DNA from: Cyanobacteria bacterium P01_A01_bin.123
GTDB taxonomy: Bacteria; Cyanobacteriota; Cyanobacteriia; Phormidesmidales; Phormidesmidaceae
Length of the DNA: 64,000 nucleotides
NCBI GenBank assembly: GCA_039815185.1
Contig: JBCBZT010000034.1
Location: 1 to 64,000, forward strand
Direction: 5' to 3'
Below the pieces are notes generated by a model. The model did no database searches and was not told the origin of the DNA. It was given only the letters and a program-made list of their open reading frames with translations. The position numbers and the translations under genes were made by a program. Numbering within the stretch: the first letter of the stretch is position 1; each line of letters starts with the position of its first letter. This document shows positions 1 through 64,000 of the stretch, piece after piece.

Positions 1-44
1 CCCCCCACCGCTTATAGTTGTAGAGAAACTAGCGGTTTAACACT

Positions 45-1238
45 GTGAAAGCAATCACTCTGCTCGGTTCTACGGGCTCTATTGGTACCCAAACCCTAGA
101 CATTGTTGAGCACCATCCCGAGCAGTTTCGGCTTGTGGGGATCGCAACCCGCCGCAATGTCGCCTTGTTAGCTGAGCAGGTTAGACAGTTTAAGCCCGAG
201 ATTGTGGCGATCGCCGATGAGAGTAAGTTAGACGACTTAAAGGCGGCGATCGCAGACCTTGATCCCCAACCTCAAGTTTTGGCAGGCGATCAGGGTGTGG
301 TCGAAGTTGCCCGCTATGGCGATGCCGAAGCTGTGGTCACAGGCATTGTCGGCTGTGCTGGGTTGCTACCGACCCTGGCGGCAATCGAAGCCGGAAAAGA
401 TATTGCCCTAGCCAACAAAGAAACCCTAATTGCAGGGGGGCCGGTCGTGTTGCCCTTGGTCGAAAAACACAGGGTGAAATTATTGCCTGCCGATTCTGAG
501 CATTCGGCAATTTTCCAATGTTTGCAAGGGGTGCCTGCAGGTGGCCTACGGCGAATTATTTTGACGGCCTCCGGCGGTGCATTCCGAGATTGGCCTGTAG
601 AAAGGTTGTCTGAAGTCACGGTCGCTGACGCCACTACCCACCCCAACTGGTCAATGGGACGCAAGATTACGGTGGATTCTGCCACGCTAATGAACAAGGG
701 ATTAGAGGTGATCGAAGCCCACTACCTGTTTGGCATGGACTATGACCACATTGATATCGTCATCCATCCCCAAAGCATTATTCATTCCTTGATTGAGGTG
801 CAAGATACGTCGGTATTGGCCCAGCTCGGCTGGCCTGATATGCGCTTGCCGCTGCTGTATGCGCTCTCTTGGCCCGAACGCATTTATACCGATTGGGAAC
901 CGCTAGATTTAGTCAAATCAGGGGACTTAACCTTCCGGGAACCCGATCATGATAAGTATCCTTGTATGGAACTCGCCTACGCTGCCGGACGGACTGGGGG
1001 GACGATGACGGCGGTGCTGAATGCGGCCAATGAAAAAGCTGTGGAACTTTTCTTAGATGAAAAGATTCGATTTCTAGAGATTCCCAAGGTGATTGAGCAA
1101 GTCTGCGATCGCCACCGCAACGATATCACCGCAGCACCCACCCTAGAAGACATTTTGACGGTGGATCGGTGGGCTAGAAACGCTGTGGTTGACTGTAGCC
1201 AATCGCTGAAGCAAGCTACTGTAGTAGCTGTTCGTTAA
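45..1238 (+). CDS. dxr: 1-deoxy-D-xylulose 5-phosphate reductoisomerase
   Basis: [13 protein letters not shown] motif, [29 protein letters not shown] motifs; GTG start. Confidence 0.98.
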
Positions 1239-1268
1239 TTGCCGTTCCCCTCATTTTTGTCCTAGCCT

Positions 1269-1475
1269 GTGGAAATTGTCGTTGTCATTGGTGCCATAGC
1301 AGTTTCGGTGTTAGTGTTCACCTTGATGCTCAAGGTGGTGAAAGCCACGCTGCAAACGGCATTGGTTGTCGCTGTGGTTTTGCTGGTGTTGCAGTTGGCT
1401 TTTGGCATTGGCCCTGGCACCATCGTGGAGCAAATCCAACAGTGGATTCCTGGGCAGGGAACGCCGAATTCATAG
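1269..1475 (+). CDS. small membrane protein (2 TM)
   Basis: 68 aa, two hydrophobic helices, directly downstream of dxr. Confidence 0.7.
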   Translation: MEIVVVIGAIAVSVLVFTLMLKVVKATLQTALVVAVVLLVLQLAFGIGPGTIVEQIQQWIPGQGTPNS

Positions 1476-1519
1476 CGTTTCTCTTCTGGCACACAACGCT
1501 GAAAATGGTCGACCAAGCT

Positions 1520-1559
1520 CAGCTGACGGCCAACCCGCGTACGGATTGGCCGTCAGCTG
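1520..1559. terminator. long hairpin between convergent genes
   Basis: cagctgacggccaa...ttggccgtcagctg, 14-bp perfect stem. Confidence 0.55.
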
Positions 1560-1627
1560 TAACACCTCTATGAAGGGACGAGTTCAAGAGTTAGAAGTTA
1601 CGGCCACCGTGACTGCAAAGCACAGCT

Positions 1628-2449
1628 TTAGCTGCGAATGAAGTCCAATACGTCAGCGTTGAATCGCTCGGCTTGCAGCTGAGCAAGGCCATGTCCGCTA
1701 CCTTGATAGACCTTGAGCGTTGCGTCTTGGACGATTTCAGCGGTGCGATTTGCAGACGCTTCGATGGGCACAATCTGATCATCATCACCATGAATGATCA
1801 GCGTTGGGCAGGTGATCGCCTTAAGATCTGCAGTGTAGTCAACTTCCGAAAATTCACGGATACAGTCATAAAGGCCTTTGATGCCGCCAGACATACCCTG
1901 AAGCCAGAAGCTTTCGCGGAACCCTTCATTGTCGTCAACGCCCTCACGATTGAAGCCATAGAAAGGCGTGGTGAGATCTCGGAAAAACTGTGAACGGTTC
2001 AGCGCGGTACCGTTTCGGATACTGTCAAAGGCCTCCAATGGGGTTCCATTGGGATTCGCATCGGTCTTGAGCATCAGCGGCGGAACCGCGCCAACCAGCA
2101 CAACCTTGGCTACACGATCATTGCCGTGGCGCCCGATGTAGTGGGACACTTCGCCGCCGCCGGTCGAGTGGCCAATCAGAATCGCATCGCGCAGATCGAG
2201 ATGTTCGATGAGCTTAGCAAGATCATCGGCATAGCGGTCCATGTTATTGCCGTCCCAAGGTTGCGCCGAACGCCCGTGCCCCCGTCGATCATGGGCAATC
2301 ACTCGATAACCCTGCTGGCCAAAAAACAGCATCTGGGCGTCCCAGGCATCAGCGCTCAGCGGCCAGCCATGCGAGAACACAATCGGCTGTCCGCTACCCC
2401 AGTCCTTATAAAAAATCGTAGTCCCATCAGTAGTGGTAAAGGTTGTCAT
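1628..2449 (-). CDS. cpo: non-heme chloroperoxidase / alpha-beta hydrolase (perhydrolase)
   Basis: [31 protein letters not shown] nucleophile, HGDDDQIVP; start placed at MTTFTT after a GGAGG RBS. Confidence 0.9.
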
Positions 2450-2569
2450 GAGTTGCCTCCGTAAGGTCTTGTGGTGTTGATTTTGCTGGACGACTGCACA
2501 GTGAGCCGAAAAAAGCGGTTCGATATAGGTACCTTCGACACGCTTTTTTGGCGCCGAAGCGATGACGCA

Positions 2570-2650
2570 CACGATTGAATCGTGTACGATTTATAGTGTA
2601 GGGATTGCAAATGGCTATGTCAAGTGCTTGCGATTGAATCGTGTACGATT
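2570..2650. promoter_or_regulatory. duplicated OhrR-like operator
   Basis: 20-bp direct repeat cgattgaatcgtgtacgatt at 2572-2591 and 2631-2650; first copy includes the palindrome CACGATT-G-AATCGTG. Confidence 0.7.
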
Positions 2651-2682
2651 AATAATTAGTTAAAGACGTTAAGAGTGCTGAT

Positions 2683-3147
2683 ATGCCTGGTGAAACAAGC
2701 CTTTCTGGAAACGTGTTAGGAGATTTTCTATGCTTCTCTATTTACTCTGCGGGTCATGCCTTTAATCAGCTCTATCGGACGCTGCTTGATGACTTGGGTC
2801 TGACCTACCCTCAGTACCTTGTGATGAGCTACTTGTGGGATGCAGATAACAAGAGCTTGAAAGAAATTGGAGCGGCTTTGGAACTGGAGTCTAATACGCT
2901 AACGCCGATGCTGAAACGGCTGGAAGGCATGAATTTGCTTGTTCGGTGTCGGGATAAGCAGGACGAGCGCTTGGTGAGAATTCAGCTAACGAAGGCCGGA
3001 AGAGACCTAAAATCGAGGGCCGACCAGATTCCCCCCTGTGTGTTGGAGGCCACTGGGCTCACAGCGGATGAGTTGACCGATCTCATTCAGAAGATCAATA
3101 CGGTGAAAACACACGTCAAGGCGTTTAGCAATTCTCATACCAATTGA
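2683..3147 (+). CDS. MarR family regulator, OhrR-like
   Basis: LCFSIYSA redox Cys, LTYPQYLVM, TLTPMLKRLE, DERLV; divergent from cpo. Confidence 0.88.
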   Translation: MPGETSLSGNVLGDFLCFSIYSAGHAFNQLYRTLLDDLGLTYPQYLVMSYLWDADNKSLKEIGAALELESNTLTPMLKRLEGMNLLVRCRDKQDERLVRIQLTKAGRDLKSRADQIPPCVLEATGLTADELTDLIQKINTVKTHVKAFSNSHTN

Positions 3148-3240
3148 GTTTTTGGATGTCCCGCATCAGAGTTGATGGCCTTCGCAGTTTTCTTGGCACG
3201 TCACTAGTCAGATGTGCATCTGGGACATTTCAAAACTCAA
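3144..3240. repeat. MITE-like element bounded by 19-bp imperfect inverted repeats
   Basis: ttgagtttttggatgtccc (3144-3162) vs gggacatttcaaaactcaa (3222-3240), 16/19 complementary. Confidence 0.4.
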
Positions 3241-3372
3241 ACTGTATAAGAGCTCCCAATCAGAGCCATCACCTGTGTGGAGAAAAGACACGTCACTAAT
3301 TAGCTGGCCTTATGCCGCAAAATTTGCCTGGCAACGGCTATCGTAATTTGGCAGTGCAATAGGTAGTTCTGC

Positions 3373-3401
3373 AGGGATGCCAAGCGTTGCTTGGCATCCC
3401 T
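3373..3401. repeat. REP-like palindrome/hairpin
   Basis: agggatgccaagc-gtt-gcttggcatccct, 13-bp perfect stem. Confidence 0.6.
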
Positions 3402-3510
3402 TGGATATTGGTCAGGTTTCTGATTGCTCTGACAACGGCCAGCTTGCTTAATGCACCAGTATCATCGCTAAAGCGCTTAATCTATCAAGTAATCAGCTTG
3501 TAGTGTTGTT

Positions 3511-4446
3511 CTAATCGGACTCGTAACTGCTACTGCTGGGGCTTTTACGATATCGACTGGGGGTGACACCCGTTAACTCACGAAAAGACTTGCCCAGATG
3601 ACTTTGGCTGTTAAAGCCACACTGGAGGGCAATTTCTGCGATCGCCAGCTTGGAATTTTTCAAAAGCTGCTTTGCACGCTCTACCCGCTCCTGAAGCAAA
3701 TATTGATGGGGTGAAATGCCCATCGATTGCTTGAATAGGCGACTGAAGTGAAACTGGCTGACGCCTGCCAAGTCTGCTAAATCCGCTAGCTTCACAGTTT
3801 GGTCTAGGTGAGCATTAACGTACTCGACGACTTGCAACAGTCTGCGATCGCCCAAGCCCCCCTCATAAACGGCTATTGGGGATTGCCGGATAGAGTAGTT
3901 GCGCAGTAAGTGCACGGCAATCACGTTAGCTAGCGACTCAATATACAACGGCCCCATCCAACCGCCACCTTTATGCAGTTCTGCCCGCAGGAGCAGCAGC
4001 ATTTGCTCTAGCTGAGGATCGCGGACACGAAATTCAGTGGTCAATTCTAATTGTGCAGGATCAAGCTCTGTAGCTTGCTCAGCGACAGACTTTAAAAACT
4101 GATCCGGCATTTGGATATGGAGATAGTGATCATCTCCTTCTGCCTGGTATGAAGCCGGAATATCAGCCGGAGTAATTGAAATGTCGCCTTTGGTGTAGAG
4201 ACCTGTATAGCTGCGATCGCCCACAATCTGGTGAATCCGATGGGGACGGGGGGCGAGGCACAAAGCAATGGAGTAATCTGGCCAAGCGGCTGGAATCTCG
4301 ATGCCACCTGGAGGCTGCTGAAACTCTTCAACCAGTATTGGTTGCCAGCCCAGTGCCTGACTAGAGACAACTGGGACAGGGGATGCTTCAGTGGACAGAT
4401 TGGCACTGCCTGATTGGTGCGGGCTCATCTGAGTCGCCTTCTTCAT
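3511..4446 (-). CDS. AraC family transcriptional regulator
   Basis: C-terminal double HTH (LADLADLAGVSQFHFSRLFKQSMG...IALQCGFNSQSH); start uncertain. Confidence 0.92.
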   Translation of the reverse strand: MKKATQMSPHQSGSANLSTEASPVPVVSSQALGWQPILVEEFQQPPGGIEIPAAWPDYSIALCLAPRPHRIHQIVGDRSYTGLYTKGDISITPADIPASYQAEGDDHYLHIQMPDQFLKSVAEQATELDPAQLELTTEFRVRDPQLEQMLLLLRAELHKGGGWMGPLYIESLANVIAVHLLRNYSIRQSPIAVYEGGLGDRRLLQVVEYVNAHLDQTVKLADLADLAGVSQFHFSRLFKQSMGISPHQYLLQERVERAKQLLKNSKLAIAEIALQCGFNSQSHLGKSFRELTGVTPSRYRKSPSSSSYESD

Positions 4447-4741
4447 TGATGCCCTCGCTGGGTTCAAGCCTAACTCGGCAAAACTTGCAGCAAGATTTTG
4501 ACAAACAAGCAAAAGATAAGTATTCAGAAGCGTTTGACGCCTCTACCTTTAGCTATTGTAGCCGATTATTTTACGAAGCTTAATAAAAGTAAAAGCTTTG
4601 GAACATCGCCAAATGAGTCTATCCAGATACCAATTTATGCGGGGCATAACCACACTCACACCCATACCTCATTAAGGTTATCTGTTACTGCCTTTACTTC
4701 CCGCTCAAGCAATCTAGAAGCTATCAATACATAAGCAGCAG

Positions 4742-6154
4742 ATGAAACAGAACAAAATCAGTAGGCGAGCATTTTTGGGAGAAGCAAAAGCACTAGGAAC
4801 GCTGAGTTTAATTAAATCATTAGAAGATCCGATTCGTCATAAATCAGCAGTAGAGAATCTGCCTAAACGGCATGAATTCGTATTGAGGGATGCCTATGTC
4901 ATCACGATGGATCCAGAACTGGGGGACATTCCCCACGGAGATATACATGTTCGCGATGGTGAAATCATTGCCATAGGCAAGGGTTTAAGTGCTCCCAAAG
5001 CAGAAACAATTGATAGACGTAATCACATTGTTTTACCAGGCCTAATTGACACACATTGGCACCTCTGGACTGCTTTATTCCGGAGTTTATCGGGTGATAC
5101 TGCAGATCAAGGTTACTTCTCAATCACTAAAAAGTTAGGGAAAGTCTACAGACCAGAAGATATGTATCGAGCTACACGACTCGCGATCGCAGAAGCGCTA
5201 TTTTCTGGGATCACTACTGTGCATGACTTCAACCACAATATTCGCAACCCCAACTATGCAAAAGCCGCATTGAGCGCGTTAAGTGAGACGGGTATTCGTG
5301 CCCGATTCTCCTACGGTTACTATCAGGGTCAGCTGCGAGAATCGCCTACTCCATTTGACGAAATTTCCAGTCTAAAACAGGCACTGTCCAACGACACAGA
5401 CGACAATTTATTAACGCTAGGCATTGCTCCCCGTGAAGTACTGATTTATCCCAAATACGATTATGACTGGGAAAAAGCGCGAGAACTAGAGCTACCCATC
5501 ACTGTTCACGCTAATTCTTCTCCTCGTGAAACTGGAGAAATACAACGCTTATCTAGGAAAGGATTACTTGGAAAAGATGTCCTGATTGTTCATGCAACTG
5601 TAGCAACTCGTTCAGAATTTGAGCAGTTAGCCAGCAATCACACAGCAGTTAGCATCACTCCCCTAACCGAAATGCGAGGTGGTTTTGGAATTCCACCTAT
5701 TAGAGATCTGCTTACAGCTGGCATATTGGTCAGTCTTGGGATTGATACTACAGCGTTGGCGGGGAGTGCAGATATGTTCAGTGTTATGAAAGTACTTCAG
5801 AGCATCGGCAATGCCTGTGCTGAAAGCGAATTTGCATTGTCACCCCGACGTATTTTAGAACTTGCCACGATTAATGGTGCTCACGCCATGAATATTGCGG
5901 ATCAAGTTGGTTCTCTAAAGCCTGGGAAACGTGCTGATCTAATCTCAATATCTACAGCAAACTTAAATCTAGGCGTTTTTACAAATCCAGCACATTTACT
6001 TGTGGAAGCTACACAGCCATCAAATGTAGACATGGTTGTTGTTGATGGACGTATTCTCAAGCGTGATGGACAGTTGAGTGCGCTTAACGTTGCACAAGTT
6101 ATTCAAGATGCTAATAACTCACTCGCATCTATTCGCCAACGGGCAAATAAGTAA
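4742..6154 (+). CDS. amidohydrolase family protein (SsnA/AtzA-like deaminase)
   Basis: PGLIDTHWH metal motif, SGITTV, VHA, LGID, GSLKPGKRADL; N-terminal SRRAFL. Confidence 0.88.
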   Translation: MKQNKISRRAFLGEAKALGTLSLIKSLEDPIRHKSAVENLPKRHEFVLRDAYVITMDPELGDIPHGDIHVRDGEIIAIGKGLSAPKAETIDRRNHIVLPGLIDTHWHLWTALFRSLSGDTADQGYFSITKKLGKVYRPEDMYRATRLAIAEALFSGITTVHDFNHNIRNPNYAKAALSALSETGIRARFSYGYYQGQLRESPTPFDEISSLKQALSNDTDDNLLTLGIAPREVLIYPKYDYDWEKARELELPITVHANSSPRETGEIQRLSRKGLLGKDVLIVHATVATRSEFEQLASNHTAVSITPLTEMRGGFGIPPIRDLLTAGILVSLGIDTTALAGSADMFSVMKVLQSIGNACAESEFALSPRRILELATINGAHAMNIADQVGSLKPGKRADLISISTANLNLGVFTNPAHLLVEATQPSNVDMVVVDGRILKRDGQLSALNVAQVIQDANNSLASIRQRANK

Positions 6155-6282
6155 CATCATCGATACATTTTTCAGAAGGGATTTTATTTCTAGTCGGCTC
6201 TGCTTTCCTAATGCCAAGTTCTCAAGCTGAGCCTTAAATCAGACGTCTATTTTCCATGACTTCTGATTTTCAAATGTCGAGT

Positions 6283-6672
6283 TCACGAGTTCTCCATAGC
6301 TATTGCATTTAAGCTCAACCAAGCAGGAGCGGATTCTGGAAAACTTTGTGACTCAGGGACAATCAAATCCGGATCATCCAAACTCCCAACGGCAATGGAG
6401 ACGTCCTCTGAATCATCATCTAAAGCACAGATGCCGCTGCTGCAGATCGGACAAAATCCCCGCTGCGTTGTTTCGCAGGTGCGATACAGGCTGGGGTTAC
6501 TGCCAGGGCCATTAAAGACGAGATGCTCACGCTTAAAGTCAACCCAGGCAACAGCCGGAGCACCTGACCATCGCTGGCACATGTGGCAGCTACAAAAGTG
6601 CGGGAAGACTGCTTCTCCCGTGATTGTGTAGCGAATATTGCCACATAAACACCCGCCTGTATACTCGCTCAT
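6283..6672 (-). CDS. GFA family (CENP-V-like) Zn protein
   Basis: GGCLCG, CSCHMCQR, FCPICSS cysteine pattern. Confidence 0.9.
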   Translation of the reverse strand: MSEYTGGCLCGNIRYTITGEAVFPHFCSCHMCQRWSGAPAVAWVDFKREHLVFNGPGSNPSLYRTCETTQRGFCPICSSGICALDDDSEDVSIAVGSLDDPDLIVPESQSFPESAPAWLSLNAIAMENS

Positions 6673-6744
6673 GCTTTCATCTCCCTAAATCTCCGCTCTG
6701 CTTTAGCCTAATCCCAATTCTTCAGCAGCCATTTAGGTCACGAT

Positions 6745-7389
6745 TCAATTGAGAGGCTCAGACAGATAGCTTTGTAAGTAGCTCAGCATCAGCCGTTTCG
6801 TTTCTACGACTAGGCGCTGCCGTAAATTGGGTGTTTGACTCAGGGATAACCACAGCAGGTTACCAATGGCTTTGACTATCACAAACGCGATCGCTTCATA
6901 GTCAGCCACTTCTAGACCGGGATAGGTTTGGGCAAAGAATGCTGCAAAGGCTTCGATATATTGGGCATCGGCGGCATTGTCCAATGCTATAAACTCTGGC
7001 ATGGTTCCCTGCACCTGCATAAAGATAGCGTGGTAACCCGGGTAATCCGTGAAGAACTGATCGATACCATCAATCACATGATCAACGTAATCTGACAGAG
7101 AGAGTTCAAGGGCTTCGGCTTCATGGAACTCGGTAAAGCGTTCTCGCAGCAAGGCCACATAGCGCATCGTTAGCGCATGTAGAATGGCCGTCTTGTCCGG
7201 GAAAAACTGATAGAGCGAGCCAATGGAGACTTTTGCGCCCTTCGCGATCGCATTGGTGGTTGTAGCCGCGTAGCCCTCTGCAATAAACATTTGTTCAGCG
7301 ACATCCAAAATCTGATTAACCCGTTCTTGGCTGCGGGCTTGTCGCGGTTGGCGGCGCATACCAGGGGATTTCGATAGGTTGACGGTCAT
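6745..7389 (-). CDS. TetR/AcrR family regulator
   Basis: RQPRQARSQERV, TTNAIA...VSIGSLYQFFPDK HTH. Confidence 0.93.
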   Translation of the reverse strand: MTVNLSKSPGMRRQPRQARSQERVNQILDVAEQMFIAEGYAATTTNAIAKGAKVSIGSLYQFFPDKTAILHALTMRYVALLRERFTEFHEAEALELSLSDYVDHVIDGIDQFFTDYPGYHAIFMQVQGTMPEFIALDNAADAQYIEAFAAFFAQTYPGLEVADYEAIAFVIVKAIGNLLWLSLSQTPNLRQRLVVETKRLMLSYLQSYLSEPLN

Positions 7390-7410
7390 TTTGGATATCT
7401 GCCTCTCTTT

Positions 7411-7492
7411 AAAGTGAGTATCGCTGACTTTCTTCTTGACAAAATATGAGAATTGCTCGTATTTTTTAAAAAGTGAGCTTTGCTCGTATTTT
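7411..7492. promoter_or_regulatory. three TetR-type palindromic operators overlapping a TTGACA -35 box
   Basis: aaagtgag-N5-ctgacttt (7411), aaaatatgag-N5-ctcgtatttt (7441), aaaagtgag-N5-ctcgtatttt (7469); ttgaca at 7436. Confidence 0.65.
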
Positions 7493-7520
7493 AACTCAAT
7501 CTGCCCCTAGAGGTGTTCTC

Positions 7521-8834
7521 ATGAGCCAGAATTTGTTAGCCTCATCTGTCCCCAGTGCTGAAGAGGTTTTTACCGGTTATGGTCAAGATGCATTGGCTGC
7601 CATGACTGACTGTGCTGATCGGTTTGGGGAGATCGTTCTCCCGCAGTTTGAAGATGAACTGGCTGGCTTGCTGTCCAATTCTAAGTGTTCTGGTGAAGGC
7701 TTAAAGCCTCGGTTGCTGGTGATTAAGACTAAAGACTGGCAGCCGTTAGGAGAGTGCTTGGGAGATGGCTGGCCGATCCGTGAGGATGATAGACAATGCC
7801 AGCGATGCTTGAGTCAGCCTGTATTCCATCAGGAATGGGCCAATGGCTATGCCGGAGTCATTGTTGCTTACACAGAACGTATGCTGCAATCCTGGTCTGC
7901 TGGAGAGACGCGTGACATTCACGATGAGATGACGCGACTGACTGCCAAGATTGTAATGGCGATCGTTTTTGATCTAGATGTGACGGATTATGAGGCTGAG
8001 CGTGTTGCCCACACCTTAGATCAGGTCATAGCTTGGTTTGATGACCAAAGGATGGCGGATACCCTCGTTGTTGGGTCTGATCAGAACCGTCAAAACGCGA
8101 TCGCGCTGTTAGATCACCTCATTTACGCCATGATCGATTGCCACCGTTCTCAAGGTAGTGGCAGGGATGATCTATTAAACTTGTTGATGCAAGTGCAGAA
8201 TGTGGATGACGGTAGCCCTCTGAGCGATCAGCAATTGCGTGATGACGTGGTCATGCTAATGCTGGCAGGCTATGAAACCACTGCCAATACGCTGTCATGG
8301 ATATGGAGATTGCTGCTTAAGCATCCGTATTTCTATAGCGAATTGACGGCTGAGTTGAAAACGGTGTTACATGGGCGAGCTCCTACAATAGCCGATTTAC
8401 CGCAACTGGCTCATACTCGCTGGGTCATTGAAGAAGCGATGCGGATCTATCCATCGGTTACCGATTTAATCGGCGAAGCTACCCAAGCGTGGGAGATTGG
8501 GAGCGATTTTATCTCCAACGAGACGATGTTGCTCGGCTGCCAGCCGGTGAGGCCCCACAATCCTCAAGGCTCTACCGAACCCCATCTCTTGCAGCCAGAA
8601 CGTCAGAACGATGATTTGGAGCAGGGTTTACCGTGCAGTCTTGGTTTCCCCGCCAGTGATGGGGTACGGATCAGCGTGGGTAAGCGTTTTGCGCTGACGG
8701 AAGCGATGTTGATCTTGGCAACAATCGCCCAAAAATTTCAACTAAACCTGGGGCCTAATCCAGCGATGGCACAGAAGCCTTCGATCACGCTCCAGCTCAA
8801 ACGCGATATTCGGGTTGAACTTTTAGCCGCATAG
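7521..8834 (+). CDS. cytochrome P450-like protein lacking the heme-thiolate Cys (degenerate or pseudo-enzyme)
   Basis: I-helix AGYETTA and K-helix EAMR present; heme motif reads FPASDGVRISVG with Ser in place of Cys. Confidence 0.8.
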   Translation: MSQNLLASSVPSAEEVFTGYGQDALAAMTDCADRFGEIVLPQFEDELAGLLSNSKCSGEGLKPRLLVIKTKDWQPLGECLGDGWPIREDDRQCQRCLSQPVFHQEWANGYAGVIVAYTERMLQSWSAGETRDIHDEMTRLTAKIVMAIVFDLDVTDYEAERVAHTLDQVIAWFDDQRMADTLVVGSDQNRQNAIALLDHLIYAMIDCHRSQGSGRDDLLNLLMQVQNVDDGSPLSDQQLRDDVVMLMLAGYETTANTLSWIWRLLLKHPYFYSELTAELKTVLHGRAPTIADLPQLAHTRWVIEEAMRIYPSVTDLIGEATQAWEIGSDFISNETMLLGCQPVRPHNPQGSTEPHLLQPERQNDDLEQGLPCSLGFPASDGVRISVGKRFALTEAMLILATIAQKFQLNLGPNPAMAQKPSITLQLKRDIRVELLAA

Positions 8835-8952
8835 ATGCTGTTTGGTTCAAATTCTCCGCAAGATTTTGACAACACCGCAAAAGGTAGAGAGATTTCACTG
8901 GGGTTGGTTGCCTAAGGTGTCTTTGTAATCCAACCTCTCACAGGCTTTTACC

Positions 8953-10344
8953 ATGACGACAATGATTCAACCCAGCCCTCGTCTCCACTTCGAAGTGCGA
9001 GAATTTTTCAAGCTGGCGATTCCCTTAGCCAGCGCCCAAGTGGCCCAATCTGCCACGGGCTTTGCAGACACGATCATGATGGGCCGGATGGGAGCCGATG
9101 TCCTAGCAGCGGGGGGACTAGCAGCCATTATCTTTCTCGCTATCATGACCACGGCGAGTGGTGTTGCCATGGGTGTGAGTCCTTTGGTAGCGGAGGCGTT
9201 TGGCGCAGGGCAGAAAACTCGAATTCAGCAGGTTGCCCGTCAGGGCCTATGGTTGGCACTGCTCATTTCAATCCCGATCATGATTTTCATGGGGCATTTG
9301 GATACCTGGTTGACCCACACCGGCCAAACCGAAACCACGGTACAGCTCGCCAATACCTATCTCGATATCATCCTTTGGAGCTTGTTTCCCGTCACGGGTT
9401 TTGCCGCCCTGCGTGCCACCGTATCTGGTTTATCTCAAGCCCGTCCGGTGATGACAATTATCGTCATTGGCACCGCATTCAACATTATTGGCAACTATGT
9501 TTTGGGCTTTGGTCATTGGGGTTTCCCAGCCCTGGGCTTGGCCGGTTTAGCGCTGGCGACTGTGGTGGCCTGGTGGGGCATGTTTATCGCCATGGCTTTG
9601 TATGTGTTGGTGCATCCGGCGCTGAAAGACTATCGGATTTTTCAAGACCTGCATCGCGTTAGACCCCGGATCTTAAGTCAACTCGCTTGGGTGGGGGTGC
9701 CGATTGGTTTGTTCTCGGGGTTAGAAACCGGCTTCTTTATGGTGATCACCTTTTGGATGGGGACATTGGGTACTGAAGTTTTAGCCGCCCATCAGGTGGT
9801 GTTTCAAACCGTGGTGGTGGTGTTTATGGTGCCCCTGGGCATTTCCTATGCGACGACCGTGCGGGTGGGCCAATGGCTGGGACGGTGCGATCTATTTGGT
9901 ATCAAGCAGACCGCCTGGGTCAGTATGGTCATCACCACCCTGTTTATGACCGGAGCATCAATCGCGTTTGTGCTCTTCCCCAAGCAGATTGTGGGCCTCT
10001 ATTTAGATGTGCAAAATCCAGATAATACGGCCATTATTGCCCTGGCCCTGCCGTTGTTAATTATCGCCGCGATCGCCCAAGTGCTCGATGGCTTCCAAAA
10101 AGCAGTGTATGGCTCTCTGCAAGGGCTCCAAGATACCCAGGTGCCGATGGTGTTGAATATTCTGGGGTATTGGGGTGTCGGGTTATCGGTAGGTTACGGT
10201 TTGGGCTTTTATCTGGGCATGGGCAGTATCGGCTTATGGATTGGTCAATCGATCGCGATCGCGGTTGTGGCCGGCCTATTTATTTGGCGACTGCATCAGC
10301 TGATTCGCGCTTGCAATTGCGACAAATCATATCTGTCGCAATGA
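8953..10344 (+). CDS. MATE family efflux transporter
   Basis: about 12 TM, DTIMMG, LAAHQ, RVGQWLG, GLQDT motifs. Confidence 0.93.
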   Translation: MTTMIQPSPRLHFEVREFFKLAIPLASAQVAQSATGFADTIMMGRMGADVLAAGGLAAIIFLAIMTTASGVAMGVSPLVAEAFGAGQKTRIQQVARQGLWLALLISIPIMIFMGHLDTWLTHTGQTETTVQLANTYLDIILWSLFPVTGFAALRATVSGLSQARPVMTIIVIGTAFNIIGNYVLGFGHWGFPALGLAGLALATVVAWWGMFIAMALYVLVHPALKDYRIFQDLHRVRPRILSQLAWVGVPIGLFSGLETGFFMVITFWMGTLGTEVLAAHQVVFQTVVVVFMVPLGISYATTVRVGQWLGRCDLFGIKQTAWVSMVITTLFMTGASIAFVLFPKQIVGLYLDVQNPDNTAIIALALPLLIIAAIAQVLDGFQKAVYGSLQGLQDTQVPMVLNILGYWGVGLSVGYGLGFYLGMGSIGLWIGQSIAIAVVAGLFIWRLHQLIRACNCDKSYLSQ

Positions 10345-10398
10345 AGCTAGCCTAAAGGGGGCACTGCTGGAAGATTTAGCCGGTTGCATCAATCGTGT

Positions 10399-11310
10399 CT
10401 ATTTGAACATGGTTTGTTTGAGCGCTGTCTGGTTCCAATTTGCTGCATTTGCTGCTGCTTCATAGGTGCTTTGGAGAAACGCGAGAAGCACCTGATCTGG
10501 CTGCTCAGCACCGCGTACGGTGTCGTAGGGCAAAATGAACTCTCCCATTTGCCCATGGAAAAAGGCTGCTTCAGGAGTGACAGGGGCGTCCTTAAATCCG
10601 TCAGGGGTGGGGTAAGCGTAAGAATAATAGGCAGGATAGCCCAACCCCGCCCCTGGCCAGAACCCGGCACTGCTAACTTCTTGAGAGTAGGCTTCTTTGG
10701 CAACATCATCAGGCAAGTTGGGGACACCACCCGGATGGTCTGGTGCCAACTGGCCCGAAAAGCGAGTCACGGCTAAATCGAAGCTGCCCCAGAAAAAATG
10801 AACGGGGCTGACTTTGCCACAAAAGTGGGAGCGAAATTCTCGAAAGACGCGATCGCTTTGCAGCAGCACCCGCCAAAAGCGAGTGGCATACTCCCCGTCA
10901 TAGGCACTGTGAGTCTCGTCTTGCTCAAAGGGAATGGGGTCAGCAACTTCGTTAGGAATGGTGTTGATCTTGACGTCAATCTTGAGAGCGGCCAGCGTAT
11001 CCATGACTGCTTGGTAAAAGTCTGCAACTGAACGAGGGCGTAGTTCAAGGGATTTCACATCCCCCTCACTGGTAGCAATGCGCAATTGATGCTCAATGAA
11101 ATCAAAGTCGATCTGAAAAATGCGATCGCCATAGGGCACAGTAGCCGTGGTCAGGCCCCTGGCTGTTAGATAAAGCGGCACATGCCAGGAGTGGTTGATC
11201 CAAGGGGTTTGCACCAGCCGGATTTTACCGACGATCTGAGTCCACATGTGCAGCGTGGTATAGGTTTCTTGCCAAGCGTCAAGCTCTAGGCTGGGCCAGG
11301 TATTAGACAT
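10399..11310 (-). CDS. conserved protein (DUF5996-like)
   Basis: TLHMWTQIVGK, NHSWH, SPVHFFWGSFDLAVTRFSG, SAGFWPG. Confidence 0.8.
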   Translation of the reverse strand: MSNTWPSLELDAWQETYTTLHMWTQIVGKIRLVQTPWINHSWHVPLYLTARGLTTATVPYGDRIFQIDFDFIEHQLRIATSEGDVKSLELRPRSVADFYQAVMDTLAALKIDVKINTIPNEVADPIPFEQDETHSAYDGEYATRFWRVLLQSDRVFREFRSHFCGKVSPVHFFWGSFDLAVTRFSGQLAPDHPGGVPNLPDDVAKEAYSQEVSSAGFWPGAGLGYPAYYSYAYPTPDGFKDAPVTPEAAFFHGQMGEFILPYDTVRGAEQPDQVLLAFLQSTYEAAANAANWNQTALKQTMFK

Positions 11311-11442
11311 AAAACTCCGAGTGTAAGAACTAGCACGGGAACCAACCTGAAACGGACGAGAATATTCTAGGGCGAACTGTACCTGTTAAACATCTGCGTT
11401 CTCTATCTGGTGCTTGTTATGTTTATAGCTGAGGGTGTTTCC

Positions 11443-11769
11443 TTATTGCTTTGCTTGGATTGCTTGAGCCTCAGCAAGGCTTAAGCCAAGTGCCTCAGAG
11501 ACTTGTTCAACACTCAGACCCATCTCGATTAATCGAATAACTGCTGCCTGCTGCAACTGTTCTACCTGACTAGCTCTCACCTCAGCAGCTTCGGCTCTTG
11601 CCTCAGCTTGGCGACGCTGTTGAGTTTCATACTCAAGCGCTGCGGCTAGCTCATCGAGAATGAGGAGCTTTTCACCAGTGTCTTCGCGGTAGAAGCCAAG
11701 GATTGTATCTTCTATTTGCACCCGCAGTTTCAATGGCTCAGATCGACCATCGGTAATGGGGGCGTAGGA
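11443..11769 (-). pseudogene. 3' remnant of a Uma2 (DUF820) endonuclease gene
   Basis: reads SYAPITDGRSEPLKLRV...GFYREDTGEKLL plus coiled-coil tail typical of cyanobacterial Uma2 C-termini; begins at the stop codon of the upstream gene, no catalytic N-half. Confidence 0.65.
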
Positions 11770-12396
11770 TTAATATTCACAGCCAACAGGTTGTGGCTCG
11801 GCCTGGGCGACATCAGCCGCAAATCCTTCAGGTAAAGTCGTTTCCTCAAATCCGGTGTCTACAGTACCTTGCATGGCCTGTGTCCCATATCCATGGGGAT
11901 ACATGTGGGCTCGCACCAGCAATGGTTGATCAGGCTGTACCGCAACCGCCCCGCCTGGGCGACTAAATGGCTGCTCATCAACATGGCTGTGCACAAGGAT
12001 TCTTCGAAATATTAGATTCCCCTCTTCATCCAGCACTTCCCACCAGTTGGCAAACTGATCGCAACCTGTGTCTGGGCTTTCTATGGTGATTACAAAGGTA
12101 TAAGCTTCGGGCTCTCCAGCAGTTACTTCGACGGCAGTCACTGTCGCAAAGCTGTCTTGAGCTTGAGACGATTCCGAGGGGGGAGTCAGTTCTGAATTGT
12201 TTTCAGACGCTTGAGGCGATTCTAGAGGGGCAGCGGCTTCTGGGCTATCTTCAGATGAGGGCGACTGGGCTAAACAACTGGTTAGTGTTAGTAGGAGCAC
12301 AATGGTCAAAGCACGGCCCAGATGGGTGATCAGGCTACCTGTGATTTGTGAACTGGCCGGAATATTTGCGGGGGTCGATGGTTTAGGCCAAATCAT
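11770..12396 (-). CDS. putative lipoprotein
   Basis: lipobox-like LTSC, Ser/Pro/Glu linker, SPDTGCDQFANWWEV...HSHVDEQPF domain; start uncertain. Confidence 0.7.
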   Translation of the reverse strand: MIWPKPSTPANIPASSQITGSLITHLGRALTIVLLLTLTSCLAQSPSSEDSPEAAAPLESPQASENNSELTPPSESSQAQDSFATVTAVEVTAGEPEAYTFVITIESPDTGCDQFANWWEVLDEEGNLIFRRILVHSHVDEQPFSRPGGAVAVQPDQPLLVRAHMYPHGYGTQAMQGTVDTGFEETTLPEGFAADVAQAEPQPVGCEY

Positions 12397-12567
12397 GTGT
12401 CTGAAGAGCGGGAAAAACGACAGCACCAATCTATCGATTAAAAACTACTATTGCCAAGATGGTGCTGTTTATTGTTACTGAACTGGTCATTAATGCAGCA
12501 TATGGACAATAGATAAAGGTCAATCATGACATCCAAGTGTTTGAGAATTTAAGTCAACCTCAAAGAC

Positions 12568-13332
12568 ATGAAATCAAACAAAATTTTTATTCTAATGAGT
12601 ACCGTTTTACTGTTGTTACTTGGAGGCTCAATTTATTTAAATGCACAACTCTATCAACAAGCGAAAAAGTATTATTTTGAGGTCAACGAAACTCGTTTAG
12701 ACCCGTTCGGTTTGAGTGAATATCCTGCAACTTTGGAGCAGGTTTCTCATGATTCTGGAGCTGATCAGTCTAAAATCCGTGTCGTTTTCTTCGGCGATTC
12801 CAGAGCAGCTGGTTGGGTATCACCGAATGCTAGCGGCTATGAATTTATTAATCGTGGCATTAGTTCCCAGACAACAGCTCAAACCATCCAGCGGTTTGCC
12901 TATCATGTAAATCCATTGCAACCTGATGTGGTGGTGATCCAGGTTGGCGTCAATGATCTCAAAACTGTTGCCTTGTTTCCAAGACGCAAAGACGAAATCA
13001 TTGCCAATTGTCGAGCGAATATTCAGCAAATCGTAGATGAGGCTAGGCGTCTAGGGGCAACTGTGATTTTGACGACCATTCTCCCGACGGGGGAGGTTCC
13101 GCTTGAACGCCGACCGTTTTGGTCGGATGAGATCGATATCGCCATTCAAGAGGTGAATGCCTATATCGCTACGTTGGCGGAAGATCAGGTCATCGTGTTT
13201 GATGCCTTCTCTTTGCTGGCTAATGATCAGGGCAAGATGGTAGAAGCTTACAGATCGGACGAGCTACACTTCAACGAGCAGGCTTATGTATTACTCAACC
13301 AGAAGCTCGTGCCGCTGCTGGATACAATATAA
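12568..13332 (+). CDS. SGNH/GDSL hydrolase
   Basis: FFGDS, NRGISSQ, GVND, DELHF blocks; N-terminal TM. Confidence 0.9.
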   Translation: MKSNKIFILMSTVLLLLLGGSIYLNAQLYQQAKKYYFEVNETRLDPFGLSEYPATLEQVSHDSGADQSKIRVVFFGDSRAAGWVSPNASGYEFINRGISSQTTAQTIQRFAYHVNPLQPDVVVIQVGVNDLKTVALFPRRKDEIIANCRANIQQIVDEARRLGATVILTTILPTGEVPLERRPFWSDEIDIAIQEVNAYIATLAEDQVIVFDAFSLLANDQGKMVEAYRSDELHFNEQAYVLLNQKLVPLLDTI

Positions 13333-13495
13333 AGCACGTACCGTCCAGCGTTAATCATTGATCATTCTCAAACAAATGACCTATCTCGATCAGTGGTGGT
13401 GCCCACGCCGCATCCCCGCGATGATTTGCGGGTTAGGTTTAAGCGCTTGTAGGGTGAAACTAACTTAAAGGATTGGGGTTGTCCCTCGTCTTTGC

Positions 13496-13668
13496 TTAAA
13501 AGTTCCATTGATTGAGTACAACGAATTGATTGGCTAAATTCAATCCTGAAGCTTCGAGATTTTCAATAGCTTTTACAATAGCCTGGTAGCTCATATTTTT
13601 TGCAGGTTCAGCACCTTGATAGATAGCTAGAATTGACTATCTTCATCTAGCAGTAGGGTTAGGCTCAA
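13496..13668 (-). pseudogene. internally deleted DUF5615 PIN-like toxin
   Basis: TTG-SLTLLLDEDSQ joined out of frame to ILAIYQGAEPAKNMSYQAIVKAIENLEASG...LNQWNF*; central region missing. Confidence 0.7.
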
Positions 13669-14029
13669 GGGCAACTCCTCTTCCCTGCAAGCGGTGGCGT
13701 TCTTCCTCAGCTTCAAGCCGGAGTAGGTCTTGGTGGGTCTCGCAATATTGAACCGCTTCTTGAATAGCAGCGAGGGGCAAGCCCCAGTTTTCGGCAGCTT
13801 GTTCGAGAGTCATTTGGTTAGCCAACATGTCTTGCCACAGCGTTGCAGCCAAAAGTTTGCGACCTTTAATTGATAGTTGCTTACGCCACGGATGGGGACG
13901 ATACACTAAGAATTGCCAGTCTTCAATAGGAGGGACGTCCTGGAGGGATTGAATGACGGCACTGATGAGTTCAAGACGTTCACTGGCAGGCAATTGAGTG
14001 GCTTGTTCTTTGATTTCTTGGAGGGACAC
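13643..14029 (-). CDS. DUF433-like antitoxin
   Basis: RPHPWRKQLSIKGRKL...AENWGLPLAAIQEA; overlaps start of the PIN remnant. Confidence 0.7.
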   Translation of the reverse strand: MSLQEIKEQATQLPASERLELISAVIQSLQDVPPIEDWQFLVYRPHPWRKQLSIKGRKLLAATLWQDMLANQMTLEQAAENWGLPLAAIQEAVQYCETHQDLLRLEAEEERHRLQGRGVALEPNPTAR

Positions 14030-14158
14030 GAAATACCTCACAGGATGCTGTCCTTTCAAGGATAACTAAGGACTTATAAGGCAAGCATTGTCTTTATTCG
14101 TGATGAAAGTGCGATCGCATTACAATACAACCAACGCGATCGCGCCTAAAACATCCCT

Positions 14159-14725
14159 ATGATTGCCGTCCCCAACTACATCAGCCCAGAAGAATATCTC
14201 ACCATTGAGCAGCAAAGCCAAATCCGTCACGAATATCGACGGGGTTTGGTTTATGCCATGGCGGGCGGCACTGATAACCACGATCGCATTGCCTTCAATC
14301 TGTTGAAAGCGATCGACAACCACCTGGGCGATAATTCAAACTGCCGCTTTTACTCCAGCAACGTTAAAGTCAATTATAAAAAGGCTTTCTATTACTACCC
14401 CGATGCCTTTGTGACCTGCGACGATCGAGATCGCAGCGATCGCTACGTTAAGCGCTACCCAAAATTAATCGCTGAAGTACTCTCCGACAGCACCGAAGCA
14501 TTTGACACCAGCGAAAAATTTGACGATTACCAACAACTCAACTCCCTAGAAGAGTATGTCCTGATTTCCCAAGTAGACCAGCGGGTGGAATGCCGTCGTC
14601 GTGTTGATGGGGAAACTTGGCAGACCGTCGTTTACAAGCGAGGCGACCAGGTTGTCTTGGCGAGTATTGGCTTAAAGATCGACATTACTGACCTATATCG
14701 TGGCCTTGATGGTCGGAATGGCTGA
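14159..14725 (+). CDS. Uma2 family (DUF820) endonuclease
   Basis: RHEY..G..YAMAGG, YYPDAFVTCD, IAEVLS.ST, EEYVLISQ. Confidence 0.92.
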   Translation: MIAVPNYISPEEYLTIEQQSQIRHEYRRGLVYAMAGGTDNHDRIAFNLLKAIDNHLGDNSNCRFYSSNVKVNYKKAFYYYPDAFVTCDDRDRSDRYVKRYPKLIAEVLSDSTEAFDTSEKFDDYQQLNSLEEYVLISQVDQRVECRRRVDGETWQTVVYKRGDQVVLASIGLKIDITDLYRGLDGRNG

Positions 14726-14744
14726 TACTTACGATGCAAATCCT

Positions 14745-14870
14745 GTTCGGGCTCTACTCCGTCGGGGGCAAAGTGGATCTGCTTCCCACATTGACGTGGG
14801 GTAATTTGCAGCTGAATCCGGTGAGCTATGAGGTCACCTACGGGCGATCGCAGATAGGCTGACCCCAATC
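14745..14870 (+). pseudogene. fragment of an OmpR-family response regulator
   Basis: frameshifted VRALLRRG / LPTLTWGNLQLNPVSYEVTYG, the receiver-to-wHTH junction. Confidence 0.5.
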
Positions 14871-14985
14871 CCAAAGGTTATTCCTAATATTAAGGTGTGC
14901 CGTAGGGAAGGCTTAGCCATAGCGTAATTGAATGCAGTCGCTGTACCCAGATCTTGAAACAAATGTACCAGTGCGAACCAAACAG

Positions 14986-16119
14986 CTAACTGACTTTATA
15001 ACCCCATTCTTCAAAGGAACGCTGCCACTCGTGGTTGATTTGCTCTGCTAAATCATGATCTAAGCTTGAAAAATTATTTTTACGATATCCCTGCCGTGCA
15101 TTGGCATAGTGATGCAGATTAGTCTCGAATCCTTCTGTATATGGCAGATCTAGAGTCTGATAGATAGCTTGCACCTGAGCGATGGGATCTTGGGCCAGTG
15201 CTGAGAAGCTCACTTCGTGGAATTGACCAGGCGGAATCAGAGATTTTTGGGCAAAGTAAGCGTCGTAAAGAATGCGGTAGCGGCGCAAAATGGCGCGATC
15301 GCGAGCGTCAGCGTCAGGTTTCTGTAGGCACGTCAGCCAACCCGCAGTTTCGAAGTAGTACCGCATGGACTGAAACACTTCGTAGGGATGGCGATGGATA
15401 TGGATAAACCGTGCCCGAGGGAAAAGCTCTAGCAGCAGCTTAATCCGCGCCGTGTGGGGTGGGGATTTCAGCACCAGTTGGCGGCGGTATTTGAAGGTGA
15501 GTTTTTTCAGGAACCACAAAAATGCCGCTTTCCACTGTTGCAGTTCTGCTGCCGATAAACATTGCAGGGTGAGATAGCGTTCGTAGTGTTGTTCGGCCTG
15601 GGGAAACGACAGGGCTAGATAGTAGGATTGCAGGGTTTCCAGAGCGATCGCGAATTCATCTTCTTGAGGGGATTGAAACCCGAGTTGCATGTTATCCATT
15701 GGGCGTTTGTCAGGCACTAGTCCGCTGAACCAACGCGTACAAACTTCCTCGGTTAGGAGAAACGTTTGTGGACTGATCACTTGGAACGTGTTCGGGTAAG
15801 CCAAGTGCTCGGTATCTAGCGCCAGTAGCTCATGCAGGAGGGTTGTCCCGCTGCGCCAATGCCCCAAAATGAAAATTGGATCTTCAGAAATTTCAACGGC
15901 ATTAACTTCGTGGCCATAGCGCCAGGATTCTATTTGGCTGAAAAGGGTACTAAGCCCACTCGTCAGGGTAATGGCTGCTGCTCGATGCCAATAGTGGCTG
16001 GCAATGCGGAATTGGTTTTGGCGCAGGAGTGACCACCAGCGATCGCAGCTAATACCCATTAGATAGTTGCCGTCCAAACGCCACCGATACGGCAAGTTTG
16101 GCTTTTTATGATTTAACAT
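14986..16119 (-). CDS. PAPS-dependent sulfotransferase
   Basis: PIFILGHWRSGTTLLH PAPS loop, RPMDNM, PQEDE, LKSPPH, IHRHP. Confidence 0.9.
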   Translation of the reverse strand: MLNHKKPNLPYRWRLDGNYLMGISCDRWWSLLRQNQFRIASHYWHRAAAITLTSGLSTLFSQIESWRYGHEVNAVEISEDPIFILGHWRSGTTLLHELLALDTEHLAYPNTFQVISPQTFLLTEEVCTRWFSGLVPDKRPMDNMQLGFQSPQEDEFAIALETLQSYYLALSFPQAEQHYERYLTLQCLSAAELQQWKAAFLWFLKKLTFKYRRQLVLKSPPHTARIKLLLELFPRARFIHIHRHPYEVFQSMRYYFETAGWLTCLQKPDADARDRAILRRYRILYDAYFAQKSLIPPGQFHEVSFSALAQDPIAQVQAIYQTLDLPYTEGFETNLHHYANARQGYRKNNFSSLDHDLAEQINHEWQRSFEEWGYKVS

Positions 16120-16146
16120 TTCTTTTCACCAAGTTTTTGGGGTTGG

Positions 16147-16236
16147 AGATCCCAGGGTTCTGCAGGGAGAGAGATCACGGGGTTCTTGCAGGAGTCCTCA
16201 AAGCTGTTGCCTGAACTCGATAGAACCCCGGGATCT
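16147..16236. repeat. cyanobacterial REP/SDR-like inverted repeat element
   Basis: agatcccagggttct / agatcacggggttct ... agaaccccgggatct. Confidence 0.45.
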
Positions 16237-16270
16237 AATCTGTCACACTGGGATCTGGCGTATATGCCTA

Positions 16271-16750
16271 TTACGCATCCCAAGCCCCCGCATTCTCAAT
16301 GCCGTAGGTTTGGCGCAGGCTATCTAGAGGCTGATCCATCACCGTATCGGGCTCGATATAAGCATTAATCTGGTCACGAACGGTGAAGCCTTGTCGAACT
16401 CCTGAAAAATAAAGCCGCAGGATTTCAAGGGGGTGATATTTCACCGACTCGGTGCCGACAGCTTGGCCCCAGCAAGATCGCCACGTGACTTCGATCGCTA
16501 CCCCAATACTTTGCAGGTAGTAAGTCCAAGGACGTCGCCAGGTCAGCGCAGTTAACAAGAAGCCCACAAGTTGCATCTCATCATCTAAGTCAGTGCTGTA
16601 TCCAGTGACAACGTGCATGATGTCGTGTCGCTGTAAGTCTTGCCAGGGGATCGTGAGCCAGCCTAATTGCAGGTCGCGATCGCGAGTAAAGGTAGGATTC
16701 GCACAATAATACTGTTCTAGACCCTGACGCAGGGTTTGTTGTGTTGCCAT
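16271..16750 (-). CDS. Coq4-like metal-binding protein
   Basis: HDIMH-x11-E motif (HDIMHVVTGYSTDLDDE); GGAG RBS. Confidence 0.6.
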   Translation of the reverse strand: MATQQTLRQGLEQYYCANPTFTRDRDLQLGWLTIPWQDLQRHDIMHVVTGYSTDLDDEMQLVGFLLTALTWRRPWTYYLQSIGVAIEVTWRSCWGQAVGTESVKYHPLEILRLYFSGVRQGFTVRDQINAYIEPDTVMDQPLDSLRQTYGIENAGAWDA

Positions 16751-16770
16751 ATTGGATTCTCCTTATCAGC

Positions 16771-16820
16771 ACCCCTCCGCCTCCGGCACCTCCCCTTATG
16801 AAGGGGAGGATGGGTGGGGT
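16771..16820. repeat. short GC-rich cyanobacterial palindromic repeat
   Basis: cctcccctt-atg-aaggggagg hairpin. Confidence 0.5.
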
Positions 16821-16938
16821 CTGCTGTGTTGTTTAACTTCAGGCAGTGGGTTGTATAACAGCATGCTGATGGGCTGATTGGATAGCGTGTTGGTTATCGT
16901 GATCGCCTGGCCAACAACCGTAAAACAGAAACCACTGC

Positions 16939-17835
16939 CTAGGGAGTACTGGCCACAAGCGTTTCATTTTTAGTACTTGCCCCTGCGCCTAGTTCCAGAT
17001 AACGGTGCAGGTACTCAGAGATCACACCGTGCAATAGCAAATTATGGGCAGCAGCAAAGGCACTGTTGGGGGCCAACGGATGGCGGTTGGTAATAATGTG
17101 ATTCCAAGTCGAATCACCCGTTACTTTGGTGAAATAGAGCCCAAAGTTTTCATCAAACTGGAGTGAAATCACGGCCCGCTCAAACTCGTCGCTGGTGACG
17201 CAGAGGGAATAGCAAATCTTGAATAACTCCAGTGCGGATTCCATATCAAGTATTCGCAGCCAGCCCCGTTTGGTGACGTCCACATCGATCTCGACGGGTT
17301 GCACACTGCTGAAATCTAGCCCGCGCTGGTGGACTTCAGCTAGCCAGTTGGGGTTTTGCTGCTGGGCTTTGTGATAGTCCAAGACGAAGTTATACAAGAT
17401 CAAGTCGTGCTCTAGGAATGCGTTTGCGGCTAAATCTTCGACAGTGCGGGGATAGAGTTCAGAGCGGGCGATAGTTGGGTCAGGGCCATTGTCAATTAAG
17501 AAATTGACGATATTAGACCCAATCGCTAAGTGGCGCACAATCAGATAACAAGCTTCTGGGGTGGTAAACGTGTTGAGAAACCAAACTGCCAGGTTGTGCA
17601 TGATCCAGTAGGAGCGAAACTGGAAAGGCAGTAACCGCTTTAGGGTCATGATCAAGGCCAGTCCCAGGTTGGCAATGATTTTGATCGGAATCAGCAGGTA
17701 ATTACGCGACCAGCTTTGCAAGTCTTTGACCATGTAGGCTTTCGCCGTTGGGTCAACGGGGATGGCCTGGTCGAAATAGATCGCATCCCAAACGTTGGGA
17801 TCTCTGCGGTCGTGGGGTTTAGGAATGTAGGTCAT
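16939..17835 (-). CDS. conserved hypothetical protein coupled to the DarB-like gene
   Basis: 4-nt ATGA overlap with upstream ketosynthase; His/Glu-rich helices (IVRH, FLEHD, HG..SE.LH). Confidence 0.75.
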   Translation of the reverse strand: MTYIPKPHDRRDPNVWDAIYFDQAIPVDPTAKAYMVKDLQSWSRNYLLIPIKIIANLGLALIMTLKRLLPFQFRSYWIMHNLAVWFLNTFTTPEACYLIVRHLAIGSNIVNFLIDNGPDPTIARSELYPRTVEDLAANAFLEHDLILYNFVLDYHKAQQQNPNWLAEVHQRGLDFSSVQPVEIDVDVTKRGWLRILDMESALELFKICYSLCVTSDEFERAVISLQFDENFGLYFTKVTGDSTWNHIITNRHPLAPNSAFAAAHNLLLHGVISEYLHRYLELGAGASTKNETLVASTP

Positions 17836-19757
17836 ACGTCAATTTCCTCCAGTTGCAGCCGATAGAGCCGGGCAGTGGTTTTTGCGGTTTTGACAATGCG
17901 ATCGCCAATTTCTGGCGTCATCCAGTCAGCTTCTAGAAACGCTTGCAGCTTGGCGATGTGGGATTCATCATTGTCAGCGTGATAGGCCAAAAATGAGACC
18001 TGCTGCTTGCTCAAACCCAGCGTTTTTTGAATCAGGTCTGCCCACTCGCCCGCCAGGCGATTACCTAAACCTTCAATAATGAACATGCTGCCCAGTAAAT
18101 CAATCGGATTTTCACGAGAAGCCTGTTGAAAGATGTAGGCCGAGAGCGCTTCGGAGCCCGTATTTTTTTCTGCCCCTACAATCTCTTCAAGCTCTCCCCC
18201 CACGGATACGTAATTGCGCTCCAACATTTGGAAATCTCGGTGTTCGTCTTGAGCATGGCCGATTAAAAGCGATCGCAGCTCAAAATTAGTCGCATGGGAA
18301 GCTGCCCGCGTAATCCAGCGTGCCCCTTCCACGACCTGGGGACGCAAGTTGCGTAGCAGGGCTTTGTAGTCCTGCAAGGTAAAGGTGCCCCGATGTAATC
18401 GCTGCACGATGGGGACGGAGCGCAGTTCACGATCAAATTCCAGCCAGACGAGCATGAGTTGGCGGAGGAGATCACTGCTGACACTCGATTCGGGGGAGGG
18501 GGAGAGATGGAGAGATGGAGAGAGGGGGGTGGCCGCAGGGACGCGATTAATCGCGTCCTGACTGGGAGGGGTTTCTGCTGTGCTGTCTACAACCGTCAGC
18601 TTCATGTAGGCAGTGGTGAAGCGTCCGCTTTCGGGGACGAAGCAGAAGATGGTTTGGCCGGGTTGCAGTTTGCCAGAGTTAAACAGTTCTTCCAACATTA
18701 AGTAGATCGAGGCACAGCCCGTATTGCCTCGGGTGTAGAGGTTGGTAAACCACTTTTCTTCGGGAATCATGCAGCCAGCTTTTTCAAGTAGGTCAACGAT
18801 TTGACTGCGGAAGAAGTGGGAGGAGTAATGGCACAAGAGCCAGTCAATTTCATCGGGGCGGACGCGACCCGCTTCGATCAGTCGCAACCAGCCTTCGACG
18901 CCGAGTTGCACAACGGTATCCAAAAGACGAATATTTTGTCGTAGATTGATTGCGCCGTCTTCAGCCGCTTCCGCTTGGGAGGGGTAATCCATCCAGCTAT
19001 TGAGCTGTTCGGAAGAGTCAGTCCCGGCATACATGCAGACGGGATAGGCGTTGGCATGGGAGATGAGTTCGATCCACTCGATTTTAAGGCTGAGACCGTT
19101 GGCGGCAGGGCGATCGCTGACCAAACAAGCCCCCGCCCCATCAGACAACATCCACCGCAGAAATTCGGTGTCGAAGGGCAGATTTTCACCAGACTGTCTG
19201 GCAGTTTCTGACTCAAAGCGGGTGTGTTTAAACAGACGAGAAGCGAGTTCAGAGGCCACTGCGATCGCCTGTCGTTTTTTCCCCAGTTGAATTTGTGAGG
19301 TCGCATAGCTCAGGGCAGCCACCCCTGCACAGCAAACCCCTTGATGAGAAGTCGCTTCGAGGGGAGAAAGTTCGGGTAGTTCGCCGTGCACCATGCTGGC
19401 AAACCCAGGAACGAGTAAATCTGGCCAGGTGGTGCCGCAGGTCAGCAGGTCAATGGCGTGGGGGTTGATTCCAGCTTGTTGCAGCGTATCGCGGACTGCT
19501 GCTGCTGCCATTTGGCTGTTGCTCACAGTGGTTTGCTGTTGCTGATCAAGGGCGTAGTGGCGTTGTTGAATGCCGTTACTTTTGAGAATGCGGGCTTTAA
19601 CGCGCGAGGGGCGATTGTTAACCTTGCCGAGATAATCTTCCATCTCGTCATTGGCAATGGGCTCACCGGGTAGAAACTTGCCCACATGGGTGATGAAGGC
19701 ATCGCGGGGGCGATCTAGGGTGTGGGTAGATGGGTGAAGGGGAAGAGACTGCATCAC
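17832..19757 (-). CDS. StlD/DarB-type beta-ketoacyl synthase III fused to a heme-oxygenase-like (iron-redox) domain
   Basis: Cys-His-Asn triad (GVCCAG, CHYSS, GNTG), FLRWMLSDGAGA, VPESGRF; C-terminal DEHRD, IIEG, HADNDESH. Confidence 0.85.
   Translation of the reverse strand: MMQSLPLHPSTHTLDRPRDAFITHVGKFLPGEPIANDEMEDYLGKVNNRPSRVKARILKSNGIQQRHYALDQQQQTTVSNSQMAAAAVRDTLQQAGINPHAIDLLTCGTTWPDLLVPGFASMVHGELPELSPLEATSHQGVCCAGVAALSYATSQIQLGKKRQAIAVASELASRLFKHTRFESETARQSGENLPFDTEFLRWMLSDGAGACLVSDRPAANGLSLKIEWIELISHANAYPVCMYAGTDSSEQLNSWMDYPSQAEAAEDGAINLRQNIRLLDTVVQLGVEGWLRLIEAGRVRPDEIDWLLCHYSSHFFRSQIVDLLEKAGCMIPEEKWFTNLYTRGNTGCASIYLMLEELFNSGKLQPGQTIFCFVPESGRFTTAYMKLTVVDSTAETPPSQDAINRVPAATPLSPSLHLSPSPESSVSSDLLRQLMLVWLEFDRELRSVPIVQRLHRGTFTLQDYKALLRNLRPQVVEGARWITRAASHATNFELRSLLIGHAQDEHRDFQMLERNYVSVGGELEEIVGAEKNTGSEALSAYIFQQASRENPIDLLGSMFIIEGLGNRLAGEWADLIQKTLGLSKQQVSFLAYHADNDESHIAKLQAFLEADWMTPEIGDRIVKTAKTTARLYRLQLEEIDV
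18539..18558. repeat. perfect 20-bp palindrome within the coding linker
   Basis: ggacgcgattaatcgcgtcc, next to ggagagat tandem repeats. Confidence 0.75.
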
Positions 19758-20010
19758 AATTGATCCTCAAAGAATGACGACATCAGCACCGCTTTGAACT
19801 GCTGTTGTCGCTATTCTCTTCGTTCGCTCTCTGCACCGACAATGAGGAACGGGCAGGTTACGCGAGTTTCAACCAGTGGGGTGTAACCCAAGGAAGTGAT
19901 GCGAAGTAGTGCGAAGTAATGGGATAGGGAATTTCTAGATTTCTGCCGTAATTGAGCAGCAGCAGGGTGTTGCTATATCGCGTTGAATCAGTCAGTCTTA
20001 GGAGAAACCG

Positions 20011-20214
20011 ATGGATCCAGCAGGACTAATACTGGTAGCAGTGGGACTTTTCTCAGCCGCTGGTGACATTCTGAATTGGGAATGGTTCATGAACCATCGC
20101 AAGGCTCGGTTTATGTGCGCCATCTTGACTCGCACTGGAGCGCGTATATTTTATGTCATCCTCGGTCTTGGGATTGCGGTGGCTGGGGCACTATTGACCC
20201 TAGGGATCATATAG
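20011..20214 (+). CDS. Imm17-like small membrane immunity protein
   Basis: GLFS...NWEWFMNHRKAR...GARIFY pattern; GGAG RBS. Confidence 0.65.
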   Translation: MDPAGLILVAVGLFSAAGDILNWEWFMNHRKARFMCAILTRTGARIFYVILGLGIAVAGALLTLGII

Positions 20215-20471
20215 GTTCTGCTATCTTTCAGCGGTTGGCAGTTGTTGCATCAACCAATTTGCCGCCGCCGTACTTATTTCTGTCGCCAATTTTTCCAACG
20301 CTTGCTCTACCAACGCGATCAGTAACCCAGCCAAGGCCTGGGAAACCTGAATGGGTTCATAGCCACCAACCTCAATTAATCCAAACGCAAACAGCCGCAT
20401 CCCTAAGCACCCTTGATGAAATGCAATTTTGCGCCGAAGAATAAAAAGTCACTCCAGTATCGAAGCAACAG

Positions 20472-21173
20472 CTAAAGTGATTTTTTAAACCTTTGAGATA
20501 TTTGTAAACAACGAAGAAAAGCTGCAAGAAACATTCCAGCTGCGAAAACCTTAAAGCATTCTTCAGCTATCCCAAGAGAACTATGGACGGTATGCGCTAA
20601 GTCATGATTGTCAAACAGCCAATATACAAAATCATGTGTGTCTGTCAATAAATCAAGAAATATCATGACTAATGTCAGCGCAAAAGCAATACTAAATAAG
20701 GAAAAGGCAGGTTTGAACTTTTTTAGTTCAGATTTTGCCCAAAATAGAATATTTATCCCAATTAGCGCATAGGCAAAAACAATCAGGCTATCGATTCTAT
20801 CAGTTATCGCTGTCTCGCAAATTTGAAAGAAATCATGAATTAAAATATCTAAATTTTCATGAATCTTTAAAATTTCATCTAAACCCAAAAACAAAAAACC
20901 GAAACTAAGAATAGCCCACAAATTGTAGCTAGGAAACCAGCTATTAACTCTCGCAATAGATTTTCTGGTTTGAAAAATTTTCCAAGCTAGATAAGAGGCC
21001 GCTAAAATTTTAAGGAAGGAAAACCAAGTTATATATCCTGATTCTGCAAAGTGTTTTTCGGGATTTTGATTTAACAATGCTGCTATTAGTAAAGCACTTC
21101 CTAGTACCAGAATATCCACAAATATAGTGACTGAAATGATTTTTCTGGTAGAGCAATATTTTTGCATCGACAA
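20472..21173 (-). CDS. multi-pass membrane protein, AT-rich
   Basis: about 6 TM, LDEILKIHE and AEECFK motifs. Confidence 0.7.
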   Translation of the reverse strand: MSMQKYCSTRKIISVTIFVDILVLGSALLIAALLNQNPEKHFAESGYITWFSFLKILAASYLAWKIFQTRKSIARVNSWFPSYNLWAILSFGFLFLGLDEILKIHENLDILIHDFFQICETAITDRIDSLIVFAYALIGINILFWAKSELKKFKPAFSLFSIAFALTLVMIFLDLLTDTHDFVYWLFDNHDLAHTVHSSLGIAEECFKVFAAGMFLAAFLRCLQISQRFKKSL

Positions 21174-21656
21174 TTATTAAGATTACTTTAATGAAAGTTT
21201 AAGGTGCTCAAGAATTTTGTCAAGCTCAATGACATATTTTTTTAAGAAAAAACAAGTAATAATGATTGCCATTCTATTTTTTAAGGTTGCGGAAATTGGA
21301 GCGTAAGGATAGCAGCCATTAGACGCATCAAACTGATGCATCTAACGTCTAAATGGAGGAAACGGAGACAATGTTACCTATAAATGAAAGGGAAGCTTAA
21401 GCGTATTTTGAGCGGCATGACAAACTTCCTTACTCTCTAAAGCTTCCATACTAGGATGCTGCTGCAAATGCTCGAAATTGAGATAGCTTAACTACTTTAG
21501 AGACATCAATGCGGCTCATAACATCAAGCGGAAACATTTTCAATCCGTAGTGTCAATTCGCCTGACAGAGGATAATGATATATGCAAAGGCTATAGCTGT
21601 CTGCTGCCAGTGGAGGGAATAGCATGTTTCTAGGTTAAGTTGGATTGGTTAGTTCT

Positions 21657-22190
21657 ATGACTGAAGCAGTGACCACAGTGTTGGGTGCGATCGCTGGCTT
21701 TCTTGCGAAGTCGGCTTGGGATCTTTACTGGCAGCAACGGCAGGACAAAAAGACACTCCAGTATCGCAAACGCTTGGACGTGCTCGAACAGCAACTGTCT
21801 CGCTTCTATTGGCCGATTTATATCCGACTGCAGAAAGACAATGCGGTTTGGCAGCGCATCCTCGACCGCAACCGTGATGCCGAGGATCTGCGTGCTCGGA
21901 TCGGCGAGAGTATTGAGTCTAAGGTGATCTTGCCCAACCACCAAGAAACGGTACGCGTTATTCAGGAAAACATTCACCTTGCCCAAGCGGATAAGGCATT
22001 AGAAGAGTTGCTACTCCAGTACGTTCGCCACGTCGCCGTGTATGCAGCAATGCGGGATGCGGGTTGCAAAGATATAGACCCAATCACGCTTGGCGAACCA
22101 CGGCCCGACAAACTGTTTCCGGTGGTTGCTGAGCGCACGCTACGGTTACAGGCCGAGTTTGACCAGTTGATTGGCCGGGTGCGTCCCTAA
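21657..22190 (+). CDS. hypothetical protein with N-terminal TM
   Basis: uninterrupted ORF of ~178 codons, QLSRFYWP motif; start uncertain. Confidence 0.65.
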   Translation: MTEAVTTVLGAIAGFLAKSAWDLYWQQRQDKKTLQYRKRLDVLEQQLSRFYWPIYIRLQKDNAVWQRILDRNRDAEDLRARIGESIESKVILPNHQETVRVIQENIHLAQADKALEELLLQYVRHVAVYAAMRDAGCKDIDPITLGEPRPDKLFPVVAERTLRLQAEFDQLIGRVRP

Positions 22191-22217
22191 TTCAAGGCGG
22201 TGTCAGAGGGTGACCCC

Positions 22218-24395
22218 TCAACTCCAAAATTCGTCCAGATCGACTTCTGAGATCTCTTTTTGAACTTCCTGGAAGTAGCTGCTGGCGGTCAACGTCGCAA
22301 CTTCTTCTTCACGTTTATTTTGGTCGATCTCGATCTTCAATTCTTTTAATTGCTGTCTTAGTTTATCTTCTCGATTTTTGCGCTCTGTGATGTCTTGCAC
22401 AATCCCTTCGTAATACAACACGTTACCGTTGTTGTCTCTAACCACACGCGCATCAATCTGAGTCCAGATAATGGTGCCATTTTCACAGTAAGAACGGTAC
22501 TGAAAATTCTTGACCGTATCTTGTTTATCTATCAATTCTTTGAACTCAGTCCGTTTCTCTGAATCTACATAAAGCTGCTCACCAATATTGGTAATGCGCT
22601 TGATCATCTCAGCCGGTGAGCGATAACCATAGATTTTTGATAATGCCGGATTAACATTGATAAAGCGTCCTGCTGGGCTAGATTGAAAAATTCCCTCCAG
22701 GGCATTTTCAAAGATGCTTCGATAGTTTTCTTCAGCGATACGCAGGGCTTCTTCGGCTTGTTTGCGATCGCTAATATCGCGCACCATAATCAAGACTTCA
22801 TCTTCCCCTAAAACTAGAATGCGAATTTCTTCATCTTGAGGTTTACCATTCAGCAAAATTCGATGCTCATAAACCTGAAGCTGACCTGTTTTCAAGGCGT
22901 TCTGAATATAGCGCATCCGCTTCTCTGCCAGCTCAGGAGGTAATGATTCCTGAACGGTGTTGCCTGGGCTAAACTGCTGCATTCCATATACACCCCGCAG
23001 GCGATCGCTGCCGATGATATCTAAGTAGGTACCATCCCCTTTGGCCCGAATCATCAAATCAGGAATGGTATTGACAATGGCGCGATTGGTTGCTTCGCTC
23101 TGACGCAGCGCTTCGAAGGATTGCTTCAGCTGACTGGTCATTTTATTAAAAGACCCCGCCAGCGAGCCAATTTCAGTAATGAAGCTGGGGGGAACCTGCT
23201 GATCGAGCTGGCCTTGGGCCAGCTTGTCTGATGCTTTAGACACGCGCAGAATCGGGCGGGTAATCCATCGGGCAGCGAGCACACTAATCACCAGTGCTAG
23301 CAGTAATGCCACCAAACATAGAAAAATCGTGTTGCGGGTGTTGGTATTGATCTGCCCCATAAAATCGGCTTCAGGCACCACAACGACAATCAACCAATCC
23401 AATCCAAACCCGTCCTGAAAGGGCACAACTTCTAAAAACTGGCGTTTTCCCTTGATCTGAACTTCGAGTCGTTGAGCTTGGTTAATCTGCTCAAATCCAT
23501 TGAAGCGATTGACTAAGTAGTTCGCCGTGTCCCGCACCAGCTGATCTTGGCTATTGGTCGCGAGTAATGGCTGAACTGTATCATTACCCTCCACCATGAG
23601 GGGTTCATCCGTCGAGTTGGAGATCAAATTTCCTTGGCGATCAATCACAAACGCTTGCCCCGTGTTGCCAATTTCTAGACTTTGCAAGAAATCCCGAAAT
23701 TCTTTTGGTAAGACGACATCGGTGGCACAGACCCCGATCAAATTTCGCCCCGACCGATTGTACACGGGCAAACTAGCTGTAATATTTGGCAAGCCTGTGG
23801 TGAAAGCAATATAAATATCGGTCCAGCTGGGTTGTTCAGCTAATGTGGCCGCCGTAAACCAGGGGCGCTGACGAGAGTCGTAGGGTTTGTCAGTTTGACG
23901 TAAGAAATGGGTGCGTTCACCCCTGACATCCAAGCTGTAGAACCGACGCAAATAATTGGTCGATTGATTGCTATATGACAGTTGTAGAGAACCATCTTCA
24001 GGCGATCGCAACACGCCAAAAAATTCGCCTTTTTGAGCACTGCCACAATAGACTAAGGCAACCGTCGGCGCGATCTTCATCTGTTGGTAAAGCTGACTCT
24101 CGCCGAAGGTGCCTTTCTGCAAATCGATCTGGCCAAGGGCAAGCGCCCCGGCATTGAGCCGATTGATTTCGTGGGGTGTTTCAAAATATCCCCTCAACTC
24201 TCGTTCAATCCGAGCAGTCACCTCTTGCCGCAGTTGCGTTGCCAGGTCGCTAACGGCCTTCTGCCCATTGCGAAATGACAGATAGCCGACTAAACCGACT
24301 GCACCGACAATCTGCCCGACGAACATCACAATCAGCATGACTCTCAAAGGCAGACTGACAGATTTAGATGCTTTCAAATTAGGAGATGATGACAT
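22218..24395 (-). CDS. Cache-HAMP-PAS-PAS sensor with no enzymatic output domain
   Basis: TM, periplasmic YDSRQRPWF, TM, HAMP (ITRPI...EIGSLAGSFNKM), two PAS, C-terminal LKIEIDQNKREEEV...YFQEV tail. Confidence 0.88.
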   Translation of the reverse strand: MSSSPNLKASKSVSLPLRVMLIVMFVGQIVGAVGLVGYLSFRNGQKAVSDLATQLRQEVTARIERELRGYFETPHEINRLNAGALALGQIDLQKGTFGESQLYQQMKIAPTVALVYCGSAQKGEFFGVLRSPEDGSLQLSYSNQSTNYLRRFYSLDVRGERTHFLRQTDKPYDSRQRPWFTAATLAEQPSWTDIYIAFTTGLPNITASLPVYNRSGRNLIGVCATDVVLPKEFRDFLQSLEIGNTGQAFVIDRQGNLISNSTDEPLMVEGNDTVQPLLATNSQDQLVRDTANYLVNRFNGFEQINQAQRLEVQIKGKRQFLEVVPFQDGFGLDWLIVVVVPEADFMGQINTNTRNTIFLCLVALLLALVISVLAARWITRPILRVSKASDKLAQGQLDQQVPPSFITEIGSLAGSFNKMTSQLKQSFEALRQSEATNRAIVNTIPDLMIRAKGDGTYLDIIGSDRLRGVYGMQQFSPGNTVQESLPPELAEKRMRYIQNALKTGQLQVYEHRILLNGKPQDEEIRILVLGEDEVLIMVRDISDRKQAEEALRIAEENYRSIFENALEGIFQSSPAGRFINVNPALSKIYGYRSPAEMIKRITNIGEQLYVDSEKRTEFKELIDKQDTVKNFQYRSYCENGTIIWTQIDARVVRDNNGNVLYYEGIVQDITERKNREDKLRQQLKELKIEIDQNKREEEVATLTASSYFQEVQKEISEVDLDEFWS

Positions 24396-24408
24396 GGGTT
24401 CTTTTGGC

Positions 24409-24564
24409 TTACGAGCTCCAAAATTCATCCAGATCTACTTCTGACACCTCTTTTTGCACCTGCTGGAAGTAGCTGCTTTCTGTCAGTGCTGACACTAGCG
24501 TGATCCGCAGTCGCAGCCTTCGGGAACGTTGGGAGTTGGGGGAGTTACTAGTCATCACGTCCAT
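24409..24564 (-). CDS. 51-aa mini-protein: in-frame internal deletion of a paralogue of the adjacent sensor
   Basis: GGAGGAG RBS, MDVMTSNSPNSQRSRRLRLRITLVSALTESSYFQQVQKEVSEVDLDEFWSS*; tail matches the sensor C-terminus. Confidence 0.7.
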   Translation of the reverse strand: MDVMTSNSPNSQRSRRLRLRITLVSALTESSYFQQVQKEVSEVDLDEFWSS

Positions 24565-24597
24565 CTCCTCCAGCGATCTATTGATTTACACATGATA

Positions 24598-25992
24598 TTA
24601 CCGAGCTGCATGAACTTCCTGCGCCGCATGAATAGCTGATTCGATTGCTCCCTGAATCCAGCGAGTTTCAAATTTGCTGCAATGGTCTCCAGCAAAATAA
24701 ACCCGTCCTTCAGGAGCCACGATATCCTTGAAGCTGGACATCGTGCCCGGTTCAAGCAAGGCTCCCACCCCACCCGCATAGGGATCATTACCCCAGTGGT
24801 GATAGACAGCCACCTCGAAGGTGCGATCGATTTGCGGATGAATCTCCCGTAAGTTTTCGATTGCCTGTCGGATTAGGTAATCACGCGGCAAACTCGCAAA
24901 GGACTGGGCATCTCGTCCCCAGGTATAGCTTGCCAGCAAGGCTCCCCTGCCGGTCTCCTGTCCATGTTGGGGATAGTAGATATTGCGAATGGCCAAATCG
25001 GTAACCGATCCGCCACCGTGAATCCCATCATCGTTTTCCCAAAAACGCGAACTGCACTGAATGAAAATTTTAGAAGACGAGTCGTAGTTAAGTTGGCGGA
25101 TCGCCCGACGCTTACTGGGGGCGAAGGGGGGAGTCACTTCGATATGCCGCATCAGGCTAAAGGGGATGGTGACGATTAGGTAATCGGCTTTTTCTTGAAA
25201 CCGACCTGCCAAGGTGTCATAGGTAACGGTGACTTGATTGGCTGCATTGTCGATCGCCTCCAGCGAGGCCCCAAATCGAATCTCTTTCCCTAAGATTGGT
25301 AGAAACGCCTTCGGTAGGGCGTCAGAGCCATCCACCAGATACACCATATCGGAAAAGGTGCTGGAGTATTCGTGATGGAGATAGCTCACGAAAGAAGAAT
25401 TCATCCGAGACTCCACATTGCCCAAAATGCCCAGCATTTCGAGCGCCCCCTCTGACCATCCGGCATGATGCAGAAACCCTCGCAGGGAAAAGTGATCGTA
25501 TTCTGCAATAATGTCATCCCAGACTTTATCGCCTTGTTCCAGAACGCGATTGTAAATGGGTTTGAAGGTGGCTTTGAGCAGATCTTCGGGATGCTTGCCC
25601 TGCTCGTGGGGATACACATCAAAGATAAACTTGGTCGGGTTAAATTCCTTGCGCCGTACCCGCTTGCCTTGTAGATAAATGTAAGCGTTTGGGTTACTGA
25701 GGATGAACGGTTCCGTTTTCAGGCGGAAGCGTTTGATGTAGGCCATGGTTAAGTCATGACTCTGGGGAATCCGCATGGCTCCAATTTCCGCTCTCAACCC
25801 CGGAGCCAATCCCTCACGCATTGTGTAAACGCGCCCCCCAACCCGATGTTGAGCTTCCAGAATGGTAATCGTGTGACCGGCTCGCTTCAGTAAATCGCCA
25901 GCGACCAGTCCCGCCATTCCTGCGCCCACAATGATGATCTTTTTAGGACGGCTAGCGTTGGTATCTAGCCCGTTCTGAATCATTGATTGCAT
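24598..25992 (-). CDS. flavin monoamine oxidase / L-amino-acid oxidase family
   Basis: GAGMAG, EA..RVGGRV.T, GAMRIP, FAGDH, WIQGAIES. Confidence 0.9.
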   Translation of the reverse strand: MQSMIQNGLDTNASRPKKIIIVGAGMAGLVAGDLLKRAGHTITILEAQHRVGGRVYTMREGLAPGLRAEIGAMRIPQSHDLTMAYIKRFRLKTEPFILSNPNAYIYLQGKRVRRKEFNPTKFIFDVYPHEQGKHPEDLLKATFKPIYNRVLEQGDKVWDDIIAEYDHFSLRGFLHHAGWSEGALEMLGILGNVESRMNSSFVSYLHHEYSSTFSDMVYLVDGSDALPKAFLPILGKEIRFGASLEAIDNAANQVTVTYDTLAGRFQEKADYLIVTIPFSLMRHIEVTPPFAPSKRRAIRQLNYDSSSKIFIQCSSRFWENDDGIHGGGSVTDLAIRNIYYPQHGQETGRGALLASYTWGRDAQSFASLPRDYLIRQAIENLREIHPQIDRTFEVAVYHHWGNDPYAGGVGALLEPGTMSSFKDIVAPEGRVYFAGDHCSKFETRWIQGAIESAIHAAQEVHAAR

Positions 25993-26027
25993 TTTGGGTT
26001 GACTCCTAATCGTTTTGGATTTAAGGG

Positions 26028-27059
26028 TTACCAGTCATCAATCCCATCTCCTCCAGCAATCCATTCGTCTAAGTTGCGATCGCCCGTGGCCACATTAAAC
26101 AGATGTAAGCCAAAATCCTTAGACAGGTCCTCACAGACCTTGATGCCCCGCACACTATTGCCTTTAATGTCCAGCGGTGGCGAAAATGTGCCGATGCCCA
26201 ATTTGCCGGGAACCACGGCTAAAATGCCGCCCCCCACGCCACTCTTGGCAGGCATACCAACCCGGTAGGCCCACTCCCCTGAGGCGTCATACATGCCGCA
26301 AGTCAGCATCACACTGACGACATCTTGCACATAGCGTTCGTCGATCGCCCGTTCTTGAGTCACCGGATTGATACCACCATTGGCCAAAGTTGCCGATAGC
26401 ATCGCCAGATCACGGGCATTGACCATGACTGAACATTGCTGAAAGTAGAGATCTAAGGTTTCATCAATTTTGTCGCCCACCATGCCAAAGTTGAGCATCA
26501 AATAGGCCATTGCCCGGTTACGATACCCCGTTGACTTTTCAGACAAAAAGACGGGCACATTGATATCGTGCTCTCGTCCGGTGAAGCGCTTAAACATTTC
26601 CAGCACCCGTTTAAGGCGCTCGGTGCCGTTTTTGCCCTTGATTAAATCAGCCGTTGCGATCGCCCCCGCATTTACCATCGGATTGTAAGGACGGTTAGTG
26701 ACCTCATCCAACACAATCGCGTTGAAGGCTTCGCCCGTGGGCTCCACGCTGACCTTGCTATTAACATACTCACGCCCGTGATCTTCCAGGGCTAAGCCAA
26801 ACACAAATGCTTTTGAAATGGACTGAATCGTAAAGAGTTGATCACACTCCCCCACCTCAAACACCTGACCATCGGCAGTCACAACGCAGATCCCGAACCA
26901 TTCTGGCTTAGCGAGGGCGAGTTCAGGAATGTAGTCGGCAACGGTGCCGTCATCTAACGATCGATATTTTTCGTGTAGATCGTTCAAATAATTTCGAAAG
27001 GGCGAAGTAACCGCAGTAATCGAGTTGGCAAGGGACTGTAAATCTCCAAAATTGGACAT
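26028..27059 (-). CDS. glsA: glutaminase A (single domain)
   Basis: [15 protein letters not shown] (SxxK), [22 protein letters not shown]. Confidence 0.95.
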
Positions 27060-27064
27060 CCTTT

Positions 27065-27823
27065 CTAACCCTCCGTAATCTGCTGGGCCACTTTACGAAA
27101 CTCTTGACTCACTTCGTGTTCAGGATATTTCACACAAAATACGCCTTCACTGGCCAGCTGCACCACATCTTCCGACAGCGGAAACACCCCTGCGACCTTC
27201 TCATGGTAGGTTTCCTCGACTTTCTGCTGGAGGGCATCCAGATTCAGTTTGCTGTGGGCTTTGTTGATCGTCAGCAGCATTTTGCGAACTTTCAGTTGCC
27301 GGGCCACATCCACCGTGACCGCTGTGCCCTGGTAATCCTGTTTGTCAGGACGCAAAATTAGGATCAACACATGTGAAATGGCAATTGACAAAAAGGTTTC
27401 TTTCGAAAGGCCTGGATGGGTATCAATGAACAAATAGTCCAACTTGAGTGCCTTAACGAGGCTACGAAACCCATCGTTCATCAGCTTGACATCGTAGCCA
27501 TCCTTGAGAATACGGGCGATGTCATCTGCCTTAACACTGGAAGGCACGAGATAAAGTTTGCCCTCGCCTTCGACGCCAACATTAGCACCGATGTCGTAGG
27601 CCGTATCTTCAATTGAACTTTCACCCCACAAGTAATTATTAAGGGTTTTGTGAGTGTGCTCTGGTTCCAGACCAAACAGATTGTGAATACCGGGTGAGGG
27701 CACATCTGTATCGACAACCCCGACACGATACCCCTGCAGTGCAACTGTGGTGGCTAAGTTTGCAGTAAAGTTAGATTTACCCGTACCGCCTCGGTAAGAG
27801 TGGATCGAAACAACTTTTGGCAT
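27065..27823 (-). CDS. MinD/ParA family ATPase
   Basis: SYRGGTGKS deviant Walker A, VDTD..SPG, IDTHPG. Confidence 0.88.
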
Positions 27824-28022
27824 TTCTGGGTTAATGGATGGGTAATGTGGAGAACTCTTTCAAGAAAATACCAGATAAAACCTGCTCTTAAAGAAAATGC
27901 CAAGGCGGATCTTTAAATGTAAGCACTCATTATCCATTTTTCTAGGGCAGGGATGTGACTCACAGCCTCCCAAAAACTTGCTGACAAGCCCTCTATGACT
28001 AGATCTGCAATAACTCTAAATC

Positions 28023-30059
28023 TCATATCTGAGTAGAGCGTAGTGCCGCTCCCGAATAAGCTTCTGCTTGCTTGAGAGCCTTAACAATAGCATCGTGGCG
28101 ATGACGCATAGCATCATCGAGTGGGGTAAAGCCCCAACGGTCTTGGACGTTGGGGTTGACCTGATTGGCCAGTAAAAACTCAATCACGTTGAGCTGTCCT
28201 TCTGCGGCGGCAAGGTGGATGGCGGTGCGACCATCATAGTCTGCTGCATCCATGGAAATTCCGCGGGCAATGTAGGGCAACATCGCATTCAGATTGCCCT
28301 GACTAGCAGCCCAGATTAGGGCTGTAACATCAGTGGTGACCGAACTGGGCAGTTTGATGTCGGCTTGGGGATAAGAATCTTGCCCTCTTTTTGCCCCGGC
28401 CTCTTGCAGAATGGCGGCAACAGCCTTGTGTCCCTGTTGTTCGGCATCATTCAGCGGTGTGCAACCCCAGCGGTCGGTGACATTTGCATTTGCACCGTGC
28501 TCTAACAGAAATTGCACCACATTTTTATGACCACCGGCAGCGGCCAAGTGTAGAGGCGTTCGATTGTCATAGTCGCCGGCATTCATATCGGCTCCACGAA
28601 TTTGGTACTGCGTTATGGCCGTCAGGTCGCCTCGGCTGGCCACTTCAATTAAGCTGGTAATTTCTTCTGATTCTCGCTGAATTGGGCTGACACGGGGGTT
28701 CTTTTTTTCTGACTGAAAATCGAGATTATCGTAGTTGTGGACGCTAAATTTTTGAACCAGCTGCTTACAGAATTCAACCCCGCGCACGCTGTTGCCTTGA
28801 ACATCAAGATTAGGGGACCAAATACACAAGCCCAACACGTTAGGAATGACAACCATGACCGCTCCGGACACGCCGGATTTGGCCGGTAACCCCACCATAA
28901 AGGCCCATTCACCACTGTAGTCATACATGCCGCAGGAGTACATCAAAGACAGACAGTGTTGCACCGTATTGGTTTTGAAAATCTTTTCGCCTGTAATCGG
29001 ACAGGTGCCCCCATTGGCCATGGTGGCAGCCACCACAGACATTTGGTCAGCATTCAATTCAATCGAACAGGACTGAAAATAGAACTCTAGGGTTTCTTCA
29101 AGCTCGGCCCAGGCAGGGAATGCTTTCGTTTCCATCATGTAGTGGCTGAGGGCACGGTTGCGATGGGCCGTTTCTCGCTCAGATAAATACACGGCGTTGT
29201 TAAAAGTAATCCGATCATTGCCGGTGAGACGGCTCCAGTGATTGAGCACATAATCAAACCGATCGGCATGGGGTAGATCATGGCGAATCAGAGAACAGCA
29301 CATAATAGCCCCTGCGTTAATCATGGGATTATGGGGTAATCCTTTACTGTTCAATGTGAGTTCATTGAACCCTAAACCAGAAGGTTCTCGCCCGACGTGC
29401 TGATGAACCACTTCGGCGCCCAGTTCTTCCAAGGCGAGACAGTAGGCAATGGTTTTGCTGGTGCTTTGCACCGTAAAGTTTTCAAGGGTGTTGCCACGGG
29501 AGTAGCGCTGCCCGTCAATGGTACAGATGGCCACGGCAAAGTTTCGCTCATCGACCCTGGCGAGTTGAGGAATGTAGTTGGCGAGGGCACCCCCATCATG
29601 AACACTGACCGCTTCGTAAATCGTGTCGATGTCCTGGCAAAAATCTTGAAAATCGGGAATGATTAGCTGGGCTTTGAGTACCCGACGGATCAGATGGATA
29701 TTGGGACGAATGATTTTTTGAAAGTCATCAAAGTCAATTTCAGAGTCATGGCGGGGTGAAAGCAGACCTAATTCCTGCAGACTCTCAGAAAAGCGTAAAT
29801 CGGAGAGCTTGAGTCCAGCGCGCACAAAAGTACTCAAAAACTCTTCGCGCGTGATTTTACCGTTACCATCTAGATCGGCAGCTTGGAATAGGCGAAGATC
29901 CTGTTCATCGACGGCTTTAGCTGCTGTCATAGCCCGGCCTAAAGTTGGGGGTTGAGTCGGCTTGGGTAGGGTCGATTTAGCATCCTTTTGAGGCCGAGCC
30001 TCAGGCATAGGCTTGTCGATGGCCTTGGTTTTGGTTTTGGTTTTAGTTTTTTGATCCAT
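28023..30059 (-). CDS. multidomain glutaminase: EF-hand + glutaminase + ankyrin repeats
   Basis: DLDGNGKITREE EF loop; ANYIPQL, QSTSK, NPMINAGAI, PAKSGVSG; two ankyrin blocks (DYDNRTPLHLAA, DYDGRTAIHLAA); start uncertain (30059-30158). Confidence 0.92.
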   Translation of the reverse strand: MDQKTKTKTKTKAIDKPMPEARPQKDAKSTLPKPTQPPTLGRAMTAAKAVDEQDLRLFQAADLDGNGKITREEFLSTFVRAGLKLSDLRFSESLQELGLLSPRHDSEIDFDDFQKIIRPNIHLIRRVLKAQLIIPDFQDFCQDIDTIYEAVSVHDGGALANYIPQLARVDERNFAVAICTIDGQRYSRGNTLENFTVQSTSKTIAYCLALEELGAEVVHQHVGREPSGLGFNELTLNSKGLPHNPMINAGAIMCCSLIRHDLPHADRFDYVLNHWSRLTGNDRITFNNAVYLSERETAHRNRALSHYMMETKAFPAWAELEETLEFYFQSCSIELNADQMSVVAATMANGGTCPITGEKIFKTNTVQHCLSLMYSCGMYDYSGEWAFMVGLPAKSGVSGAVMVVIPNVLGLCIWSPNLDVQGNSVRGVEFCKQLVQKFSVHNYDNLDFQSEKKNPRVSPIQRESEEITSLIEVASRGDLTAITQYQIRGADMNAGDYDNRTPLHLAAAGGHKNVVQFLLEHGANANVTDRWGCTPLNDAEQQGHKAVAAILQEAGAKRGQDSYPQADIKLPSSVTTDVTALIWAASQGNLNAMLPYIARGISMDAADYDGRTAIHLAAAEGQLNVIEFLLANQVNPNVQDRWGFTPLDDAMRHRHDAIVKALKQAEAYSGAALRSTQI

Positions 30060-30204
30060 GGTATTTAGCATCAGGTGACGACAGGGTGGCATTGACAGAA
30101 AGCTGCCTGATGGGGAATCGCTGGCAGCGCTAGCGTTAAAGCGATGAATAGTGGGCATCGCTGACGACTTCAGGCCGATCAGAGAGACTATTTGCTGTGG
30201 GGAT

Positions 30205-30410
30205 AAGGCTACACATAAATTGGAAATAGGACTCGATCCCAGCAGACTTAGAAGCTCTCACGCTGGTGAGTTGGTCAAAGATAGGCTGGGTCAGAATGTT
30301 TCGAGCCCGCTGCCAGACCAGGACGCCCATCACTGCAGCAGAGCCCAACTGACCCCTAACAGCACCAACATCACTTTTGATTTGATCCTGAGCTGCCCCA
30401 GTCCTAACAT
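30205..30410 (-). pseudogene. frameshifted 5' remnant of a membrane sensor (adenylate-cyclase/HAMP type)
   Basis: GGAG RBS, MLGLGQLRIKSKVMLVLLGVS / LGSAAVMGVLVWQRARNILTQPIFDQLTSVRASK...IESYF, then lost. Confidence 0.55.
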
Positions 30411-30427
30411 TGCACATCACTCCAATA

Positions 30428-30460
30428 GAAGAAGAAGAAAAGGGGGCGCAGAATGCCCCC
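30428..30460 (-). terminator. intrinsic terminator after amt
   Basis: gggggc-attctgc-gccccc stem followed by ttttcttctt on the minus strand. Confidence 0.55.
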
Positions 30461-30542
30461 ACAAGGAGTCTTGGCAAAAGCCAAGAAACGTTCAGAACCA
30501 AACCTTTGTGGCGATCGCCTTGGGCTAACTTTGGCGATCGCG

Positions 30543-32027
30543 CTACAATTTCGTCTCGATTTCAACGCTGGGTGCTTCGTCTGTCATTGAGAAGCCTGCG
30601 TAGGCAATCTGCCCATGCTCGTGGATATCGAGCCCCTCAATTTCCTCATAGCCATGGACACGGATGCCAATTGTTGCCTTCAATGCCATCCAGCAGATTA
30701 AGCCTGTGATGATCGTAAAGACACCATAAGCAAGCACCCCCAACAACTGCACGTTAAACTGCTGAACACCGGCATTCTCGCCAAAGATACCGACGGCCAA
30801 GGTAGCCCAGATACCGTTGCAGAGATGGACTGAAACAGCCCCTACCGGATCATCAATTTGTAGGGAATCAAAGAAATCAATCGCGAACACCACCAGTACA
30901 CCTGAAACGCAGCCAATGATGATGGCTGATACAAACGACACCTGGTTGCAACTAGCAGTGATACCCACCAACCCTGCCAGAATGCCATTAATCACCATGC
31001 CTAAGTCTGGTTTTTTATTCTTGAACCAAGAGACAAAAGTAGCAATAGTCCCTCCAGCAGCACCCGATAGGTTGGTTGTGATGGCAATATAAGCAATATT
31101 TTCATTAGCCGCCAACTCAGATCCAGGATTAAACCCAAACCAACCAATCCAGAGAATCAAACAGCCTAGCGTGGCTAAACTGAGGTTATGGCCCGGAATT
31201 GGCTTCACGAGTTTGTCCTCATACTTGCCGTAGCGGGCACCCAGGACAATTGCCCCGACTAGGGCCGACCATCCTCCAACACTGTGCACCACCGTCGAGC
31301 CCGCAAAGTCGGCAAAACCTAAATTAGCTAACCAGCCGCCGCCCCAAGTCCATTTGCCCGAGATGCAGTAAAAGGCGATATTAACCACACTAAAGATCAA
31401 AAAGGCGTCAAATCGAATCCGCTCAGCCACTGCTCCCGATACGATGGTGGCGGATGTCGCCGCAAAAGCCGCCTGAAACAGGAAGAAAATAGTAATTGGC
31501 AAACCTGCGGGGAAGGGATCCAAACCATAGGTGGCCGAGTCGCCCGACATAAAGAAACCCGTCAGGCCAATAAAGCTATTGCCCTGACCAAACATCAACC
31601 CAAAACCAATCGCCCAGTATGTGAGCAGGGCCAACCCAAATACAATTAGATTTTTAGAGAGGATATTAACCGCGTTTTTCTGGCGGCACATCCCCACCTC
31701 TAACATGCCGAAGCCGGCATTCATAAAGACCACTAGGGTAGACGCCACCAAAATCCAAACCACGTTGAGATATCCCTGCTGCAGCGCCACCTGCTCTGCC
31801 AGGGACTCTAGGGTGACATCATCCTGGGCAAACGTCACCGTAGATAAGCCGATGACAATCCAGGCTGAGACACAGAAAAACACCATGGTGCGGTGTCGAG
31901 TTACCCATCTCAATAACTGAGCTAAGGCATCGCGATAACGGGTATTAACTACCAAGGGAGGACAACCATCTGTCTTCCCTTTGATTTGCTCGACATGACT
32001 AGACATTGTCACTCCTAATTCAAACAT
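30543..32027 (-). CDS. amt: ammonium transporter
   Basis: [46 protein letters not shown]; start uncertain. Confidence 0.96.
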
Positions 32028-32568
32028 TGAGTTAGCCCCTGAAGAGGTGAAACCAGTAAACTCTGAACCTCACAATCAGCTAAACAGCTGAAAATCCAAA
32101 GTCATAAAGGCCACAAAAGATCAAGGCTATAGCCTCAGAAAAATGCAACTAAATCTTTCAAATGAGTCGTCCAAACCCCATCAGATACTTTGTAGATACC
32201 CCATCACCTTTACTTAAAGAAGGTCATACCTGAAATCCTCTCACTTATTGCTCCAGAGACAGAGATTTCAGTAGAGTTAGCAAGTATTAAAACTCAGAAG
32301 TTCAACAAAAGTAAAGTCTGATTATTCGGTCAATTACCTTTAAACAAACTGAGTCAAGTATAAAGAGAAATAAATAATTCGGAATTGACTAAACTACTAC
32401 AGTAAAAATGCGAACCAAAAAATGACCCATATTAGGACAAGAAACGTCTGACCTAGTTCACTCACAGGGCTCAGCTAAAGAAATTCAATCTAAGCACCTT
32501 GATTGAACATCTGCATGAGCTGCCTTTTACATCTGCCTCTATATTCAATCAAGACAATTGGGAAAAGC

Positions 32569-32593
32569 AAAGTCGGGAAAGTCGGAAAGCTGG
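32569..32593 (-). promoter_or_regulatory. 9-bp tandem repeat upstream of amt
   Basis: aaagtcggg-aaagtcgga-aagctgg (= TTTCCGAC on the minus strand). Confidence 0.5.
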
Positions 32594-32784
32594 TTTCATG
32601 ACAATCTAATAAGGGTATAAAATCTTCATTTACTTTAAATATTCAATCCTTAATTTTTTCGCTCCCAAACAATCTCAAAAAGCCAGCATCTAAGATTTCA
32701 CTGAAAACTCCGCACTAATTTCTGACTCTCAGTAGCTATATCTATCTTCAGCGAAATCCTGAGTCATTTGTTTTTTGATTCATA

Positions 32785-34143
32785 TCAGAAACTTTGAAAG
32801 CTCAGCTGTTGTTTAAAGTATGAACGATATACTTCACAACTCGATACAGCTTTGCAGCCTTGTATCTTGATTAGTCCAAGACTTTCTAATCGATACATTG
32901 TAACCGCATCCAGTTCTACACCTCCCTCGGTAGAAACGATTTGTTTAAGTGCAGTGGCTAGGTCGGGATCGCGTTTCAGCAGTGCCAAATAATTTCGTAG
33001 ATGATCACCATAAATGCCAGATGGTGTGGAAGCCATTTTGATTAGATCTGCTGACTCTAAATTTTGAGTCACGAGATGATAGAAAAACACATTCACTAAA
33101 TAAGGGTGCCCACCCACTAAATCTACCAATTGTTGAGCACACGAACTATCAACCTGGTCTAATCCATATCGAGCCGCTAATTCATAGACTTGAAGCGTTG
33201 TAAATCCAGGCAATTTGATCACTTGACCAATATTAAATGGAGATTGATGAATCTTTAAGGGAACATAAATTTCAGTCGCATGGGCAATGACCAGGCGGAG
33301 ATTGCGCCAACTCAGACTCCACTTCGCTTTTTCATGCCAGGAACGGAGCAATGGGAAAAAATCTTGAGCGATCTTGGGATGTTCAATCAGGTCTTCAGCA
33401 CCGGAAATAATCAGCACAATGGGGGTTCGAGTTCGCTCAAGAATGTGTGCTTGGTAGTAGAGTTCGCTACTGATTTTGTACCCCATTGATGAATCCCAAT
33501 ATTCTTCGAGCTTAGGGGGGATATTCAGTTCTTGACTCACCCGCAAACAAAACCATTGCAGAAACGTATCTATACTTGTGAATACAGCTTTATCAACGGT
33601 TTGCAAATCTAGATGGGCAGTTTGATAGCCCTGTTGTTCGGCAAATTGAATGAGCCGAAATACCAGGGAAGTTTTTCCCATTTTTTGAGGGGCTTTGATG
33701 CGCAGAAAGCCGCCAGGACGTTGAATTTCTGAATAAGCTAAGTGTTCGTTGGGCGGGCGATCGATATACAGCGGCGAATAGGGCGACAACGGGCCAGACG
33801 GATACTGCAAATGGCTAGGGGGGGACACTGCGGTAACCGTTACAGGCACCTGTGGTTCGAGCGTTAGACTTGGGCTAGTCATCAGAGGGGATGACTGTAA
33901 ACGCTCTCGGAGGACAAAGAGCAAACTCTTTTTGGTAACACGTTGTCCCAGGGCTTGGGAAATCTCTCGCCATAGCTTATAGCCCGTGTCCTTGAGGTGG
34001 GCATCCCCATAACCTGAGTGTTGCGCCATTTGGTCATAGGTCTGCTTGTTCCAACTTTGCCCGAGCACAATCCGCTCCGCAGGGCTAAGCTGCCGCTTGA
34101 GAAACCGTTCTTCAATTGTCAGCAGAACTTGATCGGGATCCAT
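32785..34143 (-). CDS. N-terminal HTH + AAA-like (AAA_35) protein
   Basis: LSPAERIVL...TYDQMA...LKDTGYKLW HTH; LYIDRPP, APQKMGKT, QSPFNIG, GGHPYL. Confidence 0.85.
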   Translation of the reverse strand: MDPDQVLLTIEERFLKRQLSPAERIVLGQSWNKQTYDQMAQHSGYGDAHLKDTGYKLWREISQALGQRVTKKSLLFVLRERLQSSPLMTSPSLTLEPQVPVTVTAVSPPSHLQYPSGPLSPYSPLYIDRPPNEHLAYSEIQRPGGFLRIKAPQKMGKTSLVFRLIQFAEQQGYQTAHLDLQTVDKAVFTSIDTFLQWFCLRVSQELNIPPKLEEYWDSSMGYKISSELYYQAHILERTRTPIVLIISGAEDLIEHPKIAQDFFPLLRSWHEKAKWSLSWRNLRLVIAHATEIYVPLKIHQSPFNIGQVIKLPGFTTLQVYELAARYGLDQVDSSCAQQLVDLVGGHPYLVNVFFYHLVTQNLESADLIKMASTPSGIYGDHLRNYLALLKRDPDLATALKQIVSTEGGVELDAVTMYRLESLGLIKIQGCKAVSSCEVYRSYFKQQLSFQSF

Positions 34144-34369
34144 ACGTTCATATGCTGGTTTTAATAACTCAAGTTTTCAGAAGAAATTCTTCTATATCTG
34201 CGGCTAAAAATAGTATCAAAAATCACACAATGTTATCTAGTAGGTGGCTGTAATGCCTTGAAGTACAACCCATCAGCTTTCCTGATTAGCCCAAGACCAG
34301 GAGAACTCCGGGAAATCACTTATTACTTTCTCACACAATTTTAGAAGGAGGCATCACACAAGTTTTCAC

Positions 34370-34405
34370 TTTCTGCCTTTCTCCGTCTTTTCCGTCTTTT
34401 CCGAC
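34370..34405 (+). promoter_or_regulatory. 9-bp tandem repeat upstream of the HTH-AAA gene
   Basis: ttctccgtc-ttttccgtc-ttttccgac. Confidence 0.5.
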
Positions 34406-34543
34406 CTATCTTTCAGTAGATGAGTTCATGTTTTGAAACGAATTTCCCTGAAAATCAATGCAAACGATTAAAACACATCTAATATTTAGGCACAGGGGGC
34501 TTCACCCTTCTTTACTTATCCACAAAAGATCTTTTGGCTACCG

Positions 34544-37500
34544 TCAATCTTCTGATAAGCCATCACAGAGGGTGCGATCGCCCTCTGCTACCTCGACATT
34601 CGTGCGTAAATAATCTGCCACCCAATCGCAAGCATAGTTCAGCTCATTTAAAGACAGGATCTCCTCTAAATTCCAAAGGGTGAGGGTGCCATCTTCAGTG
34701 ACCGTTATCAGCTCGCCTCTGTTGCTAAATTTCACACTCCTGAAGCCAGCCCCATGTCCATAGAGGGTTTTGAGTTTATCTCCATCCAGAGACCACAAAA
34801 TAACGGTGTTATCACCACTGGCAGTGGCCAGCATTTGTCCATCAGCACTAAAATCCACCCCAAAAATACCCGTGGTGTGTCCTTCAAAGGTGCTGACCAA
34901 GGTGCCATCCCATCGCCATAATTTGGCTGTTCGATCGGCACTGGCCGAGGCAAAAAACTGACCGTCCGGACTTACCGATAGCCCAAAAATATCTGAATCG
35001 TGGGCTTCAATCCTATGCCGACGGGTACCATCAGCATCCCAAATCTGAACAGTCCCATCCGATCCTGATGAGACAAAGCTTTGATCGTCGGGGCTAAACG
35101 CCACACGATAGATCCGCCCATTATGCCCATCAAGGGTATGTATGAGTTCTCCCTCGACCGTCCAAATTCGGATGGTTCCATCTTCTGCCCCCGCCACCAC
35201 GCGTTGATTGTCAGCGCTAAAGGCAGCATCCCAAATTTGGAGTTGATGCCCCTCTAAATCCCGCAGAAAACGCCCCTCCTGGGTCCAAAGTTTAAGGGTG
35301 CCGTTGTGTCCAGTCGTCGCCATCATTTGACCATCTGGGCTGAAGTCAAATCCAAACAGGATCTCGTCCGTTTGTAGTGTGGCAACGATGTTCCGCTCCT
35401 TGTCCCAGATATGAACCATCGTGCTATCGCCAGAAATAATCCGGTCACCTTGAGGACTGATGGCCAGATCCCAAATCTCATCATTTAGAAAGATGGTTTT
35501 GAGCAGTGATGTTTCCCACTGCCTGAGCTGCGCTGTATTGCGAGTGCCGGTCATCACGATGGATTGAACATCGGTGGGAGAAAAGCTGAGTTCGCGGATA
35601 TCTCCTGGGGTTTGAAGGATGCGCCAAGGGTTTCCATCTTTTCCCCAAATCCAAAGGGTTTTATCTAGACCTGCGGAGGCGATCGCAGTTCCATCAGCCG
35701 CAAATGCCACGTCTTCAACCCGCTTTGTGTGCCCCGTCAGGGTTGTGATGGGGGCCCCATCAAGCTGCCAGAGCTGTACCACTTGACCGTCGCCGCCAGT
35801 GGCCACTAAGTTTCCTGTAGTGCTAAAGGCCACACTCCAAAGACTGCCACCTTCGAGGGCTCCCGGTAATGTCCCTAGGAGTTGACCATCGGGAGTCCAG
35901 ACTTTGGCAGTATTATCCAGACTCGCCGAAGCGATGGTTTGATCCACTGGACTCACGGCGACTTGCCAAACCATGCTTTGATGCCCCGACAACGTTGTGA
36001 GCAAAGTCCCGTCTAGATTCCATACCTTAGCCTGCTGATCGGCGCCACCTGAGACTAAAAATTCTCCCATGGGGCTAAAGGCTAAAGTCCAGGCAGCTCC
36101 TTCATGGGCCTGGATCGTTTGCACCAATGTTTTTGATTCAAGATTCCAAATTTGTAAGCTACCGTCCAAATTGGTTGCCGCTAGCAAGGGACGTTGGGGA
36201 TGAAACGCGACACCAAAGGTGGTGGCATTACCGGCAAAGGTGTGGAGGAGTTGGCCGTTCTTAGCCCAGAGCTTGACGGTTTGATCGCCACTAGCGGTCG
36301 CAATTAATTCTCCATCCGGGCTGTAGGCGACCCCCAAAACGTGTCCTTCATGGCCTGACAACCGATTCCGTTCACTCATCCAATAGACAATCTGGTTGAG
36401 GGCACGATCTGCCGCCGCTTCTAACTGCGGATCAGGCTGCTCAAGATCCTGGAGCCGGCGCTTCGCTTTGATGGCATCAACTAGGGCCTCTAATTCTTGG
36501 TGGGAGGCAAACCGCCCTTCTGCCGATGAGATCAGGGCTCGAATTTCATTCAAGCGAGAGGTCTGTTCACTGGCGATCGCTCGACGATATTGGCGAAAAG
36601 CCACTAGACCCAATAAGGACACGATCACTAACGCACCTGAGATCATTCCCAGAAGAATTCGCTGTAGACGAGTGGTGCGTCTAGCCGCTTGGGCCTTCTC
36701 TAAATCCAGCGACTTCTGAATTTCAGCCTGTTCTTGCTCTTGACCCAGAGACAAAAATCGATAGTCTAAGTCGCTCAGGCTTTTGCCCCGAGCCCAGGCT
36801 TGGGCGTCCCGTAATGCCTGTCCCCGCAGCAATCGCGATTCATCCACTTGCTGTGAGCCTACCCAGGCATTAAACATTTCCGAGTAAGGACGTAGGGCGC
36901 CCAACTGGCGCTGCACCCAATCTAGATCAAATACGTTTTCATAAATGCGGTTTTTAACCCGGAGATAGCCCCCTTGCTGCACCATCAGACCGCTAAGCAG
37001 TAGCTCTATTTGGTCCCGACTATCGTCGGTAGCGATGGTTTGCCCCTCTAGCCAGCGTTGATAGAGGCCCAATAAACGTCCCGTACGGCGGTCATCGTAG
37101 AGCAACCGATCGCGAATCGTGCGCAAATGCTCGGGCTCATCTTGGGATTCCCAGTGATCAATGATCTGCGATCGCACCACACTTTCCACCCAGAATCGCT
37201 CCATCCCAGGGGGTACACTCAGCGGCTCATTGATCGCGGTTTGGCTAGAGACAACCAATAACTGGCAGACCTTTTGAATGAGAAACGGTTGGCCCCCCGT
37301 CCAATTCAACACTTCTTGCAAAATGGCGGCAGTGTTTGGGGTTTGAATCTGCAAGCCATGGGCTAAAGGAGCTGCTGCTTCGAGGCTAACCCCACTCAGC
37401 ACAATGGCCCGACCAATATTAAACGGGGTGCGTTGTTTATCGGCAATTAAATCTGTCGGGGTCGCGACCCCAAAGATGGCAAAGGTCAGGCGTTTGTAGT

Positions 37501-38011
37501 CTGGTTCGACGGCTCGCCGGTTGTAGCAAAAGCGGATTAGCGCAAAGAAGTCATCTACTGAAAAGGGCAGGTTGAGCAGACTATCTACTTCATCGATAAA
37601 GATAAACAGCCGTTGGTCAGAGCACTGAGTTAGAACTGTTTCAATAAACTGACTCAAAATCTGAGTCAAAGAAAGATGACTTCGCGCCTCCCACCAATCG
37701 CGAATATCAAGGGTTGTTAACAAATCAAGCTGTAGTGCCAGGGTGGCCATTAAGCCCCGATACCATTGTTCCGGCGTGATCTGGTCACTGCCAATGTTGG
37801 TGACATCGACGACTGCACAGCGATGCCCCTCGGCCTGGAGTCGATGCCAACTGCGCACCATCAGCGATGATTTGCCCATTTGGCGGGAATTGAAAACGTA
37901 GCAAAACTCCCCTGCTAATAGCGCTGTGTAGAGGTCTCTATCGGCTTGACGTTCAATATAGGTTGGGGCGTTGTAGTCGAGACTGCCACCAATTTGGTAA
38001 TAGTTGGCCAT
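34544..38011 (-). CDS. AAA-like (AAA_35) NTPase + TM + WD40 repeats
   Basis: YIERQAD, NSRQMGKS, FIDEVD, RTPFNIG; TM; many GH...W repeats. Confidence 0.92.
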   Translation of the reverse strand: MANYYQIGGSLDYNAPTYIERQADRDLYTALLAGEFCYVFNSRQMGKSSLMVRSWHRLQAEGHRCAVVDVTNIGSDQITPEQWYRGLMATLALQLDLLTTLDIRDWWEARSHLSLTQILSQFIETVLTQCSDQRLFIFIDEVDSLLNLPFSVDDFFALIRFCYNRRAVEPDYKRLTFAIFGVATPTDLIADKQRTPFNIGRAIVLSGVSLEAAAPLAHGLQIQTPNTAAILQEVLNWTGGQPFLIQKVCQLLVVSSQTAINEPLSVPPGMERFWVESVVRSQIIDHWESQDEPEHLRTIRDRLLYDDRRTGRLLGLYQRWLEGQTIATDDSRDQIELLLSGLMVQQGGYLRVKNRIYENVFDLDWVQRQLGALRPYSEMFNAWVGSQQVDESRLLRGQALRDAQAWARGKSLSDLDYRFLSLGQEQEQAEIQKSLDLEKAQAARRTTRLQRILLGMISGALVIVSLLGLVAFRQYRRAIASEQTSRLNEIRALISSAEGRFASHQELEALVDAIKAKRRLQDLEQPDPQLEAAADRALNQIVYWMSERNRLSGHEGHVLGVAYSPDGELIATASGDQTVKLWAKNGQLLHTFAGNATTFGVAFHPQRPLLAATNLDGSLQIWNLESKTLVQTIQAHEGAAWTLAFSPMGEFLVSGGADQQAKVWNLDGTLLTTLSGHQSMVWQVAVSPVDQTIASASLDNTAKVWTPDGQLLGTLPGALEGGSLWSVAFSTTGNLVATGGDGQVVQLWQLDGAPITTLTGHTKRVEDVAFAADGTAIASAGLDKTLWIWGKDGNPWRILQTPGDIRELSFSPTDVQSIVMTGTRNTAQLRQWETSLLKTIFLNDEIWDLAISPQGDRIISGDSTMVHIWDKERNIVATLQTDEILFGFDFSPDGQMMATTGHNGTLKLWTQEGRFLRDLEGHQLQIWDAAFSADNQRVVAGAEDGTIRIWTVEGELIHTLDGHNGRIYRVAFSPDDQSFVSSGSDGTVQIWDADGTRRHRIEAHDSDIFGLSVSPDGQFFASASADRTAKLWRWDGTLVSTFEGHTTGIFGVDFSADGQMLATASGDNTVILWSLDGDKLKTLYGHGAGFRSVKFSNRGELITVTEDGTLTLWNLEEILSLNELNYACDWVADYLRTNVEVAEGDRTLCDGLSED

Positions 38012-38255
38012 CGTTGCAATCGCGGCTGGATCGGGACAATATTGCCACGTATAACCTCTACAATAGGTCTGTTTTGGACAAGATTTGAAGCTTGGTCACC
38101 ATCGGATTTTGCAAGCCAGTGTTATGGAGGTAGCGCCTGGATTAGCTGATCTATCCTTTCCATACTGATGGGCTCTAAAAGTTTGCGTGTTTATTGATTT
38201 TCTTCTGGCATGATCAATACCGTAGCCATCAATCTATAAGCGGGGCGTAGCGAAC

Positions 38256-39662
38256 ATGCTTTGTCCAGAAGCGTTATTGCAAATGAAACCCTTCCAGGCT
38301 TTGCCCCTTGAACGGTTGGATTGGATCTGCGATCGCGTTGAACACATCCAGCTCGTCCCTGGTGAAGTCCTTGTCCGTGAAGGCGAACCGACCAAAGGCT
38401 TTTTTATTCAGCTCAGCGGCCACATCACCGTCAGTCGAAGCGGTAACGGTGCTGATATACCTGTGGGTCGCCACCAAAGCCCCTCATTCTTTGGCGAAGT
38501 CCAAGCCCTGACCGAAGATTTGGTCCCCGTTACCCTGACCGCTGATATCGAGACTGACCTCTACCGCCTCAACTGTTGCGATTTCCTCGATTTGCTCCAC
38601 GGCTGCCGCGAGTTCGAAAAAGATATCTTCCGTACCGTGAGCAAACGGCTGCGGGGGCTGGAGTCTTTCATTCACACTCGAGAAAAAATGGCCGCCTTAG
38701 GGACGCTTTCTGCTGGATTGGCCCACGAACTCAATAATCCTGCCGCTGCCCTCGTGCGGGCGCTCAAAGATCTCAAACCTGCCATGCTTGAACTGCAGCG
38801 CATGAATCTGGTATATGGCCAGCAGCAGGTGGATGAGGCCCATACAGACCAGTGGGAAATGCTGCGCGACCAAGGTTTTGCAGCCATAGACCACCCCAAA
38901 AACGACCCGTTAGCCCAAGGCGATCGCGAAGATGCCCTCACAGATTGGTTAGAAGACTATGGTGTGGCAGAAGCCTGGAAGCTGGCCGAACCCCTAGCCG
39001 CTGGCGAGATTGAACCAGCCGCCCTAGACGCAATCATGTCTCGTTGGCGCAATGACCCCACTGAACTGCGAGACATGGGTCTACGCTGGCTGGCCCTTTC
39101 TTTTGATGTGATGGGCATGATCCGCAACGGATTGGATGGTGCCGAGCGCATCTCTACACTAGTGCAGTCGATGAAGTCTTATTCCTACATGGATCGGGCT
39201 GCCCAGCAACAGATCAACATCCACGACGGCATCGAAGATACGCTACGCCTGTTTGCTTTTAAGCTGAAGCATGGCGTCAAAGTCGAGCGCCACTACGACC
39301 CAGATCTTCCAGAGATCATGGCCTTTGGTAGCGAATTAAACCAGGTCTGGACGAATCTGATCGGCAACGCCATTGACGCTCTCAACGAAGGCACCCCGGA
39401 TGGTGCACCCCCACAGATTGTGATTCGCACATGTCAAAAGGGGGGGCGCCTACGCGTTGAGATCGAAGACAACGGCCCTGGCATTCCCCCCGAGGTACAA
39501 AATCGTATTTTGGAACCCTTTTTTACCACCAAACCCATGGGTAAAGGCTCTGGTCTTGGGCTCGACATAGCGCGGCGAATCGTGGACAACCGCCATAGCG
39601 GCAGCTTAATGGTCGAATCGGTACCTGGGAAAACTTGCTTCGCAGTGTTGTTGCCCCTGTAG
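38256..39662 (+). CDS. cNMP-binding domain sensor histidine kinase
   Basis: FFGE cNMP fold; AGLAHELNNP H-box; NQVWTNL, DNGPG, FFTTK, GSGLGL. Confidence 0.92.
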   Translation: MLCPEALLQMKPFQALPLERLDWICDRVEHIQLVPGEVLVREGEPTKGFFIQLSGHITVSRSGNGADIPVGRHQSPSFFGEVQALTEDLVPVTLTADIETDLYRLNCCDFLDLLHGCREFEKDIFRTVSKRLRGLESFIHTREKMAALGTLSAGLAHELNNPAAALVRALKDLKPAMLELQRMNLVYGQQQVDEAHTDQWEMLRDQGFAAIDHPKNDPLAQGDREDALTDWLEDYGVAEAWKLAEPLAAGEIEPAALDAIMSRWRNDPTELRDMGLRWLALSFDVMGMIRNGLDGAERISTLVQSMKSYSYMDRAAQQQINIHDGIEDTLRLFAFKLKHGVKVERHYDPDLPEIMAFGSELNQVWTNLIGNAIDALNEGTPDGAPPQIVIRTCQKGGRLRVEIEDNGPGIPPEVQNRILEPFFTTKPMGKGSGLGLDIARRIVDNRHSGSLMVESVPGKTCFAVLLPL

Positions 39663-39687
39663 AGGATGGGGGATGGGGGCAATCACC

Positions 39688-40365
39688 CTACTGATTAATC
39701 TTGAGACGGTATCCCATCCCTCTGACTGTCTCGATATAGTCGCTGCCCAGCTTTCTGCGCAAGTGTCTAATGTAAACTTCGATGATGTTGGAACCGGGGT
39801 CATAGTCATAGCCCCAAACCCGGTTCAGCAGTTGTTCTTTACTCATCACCTGCATGGGGTGTCTCAGCAGAACCTCCGCCAGCACAAACTCACGCGCTGA
39901 TAGCTCAACGCCGCGATTGGCCACCCAGGCCTGCCGAGTGATTAAATCCAGGGTCAACTCACCGACTCTCAGCAAGGTCTCTGATTGGCGGGGTTGGTTG
40001 CCGGGGCGATCGCGCAGTTGCACTTTAATCCGAGCCAGTAGCTCCTCAAAGCGAAAGGGTTTGGTCATGTAGTCATTAGCTCCCCCCTCCAACGCCGTGA
40101 CAGTATCGTCTATGCCGTCACGGGCCGTCAGCACAATGACTGGCAGTAGATCTCCCTGCCCGCGCAACTCGTTCAACACGGCTAAGCCATCTTTGCCGGG
40201 AAGCCCCAAATCCAAAATCATCAGGTCAAAGTCTGCGCTGCGGGCTAGCTGGGCAGCTTGATGGCCATCCTCAACCACCAGCGTGGTAAAACCGTGTGCT
40301 TTGAGCCCCGTTTTCAAAAAGTCAGTGATGTGAGGATTGTCTTCGGCGATGAGGATGCGATTCAT
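39688..40365 (-). CDS. OmpR family response regulator
   Basis: IAED, ILD, LTAR, KPF, wHTH ending TVRGMGY. Confidence 0.95.
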   Translation of the reverse strand: MNRILIAEDNPHITDFLKTGLKAHGFTTLVVEDGHQAAQLARSADFDLMILDLGLPGKDGLAVLNELRGQGDLLPVIVLTARDGIDDTVTALEGGANDYMTKPFRFEELLARIKVQLRDRPGNQPRQSETLLRVGELTLDLITRQAWVANRGVELSAREFVLAEVLLRHPMQVMSKEQLLNRVWGYDYDPGSNIIEVYIRHLRRKLGSDYIETVRGMGYRLKINQ

Positions 40366-41800
40366 GCCTGTCTGTCTCCAGCCGTTCTAAAGAGGGTTCC
40401 AGCGGGACAATCAGGGTAAACGTAGACCCTTGTCCCAGTTCACTCGAAAGTTCTACTCGTCCACCATGGGCCTGGACGATGGCGCTCACAATTGAAAGCC
40501 CCAAACCCGCCCCTTCAAACTGACGGTTGTTGTTTGTGGCCCGCGCAAATCGGTCAAAGATTTTAGCTTGATCCGCCCGAGCAATACCCTCCCCCGTATC
40601 CCGCACCCAAAATCTGAGCAGGCCATTGGTTGCAATCGAACCCAGCGCAATCGTGTCGCCCGCTTGGGTGTGGCGCACCGCATTTTGAACCAGATTCATC
40701 ACCGCCTGGGAAAAGCGCTGTCGATCCATGACCACGGGATACAACCCCTTCGACTCTAGCTGCCAGTCACGCTCACAGGTCAGCGACCTGGCTTTGAAAT
40801 AAAGCTCCTCAGTCAACCAGTCAAGATCTTCAGGTTTGAGAATCAAAAAATCAGGTCGTTCAGCTTTGGTCAACAGCAATAAATCATTCACCATCCGATT
40901 CATCTGAGCCAGTTCATTCATGATCAGCGCGATCGTTTCTGGCTGCTTTTCCGGTCGATAGGGCAGTAATTCCAGTTGCCCTTGAATCACGGTAATCGGT
41001 GTCCGCAGTTCATGGCTCACATCTTTGAGAAACTCCTGTTGACTATCAAAGACAAACTGGAGTCGATCCAACATGTCATTGAACGTCGCTGCTGTCTCTG
41101 TGATTTCATCCGAACCCTGGATCGGAATCCGCTGGGCCATGTCAGACGCGGTAATTTTGCGTGCCGTTTGGTTCATCAGCCGCAGCGGCCTCAAGATACG
41201 GCCTGCCATAATCCAGGCAATGAGAAAGAATCCCCCCAGCACCAACGCTGAAACCTTTAGCACTAACCCCATCACCTCAGTCCCAGACTGATAGGCCGTG
41301 GTTGAATCGTGAATGGCAACAAACACCCCTTGAACCCCATCGGCGGTTACCAGCGGTTCTGCAACATAGAAAAAACGGTGCTCTGCGCTGATCATTCGCC
41401 GCCGCTGGGGGGCTTCGAGACTAGCCCATTGATCGATCAGATCAGGGTGCGGCTGCAATAGGTTGGGCAAAGACTGGTTAGCTGGGTAGCGTTGGCCGTT
41501 GATAAACGTCACGACAAATTCGTTCTCAGCTTGCACATAATTGGCCAAGATTTGATCGAAAAATGCGGTGACTTCGGCGTCGGTCGGTTGGCTTCTACTC
41601 AGCTGCTCTGCCGAACGTTGGAACCGCTCAACTTCCTCGACGAGGGAAGCCTCCGCGTGGCCATCAATGCGGTTGCAGTAAATTTGGCGCGTCATCCAAA
41701 CTGCAACACCAGTGGTGCAAACCGCCAGCAGAAAGTACCAAACTAAAAGACGAGCGCGGATATTGCGAAAATGCATAGACCACTCCGGCAATCGTTGCAT
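40322..41800 (-). CDS. HAMP sensor histidine kinase
   Basis: 2 TM, HAMP, VSHELRTP, NAVRH, DTGEG, GAGLGL. Confidence 0.94.
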   Translation of the reverse strand: MQRLPEWSMHFRNIRARLLVWYFLLAVCTTGVAVWMTRQIYCNRIDGHAEASLVEEVERFQRSAEQLSRSQPTDAEVTAFFDQILANYVQAENEFVVTFINGQRYPANQSLPNLLQPHPDLIDQWASLEAPQRRRMISAEHRFFYVAEPLVTADGVQGVFVAIHDSTTAYQSGTEVMGLVLKVSALVLGGFFLIAWIMAGRILRPLRLMNQTARKITASDMAQRIPIQGSDEITETAATFNDMLDRLQFVFDSQQEFLKDVSHELRTPITVIQGQLELLPYRPEKQPETIALIMNELAQMNRMVNDLLLLTKAERPDFLILKPEDLDWLTEELYFKARSLTCERDWQLESKGLYPVVMDRQRFSQAVMNLVQNAVRHTQAGDTIALGSIATNGLLRFWVRDTGEGIARADQAKIFDRFARATNNNRQFEGAGLGLSIVSAIVQAHGGRVELSSELGQGSTFTLIVPLEPSLERLETDRHESHPHRRRQSSHH

Positions 41801-41804
41801 GGGC

Positions 41805-42221
41805 CTATTCCTCAGAATACTGGGCTGTTCCAGTTGCGGCCACTCGACGTTCCAGACTCACTGGCCCAGAACCGTAAGCAACAACCATCAGCAGTCCACC
41901 GATGATGGCCAGATTTTTCATAAATTGAATCATCTGTGAGGCATCAGCGATGGGGTTATGAAACACCAGCGTGGCTGGAACTAAAAACAGCATTAGCAAT
42001 ACCGCACCGATACGGGCTTTGTATCCCAAAATGAGGGATGCTCCACCGGCAATCTCAAATGCGATCGTAAATACAGTCACTAGCGCAGCTAACGGAATCC
42101 CGACACTGGCAATCTGCTGCTGAGTACCTGCAAAGCCCCCTATCTTGGCAATGCCAGTGTGAATAAAGATCACGGCCAAAAAGGTTCTGCCGATTAGGGG
42201 GGTGAATTTTTGAGCATTCAT
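41805..42221 (-). CDS. DoxX family membrane protein
   Basis: GR.FLA.IF, E..GG..LILG, FMKNLAI.GGLL, G.GP.SL. Confidence 0.88.
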   Translation of the reverse strand: MNAQKFTPLIGRTFLAVIFIHTGIAKIGGFAGTQQQIASVGIPLAALVTVFTIAFEIAGGASLILGYKARIGAVLLMLFLVPATLVFHNPIADASQMIQFMKNLAIIGGLLMVVAYGSGPVSLERRVAATGTAQYSEE

Positions 42222-42279
42222 GGAAATTTCTCCAATTGCAATGACAAATGAACACAAACGAATAAGCCGCAAAGCGCTA

Positions 42280-43602
42280 TCAAGAAGTCACTTCAGATTG
42301 GGCTAAATGGGTTGGCTGTTGAGGGTTAACGGACGGAGCAGACAGAATGAGTCGAACCGTGCGATCGCGCAGCCCATAGCCATGCAGCCAGCTCAGCAGC
42401 ACCATCAAACGGTTGCGAAATCCGGGCAAATAGACCAGATGCACACTCAACCACAGCAGCCACGGTAAGAAACCCGTGAGTAGCAAGGGACCAATTTTGC
42501 CGACACCTGAGTAGCAGCCAATAATTGCTAGGCGTCCCTTATTCAGGTAGCTAAACGATTTGGGGGATTTGCCGCGCATTTGTCTGCTGATATTGCGCGC
42601 GACGGCCACCCCCTGCTGCAAAGCTTCTGGGGCAACGCCTGTGAGCGGCTTGCCATTCTGTTCAGCATGGGCCAAATCACCAATGGCATAGACATTGGCG
42701 TATTCATTGAGCTGCAATGTTGGCCGCACCCTGACCTTCTGTTTACGAGCGGTTTGGGGTGTAACAGAGGTTCCAGGCAGAGCTGCCTCCAATCCAGCAG
42801 CCCAAACGACCGTTCCTGTCGGTAGGGAAGTGCCATCCTGAAACTCAACCTGAGTTGGGGTGACACGACTGACCCGCGTTTGAAAATGAACTTTCACCCC
42901 AAGCTGGCGCAGTTTTCGGGTGGTATAGCGGCCCAGGCGCTCGGGCAGATTAACCAGGAGATTACTCCCCGACTGCACTAAGACAATCTGCATTTCCCTC
43001 AGATCAAGACCTGGGTAATCCTTTTTGAGCGCTTGCTTAAGCTCGACTAGCGTTCCTGCCACTTCAACGCCAGTGGGGCCGCCACCAACGATGACGACTG
43101 TTAGGAGCAATTGACGTCGGATCGGATCTGCCGCTTGGATGGCCTGCTCAAAGCGATGGAGAATGTGGTTGCGCAGCCCTACAGCCTGCTCTAACGTTCT
43201 CAGTGGAAAGGCATTTTCAGTGGCACCCGGTACACCCAGAAATTGGGTTTGACTACCCGTTGCTAGCACCAAATAGTCGTAAGGAATGACAGCCTTGTCC
43301 GTTTCGACCACTTGATGGGTGAAATCAACATGTTTGACCTCAGCCTTCAAAAAGTGGGTGTTAGCCGCACGACGTAAAATAGTGCGAATCGGATAAGCAA
43401 TGATTCCAGGTTCAATTTGAGCCGCTGCCACCTGATAGAGCAAGGGAATAAACGCATTGTAGTTATTGCGATCAATCACCCAGACTTCAGCACCACTCCT
43501 CGATAATGATTGAGCTGCCTGCATGCCGCCGAAGCCCGCACCGATGACAACAACGCTTGGGGGTTTTTGTGTAGTGCCCATGGTTTGTATGACCTGAATC
43601 AT
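42280..43602 (-). CDS. type II NADH dehydrogenase-like flavoprotein
   Basis: GAGFGG, PLLYQVA, GGGPTGVE, YAIGD, A.QQG. Confidence 0.9.
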   Translation of the reverse strand: MIQVIQTMGTTQKPPSVVVIGAGFGGMQAAQSLSRSGAEVWVIDRNNYNAFIPLLYQVAAAQIEPGIIAYPIRTILRRAANTHFLKAEVKHVDFTHQVVETDKAVIPYDYLVLATGSQTQFLGVPGATENAFPLRTLEQAVGLRNHILHRFEQAIQAADPIRRQLLLTVVIVGGGPTGVEVAGTLVELKQALKKDYPGLDLREMQIVLVQSGSNLLVNLPERLGRYTTRKLRQLGVKVHFQTRVSRVTPTQVEFQDGTSLPTGTVVWAAGLEAALPGTSVTPQTARKQKVRVRPTLQLNEYANVYAIGDLAHAEQNGKPLTGVAPEALQQGVAVARNISRQMRGKSPKSFSYLNKGRLAIIGCYSGVGKIGPLLLTGFLPWLLWLSVHLVYLPGFRNRLMVLLSWLHGYGLRDRTVRLILSAPSVNPQQPTHLAQSEVTS

Positions 43603-43653
43603 GGCCTAAATCGGTTTACGCTTTTGAGCATCGCAAATCATCGGGTATGCCAG

Positions 43654-43670
43654 GCTGAATCTAAGCTGAA
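43654..43670. promoter_or_regulatory. OmpR-type 11-bp direct repeat upstream of the ndh-doxX-TCS operon
   Basis: gctgaa-tctaa-gctgaa. Confidence 0.4.
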
Positions 43671-43716
43671 AAAAAATTCAGCTAGAGATGGGCCGACTGA
43701 TGAACGGGGTGCTGTT

Positions 43717-43732
43717 ACATTTCTGTGATATT
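43717..43732 (+). promoter_or_regulatory. 16-bp box shared with the rppA-like promoter
   Basis: acatttctgtgatatt, identical at 50602-50617. Confidence 0.65.
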
Positions 43733-43809
43733 CCTCTGCAACACTCATGGCAAGGGTTTAAGAGCATCAACGCTCATAACGACTGCCTAAGGATTTAGAG
43801 GGATATCCG

Positions 43810-45159
43810 ATGAGTTCTTCAGATTTAGATTCGGCCACGATCAACCGACCGATAGAACACAAACATCCGCCGATCGAGCACAAACAGCAGCATTACCAGG
43901 TTTCTCGATGGCTACCGTGGTTAGTGATGGCTACCTTAATTGGGGGGGGATTTGCTTGGTATTTTGTTCGCTTGGATGGTGTTGAGCGATCAGAGGCCGT
44001 CTCTCAAGAGCCCGCCCCGCGCCCTGTGGAGGTGACGAGATTAACGCCTGGAGATGGTGCTAGATCGGTTGAACTGATGGGTCAAGTCGAGGCTCGAACC
44101 AGTGCAACATTACGGTCTCAAACATCGGGTGTGGTACAGCAAATTCTCGTTGAGCCAGGCGATACCGTCAGCATTGGCGCGTCGGTGATTATTCTGGATG
44201 ATGCAGATCAGCGACTCGTTCTTTCAGAAGCACAAGCCAGTCTTGCCTCTGAGCGCAGCAATTTGGCTGAATTAGAAGCCGGTACTCGTCCTGAGATTAT
44301 TGCGCAGCGAAGCGCTGCATTGCAATCTGCTCAAGCCAGAGAGCAAGAAGCCACAGATAACCTCCAGCGGACTCAGGAATTAGTCAATCAGGGGGCGCTA
44401 TCTGAGCGATCGCTGATTGAAGCCAGAACCACCGTAGATGCTGCCCGAGCCGCGAGATTAGAAGCCTCCGCAACCCTAGCCGAGGCGACCGCAGGCCCAA
44501 CGGCTGAAGAAATTGAAGCCCAAAGAGCCACTGTTGCTGCGAATCAAGCAGCTGTCGATCAAGCTCAGCTGGGACTCAACCGCACCCGTCTTCTAGCGAC
44601 GACCAATGGCGTAGTGGAGTCTCGCGACGCCAATGTTGGCGACTATTTAGAGGTTGGTTCACCCGTGCTGTCTTTGATCAACCGTGATCAACTGGATGTG
44701 TTTTTAGACATCCCTGAAGAACTCACGGGTCAAATTACGCCGGGACTCACAGTTACTCTGACCGCACGGGCACTGCCAGAGTGGCAAGGTCAAGCCACGA
44801 TTGCTGGCACCATTCCCACTGCGGATGAAGCTTCCCGCCGGAAACAGGTGCGACTGCAGCTTGACGACCCCCCTGAGGGTTTGCTGTCAGGCATGTCTAT
44901 TCAAGGCACGCTGGCGCTTGCCAGCGATACCCCCAGTTTCACCATTACTCGCGATGCTTTAGTACAACGCGCTGAGGAATGGTTGGTTTTTGCGATTACC
45001 AATGGGCAAGCCCAAGCAATTGCAGTCGAGTTGATTGCTGACAATGGCGAAGACGTGGCAATTTTCTCAGATCAACTGCAAAACGGACAATCCATCGTGG
45101 TGCGCGGTTCAGAAGGTCTACAAGACGGTGCAGCCGTACAAATCACCACTGACGAGTAA
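43810..45159 (+). CDS. RND efflux membrane fusion protein
   Basis: TM, lipoyl-like halves (SGVVQQILVEPGD, NGVV), long helical hairpin. Confidence 0.92.
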   Translation: MSSSDLDSATINRPIEHKHPPIEHKQQHYQVSRWLPWLVMATLIGGGFAWYFVRLDGVERSEAVSQEPAPRPVEVTRLTPGDGARSVELMGQVEARTSATLRSQTSGVVQQILVEPGDTVSIGASVIILDDADQRLVLSEAQASLASERSNLAELEAGTRPEIIAQRSAALQSAQAREQEATDNLQRTQELVNQGALSERSLIEARTTVDAARAARLEASATLAEATAGPTAEEIEAQRATVAANQAAVDQAQLGLNRTRLLATTNGVVESRDANVGDYLEVGSPVLSLINRDQLDVFLDIPEELTGQITPGLTVTLTARALPEWQGQATIAGTIPTADEASRRKQVRLQLDDPPEGLLSGMSIQGTLALASDTPSFTITRDALVQRAEEWLVFAITNGQAQAIAVELIADNGEDVAIFSDQLQNGQSIVVRGSEGLQDGAAVQITTDE

Positions 45160-45224
45160 TCTACAGACCTCATCCCTTATCGCTCTCAGCTCCAATCGCA
45201 AACAATCCTCAAAATCCCATCCTC

Positions 45225-48200
45225 ATGAATCTGATTAAAACTGCCGTCCGCTGGCGACATGGGACCGCTGTTCTGTTCTGTTTGATCGCCTTATTCGGGG
45301 CGATCGCGCTGTTTAGCCTGCCTTCAGAGCTGCAACCCGGCGGCGATCGCCCTGAAATCACGATTACCACTCCCTATTCGGGAGCCAGCCCGACAGAGGT
45401 AGAAAATCTGGTCACTCGCCCGATTGAAGAACGCATGGAGGAAGTTGAAGGGGTCCAAGACATTAGCAGCACCAGCCGGTTGGGCGTCAGCACCATCAGT
45501 CTTGAATTTGATTGGGAGACTGACGTTGACGAACGCTTCGTAGACGTACTGAGTAAGCTACAACAGGTCGGTTCGTTGCCCCTAGAAGCCGATGAATCAG
45601 ATGTAGAAGTGGTCAGCGGCAGCAGTAGCCCTATGATGTGGGTAATCTTGACGCCCCAAGACGGATTTACGGCCAATGATTACCATTACCGCGATTTAGT
45701 CGATGACGTGGTGGTTCCCCGGTTTCGACAGGTGGAAGGGGTAGGGCAGTTTTTGGTATCAGGTGGGCGGGAACGAGAAGTAGAGGTAGTCGTCGATCCG
45801 CGCGCCCTTGCCGATCGCAACCTCACCATTGGCGATGTGGTCAATGCCTTGCGAGAGAACAATCGTGACATCCGCAGTGGCCCCCTCGTCTTGGGGCGGC
45901 GGGAATATCGCGTCCGCACCGTGAGTCGTTCAAATGACGTTGAGCAACTTGAAACCTTCATCCTGCGACGGGATGGGTCTGGAACGGTCTATTTGGGCGA
46001 TGTTGCCCAAGCCCAACTCGGGCGCAGGATTCAAGACCGGGCACTGATTCGCGATGGTGAACCGGCTGTTGCCGTGGGCATTATTCGTCAGGTCGGGGGG
46101 AATGTGCCAGAAATTTCCCAGGGCATTCGCACTGCGCTAACTGAGCTCGAAGCCCGCTTTGATCGAGAGGGTGAAGGGATCGCATTTGATATTCCCTATG
46201 ACGAGAATGACTATATCAATCAGTCCATCTCATTTGTTCAAGGCAACTTAATAGTGGGGGCTATTCTGGCGTCGTTGATGCTGCTCCTGTTCCTAGGGTC
46301 ACTGCGCACTGTTGCGGTGATCGCCATTACGATTCCCACCACCTTAATCGCGGTGTTTATTGTGTTTGCTGCCCTGGGGCGATCGCTCAACGTGATCAGC
46401 CTGGCAGGACTGGCCTTCGCCGTTGGCATGGTCGTAGACAATGCCATTGTGGTGCTTGAGAGTGTATTCACCCACATACAGCAGCAAAAGTCGCCTGTAC
46501 AGGCGGCTATCGAAGGTACTCAAGAAGTAGGGGGAGCCATGCTGGCCTCAACCCTCACGACGATTGCAGTCTTTGCCCCCATTGTGTTGGTTAAAGGCGA
46601 AGCAGGTCAGCTGTTCTTTGACATCGGCATTGCCCTATCGGCCTCCGTCCTATTTTCACTATTTGCGGCCCTGACGCTGGTTCCCATGCTGTCGGGGCTG
46701 TTCCTCAATCAAGCCGAAGCCCAGCGCATGCTGCTGGATCAGGTTTACCAACAAGGCAACTGGTTTGAACGATGGGTGACTCAGACGTCCGGTGTGTTTC
46801 GTCTGATGCAAGGTCGTCTAGAACAGGGACTGCTGGGAACCGTTGGTTGGTCATTGGGCGCGGGTCGCCAAGGGAGGCGTCTCATGGTTCTGGCGATTCC
46901 CCTGTGCTTATTGGTCGTGAGTACGCGTCTGTTGCCTGCACCGGACTATCTGCCTGAAGGCAATCGCAACTTGGTTTTGTGGTTGGCAGGGCCATTCCCT
47001 GGCACAAGTATCCCAGAAGCGATCGCCCTATCTGAGGAACCGCGTCAATTTGTGGCAGAACAGCCCGGCGTGATCCGAACCATCTATGTGCATCGTCCAG
47101 GATTACAGGCAGTCGCCGCGTTTCTCGATCCAGATGAAGCGACTGGGCGCAATCTAGATAGTATGGTCAATCGGATGCGGGGGACCAGTGCCAACTATCC
47201 GGGCTACCGCTTCCTCGTACCGCGACGGGTACCCATCTTTCGCGACCCAGGCAAGGAATTTGAAGTCCAGATCATCGGTGAAGATTTAAACCAGCTTAAC
47301 CAGCTCCAGCAGGGCGTCAGCGACCAGTTGCGATCGCTGGGTGGGGTGCAAAACGTGCGGTCAAACTTTGTGATGGGGGCACCAGAACTGCAAGTCATCC
47401 CCAATCGAGAACGGTTAGCCGAAGCCGGCCTATCTGAACTTGAGGTGGGCACCCTGGTGGAAGCCGCACTCGGCGGGGTGCGCGCCTCGGAATTTGTCGA
47501 TGGGCGTCGAGAACTTGACGTCACGGTGGAGCTACAGGACACTGCCGTACAATCACCCGAGCAGCTTCGGCAGTTGGCATTATTCAGCAACGATGGATTT
47601 CCCCTCCAGCTGACTGATGTTGCCGAGGTGGTAGAAACGACAGGCCCGGATGCGATTAACCGCGTTAATCTAGAACGATCGGTCACGCTGACGGTGAGCG
47701 TGGCGAGGGAAGTTCCCTTGGGGGCATTGCTGCAGCAAACCGAACAGCAAATTCTCGAACCGCTGCGGGAGTCGCTGCCGGCGGGCTCTCGGATCGAGCT
47801 AGCAGGGTCTGCAGATGTCCTTACCGAGACCTTGTTGCAGTTGGGGCAAGCGTTTCTCCTATCGCTGGTGATCACTTACCTGTTGCTGGTGGCACTGTAT
47901 CGATCGTTCATCTATCCCATGGTGATTATGGTGACCGTGCCAATGGGCATGACCGGAGCCGTCTTAAGCCTGGTGGGGGTCAATCTCATTCCCGGCGTTG
48001 TGGTTCCCCTCGACCTGATCACGGGATTGGGTTTTGTGATTCTGACGGGGGTTGTGGTTAACAATGCGATTCTCTTGGTTGATCGCACCCTGCAACTCCA
48101 AAGTCAAGAACACTATGGGTTAGATGAGGCCCTTTATCATGCAGTGCGCGATCGCCTCCGCCCCATCTTCATGTCAGCCGGAACAAGTGTTTTAGGCATG

Positions 48201-48461
48201 TTGCCCCTGGCGGTTTTTCCGGGCAAAGGGGCCGAACTCTATCAAGGGTTGGGGATTGCCTTAAGCGGTGGCTTAGCACTCTCAACACTGCTGACGCCAA
48301 CAGTGGTGCCTGCTGTGATGCGGTTATTAAGCGATTTCTCTCAAGGTCAACCCCGCCGCCCTAACGCGGCACTTAAAGACCCTCCGATTTCAACAACACC
48401 CGAGCCAGCTCTGACAAGCGTTGCTGGCGATCATCACCACTCCAATGGCAAAACGCCCTAA
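45225..48461 (+). CDS. RND efflux permease (AcrB/CzcA family)
   Basis: GMVVDNAIVVLE, GVVVNNAIL, RLRPIFM. Confidence 0.95.
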   Translation: MNLIKTAVRWRHGTAVLFCLIALFGAIALFSLPSELQPGGDRPEITITTPYSGASPTEVENLVTRPIEERMEEVEGVQDISSTSRLGVSTISLEFDWETDVDERFVDVLSKLQQVGSLPLEADESDVEVVSGSSSPMMWVILTPQDGFTANDYHYRDLVDDVVVPRFRQVEGVGQFLVSGGREREVEVVVDPRALADRNLTIGDVVNALRENNRDIRSGPLVLGRREYRVRTVSRSNDVEQLETFILRRDGSGTVYLGDVAQAQLGRRIQDRALIRDGEPAVAVGIIRQVGGNVPEISQGIRTALTELEARFDREGEGIAFDIPYDENDYINQSISFVQGNLIVGAILASLMLLLFLGSLRTVAVIAITIPTTLIAVFIVFAALGRSLNVISLAGLAFAVGMVVDNAIVVLESVFTHIQQQKSPVQAAIEGTQEVGGAMLASTLTTIAVFAPIVLVKGEAGQLFFDIGIALSASVLFSLFAALTLVPMLSGLFLNQAEAQRMLLDQVYQQGNWFERWVTQTSGVFRLMQGRLEQGLLGTVGWSLGAGRQGRRLMVLAIPLCLLVVSTRLLPAPDYLPEGNRNLVLWLAGPFPGTSIPEAIALSEEPRQFVAEQPGVIRTIYVHRPGLQAVAAFLDPDEATGRNLDSMVNRMRGTSANYPGYRFLVPRRVPIFRDPGKEFEVQIIGEDLNQLNQLQQGVSDQLRSLGGVQNVRSNFVMGAPELQVIPNRERLAEAGLSELEVGTLVEAALGGVRASEFVDGRRELDVTVELQDTAVQSPEQLRQLALFSNDGFPLQLTDVAEVVETTGPDAINRVNLERSVTLTVSVAREVPLGALLQQTEQQILEPLRESLPAGSRIELAGSADVLTETLLQLGQAFLLSLVITYLLLVALYRSFIYPMVIMVTVPMGMTGAVLSLVGVNLIPGVVVPLDLITGLGFVILTGVVVNNAILLVDRTLQLQSQEHYGLDEALYHAVRDRLRPIFMSAGTSVLGMLPLAVFPGKGAELYQGLGIALSGGLALSTLLTPTVVPAVMRLLSDFSQGQPRRPNAALKDPPISTTPEPALTSVAGDHHHSNGKTP

Positions 48462-48577
48462 GCATTCACCCCATCCGATTTGAAAACTGGAGTTTTTAGC
48501 TTAGAAGATTTTAGTTTAGAGAAAACGATAGCTCTGGATATGGCTAAGGTTTAAACCAATTACAAGGAAGGTTTTTT

Positions 48578-49141
48578 ATGCACAAGTTTCATCAATCACC
48601 GGGACTCAAAGCTGCTGATATATCCTTAGCCTACGCCTTGCTGCGGATCATCATCGGCATCAACTTTTTCAACCACGGCTTTACTCGCCTAGACAACATT
48701 CCCGGTTTCACAAATGCGATGGTAAGCGCTATGGAGGGGGCATGGATGCCGGAGCCTCTCGTGAGAATAACCGCCTTTCTGGTGTCTCCAGTCGAGCTGA
48801 TTGCCGGTCTTTTCCTAATTTTAGGTTTATTTACAAGAGCTGCTTTAATGGCCACCTTTGTCTTGATGGCGATTCTCATGTACGGCGTCACCATTGTGCA
48901 AAACTGGGATGCCGCTTCTAGCCAGCTGATCTATAACCTAGTGCTGTTCATTCTATTAGCTGGTTTAGGTTACAACCGCTTTGCCCTAGACAACGTTTTC
49001 TTTAGCGACGATCGCACTCAAGCATCCAACGCTTCCGAAGAGCGCCCCGTCCAAGAGGTCAAGGGCTTCAGGCGTTTCAGGTTGGGTCAACAAAACCGTC
49101 AGCGCAAGTATGGGATTTTACCTTCTAGATTGAAGCAATAA
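48578..49141 (+). CDS. DoxX family membrane protein
   Basis: LLRI..G.NFF.HG, E...G..LILGLFTR. Confidence 0.82.
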   Translation: MHKFHQSPGLKAADISLAYALLRIIIGINFFNHGFTRLDNIPGFTNAMVSAMEGAWMPEPLVRITAFLVSPVELIAGLFLILGLFTRAALMATFVLMAILMYGVTIVQNWDAASSQLIYNLVLFILLAGLGYNRFALDNVFFSDDRTQASNASEERPVQEVKGFRRFRLGQQNRQRKYGILPSRLKQ

Positions 49142-49205
49142 TCCACCGCTGATCTTACCTTTTGTTTTTGGCCTCTCTATCGATTCATTAAACAACAATA
49201 GATCC

Positions 49206-49910
49206 ATGCCAATTAATATTTTATTAGCCTCAAATGATTCCGCTTTAGTACCGCTAATTGAAACCGAATTTCGCTATGAAGGCTATCAAGTCACTGTCAA
49301 AAATGACGGTGCCTCAGGCCTGATTGAACTTCGTGAGTCGCAACCTGATTTAGCCATTTTGGATATGGCCTTGCCTATGCTATCAGGGCTAGAGATTTGT
49401 CGTAGATTGCGAACGACTCGCCAAGAAATTCCCATTATTTTGCTGGATCAAAATCAGGAAAACAACTGCGCGATCGCGCTAGATTCAGGCGCCGATGATT
49501 ATTTAGCTCGTCCCATCAGTATAGAAGAGCTAACGGCTCGCGTACGATTGCATCTACGTCGGTGCCGTCGCGATCAGCCAGACCCTTTAATTTTCCAAGA
49601 CTTGCGAATTGATCTGCAAACGCGGGAGGTTTGGCGAGGTCATCGCCCCATCCAACTGACGCCTAAAGAATTTGATTTACTGGTCTATCTGATCTCGCAT
49701 CCCCGTCAGGTATTGTCCCGCGATCGCCTCATGGATGAAGTGTGGGGTTATGACTTCATCGGAGATTCTAATGTTCTGCATGTCTACATTCGTTGTCTAC
49801 GCCTAAAATTAGAGGCCAATCGTGAACGGCGATTAATTCATACGATTCGAGGCGTCGGTTACGTGCTGCGAGAAGCCTTCGCAAAGCAGCATGCATTGAA
49901 AATTGTTTAA
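49206..49910 (+). CDS. OmpR family regulator with atypical receiver
   Basis: wHTH intact; receiver has ASND, LLDQ and ARP in place of EDD, LTA and KP. Confidence 0.85.
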   Translation: MPINILLASNDSALVPLIETEFRYEGYQVTVKNDGASGLIELRESQPDLAILDMALPMLSGLEICRRLRTTRQEIPIILLDQNQENNCAIALDSGADDYLARPISIEELTARVRLHLRRCRRDQPDPLIFQDLRIDLQTREVWRGHRPIQLTPKEFDLLVYLISHPRQVLSRDRLMDEVWGYDFIGDSNVLHVYIRCLRLKLEANRERRLIHTIRGVGYVLREAFAKQHALKIV

Positions 49911-49945
49911 GAGATTGCTTTAAAGGTGTCGATGGTTACCTGAGC

Positions 49946-50014
49946 CGCCCCCCTGCCCCCCAATTCTGGGGGGTTCTGAGTTTAGTCCCCCAGAATTGGG
50001 GGATTCAGGGGGCG
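49946..50014. repeat. cyanobacterial short dispersed palindromic repeat
   Basis: cgcccccctg..ccccaattctggggg ... cccccagaattggggg..cagggggcg. Confidence 0.75.
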
Positions 50015-50072
50015 AATGCAGCACATTTGGGACTTCTCAAACAACCTCTAACCAAAATCACACCTATACAGA

Positions 50073-50486
50073 TCAGGGGTTGCGAACCTTGTAATAAATC
50101 AGACGTTGAACCTCTGGCAAAGGTATCTTCAATTCTTGAGCGATCGCCTGTTCAATCTCGGGGGGGGCAATCAGGGCAAACTGAAACTCACGCTCCAGGA
50201 GATTGGGATCATCTGAAATAACTTCAGCTACTGAGAGCCCCGATGCCTGATAGATTTTGACCTGGATAGCAGATATCTGGCTAATGGCTATGTTTTCAGG
50301 TTGGATATTGGCGACAAAATAGCGTGGCGTCTGGTAAGCACGATTCAAAATTCGCAGGGTTACCAGTTGGCCAACCGTCCAAAAGCTAAACCCTAATGCT
50401 AACAATGACAGCCACAGCCGAAGACGGCTCAAAGTTGAAAACCCAGAACGCAATGCTTTTAACGGTCGTGCAACAGACTGCCACAT
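50073..50486 (-). CDS. hypothetical membrane-anchored protein
   Basis: one TM; divergent from the TCS. Confidence 0.65.
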   Translation of the reverse strand: MWQSVARPLKALRSGFSTLSRLRLWLSLLALGFSFWTVGQLVTLRILNRAYQTPRYFVANIQPENIAISQISAIQVKIYQASGLSVAEVISDDPNLLEREFQFALIAPPEIEQAIAQELKIPLPEVQRLIYYKVRNP

Positions 50487-50601
50487 ACCAAACCTTAGGA
50501 GACCTATCAGTTCGTTTCTGGCTAGCTATTCACGTCTAGGCTAGCCTTCCTTAATAATCTTGCAAACCCTATATTGAGAATACTCGGTATTTTGGCGCAT
50601 C

Positions 50602-50617
50602 ACATTTCTGTGATATT
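50602..50617 (+). promoter_or_regulatory. putative autoregulatory box of the TCS
   Basis: identical to 43717-43732. Confidence 0.65.
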
Positions 50618-50672
50618 TACCCGTCAGACTAATCTGTAATAGCTTCTACGTATGTGACCTGGGGTATTGCCG

Positions 50673-51356
50673 ATGATTATCCTGCTGGTTGAAGATGATC
50701 CTGCACAGCTAAAGCCCCTGTGCATTGCCCTTTCGGAATCGGGTCATTTGGTCGATGGCATAGAAGACGCTGAAGAAGCCCAATGGTTGATGGGTAGTAA
50801 GGAGTATGATTTGTTAATTCTGGATTGGATGCTGCCCAAGACGAGCGGCATATCCTTGTGCCAGCAATACCGCACACTGGGGAAAGGAGCACCCATACTC
50901 ATGTTGACGGCCAAAGATACCACGGTCGATAAAGTGTTGGGCTTAGATTCTGGGGCAGATGACTATCTGGTCAAGCCGGTTGATCTTCCAGAACTGCTGG
51001 CCCGGATTCGGGCTTTGGGCAGGCGAACGCCTCAGTGGAGTAGCGATCGCCTCAGCCTGGGAGACCTACATCTCTATGTTTCAACCCTCATCCTGGAGCG
51101 GCAACAAGTGCAAGTTCGCCTGTCTAGCCGCGAATTCCATCTGATGGAATATTTTATTCGGCGCTCAGGACAGGTGATTCGGCGCGATCGCATTGAGCAA
51201 ACCCTTTGGGAGTGGGGCACCGAACCCGAAAGTAACGCCGTCACCACGCTCATTTGGCGACTACGACAACGATTAGACGAACTTGGCGCAAAGAGCTGGT
51301 TAGAAACAGTTTATGGGATGGGATATCGTCTCAAAATTCCTGAAAGAATATCATAG
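50673..51356 (+). CDS. rppA: RppA/NrsR-like response regulator
   Basis: LVEDD, ILDWMLP, LTAKD, VKP, EPESNAV, ETVYGMGY. Confidence 0.8.
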   Translation: MIILLVEDDPAQLKPLCIALSESGHLVDGIEDAEEAQWLMGSKEYDLLILDWMLPKTSGISLCQQYRTLGKGAPILMLTAKDTTVDKVLGLDSGADDYLVKPVDLPELLARIRALGRRTPQWSSDRLSLGDLHLYVSTLILERQQVQVRLSSREFHLMEYFIRRSGQVIRRDRIEQTLWEWGTEPESNAVTTLIWRLRQRLDELGAKSWLETVYGMGYRLKIPERIS

Positions 51357-51364
51357 CTGCCGAT

Positions 51365-52687
51365 ATGTTTAGCCGCAGTCGTCTCAATTTAGCCTACTGG
51401 TTTGCACTGTCAATGGGCAGCATTTTGATTGCGTTTACCGGGGCAGTTTATTACCTTGAAGCAGAAGATCAGCTCCGAGCATTCGACGATAGCCTATATT
51501 TGAAAACTAAGAACATCGACAATCAAGTTTATTATCGGCTGGAGCAAGGACGCTGGCAGTTAAACTTTGAAAATGTCAGTTTACTAGCCGGGGAAAATAC
51601 ACCCACGCTACAGAATGAATTAGTTTATATCCGTTGGTATGACGTTGATGGGGAGTTGATTCAGTTTGCTGGGTTGACGCCTACCCTGCAAAAAATGTCA
51701 ACCCAAAAGAGGGGATTTAAAACCGTTCATATCGCCGATGTTGCTGAGTCTGAAAATTCAGTCAACCGCCCACTTCGTGAGTTAACCATTCCGGTTAAAT
51801 ATAATGAGCAGTTAGTTGGGTATATCCAGTCTGCGACGCTTCTAGAGCCATTACAAGCTGATTTGGCTCAGGCACTGGTAGTGTTGACGCTGAGTGTCCC
51901 TGTAACGCTGGGCGTCATTGGACTGACCGGATGGGTTTTAGGGGGCATGGCGATGCAGCCGATCCGTCAGTCTTATAATCGATTACAACGCTTTACGGCA
52001 GACGCTTCTCACGAATTGAGAACGCCCCTAGCCGTGATTTTAAGCAACGCTCAGGTTGCCTTGATTCCAAGCATTCGAGAGAGCGCACAACAGCAAGACT
52101 GTGTAGAAGAGATTGAGAAAGCTGCCAAGGCCATGACTGGCCTCATAGACGATCTCCTATTTCTAGCCCGACATGAGGGGCCACTGACCGGAGCAGCTCT
52201 GAATAAACAGGTTGATATGCAGACTCTTTTGAAACCTTTAGTTGAACACTACACAACTCAGGCAGCCCTACGAAATCGCAAATTTATCAGTGATGTGCCC
52301 CTACAACCCGTCATGCTCAAAGCTGACCCCCAGCTTTTGCGACGAGCCATTACCAACCTCTTGGAAAATGCCTTCAAATACACCCCGCCTGGTGGCACGG
52401 TTTGTCTGCGTTTTTTGACTCAGGCCCACTGTGCCATGATTCAAGTTGAAGACAACGGTATTGGCATCCCAGAGACTGACTTACCCCATATTTTTGAGCG
52501 CTTTTATCGGGTGGATTTGGCGCGATCGCGTCGTAAAGGTGGGTTTGGGTTGGGTCTATCGATTGCCCAGCAAATTGTCCAAGCCCACGATGGTCAGATT
52601 ACCGCCAAGAGCACAATCGGAGAAGGCACGACGTTTCAAATTCAACTGCCGTTGCGTAAATCGATTAAGCCAAGGAAAACGACTTGA
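51365..52687 (+). CDS. rppB: RppB/NrsS-like sensor histidine kinase
   Basis: MFSRSRLNLAYWF start, AMQPI...FTADASHELRTP, FYRVD, GFGLGL. Confidence 0.8.
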   Translation: MFSRSRLNLAYWFALSMGSILIAFTGAVYYLEAEDQLRAFDDSLYLKTKNIDNQVYYRLEQGRWQLNFENVSLLAGENTPTLQNELVYIRWYDVDGELIQFAGLTPTLQKMSTQKRGFKTVHIADVAESENSVNRPLRELTIPVKYNEQLVGYIQSATLLEPLQADLAQALVVLTLSVPVTLGVIGLTGWVLGGMAMQPIRQSYNRLQRFTADASHELRTPLAVILSNAQVALIPSIRESAQQQDCVEEIEKAAKAMTGLIDDLLFLARHEGPLTGAALNKQVDMQTLLKPLVEHYTTQAALRNRKFISDVPLQPVMLKADPQLLRRAITNLLENAFKYTPPGGTVCLRFLTQAHCAMIQVEDNGIGIPETDLPHIFERFYRVDLARSRRKGGFGLGLSIAQQIVQAHDGQITAKSTIGEGTTFQIQLPLRKSIKPRKTT

Positions 52688-53023
52688 AGTAGGCGTGCAG
52701 ATGACACCACCAACTTACAGATCTTTTACCGAGTTTTACGAGAAATCAGACGACACAAACTTCCCCTATGAACATCGCTTAGTTAGCTGAGAGCTTATCC
52801 CACTGCTAAAAAACTCAGACAGTGGTCGGATTGTGAAAACCTCATCGACAATAGGATCCCTCACCGACCAACTGAATCTGGAGTCAGTATATGAAGTCTT
52901 GATGAAGGTGTCATATGGAACACATCGGAGCTTTATGGCTTTGCCGCATTTTATTAGGGGAAATTGCGCAGACACAACCTGACCCAAGTAGCGCAGTGCC
53001 GTGCGTCAACTCAAGGGAATTCC

Positions 53024-54766
53024 ATGCCAAATCATGTTTTCAACGCCTGGGGCTTAAAACTAATGGGGGGCTTGATGCCGTTAGCTGCGATCGCGATCGC
53101 AGAACCCCCTACCGCCAGCGCCGCCAGCTTCAACCCAATTGACCTGGATGAAAGTTGGTCATTTGCTTTCGAAGACTACGCCATTGAACACCAGGGCCAG
53201 AGCCTAGTCGACATCACCGTCAGCTATGACTATGTAGACGGTATCGGCCTTGATGATCCGTTTGAATATCCCGAATTTCTGCAAATCTTCAACTACATCG
53301 ACAATTTTCTGGTCACTTATCCCAACGAAACTGACTTTTGGGAAATTCTGAATAAAAACCTAGTGACCGATCTGCTGACTGAACCCATTCCCACCGTATT
53401 TGGGTTTGACTATCAACTGAGCGATGTGCTGGATTCTCTCACGGTCGATATTGCCGTCGCTTCCGGGTCTTCAGATATTGTTGTGCCTCGGACGAGCACA
53501 GTCACGGGTATTCCGGGCGCAACGATTGACCTATTTGAAAGCTGGTCCTTTGCCCTCGAAGACTACGCCATTGAACACCAGGGCCAGAGCACCGTTGATT
53601 TAACCGTCAGCTATGACTACGTCAACGGCATTGGCGAAGATGATCCCTTTGAGTATCCCGAGTTTTTGCAGATTTCCAACTTCATCGAGACATTTTTAAC
53701 GGATTATCCCAATGAAACGGATTTCTGGGAGATTCTCAACAAAAATCTGGTGACTGATTTGCTGAGTGAGCCAATTCCGACGGTGTTTGGTTTTGATTAT
53801 CAGCTGGCTGAGGTGCTTGATGCGCTGACCGTCGATATTGCAGTCCAGCCCGGCTCATCTGACATTGATGTGCCCCGGACAAGCACAGTGACGGGCTTGC
53901 CTGGTGACTCGATTGACCTGGATGAAAGCTGGTCGTTTGCATTCACAGACTACGCCATTGAGCACCAGGGTCAGAGCACCCTCGATTTAACCGTCAGCTA
54001 TGACTACATCGACGGCATCGGCACCGACGATCCGTTTGAATATCCGGAATTCTTGCAGATTTTCAACTTCATTGAGGCATTTTTAACGGAATACCCCAAC
54101 GAGACTGACTTTTGGGAAATCCTCAACAAAAATCTGGTCACCGACTTACTTAGCGAACCGATTCCCACCGTGTTTGGCTTTGATTATCAGCTGGCTGAGG
54201 TGCTCGATCAGCTCACAGTGGATATTGACGTGCAAGCTGGGTCTTCTAATATCGACGTACCCCGATCAAGTACGGTGACGGGCTTCCCCGGCAACACGGT
54301 TGATCTCGATGAAAGCTGGTTCTTTGCCTTTGAAGACTACGCCATAGAACACCAGGGCCAGAGCCTGGTTGATCTATTCGTCAGCTATGACTACGTTGAT
54401 GGTATCGGTGTGGACGACCCCTTCGAGTATCCAGAATTTTTGCAGATTTTCAACTTTATTGATACGTTTTTGGTTGACTACCCCAACGAAACCGACTTTT
54501 GGGAAATTCTCAACAAAAACCTGGTGACTGATTTACTCAGCGAGCCAATTCCCACCGTGTTTGGCTTTGACTATGAACTGGCCGAGGTGCTGGACAACCT
54601 GACAGTAGATATCGATGTGCAGTCGGGGTCATCAGATATTGTTGTGCCGCGCTCTAGCATGGTAACGGGTACGGTCGTGGCTTCGGCAGATGTGCCAGAA
54701 CCAAAACTATGGCTGGGGTTAGGCATCGTCACAGTTTTAGCTGGGTGGTGCAAACACAAGCGTTAA
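53024..54766 (+). CDS. secreted acidic PEP-CTERM protein with four 129-aa tandem repeats
   Basis: signal peptide (ASAA); repeats start at 53138, 53525, 53912, 54299 (387-nt period); VPEP-TM-KHKR sorting tail. Confidence 0.88.
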   Translation: MPNHVFNAWGLKLMGGLMPLAAIAIAEPPTASAASFNPIDLDESWSFAFEDYAIEHQGQSLVDITVSYDYVDGIGLDDPFEYPEFLQIFNYIDNFLVTYPNETDFWEILNKNLVTDLLTEPIPTVFGFDYQLSDVLDSLTVDIAVASGSSDIVVPRTSTVTGIPGATIDLFESWSFALEDYAIEHQGQSTVDLTVSYDYVNGIGEDDPFEYPEFLQISNFIETFLTDYPNETDFWEILNKNLVTDLLSEPIPTVFGFDYQLAEVLDALTVDIAVQPGSSDIDVPRTSTVTGLPGDSIDLDESWSFAFTDYAIEHQGQSTLDLTVSYDYIDGIGTDDPFEYPEFLQIFNFIEAFLTEYPNETDFWEILNKNLVTDLLSEPIPTVFGFDYQLAEVLDQLTVDIDVQAGSSNIDVPRSSTVTGFPGNTVDLDESWFFAFEDYAIEHQGQSLVDLFVSYDYVDGIGVDDPFEYPEFLQIFNFIDTFLVDYPNETDFWEILNKNLVTDLLSEPIPTVFGFDYELAEVLDNLTVDIDVQSGSSDIVVPRSSMVTGTVVASADVPEPKLWLGLGIVTVLAGWCKHKR

Positions 54767-54769
54767 CAT

Positions 54770-54959
54770 CATTGAGTAAGTACACGGCGAGATGCTCCGG
54801 TAAGGTGACTCGAATATCGCCCCTTAGATGCAGATCCTGTCCTAAAATATGCCGTTCAATGCCGTTGATCTCGTCTTCAATGCGAATGACGACTTGCAGT
54901 AATTCCTCACCCGCAAGGGTCAGGGCATAACCACTGGGCAATCGATCAAATAATCCAAT
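54770..54959 (-). pseudogene. internal fragment of a LysR family regulator
   Basis: LFDRLPSGYALTLAGEELL...LRGDIRVTLP; lacks HTH start and substrate domain. Confidence 0.65.
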
Positions 54960-55122
54960 ATTATCGAATTAAGCCTCATTGAACGCTCCAATGCAAGGAA
55001 ATCCTTCCAAGGAAAACATTGAGGATGCCGTTGCCTCCAAATCCATTAACCGATTGCGTGAAACTAGTTGTAGCAGTAGCACTCCCTTCGACTCTACTGG
55101 AAGAAAGCGCCTCTTTTATAAG

Positions 55123-55671
55123 CTACAAACCAAAGCTATGCTGATAGAAGGGAACTCGCTTGAGTTGCGCATAGTTTTGTGCGACAAACTGCTCCTCATC
55201 CTTAAGCATCTGCTCTACTTGAGCTAGCAAAAAACTGCTCGTTCCAAACGGATAGATTCTCACAAATCTAGGCAGGATATGACGAAAAACTGAGTAGTAT
55301 GGAAAATCAGTCTTGGGTAATTCGCAGACAAACGCGGCCTGGGCGCAGACCTGAATCGGTAGCGGTTGAGTGCTATTGATTTCAAAGGATATAGGTATAG
55401 CTGGTGCAAGACGTTGAACTGATCTGAAGGGTGATTTTTTCGCAAAAATTGACCCTATTTTGAGTTCATCAAAGTGAGCAACTATTTGGTGGTCAAAAAC
55501 AAGCCATCCTTGGGTTTGATAAAGCCTTTTAGCTGAAAATTTTTGACTAAAAAATACACATCTTTTGACTATTACAGACGTCGTCAAAACGGCAATTTGA
55601 AAATGGCCTAGATCTGCGATCGCAACTTCGCCAAATAAGGGCTCAGGGCCCTGAGACATAAAGTTAGTCAT
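55123..55671 (-). CDS. hypothetical protein
   Basis: 182-aa ORF, ATGA overlap with upstream ORF. Confidence 0.5.
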   Translation of the reverse strand: MTNFMSQGPEPLFGEVAIADLGHFQIAVLTTSVIVKRCVFFSQKFSAKRLYQTQGWLVFDHQIVAHFDELKIGSIFAKKSPFRSVQRLAPAIPISFEINSTQPLPIQVCAQAAFVCELPKTDFPYYSVFRHILPRFVRIYPFGTSSFLLAQVEQMLKDEEQFVAQNYAQLKRVPFYQHSFGL

Positions 55672-55910
55672 AACGACACCTCACTGCACTCAAGATTCTT
55701 GAGTTGGATGTAGTCAGAATCTTGGGTAATACTCATTAATGAATGGTTATTTTGTAACTCTCGTAACTGCAACAATTCAAAGCCTGATGAGTTATGAGAT
55801 TGTAAGGTGAAACAAGGTGCAGTATGAGTACCTTCAAATGTTGAAACTGTAGGCGCACAGTCTGATATTGGAGTTATATGGGAAGAAAGTTTTTGCATAG
55901 AGAATGTCAT
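55668..55910 (-). CDS. small hypothetical protein
   Basis: about 80 aa, Ser/Thr-rich, coupled to the downstream ORF. Confidence 0.4.
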   Translation of the reverse strand: MTFSMQKLSSHITPISDCAPTVSTFEGTHTAPCFTLQSHNSSGFELLQLRELQNNHSLMSITQDSDYIQLKNLECSEVSL

Positions 55911-56500
55911 CTCATTACTTCTTTGGAAAAATGAGTCCAACTCAAAAAATGAGTTCTGCGATCGCTACTAATTTTTTATTGAGTTCCGCAAAATCAGGCA
56001 GCGAGTTTGAAAGAGAAGATTTTAACTTTCGCAGAATCCGTAGAGAATTGGTACAGGTTCATTTGACTTAGTGCTCAATCCGAAGTCAGAACTGAAATAA
56101 CGGATTGCCTATGGATAACCTCATGCGATCGCAGCAGCATTCCAGAACGTATCCTAATTCAAGTCGCAATTGAATATTTAGCAGAGTCGATTACTTGTTT
56201 CAGCTATACTGGTTCAGTTTTCACTGGTTCTTAAGCTGTTGTAATCGAAGCTCACCAGTTAAGTTCTGGTTCAAACCAATCATCTGAATTGAAATACCTC
56301 ACTGCTGCAAAAGACAAGGGCTAGTTCAGCGTGAATGGCATTTCAATATAACTTGTCAATTAGAGCTTCTTGATCTGTAGAAGAATCAACAAAAGTCTAC
56401 ACTGCTGTTCATTCAAACTTATCGGCATAAGTTTTTTCTAGCATATGAACCCTGGTTTATACGATTGTGCTGCAAAAAGGTGACGGGTTTGGGAAAAATG

Positions 56501-56533
56501 TGGATCACTTTTCGATCACATTTGGATCACAAC
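56501..56533. promoter_or_regulatory. triple 11-bp direct repeat
   Basis: tggatcacttt-tcgatcacatt-tggatcacaac. Confidence 0.55.
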
Positions 56534-57034
56534 TCAAGTTTTCGACCTGAGAAAGTGTTTGAAGAGGCATAAACCTTGGTCTAATCTAAATCTATAGGCT
56601 CGCTTAAGCTAAAACTCAAGTTTTCAACTCGGATAGGACTTCAGTCAGTAACATTAAGCACTCAGAAATTCTCGACTTTTTATAATTCCAGATAACTGCG
56701 TTTCAAGAATCAGTACTGTGTGAAATTTATCACATTGATAAAAATCTATTTGGTTTTGCTGGAAATTATAATTTGACGAACTAGAAAAGTGAATGATTTT
56801 TTCTTTGTGCATAAGCTCCTCCACACTCAGCACAAATTTCTAAACACCAGGCTTCACATTGGTCTATACGGTAAAAGCCTTTGCAAAGGCTATCACGGGG
56901 GTAGATTATCCACTGGGCTTTGGATGAGTCTGTTTAGTGATTATCAACTCCAAAACCTGAATAAGTCCATTCGGGTTAGTAATATACAGTGACAATTACC
57001 TCATCCAACATTAAACAGGAGAGCTGGAGGAAAG

Positions 57035-58141
57035 ATGACGAGTCTTAGAGCTTCTGAAAAAGGATTAGAAATAGTAAATTCAGCGAGAATAAGAAGAGGC
57101 TGGTCAAAAAGCTCAGATGCATGGGCTGATCTAGCCAAGGTCTCATCAGGTACTCTCAAGCGATTTTGGCAGGGGAAGGCTATCCGAAGCGATAGTTTTC
57201 AAGAAATATGTCATGCGATAGGTGTCTATAGCTGGATAGATATTGCAGACTTTAACTCATCTGAAAACGAATCATTTAAGTCAGATATAGCTGCTCATTT
57301 CATAACTGGAAATCCAATCTTAGATCCGAAACTTTTCTTCGGTAGGGATGCAGGTATAAGGCGCATTTTCAGTATCTTAAACAGGCACCCATTGCAAAAC
57401 ATTGCAGTCATGGGCAAGAAGCGGAGTGGCAAAACTTCCCTATTGCACTATATATCAAAGATTACGAAAATCCATCCTGAAAATCTTAGAGCCGATCAAA
57501 AAAGTCATTGGTTAAAAAATTCAGAAGCATACAACTGGATATTTATCGATTTTCAAGATAGGAGAATGATGAATCAAAATAAACTATTAGGCTATATTCT
57601 AAGTCAGATGGGATTACAAGATGAACATCAACTTGATTTAGAGCTATTCATGGAGATTTTTAGCTCAAATATCAAGAAGCCAACGGTTATTCTTTTTGAT
57701 GAAATTGATGGCGCAATACAACCTAATTCGCCTTTAGACGATCCTTTTTGGGAAAGCCTCAGGTCTCTAGGGACGAATCACTCTCAAGGAAACTTATCTT
57801 TTGTGCTGGCATCCTCTAGCTTGCCAAGTGAGCTTGCCCATAGCACAGGATATATATCACCCTTCTTTAATATTTTTGGTCACATTATCAAGCTAGGGCC
57901 ATTAACAGAGACAGAAGCTTATGAACTGATGCGGAGCTCACCGATTCCTTTCTCAAGTGAGGATGAGAAATGGATCATTAGCGAAAGCCAGTGCTGGCCT
58001 TTGCTACTACAAATTTTATGTAGCGAGCGTTTGTTTTCATTAGAAGAAAGCGAGAAAGAAGGGACTTATGAAGGCTTTGATTGGCAAGCGCAAGGTCTCA
58101 TGGAGATAGAGCGCTTTCGATATTTACTCGATTCTAACTAA
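57035..58141 (+). CDS. N-terminal HTH + STAND-like P-loop ATPase
   Basis: SLRASEKG...VSSGTLKRFW HTH; FFGR, GKKRSGKT, ILFDEID, SPFFNIF; GGAGG RBS. Confidence 0.85.
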   Translation: MTSLRASEKGLEIVNSARIRRGWSKSSDAWADLAKVSSGTLKRFWQGKAIRSDSFQEICHAIGVYSWIDIADFNSSENESFKSDIAAHFITGNPILDPKLFFGRDAGIRRIFSILNRHPLQNIAVMGKKRSGKTSLLHYISKITKIHPENLRADQKSHWLKNSEAYNWIFIDFQDRRMMNQNKLLGYILSQMGLQDEHQLDLELFMEIFSSNIKKPTVILFDEIDGAIQPNSPLDDPFWESLRSLGTNHSQGNLSFVLASSSLPSELAHSTGYISPFFNIFGHIIKLGPLTETEAYELMRSSPIPFSSEDEKWIISESQCWPLLLQILCSERLFSLEESEKEGTYEGFDWQAQGLMEIERFRYLLDSN

Positions 58142-58143
58142 CA

Positions 58144-58587
58144 ATGGCTAATGCTTCTGATTCAGAAAAAACTAAAGTTGATCGCCTAGGAGCCTTATTG
58201 CGTGAGCTAAATCGTACCCATGATCAATATGCAGTCCGCTTCATGCCGATTATCACGTTTAACGATTGGCTAGATTATCTCGAAGAGGTTCTAACAGAAA
58301 GCATCATTCTGATCGCCCTAGACGAGTTTGAGGTGCTCGAAGGATCCTTTAGCAGAGGTCAACTTTGCGAGGCAGACATTCTGGAAATGTTGAGAAACCT
58401 AATTCAACATCGTTCTCGATTCAGATTGCTGTTGTCTGGCTCAAACACATTAGATAAATTTCAAAAATGGTCTAATTATTTAATTAACACTAAGGTCTTC
58501 AAAGTTGGCTACTTAAACGATAAAGAGTCTCATCAGTTGTTTCAGGTAGAACTCATCCGTCGTTGGTTTAGTCAAAAAACAAGATGA
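58144..58587 (+). pseudogene. deleted remnant of a partner ATPase
   Basis: Walker B IALDEFE and terminal FQVELIRRWF kept; no Walker A and no GHP helical region. Confidence 0.55.
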
Positions 58588-58646
58588 CTGTTATATGATG
58601 TCCCAACGCCAGATGGTAAAGCGACGCGTGTTACCTGCATCAGTCT

Positions 58647-59489
58647 CTACACCACTTCATAGGACAGAATCACATAACGTACTATCCCCAGACGACTCAA
58701 CACAGCTAATCCTCCCGTTGCTGATTGAGACGTGGGATCCACATTCTTCATCAATTGATTGACGACGGGGTAAGTCGGTAAGGTATTACGGGTGATATCT
58801 TCAATCTGCCGTTGCCGAAATCCAGCTTTAGCGGCAAGCTGCGCATATTGGGAAAAAGTCCAAAAGTTAATGGGGGGATTGCCTTCTGCCGTAAATTGCC
58901 CATATGCCTTTGTGACTAAACGGTTGGTCACCCCTTCAAATTGCTTCCATAGGAGGCCAAACCAGTTGGGGATTAAAAAGTCACAGAGCACCAGCATCCC
59001 CCCCGGTGCAAGCACTCGTTTAACTTCTGAGAAAAATCTTGCCCGACTGGGAAAGGCAAAAATGCACTCGACTGCCAAAACGACGTCAAAGGCCCCATCG
59101 GGAAAGGGCAGTGCACAGGCATCTCCACAAATAAATTCAATTTGATTGCCCGATTGAGGCACCACTTCAACCTTGGCCCGCTCAACTTGCTCGGCATTGA
59201 TATTGATGCCTTTTAACTGCAAATTCTGATGTGAGGCATTCAACAATGCAATGGTGCCGCCAAACCCGCATCCGGCATCAAGGATGCTCAGACCATCTCG
59301 CAGCTTAGCGTGGCCAAGTAATTGGCGTGACAAGCGCTCAGCCGCTGCAGAGAAATCCTTCAGTGAACCATCAGCCAGGGCTGAATCGGGCCAAAACCCC
59401 CAGTGAATATGCTGTCCGAATGCCTCCAGGGCTTGGGTATCTTGAGTAGCAAACAGTCTGGGCAAATCGTCAAAGTAGGGGCGACTCAT
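58647..59489 (-). CDS. SAM-dependent methyltransferase (sterol/tocopherol-MT-like)
   Basis: HIHWGFW, LDAGCGFGG, GDACALPF, RVLAPGG. Confidence 0.9.
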   Translation of the reverse strand: MSRPYFDDLPRLFATQDTQALEAFGQHIHWGFWPDSALADGSLKDFSAAAERLSRQLLGHAKLRDGLSILDAGCGFGGTIALLNASHQNLQLKGININAEQVERAKVEVVPQSGNQIEFICGDACALPFPDGAFDVVLAVECIFAFPSRARFFSEVKRVLAPGGMLVLCDFLIPNWFGLLWKQFEGVTNRLVTKAYGQFTAEGNPPINFWTFSQYAQLAAKAGFRQRQIEDITRNTLPTYPVVNQLMKNVDPTSQSATGGLAVLSRLGIVRYVILSYEVV

Positions 59490-59568
59490 AGGTAATTTAG
59501 GTAATTAACGACAAACAACAAAAAACGAAAAAATTTGTGGCAAGAGAATTATTCGAGTATGCTAAACG

Positions 59569-60174
59569 ATGTCGAAAGCAATCCACGCCCGTTTCGTCGA
59601 AATTTCTAAGGATTTAAGTCCGGTCTTGGCCGAGGCGATCGCACGAACTAAGCCGATCGAACTGGTTCCAAACCAGAATGATCCCTTTTCGGAGCGATTA
59701 TGTCGCGCGATCGCAGGTCAGCAACTATCGGTCAAAGCAGCCCGTTCGATTTGGGGCCGGGTTGTTGATAGCGCAGCTGATCGGTCGCTGGTTGAATATT
59801 TTGCGGAAGTTGACCCAACTACCTTGCGCACCTGTGGTCTATCGGCTGCAAAGGCGAAATCCATGCGCGCGATCGCATTGGCAACCCGTTCAGGACAGCT
59901 TGATGCAGAAGAATTGGGTGCGCTAGATCAGAGTGATCGCAGCCAACGCTTAACGGCTATCTGGGGTGTGGGCCAATGGACCGCTGACATGATGGGCATC
60001 TTTTATTTCGGCGATCCCAATATCTGGCCCGATGGCGACACGACTGCCCGCAAAATGCTCGAACGGTTGACCAGTCCAAGGCGAAAGACCACGCGTACCG
60101 CCACTCGCTTTGCACCCCATCGCTCGTATCTGGCCCTTTACATGTGGCATCAAGCCGACGCAGCGCCGACTTGA
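59569..60174 (+). CDS. alkA: DNA-3-methyladenine glycosylase (AlkA-like, HhH-GPD)
   Basis: AIAGQQLS, GLS..K, GVGQWTADM, WP.GD, PHRS. Confidence 0.82.
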   Translation: MSKAIHARFVEISKDLSPVLAEAIARTKPIELVPNQNDPFSERLCRAIAGQQLSVKAARSIWGRVVDSAADRSLVEYFAEVDPTTLRTCGLSAAKAKSMRAIALATRSGQLDAEELGALDQSDRSQRLTAIWGVGQWTADMMGIFYFGDPNIWPDGDTTARKMLERLTSPRRKTTRTATRFAPHRSYLALYMWHQADAAPT

Positions 60175-60340
60175 TGGCATATTTTTGCACCAGTCAGGTT
60201 ATGTTTGAGCAATTTTTGGAGTTTGCGGTACCCTTCGCAACTCGTCAGCCTGAAGCAACAGCCCGCTATGACCAGGAAACCAAACGGTGGATTTATAGCC
60301 GTAGCCAGAAAGCTTTGTGCGCTATGGCGAGCGCTATAAG

Positions 60341-61162
60341 TCAGGGGGTCGAGTAGTCCCGATCAACCTGCTCGCGCGCCAGAGGCAAACTGCGTGCAGC
60401 CAAGCCGGGGTATTGATGGTGTAAGTCATGGTTCAGGGTGGCATGCACTACCGTTTTGCCAAATATCCATTCGCCAATGCGGATCGAGATAGGGGGTAAT
60501 GACAAGGCAAAGTTGCCATACTCACCCTTTTGGTGATGTACACAACGGAAAAAGATAAAGTCGGAGACCCCATAAACCAAGCGGAGCGTTAACCAAAACC
60601 ACAAAAACGTTGTGCCACCAAACCAGGCGATCGCGCCCAGGAGTAACATCTTGATCACCAGTCCAATAGTCAAAGAGAGACTGAGTCCATAGCTGGCAAT
60701 CCAGCGAATGGTATCTTGCTCGGGCGTCGTCATCGCATTCAAAAAGACCCACCCACTTGCCCCACGAATATGGTAGCCATCAGGGTCTGCGTCGGTGGCA
60801 GGAGCCCGATGATGGGCAAAGTGGATCGCGCGAATTTCGTCATAGCCGAGGCTGAGTACCGAAAGTGGAACCGGGCTTGAACCCAGCCAGCGAATCAAGC
60901 GATTAAGCTGACTAGGATCATAGATATGTACCAGTTCATGGACGCTAATGATCCAGCGGGGAAAGGTTAGGATAACCACCCCTATCAAACCAGCGATGGG
61001 CATTACGCCTTGAACAGTCCAGACGTAGCTGGCGATTAAAACGATCGAGACGAACCAACACTGCTGCACATAGCCTAAGGCATCCGACTCTGTCACCATA
61101 TATTCAGTGGGATAGTCATATTTAGAGGGATAGTCGGGCGGCGGGGACAGTAAGTGCGTCAT
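60341..61162 (-). CDS. fatty-acid-desaturase-like membrane diiron enzyme
   Basis: three His boxes HELVH, HFAHH, HDLHH with TM segments. Confidence 0.82.
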   Translation of the reverse strand: MTHLLSPPPDYPSKYDYPTEYMVTESDALGYVQQCWFVSIVLIASYVWTVQGVMPIAGLIGVVILTFPRWIISVHELVHIYDPSQLNRLIRWLGSSPVPLSVLSLGYDEIRAIHFAHHRAPATDADPDGYHIRGASGWVFLNAMTTPEQDTIRWIASYGLSLSLTIGLVIKMLLLGAIAWFGGTTFLWFWLTLRLVYGVSDFIFFRCVHHQKGEYGNFALSLPPISIRIGEWIFGKTVVHATLNHDLHHQYPGLAARSLPLAREQVDRDYSTP

Positions 61163-61325
61163 CGGAGATTGTCAGAACGGGATGGCAAATTACAGTCTAT
61201 CGCCATCAAGCCCCATCGCTGCCAAGGGAAAGAGCAGGCGGCGATCGCAATTGCCAAACCCATTCAACATAATTTTCGAGCACAGGCGATTCTCCTGCGT
61301 ATCCCAACAAGACAATACCTACGCT

Positions 61326-63344
61326 CTAGGCAGCATTTAAGTTCACTACCAATCCATTTCTAGACAGATAGTTTTCGAACTTGTGAATATCGATAGAGCC
61401 AGTTTGATCCGCATCCAAAATGCTAAATAGTTGTTCGACAATATAGGGGCGAATATCCTCTGCATTTCGTTGCCCAGTGGTCTGTGCCTCAATAAATCGC
61501 AGCAGCTCGAATAACTCAGCTTTATCCAACGATCGGTTGTTGTCCCTGTCAAAATAGTGAAATAGCTGGTGAGCATCTTCGGAAGTGATCCGCGAAGATC
61601 GTAAGGATTCTTTCAACATCTGTCGAGTAAACACATTCATAAAGAAGAGCTGCTCTAGAAGCGGGAAGAAGAAGAACCCAAACGCAGCCCAGAAAACGGC
61701 ATACTGCAAAATGGGATGCTCCCTCATGACGCTGGCCCCGTTGAGCAATGATGCCCATAGGAAAAAGTTGGGGGTGACCAGCAACAAATAAGCATCTTGA
61801 GCTTCAGCTTTATTTGCCCATTTTTTAGGCAACAGAATTGCTAACGCTGCCAGACCTCGCATCAGCAATAAACTCATCAACGCAATTCCCAGCTGCTGTA
61901 GACAAGCCAGGGAACTCTCTGGATTTACGCCCAGGAATATGTCTGAGATTAAGTGGGCAGGTGTGAACTGTAATCCCGCCGAAAATGCCATAATCGCCCC
62001 AGCAAAAATCCCGATAAATTTCCAGTTTTTACTGTGGTGATTAGAGTCTACAGGGGACTTGGTACGCCACAACTGCGCGATGACACCTGGCACCACTAGA
62101 CCCAATACCAGGATGATGTAGAAAACTTCCAGGCTGGCGGGATTAATAGGTAGCATGACGACGGATAGCAAACTGACGAGGGCTACCGAAACAAAAATGG
62201 ATAGGGCTTTAGATAAGACTGCTGAGGGGTATAGGTTGCCTCCCCAGAGGATTGACATGACGGGCGTAGACAGCGCTGGTGGCACCATCCAAAACAATAC
62301 CCATAACACCTTGTAAAGATCGTCTGCTCCCTGGTAGACCCAGCCCGATAACAATAGGGCAATGCCGCCACCCCAGCGCAGCAGCATCCAACCATTTACC
62401 ACTGTTGTGACAGTTCTGGAGACTTTACGACGGCTGGCTCTCAGGTCAATATCGAGATAGGCGTAGAATGTAGAAATGGCCAGACAGGTGAGAATAATGC
62501 CGGTGAATAAGATGGCGGGGATAGAAATTGTATTTACCACGGCTTTAATCACCACCCCAGTGATAAACGCAAATGCACTCAGGCCAATACCCCACATGGT
62601 TGCCAAGTCGTTGACTTTTTTACGTAAGGAGGCCGCGCCGCTCGACTCTTTACGCTGGAAGTTAACCAATGCCTCTCGGCTTAGAGCCTTACCATTGGGC
62701 AATTTAAGGTGATGATATTCTGTGGCCGGTAAGCCGCTTAAGTACAAAGCTAAGGGTTCTAAAACATACTGATGGCAGACAACAAGCACGTTTTCGCCAC
62801 GGTCTAGTCGAGGAACAATTTCATCCGCATAAAACTGAGCTACCCGGTCGTAAACCTGCTGAATACTCTCACCCGACGGCGGTGTTTCATTATGGGAATG
62901 TAGCAGTGCTTCAAAGCCGTCGTAGCCCAAAGCTAGACGCAGCAAGTTTTTGTTGCACTGGGCAAAGATGCCAAAGGATTTTTCACTAATGCGATGGTCA
63001 ATGTGGGGTTCAATATCTGGAGACTTGAGCGCACCGCTCACAGCCAGCGCGATATCACAGGTTTGTCGGGCTCGTTTCAGGTGAGAAACATAAACCGCAT
63101 CAAACGTGACGCCTTTTTTCTGGATATCATCACCGGCCTGTCGGGCCTGCATCTTACCAAATGCAGTTAGCTCAACATCTAAGACACCGGCAAAAATGTT
63201 GCGTTCGTTACTGGTACTTTCGCCATGGCGGACAAAGTAAACCGTGCCTTGACGACCGGAAGATACAGGCTTGGGATAGGGAGAATTGTGTGTAGAAGTT
63301 GCTGCTGGCCTAGACGCGGTTGGAGGAGTAATAACTGAAACCAT
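61326..63344 (-). CDS. histidine phosphatase (PGM-like) + multi-TM transporter-like domain + EF-hand pair
   Basis: VRHGES, S.L.RA.QT, GES, VVCH; about 9-10 TM with PP..S.PV....WGGN; DRDNNRSLDKAE and DADQTGSIDIHK. Confidence 0.8.
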   Translation of the reverse strand: MVSVITPPTASRPAATSTHNSPYPKPVSSGRQGTVYFVRHGESTSNERNIFAGVLDVELTAFGKMQARQAGDDIQKKGVTFDAVYVSHLKRARQTCDIALAVSGALKSPDIEPHIDHRISEKSFGIFAQCNKNLLRLALGYDGFEALLHSHNETPPSGESIQQVYDRVAQFYADEIVPRLDRGENVLVVCHQYVLEPLALYLSGLPATEYHHLKLPNGKALSREALVNFQRKESSGAASLRKKVNDLATMWGIGLSAFAFITGVVIKAVVNTISIPAILFTGIILTCLAISTFYAYLDIDLRASRRKVSRTVTTVVNGWMLLRWGGGIALLLSGWVYQGADDLYKVLWVLFWMVPPALSTPVMSILWGGNLYPSAVLSKALSIFVSVALVSLLSVVMLPINPASLEVFYIILVLGLVVPGVIAQLWRTKSPVDSNHHSKNWKFIGIFAGAIMAFSAGLQFTPAHLISDIFLGVNPESSLACLQQLGIALMSLLLMRGLAALAILLPKKWANKAEAQDAYLLLVTPNFFLWASLLNGASVMREHPILQYAVFWAAFGFFFFPLLEQLFFMNVFTRQMLKESLRSSRITSEDAHQLFHYFDRDNNRSLDKAELFELLRFIEAQTTGQRNAEDIRPYIVEQLFSILDADQTGSIDIHKFENYLSRNGLVVNLNAA

Positions 63345-63639
63345 TTGTCTTCTTTCCTTTAGGGTGGGCATGTAACAACTCATTCGATCCAGAAGAACAC
63401 CAGGTAACGACTGAGCGATAGGAACCGCTCGTGGATTTAGAGCTTAGGTACGGATATCCGCGCGATCGCTTTACGTTTTTTAATTTGTTGCGCCTAGCTG
63501 AGAACGACGGGTTAGTTAGCTGAGCGCATACTGATACTTTTCTGAGAAAATCCAGAAAACATAAAGAAAAGCACCCCTGTGGGTGCTTGCTGGGCATATC
63601 CAATAGGGCATCCATGTGGTGTTGAAGCCACACCATTGC

Positions 63640-63962
63640 AACTTGCTTCTTCCCTTATTACAACCTGGTCTTGGTTAACAGAAGCCATGTATTTGGCACT
63701 TCATCGAGGCGGATAGAGAATGCAAAAACAGTTAGGGCAACTACTTTTGAATAGACTGTTATCGGTTTACGAAATTCAAGAAGAGAATTATGGTCGTTTG
63801 TTTGAGTTAATGGAGCAATATCAAGATCGACCAATGGACTTAGCAGATGCGTCATTGGTTCTAGTTGCAGAGAGAACAGGAGCCAGGCAGATTCTCACCC
63901 TTGATTCGGATTTCCTATTTTATCGAATCTCAAATAAGGATACTTTTGAGGTCATCGATTAA
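63640..63962 (+). pseudogene. VapC/PIN toxin pseudogene
   Basis: LITTWSWLTEAMYL...GG*RMQKQ with in-frame TAG; MDLADASLV, ILTLDSDF; N-terminus absent. Confidence 0.7.
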
Positions 63963-64000
63963 ACTTCATGAGTGACCCTGTTAGTGCAACTCCGGAACGG

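Follow-up and report, generated by a model that had tools for sequence, protein, structure and literature searches.

The seven genes at positions 22218 to 32027 of the window, the whole 64,000-nucleotide stretch of DNA analysed here, are two joined gene units, of which the conserved one runs in the order MinD-like ATPase, glutaminase, sensor. The amt gene, a long glutaminase and a lost cyclase/MscS pair form a second block, restricted to one lineage and related in theme, that is often found upstream of this core. The sensor ends in a conserved tail, and we consider it highly probable that tail and ATPase act together. The features are as follows.

30543..32027, minus strand: ammonium transporter amt, accessory copy, with which the lineage-restricted upstream block opens
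30442..30460, minus strand: terminator-like hairpin 3′ of amt, six G-C pairs followed by a T run
30196..30410, minus strand: remnant of a membrane HAMP-adenylate/guanylate cyclase gene, frameshifted 5′ part, ~72 codons
28023..30059, minus strand: long glutaminase (EF-hand-like, glutaminase, ankyrin), accessory to the core
27869..27875, minus strand: TCTGGTA element, lying 52 nt upstream of the ATPase start
27065..27823, minus strand: MinD-like ATPase, clade A of an unnamed family
26028..27059, minus strand: module-specific glutaminase glsA, directly after the ATPase gene
24598..25992, minus strand: rare accessory flavin oxidase, closest to L-amino-acid oxidases
24409..24564, minus strand: mini-ORF of 51 aa, a collapsed second sensor gene
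22218..24428, minus strand: membrane sensor, TM-dCache_1-TM-HAMP-PAS-PAS-tail
23718..23882, minus strand: predicted dCache_1 amino-acid-binding motif of the sensor (Y183, R188, W190, Y206, D237)
22221..22376, minus strand: C-terminal coiled coil and tail of type A (IEID..EV..LT.S.YFQE...LDEFW), the output module of the sensor

The ATPase loci compared below comprise 94 distinct clade A loci and 20 clade B loci. The sample was the best 80 of 302 matches; the loci are kin to one another, and the counts are therefore not independent events.

Organisation of the block

ORF and domain checks verified the seven minus-strand ORFs in the places and with the families that the first-pass annotation had given them: Amt, EF-hand/glutaminase/ankyrin, ParA/MinD-like, glutaminase, flavin amine oxidase, a 51-aa ORF and dCache-HAMP-PAS-PAS, in that order. 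The gaps are 384 nt between amt and the long glutaminase and 199 nt between the latter and the ATPase gene. The small spacing claimed from the ATPase onward also holds, with gaps of 5, 35 and 33 nt, followed by a 20-nt overlap of mini-ORF and sensor if the sensor uses its first ATG, or a 13-nt gap if it uses the ATG at 24395, which is probably its translation start. The observation of a seven-gene block is partly confirmed, and the interpretation placed on it is partly supported.

The amt product passes TIGR00836 (411.7 bits, cut-off 343.3) and is 82–84% identical to Amt of five related loci, whose proteins align from position 32006. A similar G/C hairpin lies 3′ of amt in 5/5 relatives. The 384-nt gap contains both the terminator-like hairpin and the cyclase remnant, which matches in two frames (tblastn, 80% identity) a gene of 731–738 aa at L080, L091, L100 and L122; its usual partner, MscS-cNMP, is deleted here, and the cyclase/MscS block is intact in 9 of 11 relatives. 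For the long glutaminase, alignment to relatives sets in at 30059, its probable start. It passes TIGR03814 (315.7 against 255.4) with intact catalytic motifs and occurs in 11/150 family genomes. Bacterial glutaminases of the EF-hand/catalytic/ankyrin build have reportedly been published already, and the long glutaminase was rejected as the novelty of the locus. The amt, long glutaminase and oxidase genes recur together in one lineage.

The oxidase has L-amino-acid oxidases as its best PDB matches (E 1e-79) and carries the FAD motif together with the GAMR and YYP motifs of a predicted substrate pocket, as aligned to 9qs1. An orthologue is found at 3 of the 94 ATPase loci, each time directly 3′ of glsA, after the long glutaminase at 2 of 11 loci, and in 1/250 class genomes (49% identity). 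The mini-ORF is what a deletion left of a second sensor gene: at its 5′ end it resembles the beginning of a sensor paralogue, and towards its 3′ end it encodes the last 27 tail residues. It is likely debris rather than the gene of the module that had been claimed; possibly it yields a free tail peptide. A designed gene was rejected, since the tail matches in 120 loci include no counterpart and partial duplicates at L075, L077 and L080 have decayed in differing ways.

The consensus of NtcA sites is GTA-N8-TAC. The reported absence of a perfect site upstream of amt was verified (32028–32784), and a perfect site precedes amt in only one of five relatives. This absence argues only weakly for the non-canonical control read into it, since a perfect site accompanies another amt copy of this contig; the present amt may therefore simply be an accessory copy. 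No perfect site was found before the ATPase gene in the window, and such sites occur in 10 of 55 ATPase upstream regions, within the range of shuffled sequence (mean 4.6, maximum 13). The element TCTG[AGC]TA, chosen by eye from the sequences later counted, is present in 24 of these 55 regions, which are related and so not independent (18 at −41 to −59; shuffles: mean 3.6, maximum 9). TCTGGTA likely belongs to a promoter of the core unit itself, and the ATPase gene seems to be served by a promoter separate from the amt block. A sigma-70 promoter scan returned 8 sites against 12.9 in shuffled sequence.

The first-pass annotation took the genes from amt to the sensor as one co-transcribed, co-regulated ammonium sensing-and-release system, a reading that we regard as improbable. 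The genes do share a strand and an ammonium theme; of the 11 long-glutaminase relatives, 3 have the amt block next to the core with both intact, and 2 more have this in part; amt is present at L091, a locus without the long glutaminase, and P0078 is a natural Amt-PAS-tail fusion. However, a single seven-gene module is unsupported because of the hairpin after amt, the apparently separate upstream element of the ATPase and the lack of any other examined locus with the full set of six intact genes. Two decayed genes lie inside the block, and 6 of the 11 long-glutaminase loci have no ATPase in the fetched stretch. The expected co-occurrence is borne out for ATPase, glutaminase and sensor, but amt, the long glutaminase and the oxidase are rare beside the ATPase: where at least 5 kb of upstream DNA was available, amt lies near a clade A ATPase at 5 of 62 loci and the long glutaminase adjoins it at 4 of 62. 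Of the two glutaminases assigned to the module, one travels with the ATPase.

The ATPase and the sensor tail

The hallmark of MinD is a deviant Walker A motif with a signature Lys. This Lys is visible as KGG in the archaeal MinD 1hyq, the nearest solved structure (E 3e-16), and in 1g3q; the present ATPase has Arg in its place, and this R11 is invariant in 56/56 clade A sequences. The protein scores below the curated cut-offs for MinD (TIGR01969, 83.8 against 201.75; TIGR01968, 49.6 against 212.9) and below that of the ParA model NF041546 (44.5 against 180). ParA proteins have a positively charged DNA-binding face; the present protein is net acidic overall (32 D/E, 27 K/R). It stops at the last core helix, without the C-terminal amphipathic membrane helix of MinD (PMC11407121). 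Lengths within clade A are nearly uniform, 54 of 56 proteins having 249–256 aa and none exceeding 282 aa, and identity across cyanobacterial families is 73–91%.

The sensor had been described as output-less, which is wrong: its last ~46 residues belong to a conserved family of 2,173 protein clusters (50% identity, E≤0.001). The tail is acidic (12 D/E, 6 K/R), is covered by no Pfam model and has no solved relative. It stands C-terminally on dCache, CHASE, CHASE4, GAF, PAS, REC, hybrid-kinase and Amt inputs, and most of its carriers have no other output domain. A truncated kinase or cyclase was rejected, the tail being conserved to a fixed end. ESM Atlas gave structural neighbours among HAMP/GAF/REC/cNMP proteins of Chloroflexota, Actinomycetota and others, with a feature match of 0.81 that serves as a lead only.

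The tail is present in all 35 ATPase-positive genomes of the 61 examined, and 22 of the 26 genomes without the ATPase family also lack the tail. Among the longer ATPase proteins, 22 of 30 have the tail immediately before the ATPase domain, spread over four or more architectures, and adjacent tail-ATPase gene pairs also occur in Deinococcus, Rhizobium and Nostoc plasmids. Fusion and co-occurrence demonstrate the partnership; physical contact and an effect on the ATPase are presumed. Both findings also fit the earlier proposal that a MinD-type ATPase takes the place of a kinase or cyclase. A literature search, in which mostly titles and abstract openings were screened, returned no publication on the tail, the present ATPase family or its link to glutaminase.

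The input side of the sensor is predicted to bind amino acids, which gives the previously suggested extracellular ligand sensing a specific candidate ligand. The dCache_1AA motif comprises Y121, R126, W128, Y144 and D173 in PctA numbering (PMC8915833). The sensor Cache has 5/5 of these residues, of which R, W, Y and D align with PctB, and has F at the position equivalent to the non-contact Y129; its best PDB matches are amino-acid receptors of this kind (PctA/PctB/PctC). Type A tails were seen at clade A loci only (64/94, against 0/20 in clade B), and of 74 distinct proteins with such a tail just 24 have the amino-acid motif; the sensor input therefore varies.

The linked glutaminase and a possible direction of the signal

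A glutaminase is the next gene after the ATPase at 81 of 94 clade A loci and at none of the 20 clade B loci, and 17 of 18 clade A genomes have it, as opposed to 0 of 43 others. The glsA product passes TIGR03814 (371 bits against 255.4) and retains the glutaminase catalytic motifs S-x-x-K, N, E and Y. The linked enzymes form their own clade (support 99/98) with a conserved N-terminal helix (residues 6–21) and an acidic, Trp-ending C-terminal extension; these extensions are absent from 21/21 sister paralogues, none of which lies near the ATPase or the tail, and the N-terminal one is conserved almost as the glutaminase core is (0.88 vs 0.91). P0151 is a natural ATPase-glutaminase fusion, a single protein known from its sequence, whose ATPase is clade B-like (57% identity). 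In a fold prediction run without a control, both its domains fold, the linker has low confidence and pTM is 0.52, which says nothing about contact between them. In a complex prediction, the glutaminase as partner of ATPase dimer, tail and ATP scored 0.02 against a mark of 0.32, the controls not having been folded; this score weighs on neither side of the binding question. A search for longer proteins with glutaminase was crowded by proteins of 613–733 aa annotated as glutaminase only (best 120 of 4,663) and so does not bear on fusions. At 13 of 94 clade A loci the glutaminase is missing, and 8 of these keep a tail protein; it is therefore dispensable at the locus. Clade B, too, manages without this enzyme. 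On balance the glutaminase is probably a working partner of tail and ATPase.

Gene linkage gives no direction of signal. Our tentative reading, to which we give somewhat under an even chance as a whole chain in this direction, is that the signal passes from amino acid to sensor tail to ATPase to glutaminase. An amino acid would bind the Cache pocket, as predicted from the complete motif, and HAMP and PAS would relay the signal to the coiled coil and tail, as is standard for this architecture. The tail would then engage the ATPase dimer and shift its nucleotide state, and the ATPase may recruit or activate the linked glutaminase through the clade-specific extensions. Conversion of glutamine to glutamate and ammonium would follow, most likely for the use of surrounding amino acids, with the oxidase, where present, as a putative second deaminating route.

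Mammalian glutaminases form filaments, and the ATPase might instead place or cluster the sensor (through its tail) and the glutaminase as cargo, the enzyme receiving no signal. Positioning is a known role of orphan ParA/MinD proteins, for chemoreceptor clusters and carboxysomes (PMC11407121, PMC10241942), but we hold it unlikely here: an ATPase that is net acidic and lacks a membrane helix has no evident positioning matrix, most tail proteins have no other output to be positioned for, and direct tail-ATPase fusions ill suit a cargo-motor pair. The direction might also be reversed: the glutaminase would then inform the ATPase about internal glutamine, as an additional input, and the actual output would lie elsewhere, e.g., in cyclase/MscS or partner-switching proteins. 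Glutaminase and type A tail share an acidic, Trp-terminated end, and clade A has gained the basic residues K124, K141, R180 and K201, as if both docked on similar pockets; MscS-cNMP lies near 8 of the 13 glutaminase-less loci, against 10 of 81 with glutaminase. This enrichment is equally compatible with alternative outputs, no other gene recurs regularly enough to serve as the output, and the catalytic motifs are fully retained, which makes the reversed order unlikely. That the glutaminase merely hitch-hikes is the least credible of these accounts: because the linked enzymes are one clade, one insertion between ATPase and sensor explains the adjacency, and the slot 3′ of glsA does accept other genes (oxidase, carbonic anhydrase). 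However, Nostocaceae, Xenococcaceae, Leptolyngbyaceae and others preserve the linkage even as sensor inputs swap freely, the linked enzyme occurs in none of the 43 genomes without a clade A ATPase, and its extensions are conserved.

If the amino acid-to-glutaminase chain is true, it adds an entry to the short list of bacterial signal routes, a signalling role for an orphan ParA/MinD family and a possible cyanobacterial control of glutamine breakdown outside the NtcA system. It is conceivable, though we lean against it, that tail and ATPase form a general, undescribed signalling output that switches metabolic enzymes directly, here a glutaminase turned on by an amino-acid receptor and in other clades glycogen-related or other enzymes; such a switch would bypass phosphorylation, second messengers and transcription. 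A sensor lacking any recognised output is commonly dismissed as truncated; the family described here is large and has in common an unnamed output module with ties to a single ATPase family. The locus offers a testable set: a predicted ligand class, a soluble ATPase and a readily assayed candidate target.

Comparison with known systems

The long glutaminase resembles animal kidney-type GLS (PDB 5uqe, 8gwr; E 1e-144) in its EF-hand-like, catalytic and ankyrin build, but has further ankyrin repeats and is accessory at this locus. The module glutaminase shares with E. coli YbaS of glutamine-dependent acid resistance (PMC3641589) a domain above the TIGR03814 cut-off and, like bacterial glutaminase A, to which Synechocystis Slr2079 is assigned as cited in PMC13312541, would release ammonium. 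It differs from both in its separate clade, its conserved N- and C-terminal extensions and its tie to a sensor and an ATPase. In YbaS-GadC the glutaminase is paired with an amino-acid antiporter; a scan of 10 proteins from the block and its flanks found no antiporter, and the genes of the block include none for glutamine/glutamate. The sensor has the dCache_1 domain of PctA/PctB/PctC, with the Y-R-W-Y-D motif in matching spacing (PMC8915833), but its Cache precedes no chemoreceptor, kinase, cyclase or phosphatase domain, the output being the unnamed tail.

The ATPase is of the same fold family as MinD-MinE, ParA-ParB, McdA-McdB and ParC-CheW (PMC11407121, PMC10241942), in which, as here, a dedicated ATPase has as its counterpart a short peptide carried by another protein. 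It departs from them in its Arg at the signature Lys, its missing membrane helix and its scores below the MinD and ParA cut-offs. Partners of such ATPases engage the ATP-bound dimer and speed up hydrolysis. Known partners offer a positively charged, disordered N-terminal peptide (PMC10241942), whereas the present peptide is C-terminal, acidic, borne on sensors and often fused to the ATPase, and the ATPase is linked to a metabolic enzyme.

Two gene units in the block

The seven minus-strand ORFs claimed by the first-pass annotation at 22218..32027 are present at those positions, and the domains assigned to them were found:

30543..32027, minus, amt
28023..30059 (probable start), minus, long glutaminase (EF-hand-like, glutaminase and ankyrin parts, the build of animal kidney-type GLS)
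27065..27823, minus, MinD-like ATPase
26028..27059, minus, module-specific glutaminase (glsA)
24598..25992, minus, oxidase
24409..24564, minus, mini-ORF
22218..24428, minus, sensor, with a C-terminal tail and coiled coil at 22221..22376

The intergenic gaps along the block are 384, 199, 5, 35 and 33 nt, followed by a 20-nt overlap between the mini-ORF and the sensor. A sensor start at 24395, the methionine with which its ESM Atlas record begins, gives a 13-nt gap and no overlap. The mini-ORF joins the start of a sensor paralogue to the last 27 residues of the tail and is a collapsed duplicate of the sensor gene. A frameshifted cyclase remnant, comprising the first ~72 codons only, lies at 30410-30196. 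The claimed lack of a perfect NtcA site upstream of amt was borne out, with GTA-N8-TAC absent from 32028-32784; a perfect site does precede the contig's other amt copy, outside the window (G000:C119:72973).

We collected 120 loci around ATPase relatives, one of the searches taking the best 80 of 302 matches. These relatives show that the window comes from a cyanobacterium. Removal of same-ATPase repeats left 114 loci, of which 94 belong to clade A (at least 400 bits against the window's ATPase, plus one cut copy) and 20 to clade B. At 81 of 94 clade A loci the next gene after the ATPase is the glutaminase, which holds for 0 of 20 in clade B. Where 4 kb of downstream sequence is available (75 clade A loci), the glutaminase is found at 65, a protein with a type A tail at 60 and both at 53. 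At the 62 loci with 5 kb upstream, amt is near the ATPase in five and the long glutaminase in four; an oxidase orthologue occurs at 3/94 clade A loci. Of the single module from amt to sensor proposed earlier, ATPase, glutaminase and sensor form the conserved core, and amt, the long glutaminase and the oxidase are rare. All six genes were seen intact together at no other locus examined.

The long glutaminase is present in 11 of 150 family genomes; four of these 11 loci repeat loci already counted in the ATPase sample. The order amt, cyclase, MscS-cNMP, long glutaminase is kept in nine, and the oxidase directly follows in two. Downstream, three carry the full core (ATPase, glsA and tail-ended sensor), two the ATPase alone or a fragment, and six no core part in the fetched stretch. 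A terminator-like hairpin lies 3' of amt in the window, with a similar one in 5/5 relatives. A TCTG[AGC]TA element precedes the ATPase at 24 of 55 loci (shuffle mean 3.6), which is only suggestive because the motif was picked by eye from the same sequences. The block is two gene units, not one. Kidney-type glutaminases of bacteria have reportedly been published before.

Other neighbours were recorded. Upstream of amt lies a pair of AAA_35 genes (32785-38011, minus), of which one has WD40 repeats; in most relatives the shorter is again found ahead of the amt or long-glutaminase block. Another, only distantly related flavin amine oxidase of 532 aa occurs upstream of the ATPase or amt at L077:7689-9287 and three other loci of the lineage. 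Four co-oriented ORFs at 14986-19757 (minus) look by eye like a sulfotransferase, a FabH/type III synthase fusion and partners. Inverted, decayed partial sensor copies lie just upstream of the intact core at L075:8545-9476 (taking in part of the ATPase), L077:9320-9790 and L080:9241-9654; the locus appears often to duplicate and collapse.

The sensor tail and its ATPase

The last ~46 residues of the sensor (IEID..EV..LT.S.YFQE...LDEFW) are conserved with a fixed end point, are covered by no Pfam model and match no chain among solved structures. Searched against 1.84 billion representatives, the tail profile retrieves 2,173 clusters (E<=0.001), almost always at the C-terminus (150 listed matches), and 32 scanned proteins place dCache, CHASE, CHASE4, GAF, HAMP, PAS, receiver and hybrid-kinase domains ahead of it. 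The sensor, described earlier as output-less, would have the tail as its output. In the longer protein P0078, Amt is joined via PAS domains to the tail, which is likely an ammonium sensor with the same output. The window's genome also has a type B tail, on a separate dCache-HAMP protein (G000:C15:50474-51796), and a clade B ATPase adjoining a degenerate ATPase-like gene (G000:C26:26410-28412).

Among 61 genomes, whose kinship makes them non-independent, 35 have both the ATPase family and the tail (all the ATPase-positive ones), four the tail only and 22 neither. The tail is immediately N-terminal of the ATPase in 22 of 30 longer ATPase-containing proteins, the fusions being led by cNMP, kinase/receiver, dCache or PAS domains. 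Of five plasmid regions opened, three (Deinococcus, Rhizobium and Nostoc punctiforme) have a tail protein adjoining the ATPase, and in the other two none was found. On this sequence evidence, the tail and the ATPase are partners. Arg replaces the signature Lys in 56/56 clade A ATPase sequences; the protein has no membrane helix at its C-terminus and scores under the MinD and ParA curated cut-offs; it is predicted to be a ParA/MinD-like switch, yet outside both subfamilies.

Clade B-type or more distant ATPases are accompanied by AGE-epimerase, STAS and glgX genes on Deinococcus, Nostoc and Streptomyces plasmids (L153, L156, L157), two of which also carry a SpoIIE phosphatase; these neighbourhoods resemble the Synechocystis icfG cluster.

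The glutaminase and the predicted input

Of the 18 clade A genomes, 17 carry a copy of the module glutaminase (at least 77% identity), the exception being 85% complete; the remaining 43 genomes have none. In a 43-row tree (19 of the 56 linked enzymes, 22 paralogues for comparison, the long enzyme and P0151, a single record fusing an ATPase of the same family to a module-type glutaminase), the linked enzymes fall into a single group (support 99/98). None of the 21 sister paralogues has the terminal extensions, or an ATPase or tail within ~6 kb; the 22nd (L184) has the C-terminal extension only and adjoins a gene for a type A tail protein, with no ATPase there. The N-terminal extension of the module enzyme is a predicted helix, about as conserved as the core. 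The glutaminase thus appears dedicated to the module; against this, it is missing at 13 of 94 clade A loci, eight of which keep a tail protein.

An LCIB-type carbonic anhydrase, mostly directly after glsA, is found at six clade A loci (L086, L087, L108, L112, L120, L150) and a DUF6272 + STAS pair at seven, including L074 and L078; these may hint at pH or carbon links.

The sensor Cache domain carries Y183, R188, W190, Y206 and D237, the complete five-residue motif defining amino-acid binding in PMC8915833; the aromatic that follows has a structural role according to PMC11245519. The motif is present in 24 of 74 distinct type A tail proteins. The top PDB matches are PctB, PctC and PctA, a ranking uninformative on specificity. 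The oxidase most closely resembles L-amino-acid oxidases, in keeping with amino acids as the theme of the locus.

A tentative signalling chain and known systems

The triad, tail family, fusions, glutaminase clade and Cache motif are established from sequence comparison; we infer that a ligand binds, that tail and ATPase touch, that the glutaminase is controlled and in which direction, and what the system is for. An amino acid would act through the sensor tail on the ATPase, and the ATPase on the glutaminase, a whole chain to which we give slightly less than an even chance. The ParA/MinD-like ATPase might instead be a positioning system, which is unlikely, and the glutaminase might be a second input, which is less likely still. 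A single seven-gene ammonium system is improbable on the neighbourhood counts. Least probable is a hitch-hiking glutaminase.

Part of the earlier observation is confirmed and part of its interpretation supported: the genuine unit is a three-gene signalling module, apparently undescribed, plus accessory ammonium-related neighbours. No tail-ATPase-glutaminase system was described in the literature searched, which covered few subscription papers; lists such as PMC8915833 Dataset S1 could include such sensors. Work on glutaminases includes a Synechocystis study cited in PMC13312541, E. coli YbaS in glutamine-dependent acid resistance (PMC3641589) and mammalian filaments (PMC13142944). The tail-ATPase output, if it holds, would be new, and the enzyme step is a proposal. 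Known ParA/MinD partners, as PMC11407121 and PMC10241942 describe them, use a basic N-terminal peptide, whereas the tail is C-terminal and acidic.
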